A stretch of DNA of 24,000 nucleotides, from NCBI RefSeq assembly GCF_018336915.1, contig NZ_CP064923.1, positions 5,434,228 through 5,458,227 on the forward strand, in the 5' to 3' direction. The notes under the pieces are model-generated. The model had not been told where the DNA came from. It made no database searches and worked only from the letters and a program-made list of their open reading frames with translations. A program made the translations under genes and the position numbers. Origin of the DNA: Acaryochloris marina S15 (GTDB taxonomy: Bacteria; Cyanobacteriota; Cyanobacteriia; Thermosynechococcales; Thermosynechococcaceae). Below are positions 1-24,000 of the stretch, in pieces. Numbering within the stretch: the first letter of the stretch is position 1; every line of letters starts with the position of its first letter.

Positions 1-2
1 TC

Positions 3-386
3 AAAAAAGTATATGTACCTCAAAGTGATACGGTCAGCGATACCAAACGTGATACGGTATCGTTTCCCTTAATTTTTTCGAATAGTTTGCTCCATCATTT
101 GGCCGATCCGATGGCTCTTTGGACAGAGGTAAAACAGCAATCGGGGGCAGGGACGGCGGTCTTTATTATGGATTTGATGCGACCCACAAAGCGAGAGACA
201 GCAAGGAATTTCGTCGATCTCTATGTGCAAGATGAACCAGAAGTCCTACGGAAAGATTTCTTTAATTCGTTGTTGGCAGCTTATCGAGTGGATGAGGTGA
301 AAGCTCAATTAGTACAAGCTGGGTTAGGTGGTTTGCAGGTGCGTGCGGTTAGCGATCGCCATCTCATTATCTGGGGCCAACTTTAG
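3..386 (+). CDS. Class I SAM-dependent methyltransferase, C-terminal part (5' end lies outside the window)
   Basis: Frame 3 is open from base 3 to the TAG at 384-386, so the track's TTG start at 87 is probably internal. The translation KKVYVPQSDTVSDTKRDTVSFPLIFSNSLLHHLADP... resembles the D-x-V...L-H-H-L-x-D-P segment of class I methyltransferases. The call rests on motif resemblance only. Confidence 0.55.
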   Translation, partial: KKVYVPQSDTVSDTKRDTVSFPLIFSNSLLHHLADPMALWTEVKQQSGAGTAVFIMDLMRPTKRETARNFVDLYVQDEPEVLRKDFFNSLLAAYRVDEVKAQLVQAGLGGLQVRAVSDRHLIIWGQL

Positions 387-528
387 TATCGCGACCTGAA
401 GTTTAAATTCACATATTCATTGTTTCCAAACCAAAAACTACTGATTTCTCATTAAGGCGTGGAAAACTGATAGAGATTTTTGCACCTTCAACTTGGGTAT
501 GGGTTCTTCTCCCAAGTCCATTACCCAG

Positions 529-756
529 TTACCTGACAAAGACCAGGGCATAAAGCGAGAAGATAGCCGAACCACCATAAAACGCCATTGCAATCCAGTA
601 ACAGATCGGCTCTTGGCTACGGTGTTTTTTATGGGCCCACTTACCAAACTCTAACGTGCGTCGCCCCCCTCGCACCCAAACCGAGCCAGAGGTCAATCCA
701 TCCCACAGCAGATAGCCAGTCGAGAGCAACAAAACGGCAAATAGAATTTTCTCCAC
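529..756 (-). CDS. Hypothetical small membrane protein (75 aa, two hydrophobic segments)
   Basis: GTG start at 756 with GAGG about 5 nt upstream on the minus strand. Hydrophobic stretches ILFAVLLLSTGYLLW and WIAMAFYGGSAIFSLYALVF. The overlapping ORFs 588-932(+) and 438-647(-) look like noise. I recognise no family. Confidence 0.35.
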   Translation of the reverse strand: MEKILFAVLLLSTGYLLWDGLTSGSVWVRGGRRTLEFGKWAHKKHRSQEPICYWIAMAFYGGSAIFSLYALVFVR

Positions 757-773
757 AGTTACCTCATGCCTCT

Positions 774-811
774 AAACAACAAAGAATGCCGTTATCAAAC
801 GAAACGGCATT
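774..811 (-). terminator. Rho-independent terminator downstream of hupE
   Basis: Perfect 9-bp inverted repeat AATGCCGTT (785-793) / AACGGCATT (803-811) with a 9-nt loop. On the minus strand it is followed by CTTTGTTGTTT (784-774). It lies 72 nt after the hupE stop. Confidence 0.5.
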
Positions 812-882
812 CATATATTGCCCAATCAACCCTAAAAACAGGTGGGGCACTTATTCAGTTGTCAGGTATCAAACACCCGCTG

Positions 883-1521
883 TTAAGCAACGCAAAGATA
901 GACACCCAAGCTGGTCACAAAGCCACCCATAAAGAGTTGAGCTAGGCGAGCATGGCGTTGAAACAACTGCTGGCAAAATAATCCAAGCCCAACACCACTC
1001 AAATGCAGCAACGCTGTAGCCACTACAAAGCCCAATCCATAGGATAGGCCAGAAGCCGAGGCTGGCATTTCTGCACCATGAGCAAAACCATGAAGCAGGG
1101 CAAATGAAGCAACAATCGCAGCACTCTGACCCATGGGAAGACGGATGGCAGCTGTAATCAAGACCCCTAACATCAGCACAGAAGAAGCAATGCCTTGCTC
1201 AACAAACGGAACGGCTATCCCCGTCGTGCCAATAAAGCCACCTAAGATCATGACCGACACGAAGGTTAACGGTACGGCCCATAATGCCCGACGTTCCATC
1301 TGAGTTGCCCAAAGGCCTACCGCTACCATTGCAGCGAGGTGATCTAATCCACCTATTGGATGGGTAAATCCATGCATAAAACCGATGCCATGGCTGCCAT
1401 CGAAATGGGCTTGGGCACTCACAGGCATCAGCACAATGGCTAGCAATAGTGCTGGTAGTAGAAGTTGCGATAATCGAATGCTTGTACTCGTCCATCGCAG
1501 CGAACGAATCATCTTATTCAC
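883..1521 (-). CDS. hupE: HupE/UreJ family metal (Ni/Co) transporter
   Basis: Signal-like N-terminus ending ...PVSAQA, then HFDGSHGIGFMHGFTHPIGGLDHLAAMVAVGLWA, which carries the HupE/UreJ signature HPxxGxDH. The rest is polytopic and hydrophobic. GTG at 1521 has GAGG 8 nt upstream; ATG at 1512 is an alternative start. Confidence 0.85.
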   Translation of the reverse strand: MNKMIRSLRWTSTSIRLSQLLLPALLLAIVLMPVSAQAHFDGSHGIGFMHGFTHPIGGLDHLAAMVAVGLWATQMERRALWAVPLTFVSVMILGGFIGTTGIAVPFVEQGIASSVLMLGVLITAAIRLPMGQSAAIVASFALLHGFAHGAEMPASASGLSYGLGFVVATALLHLSGVGLGLFCQQLFQRHARLAQLFMGGFVTSLGVYLCVA

Positions 1522-1560
1522 AATCTGTACCTCGCAGATATGTATGTTGTAGAGAAGAAT

Positions 1561-1756
1561 GCAATCAAGGGTATTCTGGCTTGTTGTTTAGCAGTATTCT
1601 TGCGTAGGACCGCTTGCCAATTCAGATAGGCAAACACCGTATTGCATCGATACATGAACAACTTACAGTTGCGGGACAGCGACGGGCTTACACCGAACTT
1701 TCCCCAGTTGTTTGACAGGTTTATTACAGCCCTGCCAACAACCTGATTGGCCGCAA
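1561..1756 (-). promoter_or_regulatory. Cobalamin (B12) riboswitch in the hupE 5' leader
   Basis: The minus-strand RNA reads ...AACUGGGGAAAGUUCGGUGUAAGCCCGUCGCUGUCCCGCAACUGUAAGU... This matches the conserved core GGGAA..GGUGnAAnnCC..GCUGnCCCGCAACUGUAA. A B12-box-like AAGCCAGAAUACCCUUGAUUG sits at 1582-1562. The 5' CCAAUCAGG (1750-1742) can pair with the 3' CCUUGAUUG (1570-1562) as a closing helix. A -10-like TATACT lies at 1792-1787. Confidence 0.75.
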
Positions 1757-1879
1757 ACAGCCCTCCAAATCATTGATTGTGAGGTGAGTATATCACTATT
1801 ACAAAACCCTGTAGCTAAGGATTCATAAAGAATATGTGCGATAGATTTGGAACGTATTCGAAGCTGTAAAGAAACTGCC

Positions 1880-3607
1880 ATGTTAGAGCATGATGTTGTA
1901 ATCGTTGGGGGTGGTTTGGCAGGGTGCCGTGCTGCCCTAGAAATTGCTCGAAAGGCACCCGACCTTAATCTGGCAATGATTGCCAAGACCCATCCCATTC
2001 GGTCCCATTCTGTTGCTGCCCAGGGAGGCATTGCCGCCACCCTCAAGAATGTAGATGACCAAGACAGTTGGGAAGCCCATGCCTTCGATACCGTCAAAGG
2101 CTCCGATTATCTAGCCGATCAGGACGCCGTCGCCCTCCTTACCCAAGAAGCCCCAGACGTCGTGATTGACCTAGAACATCTAGGGGTGTTGTTTTCTCGT
2201 CTGGAAGATGGTCGAATCGCCCAGCGGGCTTTTGGCGGCCATACCCACAACCGCACCTGCTACGCCGCTGACAAAACCGGCCATGCCATTCTCCACGAGC
2301 TGTACAACAATATTCGCCGCTACGGCATCACCATCTACGACGAATGGTACGTGATGAAGCTGATCCTAGAAGACAACCGGGCCAAGGGTGTGGTTATGTA
2401 TCACCTTTTGGATGGTGAGTTACAGGTTCTACGGGCCAAGGCCGTGATGTTTGCCACGGGTGGCTATGGTCGAGTCTTCAACACCACCTCGAATGACTTT
2501 GCCTCTACAGGGGATGGTCTATCCATGACAGCACTAGCTGGCTTGCCCTTAGAAGATATGGAATTTGTCCAGTTCCATCCCACCGGCTTATATCCTGCTG
2601 GCGTTTTGATTTCAGAAGCCGTCCGGGGAGAAGGGGCTTATCTCATTAATAGTGAAGGGGATCGGTTTATGGCCACCTATGCCCCCAACAAAATGGAGCT
2701 AGCCCCTCGCGATATTACGTCTAGAGCCATCACCACAGAAATTCGCCAAGGCCGTGGTCTACATCTCGATGGTAGTGCAGGGGGACCATTTGTTTACTTG
2801 GATTTGCGTCATATGGGGCGGGAAAAAATCATGAGCCGTGTCCCCTTTTGCTGGGAAGAATCCCACCGCCTAGCAGGGGTCGATGCAGTCACCGAGCCAA
2901 TCCCAGTGCGACCCACCGCCCACTATTCCATGGGGGGTATTCCGGTCAATACCGATGGACGGGTGCGCAATAGTGCCGATGGCTTGGTGGATAATTTCTT
3001 TGCTGCTGGGGAATGTGCCTGTGTCTCGGTCCATGGCGCTAATCGTTTAGGCAGTAATTCTTTACTGGAATGTGTGGTGTATGGTCGGCGAACTGGCAGT
3101 GCGATCGCAACCTACATTCAAGATCAATCCCTCCCTCATATAGATGAACAACAATATCTCCAAGAAGCCCAACAGCAGATCAAAGCATTGCTCGCTCAAT
3201 CCGGTGACATCCGCATTAACGATATTCGCCAACAAGTCCAAGATTGCTTGAGTCAACATTGCGGTGTATTTCGCACCGCCGACATTATCCAAGAAGGCTT
3301 AGAACAACTCCAAACCTATAAACAGCAGTATCCAAACATTCGCCTCGATGATAAAGACAATCTTTGGAATACCGAAATTATCGAAGCCCTGGAGTTACGT
3401 AACTTAATGGTCGTAGGTGAAGTGATCATGACCGGTGCCCTGCAACGCCAAGAAAGCCGTGGTGCTCATTCTCGTGAAGATTTTCCCACTCGCAATGACG
3501 ATCAATTTCTGCAACATACCTTAGCCTATTTTTCCACAGCCGGAATCGAGCTGAAATATATGCCCGTCAATTTAAACCAATTTGAGCCTCAAGAGAGAAA
3601 ATACTGA
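1880..3607 (+). CDS. sdhA: Succinate dehydrogenase / fumarate reductase flavoprotein subunit
   Basis: FAD-binding DVVIVGGGLAGCRAA at the N-terminus. Also RSHSVAAQGGI (covalent-FAD His region), HPTG, RGEGA, HYSMGGI, GANRLGSNSL and RGAHSREDFP. I moved the start to ATG 1880 (MLEHDVV...), because the track's upstream extension from 1847 overlaps the promoter region. Confidence 0.9.
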   Translation: MLEHDVVIVGGGLAGCRAALEIARKAPDLNLAMIAKTHPIRSHSVAAQGGIAATLKNVDDQDSWEAHAFDTVKGSDYLADQDAVALLTQEAPDVVIDLEHLGVLFSRLEDGRIAQRAFGGHTHNRTCYAADKTGHAILHELYNNIRRYGITIYDEWYVMKLILEDNRAKGVVMYHLLDGELQVLRAKAVMFATGGYGRVFNTTSNDFASTGDGLSMTALAGLPLEDMEFVQFHPTGLYPAGVLISEAVRGEGAYLINSEGDRFMATYAPNKMELAPRDITSRAITTEIRQGRGLHLDGSAGGPFVYLDLRHMGREKIMSRVPFCWEESHRLAGVDAVTEPIPVRPTAHYSMGGIPVNTDGRVRNSADGLVDNFFAAGECACVSVHGANRLGSNSLLECVVYGRRTGSAIATYIQDQSLPHIDEQQYLQEAQQQIKALLAQSGDIRINDIRQQVQDCLSQHCGVFRTADIIQEGLEQLQTYKQQYPNIRLDDKDNLWNTEIIEALELRNLMVVGEVIMTGALQRQESRGAHSREDFPTRNDDQFLQHTLAYFSTAGIELKYMPVNLNQFEPQERKY

Positions 3608-4089
3608 TTTCTATCGACAAAAGTTTCTTTTTATAAGCTTTATTGTCATCAATAATCATTTTTACTTGCAAATACTTCTTTTTAAGATACTGACCTTTCA
3701 CCTCATCTCTCTAGTTGTTGGCAGCAAAAAAATGGGTCACAAATTGTTGTGCTTTTGTCCGTGAATATACGGACAGTTCACCCCAATCTCAATGTTAGGT
3801 TGACCATAGCAACACTATTTTTAGAGGGTTTGAAGCTTGCGTTATCTCTTTGCTCGTCACCCAACGTAGTTAAATCGTTTTCCAGATTGTTAACAACTAA
3901 CATTGAATTCATGTTGTTACCGATAGCTGTTAGCAACTGTTTTTTATCCCCATGAAGTTTGTTGTTTGCAAACTATATGGGGCTTAGTTTTTTGGCAACT
4001 TATTCTTTACTCAAAGCTTTGCTCTACCCATTTCTTGGACTATATTGCCCAGCATTGAGTTGCTTCTGATCATCACTTCTACAAGCACC

Positions 4090-4557
4090 ATGTTTTCGTT
4101 CATCCCTAGCTATAACAGCCTCCGGCAATATCCCGAACAAGGTGTGACCCTTTTAGAGCTATTAGTCAGTGTCGTTATTGTGGGTATTCTGTCTGCTGTG
4201 GCCGTGCCATCCATGTTGCAGCAATCTTTGAAAGCTCAACAAGCTGTCGCTCAAAGCTATATTGGCTCCGTTAATCGCGCTCAGCAAACCTACCGACTAG
4301 AATTTCCAGTATTTTCCAATACCATGGCCAATCTCGAAATTGATTTGCCACTTGTATCAGATCAATATACCTTCCAATTTGGAATCACGAACTCTACTCT
4401 GGGAGAATTCCAAGCAATACCGAACAACAATGATTTAGATGCCATCACCGGCTGTGTCTTTGCCACAATAGTGGCAGGATCCTCTGCAACCACCACTAGC
4501 ACGATGTTGGAACAATCTGGGACAGGGGTAGCACCTGCAGTTCCGCCGTCCTGTTAA
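4090..4557 (+). CDS. Type IV pilin-like protein (prepilin N-terminal cleavage/methylation domain)
   Basis: MFSFIPSYNSLRQYPEQG|VTLLELLVSVVIVGILSAVAVPSM is a class III signal peptide with Gly(-1) and Glu(+5), followed by the hydrophobic alpha1-N helix. SYIGSVNRAQQTYRLE is typical of cyanobacterial PilA-like proteins. Two Cys near the C-terminus could form a D-region disulfide. Start moved to ATG 4090. Confidence 0.75.
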   Translation: MFSFIPSYNSLRQYPEQGVTLLELLVSVVIVGILSAVAVPSMLQQSLKAQQAVAQSYIGSVNRAQQTYRLEFPVFSNTMANLEIDLPLVSDQYTFQFGITNSTLGEFQAIPNNNDLDAITGCVFATIVAGSSATTTSTMLEQSGTGVAPAVPPSC

Positions 4558-5569
4558 TATCTAGCGGTTGAATATTGTAGTGTTCCTGAATAGCTGTAAT
4601 AGGCTGCTCCAACAATTCTGAGAAAGACCAGTAGGGGCTGAACAAGTCTTGACGAACGGCAGTCCCTTGCACAAAGGCCTGGATCACCAAACTCGGGACA
4701 AAATTATTTTGACTCGGCTCCAAAACACCCAAGGTGGTGAATTCTAAGCCCAGGTGAAAATCCAACACCACCTCTAGCAACAACTCAAACCCAAATTGAC
4801 TGCCACTCATGCCCGCTTCAAAACCCGCCACCACAATTTCGCCGACGGGGCTGGTATCAATACCCGATAACAAATGAATCAGATCATGAGGCACCAGGAT
4901 ATCGCTAAAGCTTTTCTGCTCGCCGGGTAAGGGAAAGTTGCGATCGCGATAGTACTGATACAGCTCTTTCCCCAAGGTGCCATCGGGTAAATCTTCTAAA
5001 ACTTGATACTGACAGGCCGTTTCAGGATCACCGATATATTGGTGCATGGCGCTAACAATACACTTCAGTTTCTGCCACCATCCGCCTGGCAAGAGTTTGA
5101 CTAGGGATCGCACCGAGTAATCCCAAAATAACCCTCGCAATTGTCCAGCATGCACCCGCTGTAAGCTCTTCAAGGTATGGGGTTGATGTGGGCAACCTTG
5201 GGCAAACTGCTGCACTAAGTCCACTTCAGCTTGCTCAACCTCCATCGATAGGTAAGGCATCAGGATCAAAAATTGCAGGGCCAGCTCTTGATACCTACCT
5301 ATTAATTCACGCCCCAATATTTCTGGACTAATTATAGGTAGGTCCTCAATCGACCCTTGCCATTGGAGCAGATGGTCTTGAATCGACTGCATCATGTCTC
5401 TGGCTAAGGGATGCATGGGTTGTTGTCCCTGAAGGGTGGCAACCGTTTTCAGACTAGATAGTAGTGTGACTGACTGATGCTCATTCCAAACCATACCTTG
5501 AAAGTAAGGTGGACTGGGGACTTGAGTGGAAGAAGAAGTAGGGTTGACGGGCGTAGCGATAGTCGACAT
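4496..5569 (-). CDS. Coq4-family-like protein (HDxxH-x11-E metal-binding motif), 358 aa
   Basis: HDLIHLLSGIDTSPVGEIVVAGFEAG (4888-4838, minus strand) fits the Coq4 signature HDxxH-(x)11-E and closely resembles the eukaryotic COQ4 segment HD..H.L.G..T...GEIVVKWFEA as I remember it. Start moved to ATG 5569 (MSTIATP...), because the track's longer ORF (to 5905) would run antisense through the TetR gene. Confidence 0.6.
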   Translation of the reverse strand: MSTIATPVNPTSSSTQVPSPPYFQGMVWNEHQSVTLLSSLKTVATLQGQQPMHPLARDMMQSIQDHLLQWQGSIEDLPIISPEILGRELIGRYQELALQFLILMPYLSMEVEQAEVDLVQQFAQGCPHQPHTLKSLQRVHAGQLRGLFWDYSVRSLVKLLPGGWWQKLKCIVSAMHQYIGDPETACQYQVLEDLPDGTLGKELYQYYRDRNFPLPGEQKSFSDILVPHDLIHLLSGIDTSPVGEIVVAGFEAGMSGSQFGFELLLEVVLDFHLGLEFTTLGVLEPSQNNFVPSLVIQAFVQGTAVRQDLFSPYWSFSELLEQPITAIQEHYNIQPLDINRTAELQVLPLSQIVPTSC

Positions 5570-5599
5570 AGTTGCTCCCCTAATAGCGATATCTTTATA

Positions 5600-5619
5600 T
5601 TGACCGACCAGTCGGTCAA
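5600..5619. promoter_or_regulatory. Perfect palindromic operator candidate in the TetR / Coq4-like divergent promoter region
   Basis: TTGACCGAC-CA-GTCGGTCAA has 9-bp perfect inverted arms and a 2-bp spacer. It lies 31 bp from the Coq4-like start (5569) and 62 bp from the TetR start (5681). This geometry is classic for TetR-family operators. Confidence 0.55.
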
Positions 5620-5680
5620 ATGTCAAGTGAGAGTATGAAATGCCTACAGCAAAAGACACAGGAACAGCTATGATGACGCC

Positions 5681-6289
5681 ATGAGTCCCAAAATTGTTGA
5701 CCGAGAAGCCAAACGACAGGCAATTCTGGCCGCTGCGATCGCAGTCTTCGCAGAGAAAGGGTATCACTCCACTAAGATGGCCGATATTGCCCGTAAAGCT
5801 GAGATGGGCAAAGGCACACTCTACGAGTATTTCCGCACCAAGGAAGAACTCCCCAAAAGCATTTTTAGCCTGATGGTACAGGAGTTCGATCAACAAATTT
5901 CGCAACTAGAGGAAGCTCATTCCGATCCAGTTGAGGCCATCATGGCAGGAATTCAGCTCTGTTTTCAGGATCTTGATGAGTTCGCCTATATCACCCCCTT
6001 AGTCTTCGAGATTCTGGGTAACAAGGAGCTGGATCGATCAATTGGGTTAAGTGAAGACTTTGAACAGTGGATGGAGTGCTTAAATCAGTTCTTTATTACT
6101 CACATTCAAGCCGGTCAAGCCCAAGGGCAAATCTCATCTACTCTCTCGGCTCCCATTTTTGCTCGCATGCTGGTGAGTACCTTAGATGGGATGGCCACCC
6201 ACTACTGTATGTTCCACCTTCAACCGAAGTTTTTTACAGCTCAAGTCAAAGTACTAGAGGATATGGTCCGCTCTTATATCAAAACTTAA
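5681..6289 (+). CDS. TetR/AcrR family transcriptional regulator
   Basis: N-terminal HTH region AKRQAILAAAIAVFAEKGYHSTKMADIARKAEMGKGTLYEYFRTKEEL is the TetR_N signature. The C-terminal part is helical and would be the ligand-binding domain. Confidence 0.9.
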   Translation: MSPKIVDREAKRQAILAAAIAVFAEKGYHSTKMADIARKAEMGKGTLYEYFRTKEELPKSIFSLMVQEFDQQISQLEEAHSDPVEAIMAGIQLCFQDLDEFAYITPLVFEILGNKELDRSIGLSEDFEQWMECLNQFFITHIQAGQAQGQISSTLSAPIFARMLVSTLDGMATHYCMFHLQPKFFTAQVKVLEDMVRSYIKT

Positions 6290-6527
6290 GCAGTGGTTTC
6301 AACACTGACACAATGGTGCCCACCTAAATTTTTAACGAACTCTAACTTATTTATCCCGTTCAGTATTCGCTATAGTCTCCAAGCAATTTTCCCAAACTTG
6401 CTCACTCTCAATTTTGGCTAAGAATCCTACTGAAAAACAGGATGATTTTTTCATTGCTAGCTTGTCACGTTTTCACTCTCTCAACAAACGTTTGGTCATT
6501 TCTATAATCAAGCAAAAAGCAGGTTAA

Positions 6528-6544
6528 CTTATCAATATGATAAG
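6528..6544. promoter_or_regulatory. Inverted repeat upstream of higB, candidate HigA operator
   Basis: CTTATCA-ATA-TGATAAG has 7-bp perfect arms and sits about 60 bp upstream of the higB ATG (6603). Toxin-antitoxin operons are usually autoregulated at such palindromes. Confidence 0.35.
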
Positions 6545-6602
6545 ATTGTCAGTGACTGCAACTAGAGCCGAACAATGAAATATATTTTTCGACAAAATCG
6601 AC

Positions 6603-6905
6603 ATGCGAATTATTTCAGACTCTCGCCTACGAGCAGCTTCCGCAAAATCCCCTAATTCTCAGTCCAGTGTCAGAGCGTGGATCAAGATTACAAAATTCGC
6701 CAATTGGCAAACCCTTGAAGATACACGTCAGACTTTTCCAAACGCTGATCTAGTAGGTAAGTTGACCGTCTTTAACATCGCCGGAAATAACTATCGACTG
6801 ATCACTCTCATTGACTATCAGCAAAGCAAAGTATTTATCCGTCATTTTTTAACCCATGCCGAATACGACAAAGGCAAGTGGAAATATGATTCTTGGAACA
6901 AATGA
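6603..6905 (+). CDS. higB: Type II toxin-antitoxin system toxin, HigB family (RelE-like mRNA interferase)
   Basis: 100 aa. The pattern MRIIS...L......P......V..W.......W......Q.FP.AD.VG...VFNI.GN.YRLI..I.Y....VFI..FLTHAEYDKGKWK matches HigB toxin family proteins. The toxin-first gene order is characteristic of HigBA. Confidence 0.8.
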   Translation: MRIISDSRLRAASAKSPNSQSSVRAWIKITKFANWQTLEDTRQTFPNADLVGKLTVFNIAGNNYRLITLIDYQQSKVFIRHFLTHAEYDKGKWKYDSWNK

Positions 6906-7302
6906 TGCATCTACCTACGAAAGCTTGGTACAAGAATTTATACCCCGACCAATTCACACCGATCAGCAGCTACAAGCTGTCCAAACTAGAATTGATACCC
7001 TGATAGATTTAGAGCGTGAACTCACACCTGATGAAACGGACTATCTGGATCTTTTAGGCACTCTCGTCTGGGAATATGAGCAAACTTTAGAAGCTATTCC
7101 CGATATCTATGGGGTGGACTTACTGAAAGTTTTAGTTGAGGACAGAGGGCTAAGACAAAAAGATCTAGTACCTATTTTTAAAGCTGAATCGATCATCTCA
7201 GATATTTTTAAGGGACGGAGACAACTCACAACTAGACATATCCAGGAATTAGCGGAGTATTTTGCTGTGTCTCCTGCAGCTTTTTTCCCTCTCAACAGTT
7301 AA
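6886..7302 (+). CDS. higA: HigA-type antitoxin with C-terminal XRE-family helix-turn-helix
   Basis: C-terminal LRQKDLVPIFKAESIISDIFKGRRQLTTRHIQELAEYFAVSPAAFF is an XRE-type HTH. The gene overlaps the higB 3' end. The start is ambiguous between ATG 6856 and ATG 6886, which are in the same frame. Confidence 0.75.
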   Translation: MILGTNDASTYESLVQEFIPRPIHTDQQLQAVQTRIDTLIDLERELTPDETDYLDLLGTLVWEYEQTLEAIPDIYGVDLLKVLVEDRGLRQKDLVPIFKAESIISDIFKGRRQLTTRHIQELAEYFAVSPAAFFPLNS

Positions 7303-7461
7303 CGCTTATTGCTATCGTAAAAAGCCTAAATCCCATGGGACAAGGGATACCCCTAAGAGAATCTAGACTTTGGGTTGATGATTTCTATAAACGAAAACCT
7401 CACTGGCCAAAGAACGGCTTATTATGAAGGAACATTAAGATAGTATTCTTCATTATTTGCC

Positions 7462-8364
7462 ATGACCACTCAGGTACCCACCAGCCCACCACTTGAAATT
7501 AAAACTTGGATTTGGCGAGGTCACCAGATTAAGTACACCGTCAAAGGCACCGGACAACCGATGGTTTTGATTCATGGCTTTGGCGCTTGTATTGGTCACT
7601 GGCGCAAAAATATTCCTGAGCTGGCCGAAGCCGGATACCAGGTCTGGAGTTTAGATTTACTAGGCTTTGGCGACTCTGATATGCCTGCCATCGATTACAC
7701 CCTAGAAGTTTGGCAAGACCTATTCAAAGACTTTTGGGAAGAGTTTATCCAAGAGCCCGCCGTCTGGGTAGGGAACTCCATTGGCGGACTGCTGGTATTA
7801 ATGATGTTGGCCGACCATCCCCAAATGGGCACCAGTGGTGTTTTGCTCAACTCCGCTGGCAGTATGAATATTCGCAGAGAAGAAGCGATCTTGCCCCTGC
7901 GGATGGTCATGGGTCCCATGCGGATGATGATGCGCTCTAAGCTGTTCGGTCCATTTTTCTTTAACCAAGTTCGAGGCAAACGCGCCATTCGCAACTCCCT
8001 CTCCCAAATCTATGGCAACAAAGAAGCCATTACAGATGAGTTAGTGGAGATGCTTCACAATCCGTCTTGCCGGGAAGAAGCCTGTCAGGTCTTCCTATCT
8101 GTTTTGACCGGGCCACCAGGACCTCGTCCCACCGAGTTGCTTCCTCGCATTAAGCAACCCTTACTTCTGCTTTGGGGCGAAGACGATCCCTGGGCCGCTT
8201 TGCGCACAGCCAAGGTCTATCGAGATTTGAGTGAAGATCCGAATGCCGAGCCTAAAGTCACCTTTGAAATCATTGCCAAAACCGGACATTGCCCCCACGA
8301 TGAGCGCCCCGATGTCATCAATCCGATGATTATTAATTGGCTCAAGGATCTGCAGGCTGCCTAA
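7462..8364 (+). CDS. Alpha/beta-fold hydrolase
   Basis: LIHGFGACIGHWRKNIPELA (oxyanion HG region), nucleophile elbow GNSIGG, WGEDDPW (Asp) and TGHCPHDERP (His). The substrate cannot be inferred from sequence alone. Confidence 0.85.
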   Translation: MTTQVPTSPPLEIKTWIWRGHQIKYTVKGTGQPMVLIHGFGACIGHWRKNIPELAEAGYQVWSLDLLGFGDSDMPAIDYTLEVWQDLFKDFWEEFIQEPAVWVGNSIGGLLVLMMLADHPQMGTSGVLLNSAGSMNIRREEAILPLRMVMGPMRMMMRSKLFGPFFFNQVRGKRAIRNSLSQIYGNKEAITDELVEMLHNPSCREEACQVFLSVLTGPPGPRPTELLPRIKQPLLLLWGEDDPWAALRTAKVYRDLSEDPNAEPKVTFEIIAKTGHCPHDERPDVINPMIINWLKDLQAA

Positions 8365-9716
8365 ACCAAAATCTGGCCATTGCTATTGATGACTTGTTGA
8401 TACCAGTGAGCTGAGTCTTTGAGGGTCCGCTGCTGGGTCTCATAGTCTACGTAAATAATGCCGAATCGTTTGTCATAACCAAAGGCCCACTCAAAGTTAT
8501 CCATAATCGACCAGAGGAAATAGCCTTTGCTCTCAATGCCATCATCAATAGCTCGGCCATAGGCTTGCAGATATCGAGTCAGAAAATCGATCCGTTGTGG
8601 ATCATGGACCTGGCCATCCCTATGAACCCAGTCACAGTTCGCCATGCCGTTTTCTGTAATCACAATGGGCAATTGATACCGTTCATAGATAAACCGAGGC
8701 CCCCAATACAGGGCTTCTGGAGTAACAGGCCAATCCATAGTGGTTCGGGGTCCCCCTGATGGGTGGACTATAGAGGTCGCACTCTTGTCTGAATTCGCAC
8801 GAACGGTCTGACCCTGATAAATATTGAGGCCATAGAAATCCAGAGGTTGGCAGATTGTTTCTAAATCACCCGATTGAATAGTGGGCATGATCTGCTGAAA
8901 TCGGGCCATGCCATCTTCAGGATAGTGCCCCAAGATCAACGGATCGGCAAACCAAGTATTGTTCCAGCAATGCTTACCGTTGACGGCTAAGGTGCTGGCT
9001 CGGGCTGCAGCAATATCATCAGGATGATCGGTGGCAGGGATAGAGACAATGCCCACTAAAGCCGTTCCGATTTGGGGAGAACGTTTGGCCTGGGTTCGAA
9101 TTACCTGCACTGCTTTCCCATGAGCCAGCAAGGAATGATGAATTGCCGTCAGTACTTCACTAAAACTAAGTTTGAGACCAGGGGCATGGTCTCCGGATTG
9201 GTGGCCCAAGCCAATAAAGCATTGGGGTTCATTATGCGGCATCCAGTGGGTGACTCGGTCTGAGAGCCGATCTACTACGACTTGAGTATATTCCGCAAAC
9301 CAATCCGCACTGTCCCGATTTAGCCAGCCTCCTTTTTGAAATAAGGCTTCTGGATAATCCCAGTGAAAGAGCGTCACCCAAGGTTCAATATTGTGTTCGA
9401 GTAGGGTATCGATGATGCGATCGCAATAATCTAGCCCCTTCTCATTCACTGGCCCAATGCCCTCTGGCAAGATGCGCGGCCAGGATAAAGATAGACGATA
9501 AGCCTGCAAGCCAATATCAGCCATCAACTGAATATCTTCTGCATACCGATGGTAGTGATCACAGGCAACCGCCCCCGTATGCCCCCCAGCCACTTTATGG
9601 GGTTGGCGACACATCACATCCCAAACCGAAAGGCCCTTGCCATCTGCCTCGGCCCCTCCCTCAATTTGATAACTTGCAGCAGCAGCCCCCCAGACAAACT
9701 GTTCAGGAAATGGCAT
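8361..9716 (-). CDS. bglA: GH1 family beta-glucosidase
   Basis: N-terminal FVWGAAAASYQIEGG, acid/base motif HNEPQC and nucleophile motif ITENGMA. The 451-aa length is typical of GH1 enzymes. Confidence 0.92.
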   Translation of the reverse strand: MPFPEQFVWGAAAASYQIEGGAEADGKGLSVWDVMCRQPHKVAGGHTGAVACDHYHRYAEDIQLMADIGLQAYRLSLSWPRILPEGIGPVNEKGLDYCDRIIDTLLEHNIEPWVTLFHWDYPEALFQKGGWLNRDSADWFAEYTQVVVDRLSDRVTHWMPHNEPQCFIGLGHQSGDHAPGLKLSFSEVLTAIHHSLLAHGKAVQVIRTQAKRSPQIGTALVGIVSIPATDHPDDIAAARASTLAVNGKHCWNNTWFADPLILGHYPEDGMARFQQIMPTIQSGDLETICQPLDFYGLNIYQGQTVRANSDKSATSIVHPSGGPRTTMDWPVTPEALYWGPRFIYERYQLPIVITENGMANCDWVHRDGQVHDPQRIDFLTRYLQAYGRAIDDGIESKGYFLWSIMDNFEWAFGYDKRFGIIYVDYETQQRTLKDSAHWYQQVINSNGQILV

Positions 9717-9917
9717 CTTTGTCTCCTCCTATAGCAACAAACCTGATTCAGCATAGACCACTCTTGTTTGCGGTATGTTACAGCCCCCACATCATGGCGA
9801 TCCCCTTGCGATCCCCTCCACTGAGGGGGTTAGGGAAATCCTTGTGACTAGGTTCAATTATTCATGTGAGATATGTCACTGAGTCGCCCTAGTAAAGCTG
9901 GCATTGTCTAGACATAG

Positions 9918-10904
9918 ATGTTCTGGGGAATACCCAAGATGGTTAGCACTTGTATCGCACCGACACCCACTTTACTCAATAATCGCTACCAGATTATTCG
10001 CATCCTTGAGGACGGGCCCTGGAGTATTGCATGGTTGGCTGAGGATACACAGCTTCCTTCTCGACGGCAATGCATTATCCGCCAGGTCAAGCCCCTCACC
10101 GCAGATGCTGACATTCAAAAACAGCTTTGCGATCGCATCCAAGCCGAAATCGAAATCTGGCAAAAGCTAGGTGGCATCCATGACCAAATTCCTTGGTTAT
10201 CCAGTTTTGCCGATAGCACTGGCCAAGTCTATCTCATGGAAGAATGGGTGCCAGGACTGACCCTCACCCAAACCGTGCAAGAACAAGGCGCATTAGACGA
10301 AGCCACTGTTCAACAGATCATGACCAAGCTGCTGTCTCTCGTCGATTATTTACACCAAAATCAAATCGTCCACTGCACCTTGGAACCCAACAATATCGTG
10401 TTGCGGCAAGACGACAACAAGCCCGTCCTCCAGTACGGCGGCATGTTAAATCAGGTGATCGCCAACACATTTTTGGACAACAATATTCGGCCCAACCCTT
10501 GGATGTCCACCTCTGGCTTCCTGCCCCATGAGCAGGTCATCCTCGACCAACACTATTACTCCAGCAACCTTTACAGCCTGGGTCTGATCGGCATTTATTT
10601 GTTGACCGGGAAAGACCCCTACGATCTGTTTAACCTCAACACCGGGTCCTGTGATTGGAACACCCAGACCTTAGCCCAAGATTCAGCCTTTGCTGCCATT
10701 TTGAACAAGGCGATTGCTCGGTTCCCAGGAGAGCGATTCCTGACGGCTCGGCAAATGATGAAGGCTTTGGCTGCTCCAGGGCAATTCGTTCAACAATCCC
10801 TCTCGGTTCACTCCACTCTAGTGGAGCAAATGGGAGCCTATTTAGATTCATGCCTTCTGAGTCTAAATCCCTCTGAGCCGCCCCTCAATTCCTATTCTGG
10901 GTAA
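9918..10904 (+). CDS. Ser/Thr protein kinase-like domain protein with degenerate catalytic motifs (pseudokinase)
   Basis: Overall Hanks-kinase layout (LLNNRYQIIRILE..., HDQIP.L, YLMEEWVPGLTL, LTGKDP). The glycine loop is EDGPWS. The beta3 VAIK Lys is Arg (IIRQVKP, codon 10080-10082). HRDxKPxN is HCTLEPNN (10371-10394). DFG is YGG (10434-10442). The start could also be the second in-frame Met, 7 codons downstream. Confidence 0.7.
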   Translation: MFWGIPKMVSTCIAPTPTLLNNRYQIIRILEDGPWSIAWLAEDTQLPSRRQCIIRQVKPLTADADIQKQLCDRIQAEIEIWQKLGGIHDQIPWLSSFADSTGQVYLMEEWVPGLTLTQTVQEQGALDEATVQQIMTKLLSLVDYLHQNQIVHCTLEPNNIVLRQDDNKPVLQYGGMLNQVIANTFLDNNIRPNPWMSTSGFLPHEQVILDQHYYSSNLYSLGLIGIYLLTGKDPYDLFNLNTGSCDWNTQTLAQDSAFAAILNKAIARFPGERFLTARQMMKALAAPGQFVQQSLSVHSTLVEQMGAYLDSCLLSLNPSEPPLNSYSG

Positions 10905-10977
10905 GCCTCTCCTCCCAACATCTTGAGTTTGCTTTGGGTGATACCCATCACGTTAATAGCGTGATAGCTCTCAGTCA

Positions 10978-11010
10978 GGTCAGTGATGATTCTCATCGCT
11001 GACCTTTTTT
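10978..11010 (+). terminator. Rho-independent terminator after the pseudokinase gene
   Basis: GGTCAGTGATG (10978-10988) pairs with CATCGCTGACC (10994-11004). That is 11 bp with one G-U pair and a 5-nt loop, followed immediately by TTTTTT (11005-11010). Confidence 0.7.
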
Positions 11011-11123
11011 AGATCTGGGATGCTATGCATATCCCCCAAAAAGAAGAACCCATAGTTCCGCAAAGGGTTTGCAACTCGGGTTTACTTCCCAAATGAGGGT
11101 ATTGATGACTGAGAGAAAATGAA

Positions 11124-11663
11124 ATGGTTAGCAATTTCTTAAACAAAAACACTCAACGCTCCAAAACCTATTGGCATCTTCAACAAAGCGGCACAGCCCT
11201 ACAAACAACATGGGTGAACTCAACCCAACCCCTGCAAGCCACCTCACCTAAACGCGATCACGGTAAAGTTGCACGTTCTACTGATGTTCGATCTTCACTG
11301 TTCCAAGCCTTAAGCACCACGCCCGACACCCCCTCTCTAGGAGAGCTGATCGCCCTCTCTTGCCACCGTCTAGTTTCATATATTCAGCTATCTAGCTTTC
11401 TACCCCTCTATGTCAAGCAAGCCTGGATTCGGCAAATTAGAGTGATTGATTTACAGCGCTGGCAAGCTGGGTTAGCCATTCTAGAAGAGCTATCTTTCGA
11501 TCACCGCTGCGCTCAGACAGACTATCGCCCTGGCCATGACATCTTTGATTACAACAGCAGCCAGAACCAGGATTTCAATGCCGAGATGACTTGTATTGAG
11601 CATGAACTCAATACCATTGAAATGATCCTCAACTATGCTGAAGACTCCGCTGAAGCCAGCTAG
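11124..11663 (+). CDS. Hypothetical protein (179 aa), no recognisable motif
   Basis: This is the only long ORF in the interval. The N-terminus is Q/S/T-rich and the C-terminus looks helical. It is bounded upstream by the 10978-11010 terminator. I recognise no family. Confidence 0.45.
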   Translation: MVSNFLNKNTQRSKTYWHLQQSGTALQTTWVNSTQPLQATSPKRDHGKVARSTDVRSSLFQALSTTPDTPSLGELIALSCHRLVSYIQLSSFLPLYVKQAWIRQIRVIDLQRWQAGLAILEELSFDHRCAQTDYRPGHDIFDYNSSQNQDFNAEMTCIEHELNTIEMILNYAEDSAEAS

Positions 11664-11707
11664 AACATCAGCCACCCAATCAATCCAAGCATGAGAAGCC
11701 ATTGATC

Positions 11708-11989
11708 ATGGGAGCAGTCTACCTGCATAAACTTTTCTTTTTATTCGGCCTATCCATCTTATGTGCGCTGATCTTTATCCCTTTGCTCACTGCCAATTTA
11801 CCAGGTTGGCTATTTCTCATCACTCTCCCTGTTGGCGCAATTATTTATATTGTGTTTCAGGCAGGCTTTGATCGCCTCACCGAATCGTTCAAAGGATCAA
11901 TGGGTAAGGTCGTCTGCTTCACCATATGTATGGTAGGCGGCATAGTGGGTGCAATGATGTTGGAGTTACTGAAATCTCTACTGGGTTAA
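11708..11989 (+). CDS. Hypothetical small membrane protein (about 93 aa, three hydrophobic segments)
   Basis: ATG at 11708 (the track's TTG start at 11702 is also possible). Hydrophobic segments LFFLFGLSILCALIFIPLL, WLFLITLPVGAIIYIVF and VVCFTICMVGGIVGAMMLELL. It begins 45 bp after the previous ORF. Confidence 0.45.
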   Translation: MGAVYLHKLFFLFGLSILCALIFIPLLTANLPGWLFLITLPVGAIIYIVFQAGFDRLTESFKGSMGKVVCFTICMVGGIVGAMMLELLKSLLG

Positions 11990-12274
11990 GGGATTGATTT
12001 TGGTCTGACTCTGTTGCAAAATTCGTCGCGTACTATTTATCTTGCATGCACCACCAGCCCGACATGTTCAACAATAGACGCCAACGATGAACTGAACTAG
12101 CTTCCGTTAGTTCCCTCATCGCCGCTAGCTTGATAGATTGCATCGGTATCCGTCATTGAGAGAACTCCCAAAGCAAGCATTATAATTTGCCCCTAGCCAA
12201 CTGCAAAACACGCCTATCAGCAGCTCACAGCCTGATTGATATTGGCCGTAAATTCACTCTAGATTTTATACAGT

Positions 12275-12307
12275 CAAAAATAAACAAGATAGAGGACGTT
12301 ATCTTGT
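12275..12307 (-). terminator. Hairpin plus U-tract, best read as a minus-strand intrinsic terminator
   Basis: ACAAGATA (12284-12291) / TATCTTGT (12300-12307) form an 8-bp perfect stem with an 8-nt loop. On the minus strand the stem is followed directly by TTATTTTTG (12283-12275). On the plus strand a less compact T-rich run (CTATTTTCATTCTTTTT) follows. Confidence 0.4.
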
Positions 12308-12471
12308 CTATTTTCATTCTTTTTGGGGAATTCTAAGCCAATACTCAAATCCTTGTCTTCAATTGCGATTACCTTCTACGCCAACACCAGCAACGATTAA
12401 TCCAAAAAATCCAGACATCATGGCTACAACCCATGCACTATCCATCTTTTAAGCGACTACGGAGTTAGTGA

Positions 12472-14601
12472 ATGCAAACCGTAGCCAACTACCTACGGTC
12501 ACTACCAACAGACTATAGAGTTATTTATAGTAAATATTTTCTAGCATTCATTACCTTAGGGTTTATTGCCTACGATTTAACTGAAATTGGCCCCAAGATC
12601 GGATCCTTATCTCGCACTGTTTTACCCGTTTTACCGATCTGTTCTTCACTGCTGATATTAGGGGCATTAAGGATTTTTCTACCCCAACGTCCACCCAAAT
12701 GGATTCAAGGGCTATTCGTTTTTTTATTGTTTGTTGTGCAAGCCCGATATCTCTTGTGGCGGGCAACCCATACTCTAATTTTGAGTGGGCCAGATGGTGT
12801 ATTTTGCATCGGCCTCTTTGCTTATGAACTGCTCAGCATTCTGAATAGCTGGACCAATAACTATTTAATCTTACGGTCTCCCAATCGCAGTCTCGAAGCC
12901 GATCAATATAGTCAGTGGGTGCAAAAGACCTATAAGCCCAGCGTCGATATTTTGATCCCCACTTATAATGAATCCCACAAAATGTTGGAACGGACGCTGA
13001 TTGGTTGTAAATCCCTGAAATACCCGAAACAACAAAAACACATTTGGTTACTGGATGATGGACAACGACCCGATGTTAAAGCGCTGGCCCAAAAATGGGG
13101 ATGCAATTACCTCACTCGGCCCATTAATGACCATGCTAAGGCAGGAAACCTCAATCATGCTTTAAAGCATGTCAGTAGCGAAATTTTGGTGGTTTTTGAT
13201 GCTGACTTTGTCCCCCTCAATCACTTTTTGGAACGAACCATTGGATTTTTCAAAGCAGACGATAATTTGTCCATGGTCGTCACTCCTCAAAAGTTCTACA
13301 ATCCCGACCCTCCTCAAAAAAACCTAGGCGGGCGGTTTATTACGGATGAGCAAACTGATTTTTACCAAGTGATTCAGCCCGCCCGAGATTCTGTCAATGC
13401 TGTGGTTTGTTCGGGTAGTTCTGTGCTGTATCGACGCCAGCATTTAGATGCCATTGGTGGCATTCCTCTAGATACCATTGTTGAGGACTATGCCACGGGC
13501 ATCTTAATGCAAGCTCGGGGTTATAAGACCGTCTATTTAAATGAACTGCTGAGTGTCGGCTGTGCCGCCAACAATATTAATGAATATCTAAAACAACGGA
13601 TGCGTTGGGCAGAAGGCACCTTGAGGATGGTGATTAGCAAACGTAATCCTCTGTGGTTGCCTGGCCTCAACTTTATACAGCGGTTTACCTATGCTGCGGG
13701 CACCCTGTACTGGCTGGAAGAGATGCTGAAAACCTTGAGCTTTTTGGCTCCTCTTTTCTACTTGCTGTTTGGATTCAAAAGCATTGACATCACGTTAGGG
13801 GAAGCCAGCACCTATACCTTCTATAATTATTCTCTTTCTATGATTGTGATGAGCTGGATGCGAGGCAGCGTCCTGTTATTGATTATCTATAATCTCTTGC
13901 AAGGGTTTCATATTTTCAAAGTTGTACTGAAAATATTTTTATATTCTCAAATCTCTGATTCCTTCCAGGTCACGAATAAACAGTTAGATAGCTTTGGTAT
14001 AAAGTTCAATCTTCACAGTTTGGCGCATATTTTCATACTTTTAGGACTCACTCTATTCGCGATCATGTATGGCTTATTCCATCCCACAGGTGACGATCTA
14101 TATATCATCAATCTCATTTGGGCCCAAGTGAATCTGCTCTTTTTAGCAGCAGCCCTGATTGCGGGAGTGAGTGCCGATCATGATCGGGGACACCCTCGGG
14201 TCTTTTCGGATGAGGTCTGCCAGGTAACGACCCAAACAGGACAAAGCGCCATGGGTCAATTTATAGATATTTCGGAAGCAGGCTGTCGCTTTCGCACCCA
14301 TAACCCTACCGCACTACAACTGAATGAGACCGTTGAATTAGCCGTACCCAGGACCAGCTTACGAATGATGGCTGAGATCCGCAATCAGCAGAAAAACGGC
14401 ACGGTGTATGGCTGCATGTTTAAGGATGTAGACGCGGTCACCCTCTGGAAAATCGTTAACTTTACCTATTGCAACCCCCAAAACTGGAAACTGCCTCGAA
14501 TTCCTACAGAGTGGGATACGATTCGTGCGATCGCATCTGGCTTATACGGCCTCTACCCTTTTCGCAACCTGAAAGTATCCTGTAAGATCAACCCACGCTA
14601 G
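12472..14601 (+). CDS. bcsA: Cellulose synthase catalytic subunit-like family 2 glycosyltransferase with C-terminal PilZ (c-di-GMP-binding) domain
   Basis: Processive GT2 motifs are present: DILIPTYNES, LLDDGQ, HAKAGNLNHAL, VVFDADFVP, IVEDYATG (TED) and QRMRW (13594-13608). There are multiple TM helices on both sides of the GT domain. PilZ motifs are RGHPR (RxxxR, 14185-14199) and DISEAG (DxSxxG, 14266-14283). GGAG lies 7 nt upstream of the ATG. Confidence 0.88.
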   Translation: MQTVANYLRSLPTDYRVIYSKYFLAFITLGFIAYDLTEIGPKIGSLSRTVLPVLPICSSLLILGALRIFLPQRPPKWIQGLFVFLLFVVQARYLLWRATHTLILSGPDGVFCIGLFAYELLSILNSWTNNYLILRSPNRSLEADQYSQWVQKTYKPSVDILIPTYNESHKMLERTLIGCKSLKYPKQQKHIWLLDDGQRPDVKALAQKWGCNYLTRPINDHAKAGNLNHALKHVSSEILVVFDADFVPLNHFLERTIGFFKADDNLSMVVTPQKFYNPDPPQKNLGGRFITDEQTDFYQVIQPARDSVNAVVCSGSSVLYRRQHLDAIGGIPLDTIVEDYATGILMQARGYKTVYLNELLSVGCAANNINEYLKQRMRWAEGTLRMVISKRNPLWLPGLNFIQRFTYAAGTLYWLEEMLKTLSFLAPLFYLLFGFKSIDITLGEASTYTFYNYSLSMIVMSWMRGSVLLLIIYNLLQGFHIFKVVLKIFLYSQISDSFQVTNKQLDSFGIKFNLHSLAHIFILLGLTLFAIMYGLFHPTGDDLYIINLIWAQVNLLFLAAALIAGVSADHDRGHPRVFSDEVCQVTTQTGQSAMGQFIDISEAGCRFRTHNPTALQLNETVELAVPRTSLRMMAEIRNQQKNGTVYGCMFKDVDAVTLWKIVNFTYCNPQNWKLPRIPTEWDTIRAIASGLYGLYPFRNLKVSCKINPR

Positions 14602-15077
14602 CCATCGCCACAGTCACCGATAAATGCACTCACTCATAAAATTAAATGCACCTGAACCGTCATTCTTGAGCGACACCTGTGTACTATTGAGATCGGACGG
14701 ATCAACTACGATCTAAGTGTTTCCCCTGATTTGCTCAAGACACATCATGAATTATGCTGTGCCTAGGTAAACAGGAGTCTTGTTCTTACTTCGTTTAAGA
14801 TAAAGATTACACCTAAAAAAGGTAGATTTAGACCATTTGAATAACTCACGTTGTCTATGATCTAGTCCAATCAAGGTAAAGATACTCTTGATCAATTTCC
14901 TGGTACTCATTATAGTTTTGGCCCGCTCAACTTAGAGCCCAAGATGATGACACCTTGTTGATTTAAAGTGAAACTCTCGTAAAAATACGGAGTATTCAGA
15001 GTTAGCTAGAGCGTCTTAATAGGGAATCCTTGTAATGAAGAGCTGTGGGTCTCATGGAGGTAAAAGGGAAGAGAGAC

Positions 15078-15458
15078 ATGACAACAGTAATGGTAGTTGA
15101 TGACAGCCCCACCATGCGTGCCATGCTAACGGATATGTTACAGCGCAATGGTCTAGAGGTCATTGAAGCTGAAGACGGCTTAGCAGCTAAAACAATGCTG
15201 CAGGCCAGTAGCTATCCAGACTTGGTGATCACAGATATTGTGATGCCTCGCATGAACGGCTATGAATTGTGCCGCTGGGTCAAAAATGACCTAACCGACC
15301 GCAACTTACCCGTGATTATGTGCTCTACCAAGGGTGAAGCATTTGATCGACATTGGGGCATGAAGCAAGGGGGAGACGCTTACATTACCAAACCCTTTAA
15401 CCCCTCAGAAATGCTCGATCTCATTCGTAAGCTACTCAAAACCCGGGCCGAGTCCTAG
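15078..15458 (+). CDS. Single-domain CheY-like response regulator (PilH/PixH-like)
   Basis: Receiver residues are present: VVDDSP (acidic pair), ITDIVMP (phospho-acceptor Asp), CSTKG and ITKPF (Lys). From memory, DIVMPRMNGYELCR...PVIMCSTKGEAFDRHWGMKQGGDAYITKPF closely resembles cyanobacterial PilH/PixH-type CheY proteins. Start moved to ATG 15078, which follows GGGAAGAGAG. Confidence 0.85.
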   Translation: MTTVMVVDDSPTMRAMLTDMLQRNGLEVIEAEDGLAAKTMLQASSYPDLVITDIVMPRMNGYELCRWVKNDLTDRNLPVIMCSTKGEAFDRHWGMKQGGDAYITKPFNPSEMLDLIRKLLKTRAES

Positions 15459-15475
15459 GGATTGGGTCAGCCAAT

Positions 15476-15961
15476 ATGGGAATCGAGATAGAGCGTAAGT
15501 TTCTCGTTACAGGAGAAGCATGGCGATCCATGGGCCATAGCGTCCCTCTCATTCAAGGGTATTTAGCAGGAAGTAATCAGGCCACCGCCAGGGTTCGTAT
15601 TGCCGGAGACATCGCCTTCCTCACCGTTAAAGGAAGAGTCAAAAATCTGACGAGACAGGAGTTTGAATATGAGATCCCTGTAGCTGATGCTCAAGCTATG
15701 ATGGATCTTTGCCATCCGAGAGTCGTTGAAAAAACCCGCTACAAGATTCCGATAGAAGACCTCATTTGGGAGGTTGATGAGTTTGCTGGCCAGAATCAAG
15801 GGTTAGTCCTGGCAGAAGTAGAGCTGACCTCTCCTGAGCAATCTGTCCCATTACCCGATTGGATCGGCCTAGAAGTCTCGGATGATCCGAGATATTTCAA
15901 TTCTTACCTAGCGGCTCATCCCTATAAAACTTGGCCCCATGAGTCAAGCTCCAATCCATAA
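15476..15961 (+). CDS. CYTH domain protein (triphosphate tunnel metalloenzyme, CyaB/ThTPase family)
   Basis: N-terminal MGIEIERKFLV carries the CYTH ExExK signature. Later acidic/basic strands (RVRI, FLTVKG, EFEYEI, KTRY, WEVDEF, LAEVEL) fit the tunnel fold. It starts 17 bp after the receiver gene. Confidence 0.85.
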   Translation: MGIEIERKFLVTGEAWRSMGHSVPLIQGYLAGSNQATARVRIAGDIAFLTVKGRVKNLTRQEFEYEIPVADAQAMMDLCHPRVVEKTRYKIPIEDLIWEVDEFAGQNQGLVLAEVELTSPEQSVPLPDWIGLEVSDDPRYFNSYLAAHPYKTWPHESSSNP

Positions 15962-15984
15962 TCAGGCTAGAAATTACCATTAAA

Positions 15985-16015
15985 TTAGCCCTCATGCTTA
16001 AGGCATGAGGGCTAA
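15985..16015. terminator. Strong hairpin between convergent genes (likely bidirectional terminator)
   Basis: TTAGCCCTCATGC (15985-15997) / GCATGAGGGCTAA (16003-16015) form a 13-bp perfect stem with a 5-nt loop. It sits between the CYTH stop (15961) and the prohibitin stop (16040). The flanking U-tracts are weak (ATTTAAT on the minus strand). Confidence 0.55.
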
Positions 16016-16039
16016 TCGCTTCGCAAATTAGGCCGGTCT

Positions 16040-16873
16040 TTATCCCTTACTATCTGCGTTGACATTAAAGAGAAATGGCACCTGTCCGCTATCTTTGCCA
16101 CTGCCACTAATTAAGACACGGGGCATTTGGGAACCCCCTTTCCTCCAGGCTTCAATCGCTTCTTTTTGCAGAACTAATTTGCCCCCTTGATCCTTCAAGG
16201 TTTCTGCCAATAGACGTTGGGCTTCTGCCTTACCCTTAGCACGGTTCACTTCAGCCAGGGCTTCTTGCTCAGCTTCCCGAGCAACATAAACCGCTCTCTG
16301 AGCGCGCTGTTCGGCAATTTGTTTCTCTTCAACGGCCTGAGCAAATTCTGGGGAAAAGTCGAGATCTACAACGCTAGTATCAAGAACGATAATGCCGTAT
16401 TTTTCCAGTCGCTTACTCAAAGCATCGTCAAAATCGGATTTCAAGACTTCCCGTTGGGTAATAGCTTCTTCCACGGTGCGGCGAGAGGCAGCAATCTTAA
16501 AAGACTCCTGAGTCTGGGGCGCAATGATTTTGGAAACAATATTTTGAAGAGAACCTTGCTTCCGTCTTACTTCTACCACTTCCGTTGCATCGAGCCGAAA
16601 GTTAATGGCAAAACGGGCGGTGAGGTCCTGTAAGTCTTTGGTAGAACTTTGGGCAGGAACTTCAAATTTTTGGACCGTCAAATCGTAAATATCGACTCTA
16701 GAAACAAAGGGAGCTTTGAAATGAATGCCTTCAAGGAGCGCTCCATCCCGCGCTTTTCCCAAAATACTGAGCACGCCAGCTTGACCGGGATTGATAATCA
16801 CAACAGCATTGAGGCCCAACAGTACCAATAACGCAATGATAATTCCGAGATTTGCTGGATTCCAATCCTTCAT
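16040..16873 (-). CDS. SPFH/band-7 (prohibitin family) membrane protein
   Basis: An N-terminal TM anchor (LGIIIALLVLLGLNAVVII) is followed by the SPFH core (PGQAGVLSILGK...GIHFKAPFVSRVDIYDLTVQ...) and a coiled-coil AEQRAQRAVYVAREAEQEALAEVNRAKGKAEAQRLLAE. Confidence 0.88.
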   Translation of the reverse strand: MKDWNPANLGIIIALLVLLGLNAVVIINPGQAGVLSILGKARDGALLEGIHFKAPFVSRVDIYDLTVQKFEVPAQSSTKDLQDLTARFAINFRLDATEVVEVRRKQGSLQNIVSKIIAPQTQESFKIAASRRTVEEAITQREVLKSDFDDALSKRLEKYGIIVLDTSVVDLDFSPEFAQAVEEKQIAEQRAQRAVYVAREAEQEALAEVNRAKGKAEAQRLLAETLKDQGGKLVLQKEAIEAWRKGGSQMPRVLISGSGKDSGQVPFLFNVNADSKG

Positions 16874-16903
16874 GCTTAAGCCTTTTTGGTAATCTTGCCT
16901 TTC

Positions 16904-18313
16904 TCAGGGTAGCTGATTTATCTCTTCCAAGGGCAGGGATTTAGCTTCAATCTTTTTAGGAAGCTGCTGAGGGAGTGTCACCGTAAAGAGGGTACCTTGC
17001 TGCAACCGACTGCTGACACTCATTTGACCTTGGTGATTGTGGCAAATCCCTTGTGCGATCGCAAGCCCCAATCCCGTTCCCATCACTTTGCCAGAGGAAA
17101 CGGGTTGAGCCGCCGGTATTAACGACCGCTGTCGAGCCGGATCCGCCCGATAAAACCGATCAAAGACATGGGGGATGGCTTCCGCCGGAATCCCGAGTCC
17201 CTCATCTTCAACTATCGCCTTTAGATAAGGTATACCTTGTCGAAGAGACTGTTTGAGGGTCACCCTGACCCTACCCTCCGCAGGGGTGTATTGAATACCA
17301 TTACTCACCAGATTGGTAAACAACCGCACCAGCTGATCGTAGTCTCCGATCACAGAAAAGGACTCTTCACCGGGTATCGTTTCTGCCCCCGTCTCTTCTA
17401 AATTTAGGTGTAGATGCACCCCCTTACTCGTCGCTAAAGCCCGTTGGTCTTCAACCACTTCCATCAAGACAGCATCCAACGGACAAGGCTGGTAGTCAAT
17501 CTGGAGCATGCCACTGTCTTGGCGGGCTAAAAACAGCAGGTCATCCACCAAGCGTCCAAGGCGCTGAGTCAGCCGCTCAATCACTTCTAACTGTTGCCGT
17601 TGCTCAGGCATCTCCAGTTCAGGATCTGCTAAAGCGACTTGCACATTGGTTTGGATAAGGGCAATCGGATTCCGCAACTCATGGGAGGCATCCGCCGTAA
17701 ACTGCTTCAGATGTTGGTAAGAGTCTTGAATCGGTTCAATGGCTAACCCCGAGAGAAACCAACCCGTCATTGCCACTAACCCCACTAACAAACTCGTCCC
17801 CAAGCTCAGGTCAATAAACAGTTGGCGAGCGGGTTTCGTCACCTCAAACCAAGGATGGCTCACTCTTAGATAGCCCAGCACATTGCCATTCAACATGACC
17901 CGCTGGGTGAGCTGCCGCAACAAGTAATCGTCTGCAATTTCAACGGTTTCACCACGGTAGCCCAACCGAATGGGGACCTCCAAGGTTTCAGATAGAGTTG
18001 ACCAAAGCAAATCACCGTCTGAATTAAACCATTCCAGATCAATCCGGTCATCATCCACCGCATCCGGCGGATCACCAAAGCTTGCTTCTAAATTAACGAT
18101 AAACGGAGAGTCTAGAGGAGAGAAATCTGCATTACTCGCCTCGACGACTAACGAGCGCTGTACCACCTCCACCACATGGCTCAAGGTATCATCCACCCGC
18201 TCAATCAGCGTGCCCCGCACATACAGGTAAAAACCACTGGCAAATACCAGCAGTAAAATTGCAGTGACCCCTGTATACCAGAGTGCTAATCGCCGTCGAG
18301 TTTTTTGGAACAT
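16904..18313 (-). CDS. Two-component sensor histidine kinase (two TM helices, periplasmic loop, HisKA + HATPase_c)
   Basis: H-box FTADASHELRNP, N-box LVSNGIQYT, G1 EDEGLGIP and G2 GTGLGLAIA. TM1 is ALWYTGVTAILLLVFASGFYL and TM2 is LSLGTSLLVGLVAMTGWFLSGL. There is no cognate DNA-binding response regulator next to it. Confidence 0.9.
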   Translation of the reverse strand: MFQKTRRRLALWYTGVTAILLLVFASGFYLYVRGTLIERVDDTLSHVVEVVQRSLVVEASNADFSPLDSPFIVNLEASFGDPPDAVDDDRIDLEWFNSDGDLLWSTLSETLEVPIRLGYRGETVEIADDYLLRQLTQRVMLNGNVLGYLRVSHPWFEVTKPARQLFIDLSLGTSLLVGLVAMTGWFLSGLAIEPIQDSYQHLKQFTADASHELRNPIALIQTNVQVALADPELEMPEQRQQLEVIERLTQRLGRLVDDLLFLARQDSGMLQIDYQPCPLDAVLMEVVEDQRALATSKGVHLHLNLEETGAETIPGEESFSVIGDYDQLVRLFTNLVSNGIQYTPAEGRVRVTLKQSLRQGIPYLKAIVEDEGLGIPAEAIPHVFDRFYRADPARQRSLIPAAQPVSSGKVMGTGLGLAIAQGICHNHQGQMSVSSRLQQGTLFTVTLPQQLPKKIEAKSLPLEEINQLP

Positions 18314-18327
18314 ACCGTAGAGACTAT

Positions 18328-18897
18328 TTATTCTGACGCCGTTTCTAAAGCCAGCTTTTCCTTATCTCGTTTCCGTTTCTTGGCATAGAGCTGGATCGTC
18401 ACCACCATCGCCACCACCATGGCAAAAATCACCCATACGGTTATATCCGTCGGCAGACTATTTTTGAAGACCGCCAACAGCACAATGGCCACTAGCATCA
18501 AGGTTGGCGCTTCATTGAGTGCCCGCAGTTGCTGCCCTGACCACCCACAGGTTCCTTCTTCCAGCTTTTTCATCAGCCGACGACAGTAGAAGTGGTACAC
18601 CAGCAACAATGCTACAAACCCTAATTTAACCTGTAGCCATCCTTGCTTCAGCAGATCAGGCTGAGTCACGAGCATCCCAATCGCCATCGTCACAGTCACC
18701 ATCATCCCAGGACTGGTAATGATGCTATAGAGACGCTTTTCCATCAGCGTATACTGCTGCTTGAGAATAGCAGGTGCAGGCTCCGGCTCATCGTTGGCTT
18801 CTACGTGATAGATAAATAAGCGGACTAAATAAAAGAGTCCAGCGAACCAAACAACAACGCCAATAATATGAAATGCTTTAAACCAAAAGTAAGCCAT
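18328..18897 (-). CDS. hemJ: Protoporphyrinogen IX oxidase, HemJ type
   Basis: MAYFWFKAFHIIGVVVWFAGLFYLVRLFIYHVEA... matches the conserved N-terminus of the HemJ family (Synechocystis slr1790-like) as I remember it. The protein is about 190 aa with 4-5 TM helices. Confidence 0.85.
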   Translation of the reverse strand: MAYFWFKAFHIIGVVVWFAGLFYLVRLFIYHVEANDEPEPAPAILKQQYTLMEKRLYSIITSPGMMVTVTMAIGMLVTQPDLLKQGWLQVKLGFVALLLVYHFYCRRLMKKLEEGTCGWSGQQLRALNEAPTLMLVAIVLLAVFKNSLPTDITVWVIFAMVVAMVVTIQLYAKKRKRDKEKLALETASE

Positions 18898-19104
18898 GAA
18901 CCTGCCAACACTTCAAAAGACCTAAAACCCATCCTAAACTAACCCTTGCCATGGCAAGAGAGTTACTAGGCGTTGCGTCATCTTCCTTAAAGATTGGGCA
19001 TCAAAACTCAGTTCAAGTCAGCTCCAATAAGCCTGAAACAGACATCAGCAATCGCCTTCTCGCTTCAACATGGGCTCGGCTTAACCTGAGTGGCAAGATT
19101 GAAA

Positions 19105-19166
19105 GTGCAATCTCTCTTGCCAGGCAATAGCTCCAGACATGAGATGTCATTCATAAGAGATTGCAC
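19105..19166 (-). other. 11-bp perfect inverted repeat directly after the msrA stop (structured 3' element or weak terminator)
   Basis: GTGCAATCTCT (19105-19115) and AGAGATTGCAC (19156-19166) are exact reverse complements 40 nt apart. On the minus strand only TTT follows the stem, so this is not a canonical intrinsic terminator. Confidence 0.4.
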
Positions 19167-19173
19167 CGCAGAT

Positions 19174-19830
19174 TTATGCTTCTACCAAAGGAGGGCATGT
19201 CACACTAGTCCCCCCTAATCCACAATAGCCACCCGGATTTTTAGCCAAGTATTGCTGGTGATAATCTTCCGCATAATAAAATTCGGGAGCATCCAACACT
19301 TCAGTCGTAATTTCATTTAGGCCAGCTTTTTTTAAAGCTTCCTGATAAATACCCTTGGAAGACGATGCTAGTGCCTTTTGCTGCTCCGAGTAGGTGTAAA
19401 CGCCAGAACGATATTGCGTGCCCACATCATTCCCTTGCTGCATCCCTTGGGTTGGATTATGGCTTTCCCAAAAAACTTGCAGAAGACTGTCGTAACTAAT
19501 TTTAGAAGGGTCAAAAATAACCATCACGACTTCGTTATGCCCCGTCATTCCTGAACAGACTTCTTGATATGTGGGGTTAGGCGTGACACCACTGGCATAG
19601 CCCACAGCAGTCACATACACCCCCTCCTGTTGCCAAAAACGTCGTTCAGCCCCCCAAAAACAACCCAAGCCAAACATGGCTTGCTCCAACCCTTCAGGAA
19701 AAGGAGGTTTGAGAGGATGACCATTGACAAAGTGCTTCTCAGGAACAGGCATCGATTTTGCCCGCCCTGCTAATGCGTCCTCTGAAGTCGGTAAGGTAAG
19801 CTTTTTCCCAAATAATCCAAAAAGAGCCAT
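19174..19830 (-). CDS. msrA: Peptide-methionine (S)-S-oxide reductase
   Basis: Active-site motif [13 protein letters not shown], plus GYASG..PNPTY.EVCSG.TGH.EVV...FDP and DYHQQYL. Confidence 0.92.
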
Positions 19831-20524
19831 AGTGCCAAAAATTAATTGATGAAGGACAGAGAGATACTACCTTCAGGGTAACGAATCCATAGGAACGCAA
19901 GGTTACCCTGGCATACATAGAACGATATATCTAGTCTCTACGAGATTGAAAGATAAAGAACGCAATCATATAGCCATTTTCTTATTCCACCTCCAAAAGC
20001 CTAATTTACAGCGACAACCCACAACTAACTATATAGATAAAAACACCGAGAATAACTTTAAGAATTAGTTGAAGCAGCAGGCCATATATTAAATAATTTC
20101 TTTCACTTTCATAGATAAAGCAAAGAGTTTTATCGGAAAACACTGACTCCTCTCAGCATTAATTGATTTTCAGAGCATAAATATCAGAGTTTTTACTGAG
20201 GTGGCCATATTTCTGAAGTAGCTACGCTAGTTATAGAATTCTCCCCAAAGAAAATATTCCGTATTTTCTCGCAATAGACAAAGCTCAAAATTCTAGCAAA
20301 CAATCAACAAAGCAGCTATTAATCAACAAACTAAATTCACATCTAAAGTGCTTCCATCAATGGAGGTTATTTTTACAATCAATCCATTCATACAATCAGA
20401 CTAAAAATACAAGCACAAACCAAAAAGCTACAGATAAAATCACATAAAGGCTCATTGTTTCACTTCTAATTAAGTTATACATTAGAAGAATTTTAATGAC
20501 GTCAATTCATACATAGCAGTGCCA

Positions 20525-20554
20525 GCATTGATATATAACCTGATATATCAATGC
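20525..20554. promoter_or_regulatory. 12-bp perfect inverted repeat in the AT-rich region upstream of the metalloprotease gene
   Basis: GCATTGATATAT (20525-20536) and ATATATCAATGC (20543-20554) are exact reverse complements with a 6-bp spacer. They lie about 200 bp upstream of ATG 20755. The function is unknown (operator or RNA hairpin). Confidence 0.3.
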
Positions 20555-20754
20555 AAGTACATTGCGGTGCCACTCATATTCATGAAAGCCATATCATCAA
20601 ACCCAAAAAATCAATAAAAAAGCTATTCCTTGATTAATTCATAAATTAATTAGCCAAGAAAACACCTAAAAATATCGCCTAACCAATAAATATCAGAAGT
20701 AAATCCACGAGATCTCTTCACTCATTTTTCAGACCTTAAATAACATCCAGTGCA

Positions 20755-23700
20755 ATGACCAACCCAGCCAATTCTCAAGAATCTCATGATGTTATAAGCT
20801 CTGATCTTGATCATGATAGAACTTCTGAAATAGAATTCTCGCTTAGCAATAATTCAACTCTCTTAAGCGACCAGAAAGAAGACGAACATCTGTTTAAAGA
20901 TGAGACAAAACCACCACAACCTTCCATTGAAGCATTAGAATCTTTATCAATTGAAGGGGCAAGCTCTCAGCAAAACGATTTCGTTGAACAATATCGTTTC
21001 GACGAGTATCTTAACAGCAAAACTTTTTCTCTTTCTCCAAATCTTACCTCTCTACTTAACCCTGCAGAGCAACAAGCAAGCTGTTTAAACTGTGGTCAAG
21101 TGGGATGCGCTTGTTCACCTAACCGGACCCAGCAACAAGACGACCCTCATTACCATCATGGCCATACGTCACACCATCATGGCCATACGTCACACCATGC
21201 TCATGGTTTAGAGGGAGACTTCCCTGTATGGAATACAGCTAACACTTCAGCTAATATCAACCCATCTTCTTCTCTAGCTGTTAGCAATACATTTCAACTC
21301 CACAGCAATCCCAATGCGCAACACACGATTTACTTAGACTTTGACGGACATACCACATCCGGAACATGGTGGAACAATGGGGGAACCATCCGATCTTCCG
21401 CCTATAATCGAGACGGTAATAGCGCGTCTTTCAGTACAAGTGAATTATTAGAAATTCAGTCGATTTGGCAGCAGGTCGCTGAGGATTTTGCCCCTTTTAA
21501 TGTCAACGTCACGACCCAAGACCCAGGCGCTGCAGCCTTAAGCAGAACAAGTAGCAGCGACAGTCAATGGGGCGTTCGTGTTTTATTCACTGATAACCGC
21601 AACGAGATAGATGGTACGGCAGTTGCTGCAGGCGCAGGAGGCATTGCCTATGTCGGTAGTTTTAATCGCAATGTTGATCAGGCCGTTTTTGTTTTTAATA
21701 AAGGGGCTAGAGCTGCTGCCGTCACTGCAAGTCATGAAGTTGGGCACAGTTTATATCTCAGGCACGATGGTATCAGTGGTCAGACCGCTTACCATCCTGG
21801 CCATGGCAGCGGTGCCACGAGTTGGGGCACTATCATGGGAGCCCCTTTTCAGGAAAACCTGACGCAATGGAGTAAAGGAGATTACTACAACGCAGATAAC
21901 ACTGAAGACGACCTTGCCATCATCACCACAAGAAATGGCTTTGATTATCGCTCCGACGATCATGGCAATAGCCAAGCCAATGCTTCAGCACTATCCCTAA
22001 ACAATGCCGGTCAAATGAGTTCCTTCGGCATTATTGAAAGGAATACAGATGTTGACTATTTTTCCTTCACAACAGGAGCAGGCGACGTTTCATTTACAAT
22101 TACTCCTACATCAAAAGCATTCGTTGGGAATGGTAGCGGTGGCTATGCCACTGAATACTTAGATGCTCAAGGCGCTAATCTCGATATCTGGGCGGGACTA
22201 TACAACTCTAATGGCACATTGTTAACATCTTCTAACCCGAGCAATCTTTTAACTGCAAGTTTAGACTTGTCCCTTACTGCAGGAACTTACTTTATCCGCA
22301 TTGATGGTGTGGGCAAAGATAATCCCTTAGTCAGTGGATCACAAGGCTATTCTGATTATGGCAGTTTGGGCCAGTATTCAATCCTTGGCAATGTTGAATC
22401 ACTCTCCGCGAGAATAATTGAAGCATCAGGGAATGCCTCATTACTCACTACGGTGGTTGGTTATCAACTTCAAGGGCAGGGAGCTGCTGCTCAGTTTCTT
22501 CGGTTGAACGGAAATGTGGTCAGCGAAAACACTTTCTCCGGCTGGTCTGCTATTGGTGTAGAGCGGTTAGGGCAAGGGTATCAGTTACTGTGGAAAAATG
22601 TTGATGGACGCTATTTAGACTGGCGGGTGGATGCAAATGGGACTTATCAGAGCTCTCAAAGTATCAGTGAAACAGAACTCACTAGTTTAGAACCGACTTT
22701 TCAGCAAGATCTCAATGGTGATCAAGAGATTGGATGGGCATCAACGGCGATAGAAACGGTTGGGACTGCCTCCTTAACAACAACGGCAGTTGGTTATCAA
22801 CTGCAAGGGCAGGGAGCTGCTGCTCAGTTTCTTTGGTTGAACGGAAATGTGGTCAGCGAAAACACTTTCTCTGGCTGGTCTGCTATTGGTGTAGAGCGGT
22901 TAGGGCAAGGGTATCAATTACTGTGGAAAAATGTTGATGGACGCTATTTAGACTGGCGGGTGGATGCAAATGGGACTTATCAGAGCTCTCAAAGTATCAG
23001 TGAAACAGAACTCACTAGTTTAGAACCGACTTTTCAGCAAGATCTCAATGGTGATCAAGAGATTGGATGGGCATCAACGGCGATAGAAACGGTTGGGACT
23101 GCCTCCTTAACAACAACGGCAGTTGGTTATCAACTGCAAGGGCAGGGAGCTGCTGCTCAGTTTCTTTGGTTGAACGGAAATGTGGTCAGCGAAAACACTT
23201 TCTCTAGCTGGTCTGCTATTGGTGTAGAGCGGTTAGGGCAAGGGTATCAGTTACTGTGGAAAAATGTTGATGGACGCTATTTAGACTGGCGGGTGGATGC
23301 AAATGGGACTTATCAGAGCTCTCAAAGTATCAGTGAAACAGAACTCACTAGTTTAGAACCGACTTTTCAGCAAGATCTCAATGGTGATCAAGAGATTGGA
23401 TGGGCATCAACGGCGATAGAAACGGTTGGGACTGCCTCCTTAACAACAACGGCAGTTGGTTATCAACTGCAAGGGCAGGGAGCTGCTGCTCAGTTTCTTT
23501 GGTTGAACGGAAATGTGGTCAGCGAAAACACTTTCTCCGGCTGGTCTGCTATTGGTGTAGAGCGGTTAGGGCAAGGGTATCAGTTACTGTGGAAAAATGT
23601 TGATGGACGCTATTTAGACTGGCGGGTGGATGCAAATGGGACTTATCAGAGCTCTCAAAGTATCAGTGAAACAGAACTCACTAGTTTAGAACCGACTTTT

Positions 23701-24000
23701 CAGCAAGATCTCAATGGTGATCAAGAGATTGGATGGGCATCAACGGCGATAGAAACGGTTGGGACTGCCTCCTTAACAACAACGGCAGTTGGTTATCAAC
23801 TGCAAGGGCAGGGAGCTGCTGCTCAGTTTCTTTGGTTGAACGGAAATGTGGTCAGCGAAAACACTTTCTCTGGCTGGTCTGCTATTGGTGTAGAGCGGTT
23901 AGGGCAAGGGTATCAGTTACTGTGGAAAAATGTTGATGGACGCTATTTAGACTGGCGGGTGGATGCAAATGGGACTTATCAGAGCTCTCAAAGTATCAGT
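20755..24000 (+). CDS. Large multidomain zinc metalloprotease (metzincin/reprolysin-like catalytic domain + PPC-like domain + 111-aa tandem repeats); 3' end lies outside the window
   Basis: It is not on the ORF track because it has no stop in the window. ATG 20755 is preceded by an in-frame TAA at 20737-20739. I translated frame 1 line by line to base 24000 (1082 codons) and found no stop. Zinc site HEVGHSLYLRHD (21733-21768) with a downstream Met-turn-like TIMG (21829-21840). TIYLDFDGHTTSGTWWN marks the start of the catalytic domain. DVDYFSFT...AGTYFIRIDGVG...YGSLGQYSILG is PPC-like (about 21955-22395). Confidence 0.8.
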   Translation, partial: MTNPANSQESHDVISSDLDHDRTSEIEFSLSNNSTLLSDQKEDEHLFKDETKPPQPSIEALESLSIEGASSQQNDFVEQYRFDEYLNSKTFSLSPNLTSLLNPAEQQASCLNCGQVGCACSPNRTQQQDDPHYHHGHTSHHHGHTSHHAHGLEGDFPVWNTANTSANINPSSSLAVSNTFQLHSNPNAQHTIYLDFDGHTTSGTWWNNGGTIRSSAYNRDGNSASFSTSELLEIQSIWQQVAEDFAPFNVNVTTQDPGAAALSRTSSSDSQWGVRVLFTDNRNEIDGTAVAAGAGGIAYVGSFNRNVDQAVFVFNKGARAAAVTASHEVGHSLYLRHDGISGQTAYHPGHGSGATSWGTIMGAPFQENLTQWSKGDYYNADNTEDDLAIITTRNGFDYRSDDHGNSQANASALSLNNAGQMSSFGIIERNTDVDYFSFTTGAGDVSFTITPTSKAFVGNGSGGYATEYLDAQGANLDIWAGLYNSNGTLLTSSNPSNLLTASLDLSLTAGTYFIRIDGVGKDNPLVSGSQGYSDYGSLGQYSILGNVESLSARIIEASGNASLLTTVVGYQLQGQGAAAQFLRLNGNVVSENTFSGWSAIGVERLGQGYQLLWKNVDGRYLDWRVDANGTYQSSQSISETELTSLEPTFQQDLNGDQEIGWASTAIETVGTASLTTTAVGYQLQGQGAAAQFLWLNGNVVSENTFSGWSAIGVERLGQGYQLLWKNVDGRYLDWRVDANGTYQSSQSISETELTSLEPTFQQDLNGDQEIGWASTAIETVGTASLTTTAVGYQLQGQGAAAQFLWLNGNVVSENTFSSWSAIGVERLGQGYQLLWKNVDGRYLDWRVDANGTYQSSQSISETELTSLEPTFQQDLNGDQEIGWASTAIETVGTASLTTTAVGYQLQGQGAAAQFLWLNGNVVSENTFSGWSAIGVERLGQGYQLLWKNVDGRYLDWRVDANGTYQSSQSISETELTSLEPTFQQDLNGDQEIGWASTAIETVGTASLTTTAVGYQLQGQGAAAQFLWLNGNVVSENTFSGWSAIGVERLGQGYQLLWKNVDGRYLDWRVDANGTYQSSQSIS
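21154..21195 (+). repeat. Perfect 21-bp tandem duplication encoding HHGHTSH x2 inside a His-rich tract
   Basis: CATCATGGCCATACGTCACAC occurs at 21154-21174 and again at 21175-21195. The surrounding peptide HYHHGHTSHHHGHTSHHAH (21148-21204) has 11 His in 19 residues. Confidence 0.9.
22417..24000 (+). repeat. In-frame tandem array of 333-bp (111-aa) units, at least 4.75 copies, continuing past the window end
   Basis: Units occupy 22417-22749, 22750-23082, 23083-23415, 23416-23748 and 23749-24000 (partial). Units 2-5 differ by only 1-3 substitutions each, for example TCTGGC / TCTAGC / TCCGGC at the same codon pair and CAATTA versus CAGTTA. Unit 1 diverges over its first ~50 nt and has CGG instead of TGG at 22501. 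Confidence 0.95.

Follow-up and report, generated by a model that had tools for sequence, protein, structure and literature searches.

A modular zinc protease of Acaryochloris marina S15 with a W_rich_C repeat array and a probable C-terminal export route

What kind of protein is encoded by the long open reading frame (ORF) that runs off the end of the 24,000-nucleotide stretch of Acaryochloris marina S15 DNA analysed here (the whole of which is referred to as the window), and how would such a protein, having no N-terminal signal peptide, leave the cell? An earlier note on this DNA had placed the ORF in frame 1, from ATG 20755 to the last base and behind a TAA at 20737, had called it the largest gene in the window and had reported it as missing from the ORF track. 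Translation agrees with the placement, as frame 1 is stop-free over 20755-24000 (1082 codons), and the ORF is indeed the longest in the window (the runner-up in the ORF list has 709 aa); its absence from that list is real, but it is a window-edge artefact and not a missed gene, since the tool leaves out ORFs running off the source sequence. A longer N-terminus, including a better upstream start that would supply a signal peptide, is excluded by the in-frame TAA at 20737-20739, which lies just five codons (ITSSA) upstream of ATG 20755, with zero start codons between the two upon inspection of the sequence. The identical ATG with an in-frame stop ahead of it is seen in five out of five Acaryochloris marina-type loci (the window, L001, L002, L010 and L011).

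The window protein is 98% identical to an annotated protein of A. marina NIES-2412 and 84% identical to AM1_2804 of MBIC11017, the orthologs being annotated as a “zinc-dependent metalloprotease family protein”, while two A. marina genomes share the gene order of the window and match its DNA at 98.4% and 97.3% identity. The gene is real, already annotated and unstudied, and, judging by its sequence, the ORF is the Acaryochloris marina ortholog of AM1_2804, a predicted modular extracellular-type zinc endopeptidase from a large family in cyanobacteria, among which it does not much stand out. Its product is probably a multidomain zinc protease exported via its C-terminus, like the serralysin-type proteases. 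The four-part architecture proposed in the earlier note was right, with refinements concerning the start of the catalytic domain, the PPC-like domain (recognisable by fold only) and the identity of the repeats (W_rich_C), and the features are as follows:

19831..20754, no strand: AT-rich intergenic gap (924 bp, GC 0.33) between an msrA-like gene and the protease gene
20755..24000, + strand: protease ORF (1082 codons), complete at its 5' end and cut short at its 3' end where the window stops
20755..21273, + strand: signal-less acidic/polar N-terminal region (aa 1-173), putative propeptide
21082..21114, + strand: cysteine cluster CLNCGQVGCAC (CxxCx4CxC; aa 110-120)
21148..21207, + strand: His-rich tract HYHHGHTSHHHGHTSHHAHG (aa 132-151)
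21274..21981, + strand: reprolysin-like metzincin catalytic domain (about aa 174-409), by Pfam, profile and model
21733..21768, + strand: zinc-binding motif HEVGHSLYLRHD (aa 327-338), with Tyr in place of the canonical metzincin Gly
21829..21840, + strand: candidate Met-turn TIMG (aa 359-362; Met361)
21994..22401, + strand: PPC-like beta-sandwich domain (about aa 414-549), by Foldseek on the predicted model
22423..24000, + strand: array of 111-aa W_rich_C (PF07483) repeats, by Pfam and TRF
22423-22755, + strand: W_rich_C unit 1
22756-23088, + strand: W_rich_C unit 2
23089-23421, + strand: W_rich_C unit 3
23422-23754, + strand: W_rich_C unit 4
23755-24000, + strand: W_rich_C unit 5, partial (window end)

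The N-terminal region is acidic and polar, as had been described, with D+E = 25, K+R = 7, H = 16 and S/T/N/Q = 71 over aa 1-190, and with 7 acidic residues and 1 basic residue among the first 30. Kyte-Doolittle hydropathy found no hydrophobic segment in this region (the maximum for 12 residues within aa 1-60 is 0.43, versus 1.9-3.0 in Sec-signal-bearing relatives), and the N-terminus of the protease ORF shows no Sec or Tat-like signal, which bears out the earlier claim that a signal peptide is lacking. Since dN/dS of aa 1-116 amounts to 0.29-0.41, versus 0.04-0.07 in the catalytic domain, and all the indels are frame-preserving, the region is coding, yet weakly constrained. The four cysteines of the cluster at aa 110-120 are the only ones in the protein; the cluster is conserved in MBIC11017 and L011, and 61 of 120 family members have a cluster of the CxCxxC type upstream of the core. 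The His-rich tract is partly encoded by a 21-bp tandem repeat (21152-21198), and orthologs retain its His-rich character, not its sequence.

Downstream of this region, with a start near aa 175-180, lies a domain that is, as far as its sequence goes, a predicted metzincin of the reprolysin-like (Pfam M12B-type) kind, equipped with all three zinc-binding His residues, with the catalytic Glu, with the Asp behind the third His and with a conserved Met. The motif and the TIMG pointed out previously are both present at the positions listed above, H327, E328, H331, H337 and D338 being in place, with the corresponding H, E, H, H and D invariant in a 51-sequence family alignment and Met361 (M197 in core numbering) nearly so. 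The reprolysin-like assignment suggested earlier likewise held in Pfam (PF13582/PF13688), where Reprolysin_3 scored 27.7 bits for the full protein and 29.4 bits for the core at a cut-off of 22.4; Reprolysin_5 scored 25.1 bits, under its cut-off of 27, for the window protein, and among 51 family members the two were matched in 47 and 43, respectively. The family profile, when compared with PDB, matched adamalysin/ADAM/ADAMTS best (E 1.3e-4), followed by serralysin, and its match to alkaline protease was confined to the zinc helix (E 1.7e-3), whereas no match to Peptidase_M10 or Peptidase_M10_C was found in the window protein at E <= 1. The domain has no cysteines by residue count and would therefore be free of disulfides. 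Position 8 of the motif is Tyr334, not the Gly of the metzincin HExxHxxGxxH, and the family consensus, HEVGHTLGLTHD, does have the Gly; Y, N, S or D occupies this position in fewer than 20 of 120 family members, Tyr being found in the Acaryochloris clade and a few others.

The PPC-like domain anticipated by the earlier note stands by its fold and not by Pfam, as PF04151 had no match in the window protein at E <= 1 (one of 51 family members does have one), while a PPC/collagen-binding beta-sandwich is confirmed by fold on a confident predicted model (pLDDT 86). Foldseek against PDB retrieved the ColG/ColH collagen-binding domains, the PPC domain of a B. anthracis collagenase (5sv5) and the Tk-SP C-domain, with E-values of 7e-6 to 2e-5 (5sv5, 1nqd, 1nqj, 3jqw, 3afg) and a TM on target of 0.7-0.78 for single-domain targets.

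The near-identical 111-aa repeats seen previously, although left unnamed, are Pfam W_rich_C (PF07483; E 9.9e-121, 395.6 bits, in five stretches that span profile positions 3-105 out of 105). TRF gave a period of 333 bp, 4.6 copies and 99% identity, and at least 4.7 units are present in the window if the divergent first unit is counted (17 nt set unit 1 apart, against 0-2 nt among units 2-5); the Ca-binding-like motif DLNGDQEIG closes each unit. Foldseek on W_rich_C found no convincing structural neighbour. Depending on the strain, the array comprises 1, 2, 3, 4, 5, 6 or at least 4.7 units, a range of 1 to at least 6. Repeat identity is 0.93-0.97 within a strain and 0.80-0.83 between distant strains (0.87 for the core), and the repeats show concerted evolution. 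A Pfam scan of 51 other W_rich_C proteins returned RTX repeats in 15, Peptidase_M10_C in 10, M10 in 5, M8 in 3, S8 in 2 and a GH5 cellulase in 1, and Synechococcus is reported to have a (W_rich_C)2-(PPC)2-subtilisin (PMC2605481); the idea that W_rich_C may be an accessory module of exoproteins is supported by such domain combinations.

The window ends before the protease C-terminus, and what is said of the tail comes from full-length A. marina orthologs, whose last part is a degenerate RTX remnant and, behind it, a tail common to RTX-bearing family members, the conserved part being FLYD..G.L.YD.DG...IA.LSSKP.L...D.QLVL. This tail is 39% identical (E 3e-24) to the RTX tail of a syntenic 57%-identity ortholog, P0004, for which Pfam HemolysinCabind (PF00353) was matched at E 2.2e-12, and it also matches the tails of about 30 RTX-bearing family members ending in ...IATFSN...LS..DF[LVM][VI][VF]. 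The guess at type I secretion in the earlier note is backed indirectly by these relationships, but the RTX nonapeptides and the adjacent ABC/HlyD/TolC genes mentioned along with it did not turn up: the full-length ortholog tails have no match to Pfam RTX (PF00353) at E <= 10 and just one degenerate nonapeptide-like stretch left, and no ABC/MFP/TolC genes lie within 10 kb of the protease in L001, L002, L010, L012 or the window. The latter absence weighs little and does not discriminate in cyanobacteria, because there are likewise no transporter genes near the genuine RTX-tailed family members. The final 14 residues, the acidic-plus-hydrophobic end among them, have been lost to a nonsense mutation (TGA) in both of the closest genomes, one of which has a second stop inside the RTX remnant. 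An end of this kind is needed for the export of Erwinia PrtG, and, if it is required here as well, export may be impaired in the clade of these two strains. At least three RTX-like motifs occur close to the C-terminus in about 45 of the 120 best matches, and HemolysinCabind is matched by 10 of the 51 family members scanned. Relatives with the same core in Shewanella, Vibrio, Phycisphaerales and Acidimicrobiia possess N-terminal Sec signal peptides, and the cyanobacterial members have no N-terminal signal peptide; taken together with the RTX-derived ortholog tail, the Sec signals of the non-cyanobacterial relatives support C-terminal (type I) export.

Whether the gene is a newcomer to this genome, as the earlier note had hinted, or the array a product of its assembly can be judged from the surroundings of the locus and from its counterparts in other strains. 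The 920-bp AT-rich gap reported upstream of the gene is there (924 bp), presumably holding its promoter and 5' UTR; it has 18-24 stops per + frame, gave no match near threshold in an Rfam search and showed promoter-like and terminator-like matches no more often than shuffled expectation. Close strains have the gap at 96% identity and MBIC11017 at about 72%, an IS element being inserted in the latter's copy. The reported lack of HIP1 from 17063 to 24000 was reproduced as well (8 sites in the window versus 0.18 expected by chance, the last at 17055-17062), and in every ortholog the protease gene has zero HIP1 sites and a consistently low GC3 (0.32-0.40 versus 0.41-0.59 in neighbouring genes), which, along with the AT-rich gap and the presence of the protease core in distant phyla, might be read as a sign of recent horizontal acquisition. 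However, the lack of HIP1 over this stretch is only marginally unusual (Poisson P of 0 in 6938 bp = 0.039), the overall GC of the gene (0.45-0.47) matches the window and is genome-typical, the nearest relatives of the protease are all cyanobacterial, and the order MsrA - gap - protease - SMC is conserved in four sequenced Acaryochloris loci. As the protease - SMC adjacency extends even to the 57%-identity ortholog, recent acquisition is unsupported and appears highly improbable. It is just as hard to believe that the array, or its copy number, is an assembly artefact: all seven of the seven short-read assemblies with the protease locus do break at the first repeat, and just 0-2 nt separate units 2-5, but arrays of 3, 4 and 5 units are present in megabase-scale chromosome records (6.5, 5.7 and 6.4 Mb), the reading frame is open through every unit and the units carry strain-specific substitutions.

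The function of the head and the route out of the cell leave more room for dissent. The replacement of the conserved Gly by Tyr in the zinc motif of the Acaryochloris clade, and a long repeat array with a PPC domain, which recalls adhesin or binding architectures, could be taken to mean that the protein is a catalytically impaired pseudo-protease, acting mainly as a surface adhesin or matrix protein with the protease-like head as a binding module. We find this quite unlikely, given that every zinc ligand is present and invariant, as are the catalytic Glu and the Asp, with the Met nearly so, that other family members accommodate N, S, D or Y in place of this Gly and that no part of the gene is under tighter constraint than the catalytic domain, whose dN/dS indicates strong purifying selection. 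Less easily dismissed, yet still rather doubtful, is export or release by a non-type I route, with the tail merely an evolutionary relic of an RTX ancestor; examples of such a route are an unrecognised cyanobacterial W_rich_C pathway, outer-membrane vesicles and cell lysis. The failure of the A. marina tails in Pfam RTX and the decay of the remnant, with the last 14 residues gone in the two closest strains, would fit it, as would the Cyanobium/Synechococcus-type members that have W_rich_C arrays without either signal peptides or RTX tails, and the other 149 best W_rich_C proteins, about 8 of which have an evident RTX-like C-terminus and of whose 118 Met-starting representatives 5 have a hydrophobic N-terminus. 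The tail, however, is clearly conserved across Acaryochloris lineages and homologous to the tails of genuine RTX members, RTX repeats do occur in 15 of the 51 Pfam-scanned W_rich_C proteins, and no alternative signal was identified.

The best explanation of the locus as a whole, which we regard as reasonably probable, is that of an AM1_2804 ortholog functioning as a zymogenic, type I-exported, surface- or matrix-targeted zinc protease. The protein would be synthesised in the cytoplasm as an inactive precursor, with the N-terminal region of about 170 residues, including the Cys cluster and the His-rich tract, serving as a propeptide, and would be exported C-terminus first through a type I system (ABC/membrane-fusion protein/TolC) encoded elsewhere in the genome and recognising the conserved C-terminal tail of the full-length orthologs. 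Outside the cell, the domains would fold, the propeptide would be removed and the protease would become active, as with serralysin-type RTX proteases, while the PPC domain and the W_rich_C array might direct the enzyme to a ligand on the cell surface or in the matrix, perhaps a polysaccharide, or tether it there, with the length of the array shifting quickly by unequal recombination of its near-identical units.

RTX proteases are metzincins without a signal peptide, made as zymogens that become active through N-terminal processing following type I export, the uncleaved signal for which lies in about 60 C-terminal residues, and as many as 28 RTX proteins are encoded in A. marina MBIC11017 (PMC3034196). 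The serralysin-type ones (AprA, PrtA/B/C/G, PrtSM; MEROPS M10B) resemble the Acaryochloris protein in being signal-less metzincins with an N-terminal pro-segment (putative in the latter), and behind their head they carry C-terminal Ca-binding repeats and an uncleaved type I signal that ends in an acidic residue plus hydrophobic ones (PMC3034196). The Acaryochloris ortholog tails are derived from such RTX tails; unlike in serralysins, though, the head is reprolysin-like and not M10 (with no Peptidase_M10/M10_C match), the third His is found in an HD context without the serralysin-type Ser-x-Met-x-Tyr signature, the putative pro-region comprises about 170 aa versus 16-18, the protein has an inserted PPC domain as well as a long W_rich_C array, the A. 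marina RTX block is degenerate, and linked genes for a transporter or an inhibitor are absent.

In sequence and profile comparisons, the head is matched best by the reprolysin/adamalysin/ADAM group (MEROPS M12B; Reprolysin_3, Reprolysin_5), with which it shares HExxHxxxxxHD with the Asp after the third His and a conserved downstream Met; a region containing cysteines also precedes the catalytic domain in both. The similarity does not extend beyond some 60-110 residues surrounding the active site (best E 1.3e-4). M12B proper (adamalysins, ADAMs) has a disulfide-bonded catalytic domain and a prodomain cysteine switch, whereas the Acaryochloris catalytic domain is cysteine-free, the protein's only four cysteines lying at aa 110-120; the protein is also unlike M12B in its Gly-to-Tyr replacement and in being bacterial, signal-less and without disintegrin or Cys-rich domains. 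As with the ColG/ColH collagen-binding domains, 5sv5 and the Tk-SP C-domain, the beta-sandwich directly follows the protease domain, although its sequence is too divergent for PF04151. Other cyanobacterial W_rich_C proteins, the Synechococcus subtilisin included, similarly bear tandem arrays on extracellular-type hydrolases, often with RTX, but the head here is reprolysin-like and the units are nearly identical (99%). RTX adhesins of the LapA, MpIBP and SiiE type are large and signal-less, with tandem Ca-binding extender arrays, whose repeat number differs between strains, and C-terminal RTX plus a type I signal; the Acaryochloris protein differs from them in its domain types and in having no identified N-terminal retention module or LapG site, and its array is C-terminal to the functional head, whereas theirs are N-terminal to the ligand-binding domains.

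The protease gene (window 20755-24000, + strand) is real and already sits in public databases under a generic protease annotation, and all modules of the Acaryochloris protein are members of known families. The open frame described in the earlier note stands, the translation of 20755-24000 containing 1082 stop-free codons and being the longest ORF of the window; it is also, as had been stated, absent from the ORF listing, but this is an effect of the window edge (the ORF tool leaves out ORFs running off the source) and not a missed gene. With a TAA five codons 5' of the ATG and zero start codons between the two, a longer N-terminus is impossible, and in all five A. marina-type loci this ATG closely follows an in-frame stop; the public annotation of NIES-2412 begins at an internal GTG (codon 117). 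The top protein matches are from Acaryochloris marina and annotated as "zinc-dependent metalloprotease family protein", the protein being 98% identical to that of NIES-2412 and 84% identical to that of MBIC11017 (AM1_2804, UniProt B0C9C3, assigned to COG2931), and the window DNA sharing 98.4% identity with CP071717.1 and 97.3% with the contig of NIES-2412, so that it represents a third strain. No functional study of AM1_2804, of W_rich_C (the Pfam domain of the 111-aa repeats) or of Acaryochloris secreted proteases was found in the literature. The initial description was accurate, and the principal function that it suggested is plausible and stands on firmer ground than before.

The order GT2-PilZ, response regulator, CYTH, Band_7, histidine kinase, UPF0093, MsrA, gap, protease and SMC is common to the window, NIES-2412, CP071717 and MBIC11017, and SMC also lies 3' of the protease in a metagenomic ortholog of 57% identity. 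The AT-rich gap 5' of the gene measures 924 bp (GC 0.33), with no Rfam match near threshold and no more promoter or terminator hits than in shuffled sequence. A DDE_Tnp_1 transposase (IS element) is found in the MsrA-protease gap of MBIC11017 (L010 7791-9209, corresponding to ~window 19980-20025) and is absent from the window and two close strains. The reported HIP1 (GCGATCGC) count was reproduced (8 sites vs 0.18 expected, the last at 17055), window 1-17062 being enriched >40-fold over shuffled expectation, the usual cyanobacterial signature; the HIP1-free run has a Poisson P of 0.039 and consists partly of the repeat array and the AT-rich spacer. Since the orthologs contain no HIP1 sites and have a lowish GC3 (0.32-0.40), the composition of the protease gene is slightly distinct; its overall GC is typical and it occupies the same genomic position across the Acaryochloris clade, so that the recent horizontal acquisition suggested earlier is not supported, an ancient transfer of the gene being still conceivable.

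At window 12472-14601 (+ strand; L002, the CP071717 locus, 15230-17360) lies a GT2/cellulose-synthase-like glycosyltransferase, which, given its C-terminal PilZ domain, is probably under c-di-GMP control; in CP071717 this gene is split into ORFs of 438 aa and 285 aa. Another GT2 gene and a CbiA/BcsQ-like ATPase gene are found 3' of SMC in the NIES-2412, CP071717 and MBIC11017 loci (L001, L002 and L010), and there are thus hints of a polysaccharide-synthesis neighbourhood around the protease.

We place the catalytic domain among the metzincins, in the reprolysin-like Pfam families, as had been proposed; it is no close relative of M12B proper. Reprolysin_3 matches at 27.7-29.4 bits (curated cut-off 22.4) and Reprolysin_5 slightly under its Pfam cut-off, these two profiles being matched by 47 and 43, respectively, of 51 aligned relatives. 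Searched with the single sequence, the PDB gave weak adamalysin matches only, whereas the family profile retrieved snake-venom metalloproteinases, ADAM33 and ADAMTS5 as the best matches (E 1.3e-4 to 5e-3) and alkaline protease next (E 1.7e-3), all these profile alignments being restricted to the strand and helix at the zinc site. The alignment of the 51 relatives shows no variation at H327, E328, H331, H337 and D338 and almost none at Met361. The family consensus zinc motif is HEVGHTLGLTHD, a minority having N, S, D or Y at the Gly position, and it is Tyr that replaces the canonical metzincin Gly in the Acaryochloris clade. Adamalysin catalytic domains contain cysteines, whereas that of Acaryochloris has none.

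Although Pfam PPC does not match the window protein, the "PPC-like" label of the next domain is right at the level of fold: in a confident structure model that covers aa 165-560 and draws on 51 homologs (pLDDT 86, pTM 0.90), the all-beta C-terminal part matches the following solved domains (E ~1e-5, target TM 0.7-0.78).

Structural matches of the beta domain
Collagen-binding domains of ColG and ColH
PPC domain of the B. anthracis collagenase
C-domain of Tk-SP subtilisin
C-domain of Clostridium perfringens enterotoxin

Weak Pfam matches inside the repeats or the PPC domain (LppX_LprAFG, Acetyltransf_CG, DUF6161, BetaGal_ABD2, Por_Secre_tail) were rejected as below cut-off or lacking a significant individual stretch. 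Across the gene, synonymous divergence from L010 (MBIC11017) and from L011 (an A. marina-type locus) has a mosaic pattern, noted for window 22075-22434 (aa 441-560): where residues are identical, third-position identity reaches 0.82-0.94 in the PPC-like region vs ~0.5-0.7 in the catalytic region in both comparisons, a contrast not seen against the more distant L012. Inter-strain recombination beside the repeat array may be responsible.

The first 116 codons are open in every lineage, all indels preserve the frame, and dN/dS is 0.31 vs MBIC11017 and 0.41 vs L011 (0.04-0.07 for the catalytic domain), which indicates that the region is coding but weakly constrained. The noted lack of an N-terminal signal peptide holds, the maximum 12-residue hydropathy within the first 60 residues being 0.43, as against 1.9-3.0 in signal-peptide-bearing relatives. 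The only four cysteines of the protein fall in this region (CLNCGQVGCAC, aa 110-120); in 61 of 120 family members a CxCxxC-type cluster lies N-terminal to the catalytic core (~30 residues before it where positions were compared), and the RTX-tailed members listed have no cysteines. A His-rich tract follows at aa 132-151, stemming partly from a perfect 21-bp tandem repeat (window 21152-21198, 2.2 copies) that encodes HGHTSHH twice; orthologs have a His-rich tract of other sequence and length at the same position. ZepA, a cyanobacterial zinc-handling exoprotein considered for this tract, was set aside, being a non-protease of unrelated fold with a Sec signal and a PEP-CTERM anchor.

The near-identical 111-aa repeats are borne out as a 333-bp unit with 4.6 copies at 99% identity (TRF), or ~4.7 copies in the window with the divergent first unit included, units 2-5 being 0-2 nucleotides apart. 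They belong to Pfam W_rich_C (PF07483; E 1e-120, five stretches), a domain found in 1,496 representative clusters at E <= 0.001, with arrays of 3-13 units occurring in proteins of up to 3,600 aa; its sole mention found in the literature is a Synechococcus (W_rich_C)2-(PPC)2-subtilisin (PMC2605481). Pfam partners in 51 other W_rich_C proteins scanned were as follows.

Partner domains of W_rich_C (proteins out of 51)
RTX repeats, 15
Peptidase_M10_C, 10
Peptidase_M10, 5
Peptidase_M8, 3
Peptidase_S8, 2
GH5 cellulase, 1

The end of every unit is FxQDLNGDGxIG, which resembles a Ca-binding motif. A model of two repeats reached only moderate confidence (pLDDT 62; 75-87 in the repeat cores) and has no significant structural neighbour; the cross-match of an iterated HMM to FG-GAP/VCBS repeats via DxNGDG is taken as a Ca-binding motif in common and not as a sign of homology. 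Copy number differs between loci.

W_rich_C units per locus
L012, 1
L011, 2
MBIC11017, 3
CP071717, 4
BDM82532, 5
NIES-2412, 6
Window, at least 4.7

Unit identity is 0.93-0.97 within a strain vs 0.80-0.83 between distant strains (core 0.87), a pattern that argues for concerted evolution of the array by unequal recombination. BDM82532.1 (P0270) and AM1_2804 (P0002) are near-identical outside the array and have 5 vs 3 units, indicating that copy number changed very recently; the two additional units seem to be a copied two-unit block, in which D/S and V/M variants alternate. All seven Logan short-read contigs that cover the locus (L003-L009) end at the first W_rich_C unit, the called product being 576-577 aa; short reads thus fail to assemble the array, and copy numbers from draft genomes are unreliable.

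As the window ends before the C-terminus of the protease, the C-terminal facts are drawn from orthologs. Classical signal peptides are present in the relatives from Shewanella, Vibrio, Phycisphaerales and Acidimicrobiia that share the core, so that we take the family to be extracellular, with an export route that varies by lineage. RTX proteases are exported via an uncleaved C-terminal signal of ~60 residues and activated by N-terminal processing outside the cell, and up to 28 RTX proteins are encoded by A. marina MBIC11017 (PMC3034196). In full-length A. marina orthologs, "LLLGGPS.QMLVG.ARND" is followed by ~100 residues, the last read "FLYDQLSGYLRYDADG...IATFSSKPELFHQDIQLVL". Pfam RTX has no match in this tail. 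It aligns to that of P0004, a syntenic ortholog with true RTX repeats (PF00353 at 2e-12), at 39% identity (E 3e-24), and also matches the tails of ~30 RTX-bearing family members ending "QRFIY..TG.L.FD.DG...KIATFSN...LS..DFLVV".

This homology favours the type I export suggested earlier, towards which we would, on balance, lean, although several points count against it. In A. marina the RTX block is degenerate, and in the two genomes closest to the window (L001 ~13646-13740 and the L002 equivalent) the final 14 residues are missing because of a TGA that precedes the ancestral stop by 14 codons ('IATLS*RPGLSPQDIQLVL*'), with a second stop within the C-terminal remnant of CP071717, so that the acidic-plus-hydrophobic extreme C-terminus is being lost in their clade. 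Most W_rich_C proteins, moreover, lack both a signal peptide and a clear RTX tail. Among the other best W_rich_C proteins found with one repeat (n=149, P0121-P0269), ~8 have an evident RTX-like C-terminus, and 5 of the 118 starting with Met have a hydrophobic N-terminus; a simple motif count underestimates RTX, as the Pfam figure of 15 in 51 indicates. The check for adjacent transporter genes found none within 10 kb in the loci examined, and true RTX-tailed members likewise have none within that distance.

The exoproteins of cyanobacteria, and the ways in which they are exported, have been little characterised. In the present family, for which the first search gave several thousand relatives, a single conserved protease-PPC core is combined with exchangeable C-terminal modules (W_rich_C, RTX, Calx-beta, VCBS, PKD), and Sec signals are used in other phyla and not in cyanobacteria; this constant core with swapped modules and signals makes the family a convenient natural series for studying the exchange of export signals and targeting modules. 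The Acaryochloris gene adds near-isogenic strains differing in repeat number and C-terminal secretion motif. Five features deserve note: export signals that depend on lineage while the protease-PPC core stays constant, a W_rich_C array that changes fast, a pro-region rich in Cys and His, the replacement of Gly by Tyr in the zinc motif, and a C-terminal motif that is decaying in one clade.

A far more speculative reading, to which we give little credence, is that the protein is a surface-tethered protease and not a free one. Type I export would then proceed C-terminus-first, and the N-terminal Cys4/His-rich segment, metal-binding and folded in the cytoplasm, would either confer latency as a cysteine switch or form a retention plug in the outer-membrane channel. 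The Ca-binding W_rich_C array would serve as a rapidly length-variable stalk or ligand-binding arm, perhaps targeting the cell's own cellulose-like polysaccharide, a possible product of the neighbouring GT2-PilZ genes; strains would differ in how far the array extends, and release would be tuned by the disappearance, in one clade, of the extreme C-terminal motif. If true, this would represent a new architecture class of cyanobacterial type I substrates and a first function for W_rich_C, the model for the retention plug being the LapA-type two-step type I adhesins.

Follow-up and report, generated by a model that had tools for sequence, protein, structure and literature searches.

The window, that is the entire stretch of 24,000 nucleotides of Acaryochloris marina S15 DNA under analysis, ends within a forward-strand open reading frame. 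This frame begins with an ATG at position 20755 and is still open at the last nucleotide, so that the encoded protein is at least 1081 aa long. The product is 98% identical to the 'zinc-dependent metalloprotease family protein' P0001 of A. marina NIES-2412 and 84% identical to P0002, likewise an A. marina protein, and the loci of both are collinear with the window. From the N-terminus, the protein displays an adamalysin-like zinc metalloprotease (with the motif HEVGHSLYLRHD), a PPC-like domain and a series of W_rich_C repeats. The gene and its features upstream of the repeats are the following:

20755..24000, + strand: open reading frame (frame analysis; ATG at 20755), zinc metalloprotease predicted to be secreted
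21082..21204, + strand: N-terminal Cys cluster (CLNCGQVGCAC) and His-rich stretch
21152-21198: 21-bp tandem repeat encoding the His-rich part
21541..21873, + strand: adamalysin/reprolysin-like (M12B) catalytic domain (Pfam Reprolysin_3, Reprolysin_5)
21733-21768: zinc motif HEVGHSLYLRHD, within the M12B catalytic domain
22048..22308, + strand: PPC-like (bacterial pre-peptidase C-terminal) beta domain (Pfam PF04151)

The Cys cluster and the His-rich segment possibly represent a pro-domain or a metal-binding segment. The catalytic domain is recognized in Pfam by Reprolysin_3 (30.5 bits, cut-off 22.4) and by Reprolysin_5 (27.7 bits, cut-off 27), and adamalysin II and atragin appear as weak PDB sequence matches to the protein. 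The zinc motif fits the HExxHxxGxxHD consensus, but Tyr replaces Gly. On these sequence features the protease domain can be assigned to the metzincins of adamalysin/reprolysin type (MEROPS M12B). The match to PF04151 spans the whole model (1-70/70, E 9.7e-5), and its 23.6 bits fall just short of the 25.9-bit cut-off. Proteins of other cyanobacteria join this protease-PPC module to Calx-beta, cadherin-like, Ig-like, PKD or VCBS modules, which sit where W_rich_C stands in the present protein. An Rfam search of the window produced no match, and promoter and terminator scans upstream of the protease gene gave chance-level results only.

The repeat array and its protein family

The array is located at 22414-24000 and comprises 4.77 in-frame units of 333 bp; as the window ends within unit 5, this figure is a lower bound for the copy number of the strain. 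Tandem Repeats Finder reports the segment 22456-24000 with a period of 333, 4.6 copies, 99% matches, no indels and a score of 3048, in line with the near-identical in-frame array of at least 4.75 units announced in the preliminary description. The units and the loops at their junctions are distributed as follows:

22414..22746, + strand: W_rich_C unit 1 (edge unit), first 57 nt diverged from the internal units
22747..23079, + strand: W_rich_C unit 2 (Pfam PF07483, E 3.1e-27, 95.1 bits)
23080..23412, + strand: W_rich_C unit 3, the only unit with Gly43Ser
23413..23745, + strand: W_rich_C unit 4 (unit comparison)
23746..24000, + strand: W_rich_C unit 5, with 255/333 nt inside the window
22708..22734, + strand: DLNGDQEIG loop closing unit 1, a DxDxDG-type calcium-loop signature by sequence pattern
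23041-23067, 23374-23400 and 23707-23733, + strand: recurrences of DLNGDQEIG at the unit junctions

Unit 1 differs from the other units at 19-21 nt, 18 of which fall in its first 57 nt; the repeat begins at 22414 at the protein level and around position 43-58 of unit 1 at the DNA level. Units 2-5 are pairwise 1-2 nt apart, with three variable sites in all: unit position 126 (synonymous, with C in units 1 and 4 and T in the other three), position 127 (A in unit 3 only, changing Gly to Ser) and position 171 (A in unit 2 only; synonymous). The distribution of TCCGGC, TCTGGC, TCTAGC and CAATTA over the units had been described correctly to the letter. The variants are confirmed, while the 'mosaic' pattern read from them has only two informative sites, and the three variable sites fit gene conversion and repeated unequal crossing-over alike. 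The composition of the unit is marked by 5 Trp in 111 aa and by 12 Asp/Glu versus 4 Lys/Arg. The unit peptide proposed initially matches the translation and is indeed Trp-rich, but it counts 107 aa, the 111-aa period including the WAST linker. Small out-of-frame ORFs of 67 aa, found once per unit, are mechanical by-products of the repeat.

A single unit matches the Pfam family PF07483 (W_rich_C) over model positions 1-105/105 with 95.1 bits (E 3.1e-27; gathering threshold 26.2 bits), and the whole protein matches it in 5 stretches with 395 bits (E 1e-120). Judged by profile, each 333-bp unit is one PF07483 domain, a known but uncharacterised, tryptophan-rich domain. The preliminary description had likened the units to a poorly characterised repeat in calcium-binding exoproteins of cyanobacteria and proteobacteria, which the same Pfam match now names. 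In family alignments, the window units keep the core residues Gly6, Leu10, Trp44, Glu50, Trp60, Trp70, Asp73 and Phe96. The family was sampled by a full-length-query protein search and an exhaustive HMM search; queries consisting of a single unit or of a unit alignment gave almost nothing. It amounts to 3,889 cluster representatives (clusters at 50% identity) and is found in proteins of Cyanobium, Synechococcus, Reyranella and Bradyrhizobium, frequently alongside RTX repeats. The 184 family proteins examined carry 1-11 units, the commonest count being 4. Near-identical arrays are common in this family sample, and in Cyanobium-type relatives the units are separated by long Thr/Pro-rich linkers. 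No functional study of W_rich_C was found in the literature. Exoproteome work detected a Synechococcus WH7805 protein that combines peptidase domains with five tryptophan-rich repeats (PMC4949707).

Concerted evolution and copy number between strains

The window is collinear with A. marina NIES-2412 at 97.3% identity, and the gene order is identical in NIES-2412 and MBIC11017. At the same locus the array counts 6 units in NIES-2412, 3 in the finished chromosome of MBIC11017 and 2 in an ENA metagenome contig, and the expectation that copy number would vary between strains is thereby borne out. In a search of the loci with a protease-PPC query, MBIC11017 alone was recovered among Acaryochloris genomes.

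These orthologous arrays also bear on the suspicion that the near-identical copies are an assembly artefact, generated by over-expansion or a mis-join in a gene that really contains one or two units. Exact 333-bp repeats are difficult for short-read assemblers, and the window stops inside the array with the far side unseen. Assemblers, however, collapse such repeats instead of multiplying them, units 2, 3 and 4 each display their own combination of variants, and near-identity is commonplace in arrays across the W_rich_C family. An artefact is considered highly improbable because two further assemblies, one of them a finished genome, contain arrays at this locus.

Outside the repeats, the gene is 98.7% identical to the window in NIES-2412 and 84.0% identical in MBIC11017. 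Inside one array the units differ by 0-2 nt (window; NIES-2412), as opposed to 9-11 nt between the window and NIES-2412 and about 60 nt between the window and MBIC11017, which upholds the early proposal of recent expansion or concerted evolution. The dS value is 0.73 between window and MBIC11017 units and 0.08-0.12 within MBIC11017, and dN/dS between strains amounts to 0.10-0.14. The replacement Arg30Trp (T at position 88) is present in 4/4 internal window units and in none of the units of the other arrays. Only the outward-facing ends of the two terminal units remain diverged, places that homogenisation does not reach, and window unit 1 is closer to NIES-2412 unit 1 (7 differences) than to window unit 2 (21 differences). 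The units of the array evolve in concert, their number varies between strains, and purifying selection maintains the W_rich_C domain sequence (dN/dS about 0.1).

Predicted fold and junction loops

AlphaFold modelling of a single unit (35 sequences) produced a pLDDT of 74, and the Foldseek matches of this model were not significant. The model of two units, built with a more diverse alignment, reached a pLDDT of 91.5 and a pTM of 0.67, with an ordered junction (pLDDT about 85). The fold predicted by AlphaFold consists of two four-stranded meanders and a helix. The unit is predicted to be an independent all-beta domain of eight strands and one helix, followed by a DxNxD(G)-x-I-G loop leading into the next unit; besides the two-unit model, the range of 1-11 units per family protein and the linkers of Cyanobium-type relatives speak for this independence. 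Neither the protein nor the unit profile, used as query against PDB sequences, returned a solved homologue of the repeat. An origin of the unit by internal duplication of a blade was rejected upon comparison of its two halves with hhalign (0.3% probability).

All of the 12 Foldseek PDB matches of the two-unit model with E < 1e-3 are beta-propellers, namely BtuK/BT2095, the propeller of prolyl oligopeptidase/PCY1 and plexin/semaphorin, with Atg18 and NHL just above E 1e-3. Fragments of propellers, among them a designed two-bladed one, likewise head the weak matches of the single-unit model. The units could on this basis be pairs of blades closing into a beta-propeller (six blades for three units, eight for four), the array being one globular ligand-binding domain of structurally constrained copy number, and the commonest unit count of 4 in the family sample would suit such an arrangement. 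The TM-scores of 0.17-0.26 and the rmsd of 12-15 A nevertheless point to a local similarity between blade-like meanders and not to a global one, and the two-unit model does not superpose globally on known propellers in the way a closed propeller would. Unit counts range from 1 to 11, with 2, 3 and 6 in close orthologues, relatives place long Thr/Pro-rich linkers between their units, and the two halves of the unit are unrelated in sequence (the same hhalign value of 0.3%). A closed propeller is therefore regarded as unlikely.

The motif closing the unit, E-x2-F-x-Q-D-L-N-G-D-G-x-I-G family-wide, is the best-conserved stretch of W_rich_C. Conservation at 823 unique junctions is 89% for D, 77% for N, 78% for D, 70% for G, 70% for I/V and 78% for the final G. 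Calcium-binding loops of the DxDxDG or EF-hand-like kind were reportedly classified by Rigden and Galperin. The family consensus D-L-N-G-D-G-x-I-G shares with them Asp/Asn at positions 1, 3 and 5, Gly at position 6 and a hydrophobic residue at position 8, although the likeness is one of sequence pattern alone and position 12 is devoid of an acidic residue. In the window loop, D-L-N-G-D-Q, positions 1, 3 and 5 fit DxDxDG and position 6 is Gln instead of the consensus Gly. Of the DxNxD calcium-loop-like motif claimed in the preliminary description, the conservation and the fit of the family consensus to DxDxDG hold, but the window units themselves are without the Gly at position 6. Cyanobium-type units, which are without an RTX tail, have VDAxGTPL in place of the loop, so that the fold cannot depend on calcium binding. 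The junction loops are best described as putative Ca2+ sites.

Proposed export and role, and known systems

In complete orthologues the W_rich_C units are followed by what is probably a degenerate RTX beta-roll tail, resembling those of type I secretion substrates; in the present strain this part falls beyond the window. Built from four orthologue tails, a profile matches the CyaA RTX blocks (E 3.8e-9) as well as AlgE R-modules, the C-terminal region of serralysin/alkaline protease/PrtC and LipA. P0004 matches Pfam HemolysinCabind with 47 bits; the P0002 tail alone gave no Pfam or NCBIfam RTX match at threshold. Inspection by eye of the acidic N-terminus (MTNPANSQESHDVISSDLDHDRTSE...) shows no hydrophobic signal-like segment, and the protein appears to lack a Sec or Tat signal peptide at this end. 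Genes for type I secretion (ABC transporter, membrane fusion protein, TolC-like component) were found neither in the window nor within 10 kb on either side of the orthologues, although such systems can also stand at other sites of a genome.

The best explanation, which we hold to be quite probable, is that of a real W_rich_C array in a secreted protease, undergoing concerted evolution and forming a putative calcium-stabilised stalk or binding module. The array constitutes the proximal part of the W_rich_C series in a chromosomal gene of an A. marina strain near NIES-2412. The full protein would begin with a pro-region, continue with the adamalysin-like zinc protease and the PPC-like domain, and end, after n W_rich_C units, in the probable RTX tail of complete orthologues. 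Unequal recombination or gene conversion among the 333-bp units keeps the internal copies near-identical, spreads new variants over the units and alters the copy number (2, 3, 6 and at least 4.77 here). After export to calcium-rich surroundings, the acidic junction loops may bind Ca2+, and the bound ions may aid domain folding and stiffen the chain. The array could then serve as a stalk, or as a binding module with several sites, that positions or anchors the protease, with a copy number that would set reach or avidity. A role of this calcium-stabilised kind is considered likely; the proposal draws on the conserved junction motif, the acidic composition of the unit, the co-occurrence with RTX repeats, the modules that take the place of W_rich_C in other cyanobacteria, the WH7805 protein of the exoproteome and the precedent of the RTX adhesins.

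The array could also be mainly a carbohydrate- or cell-surface-binding module, lectin or CBM-like, whose conserved aromatics would be polysaccharide-binding residues keeping the protease at the sheath or EPS; the loop with DxNxD would in that case be a structural turn and not a calcium site. Many CBMs and cell-wall-binding repeats occur in tandem on the C-terminal side of secreted hydrolases, and the present domain is Trp-rich, all-beta and placed in tandem at the C-terminal side of such an enzyme. Cyanobium-type units keep the fold signature without DxNxDG, and a cellulose-synthase-like GT2-PilZ gene is located 6 kb upstream in all three strains. The neighbourhood, however, resembles housekeeping genes and not an operon, no CBM or lectin match was obtained by sequence or by fold, and the invariant W60 and W70 and the nearly invariant W44 are located in the best-predicted core strands and may be structural. 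A mainly glycan-binding function is judged rather unlikely; it overlaps with the stalk or binding module preferred here and is compatible with it.

The array illustrates cleanly how the repeats of an exoprotein gene evolve in concert and vary in copy number. It is of use as a strain marker and cautions those who assemble such loci, and it leaves existing knowledge unchanged. PF07483 is a large family in secreted proteins of ecologically important cyanobacteria and of some alpha-proteobacteria, for which the two-unit model and the conserved DxNxDG junction provide a concrete hypothesis of calcium-dependent folding and stiffening. Only tentatively, W_rich_C might be a structurally new calcium-dependent beta domain, forming its own extender/glycan-binding class for the type I secreted enzymes of cyanobacteria and alpha-proteobacteria. 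If this were true, within-array recombination would allow strains to adjust how far a surface-associated protease reaches or how avidly it binds. The family comprises thousands of clusters, and a first structure and ligand would make it accessible.

Among known systems, the serralysin-type proteases (AprA, PrtC) are zinc metalloproteases without an N-terminal signal peptide and with a C-terminal RTX beta-roll; the present protein resembles them as a zinc metalloprotease, in its apparent lack of a signal peptide and, going by the orthologues, in a probable RTX tail. They belong to M10B, whereas the catalytic domain of the present protein is adamalysin/reprolysin-like (M12B, HExxHxxxxxHD); the RTX part of the orthologues is short and degenerate, and PPC and W_rich_C modules are inserted between protease and tail.

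For the array itself, calcium-rigidified identical tandem repeats are established in RTX adhesins (PMC4083281, PMC7493085). Region II of MpIBP/MpAFP contains about 120 identical Ig-like repeats of 104 aa, SiiE contains BIg domains, and such extenders carry acidic calcium-binding residues at the domain junctions and fold outside the cell (PMC4083281, PMC7493085, PMC5466336). The W_rich_C array, as predicted, shares with the adhesin extenders a make-up of tandem beta domains of ~100-110 aa, encoded by identical or near-identical DNA and associated with an RTX-type C-terminus, which is a probable one in the W_rich_C orthologues. By this analogy the array most plausibly works like the extender regions of RTX adhesins. 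W_rich_C is nevertheless not homologous to them: meanders and a helix are predicted instead of an Ig-like sandwich, the arrays are short (2-6 units) and the cargo is a protease instead of an adhesin head. No Ig-like or BIg structure was present among the Foldseek matches listed for the one- and two-unit models, and the BIg, Cadherin-like and He_PIG Pfam models gave no match in the repeat region.

Compared with typical PF07483 members, the window units are alike in their end-to-end match, their conserved Gly/Leu/Glu/Trp/Trp, their ending of the E-x2-F-x-QDLNGDG-x-IG type and their tandem arrangement within an exoprotein. They differ by Gln instead of Gly at loop position 6, by a very short linker between units (GWAST) and by the derived Trp at unit position 30 in this strain. 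The observation is an ordinary case of a known kind, and the features of the array are not new but typical of such proteins.

The repeat array and the domain it encodes

A single strong array was reported by Tandem Repeats Finder at 22456-24000 (period 333, 4.6 copies, 99% matches, 0 indels, score 3048). Its in-frame units start as follows, the last one being ended after 255 nt by the window end at 24000.

Unit starts
22414, + strand: unit 1
22747, + strand: unit 2
23080, + strand: unit 3
23413, + strand: unit 4
23746, + strand: unit 5

Only three sites vary among units 2-5. Unit position 126 is T in units 2, 3 and 5 and C in units 1 and 4 (synonymous), position 127 carries an A unique to unit 3 (Gly43Ser) and position 171 an A unique to unit 2 (synonymous). 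This unit comparison reproduces exactly the mosaic of variants reported in the preliminary description, and the translated unit agrees with the peptide given there. Unit 1 differs from the remaining units at 19-21 positions, 18 of which fall within its first 57 nt. The peptide of 111 residues contains 5 Trp, 12 Asp/Glu and 4 Lys/Arg. The opposite strand and the other frames of the repeat region display just short ORFs generated by the repeat itself.

A single unit matches Pfam PF07483 (W_rich_C) with 95.1 bits (cut-off 26.2); the protein as a whole reaches 395 bits over five stretches. Judged by these matches, every repeat unit is one W_rich_C domain. The best-conserved stretch of the family is the closing motif, whose consensus, drawn from 823 unique junctions, reads E (85%) x x F (82%) x Q D (89%) L N (77%, D 11%) G D (78%) G (70%) x I/V (70%) G (78%) and then runs into the I-E x x G x T x L of the following unit. 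This motif fits the DxDxDG / EF-hand-like calcium-loop pattern; in the window it reads DLNGDQEIG, position 6 being Gln. In its place, a Cyanobium/Synechococcus subgroup displays VDAxGTPL, together with Thr/Pro-rich linkers between units and another C-terminal tail, and the closing loop is therefore not essential to the fold. The W_rich_C proteases of this subgroup (P0014, P0034, P0036, P0037 and others) lack an RTX-type tail. They share the conserved C-terminus ...VDPIIGGGTSLAP...SPFPAAG...TTPWLVxTQPLL, possibly a sorting or anchoring signal of another type.

The protease gene and its locus

The ORF bearing the repeats begins with an ATG at 20755 and reaches position 24000 without a stop codon (at least 1081 aa). 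It encodes, in this order, an acidic N-terminal region devoid of a hydrophobic signal-like segment, an adamalysin/reprolysin-like zinc protease, a PPC-like domain and the repeats.

Features upstream of the array
21082-21114, + strand: Cys cluster CLNCGQVGCAC, N-terminal region, upstream of the catalytic domain
21152-21198 (within 21148-21204), + strand: 21-bp tandem repeat, 2.2 copies, 100% match, coding for the His-rich stretch HYHHGHTSHHHGHTSHHAH
21733-21768, + strand: zinc motif HEVGHSLYLRHD of the adamalysin/reprolysin-like domain

The catalytic domain was recognized by Reprolysin_3 (30.5 bits) and Reprolysin_5 (27.7 bits), each exceeding its cut-off, and the PPC-like domain by a full-length PF04151 match of 23.6 bits, slightly below the 25.9-bit cut-off. 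The Cys cluster is kept in A. marina NIES-2412, A. marina MBIC11017 and a metagenomic relative from ENA, and might serve as a metal site or as the 'cysteine switch' of a pro-domain. The repeat of the His-rich stretch is found as an 88%-match version in NIES-2412 and yields no repeat call at the MBIC11017 counterpart; the stretch could be a variable metal-binding segment. Relatives of the protease-PPC module, with 35-47% identity, occur in Shewanella, Vibrio, Planctomycetota, Nocardioides and Acidimicrobiaceae genomes (loci L007, L008, L010, L012 and others), the catalytic module being therefore far wider spread than the W_rich_C array.

In all orthologues the last unit is followed by a tail of ~130 aa, and the window ends short of it. 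A profile of the orthologue tails matches the RTX blocks of CyaA (E 3.8e-9), AlgE R-modules and LipA, as well as the C-terminal regions of serralysin, alkaline protease and PrtC. All the proteins matched are substrates of type I secretion. By sequence comparison the complete protein therefore resembles a type I secreted metalloprotease, and an extracellular, type I secretion-type context is strongly indicated.

The region 11105-24000 is collinear with a NIES-2412 contig (97.3% identity) and 81-88% identical to the MBIC11017 chromosome. Both strains share the gene order GT2-PilZ synthase, response regulator, CYTH, Band 7, histidine kinase, UPF0093, PMSR, protease and SMC. The cellulose-synthase-like GT2 gene with its PilZ domain, then the response-regulator and CYTH genes (12472-14601, 15045-15961), lie 6 kb upstream of the protease and are syntenic across all three strains. 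The PMSR and protease genes are separated by a non-coding spacer of ~920 bp (19831-20754), likewise in NIES-2412, and by a DDE_Tnp_1 transposase gene in MBIC11017 (locus L002, 7791-9209). Two sizeable ORFs display no Pfam match at E <= 1e-5, namely 4496-5905 (-), 469 aa, and 11124-11663 (+), 179 aa; gene calling in NIES-2412 also recovers the latter, again with no Pfam hits.

Within-strain homogenisation of the repeat units

The array holds 6 units in NIES-2412, 3 in MBIC11017 and 2 in the ENA relative, and copy number thus varies from strain to strain. A 57%-identical relative carries 1 unit together with true RTX repeats.

Nucleotide differences between 333-nt units
NIES-2412 units 2-5, intra-array: 0 nt
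Window units 2-5, intra-array: 1-2 nt
MBIC11017 adjacent units: 14-20 nt, mostly at the outer ends
Window vs NIES-2412, internal units: 9-11 nt
Window vs MBIC11017, full-length units: 55-69 nt

Outside the repeats, the gene shares 98.7% identity with NIES-2412 and 84.0% with MBIC11017. Synonymous divergence reaches 0.73 between window and MBIC11017 units, against 0.08-0.12 among the MBIC11017 units. Highly diverged units in related genomes, which the preliminary description held to argue against recent or concerted evolution, were looked for, and the outcome favours that description: the units are homogenised inside each strain. The first units are orthologous between strains, window unit 1 being 7 nt from NIES-2412 unit 1 and 21 nt from window unit 2. 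In every array, the divergent positions lie at the outer edges (5' in the first unit, 3' in the last). Such a signature is expected where unequal exchange homogenises an array and the units at its edges participate less. A derived non-synonymous change, C to T at position 88 (Arg30Trp), is shared by the four internal window units and absent from window unit 1 and from all units of the three other arrays; a new variant has therefore spread over the window array. At sites 126/171, the haplotypes C/G, T/A and T/G of the window and C/A of NIES-2412 make up all four combinations, a pattern which, thin when taken alone, fits inter-unit exchange. The dN/dS between strains is 0.10-0.14, and the domain sequence is therefore under purifying selection rather than a neutral spacer. 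The in-frame array of a selected protein domain is real, and both the observation and the interpretation first proposed for it are upheld.

The W_rich_C family and the proposed role of the array

An exhaustive profile search retrieved 3,889 cluster representatives at E <= 1e-3, of which 1,207 reach E <= 1e-10. The 184 proteins looked at in detail contain 1 to 11 units, and 35 of the 169 multi-unit proteins have adjacent units sharing 90% identity or more (100% in several). Members of the P0143 cluster (90% identity; RCC1 repeats and 7 identical units) measure 1538, 1660, 1820 and 2062 aa, which suggests copy-number variation resembling that of the window array. Near-identical, copy-variable arrays are therefore the family norm. 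Named members originate from Cyanobium, Synechococcus, Reyranella and Bradyrhizobium, all annotated 'hypothetical'. Partner domains include RTX repeats, LVIVD, RCC1 and leishmanolysin, in addition to a sub-threshold Calx-beta match. Elsewhere in cyanobacteria, RTX, Calx-beta, cadherin-like, Ig-like, PKD or VCBS modules replace W_rich_C after the protease-PPC module, and W_rich_C thus takes the slot of calcium-binding extender/adhesion domains. An exoproteome study detected, outside the cell, a protein of Synechococcus WH7805 that combines peptidase domains with five tryptophan-rich repeats (PMC4949707). Full-text literature searching found no functional study of W_rich_C. The repeat belongs to a known Pfam family, sister strains carry an annotated version of the gene, and near-identity of copies is typical of the family; the remaining interest resides in a large, secreted family for which the searches found neither a solved structure nor a functional study.

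AlphaFold produced a mediocre model of a single unit from 35 sequences (pLDDT 74) and a confident one of two units from a more diverse 40-row alignment (pLDDT 91.5, pTM 0.67; pLDDT ~85 at the junction). The predicted unit comprises eight strands, the last four forming a clear meander, then a helix (residues 86-96) and the closing loop. No sequence relatives were found among solved structures. Foldseek against the PDB gave 12 hits below E 1e-3, all beta-propellers (TM 0.17-0.26, rmsd 12-15 A); in the model, the likeness is local and blade-like and the global fold is not shared.

Once exported, the junction loops would bind Ca2+, and this binding would drive folding and stiffen the array, which may serve as a stalk and/or a multivalent binding module whose length would be tuned by recombination. 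A lectin-like role is a live alternative, compatible with the stalk reading and not mutually exclusive with it. The proposed stalk or binding module would work in the manner of the identical Ig-like repeats of RTX adhesins (PMC4083281, PMC7493085), although the W_rich_C fold is unrelated to these repeats.
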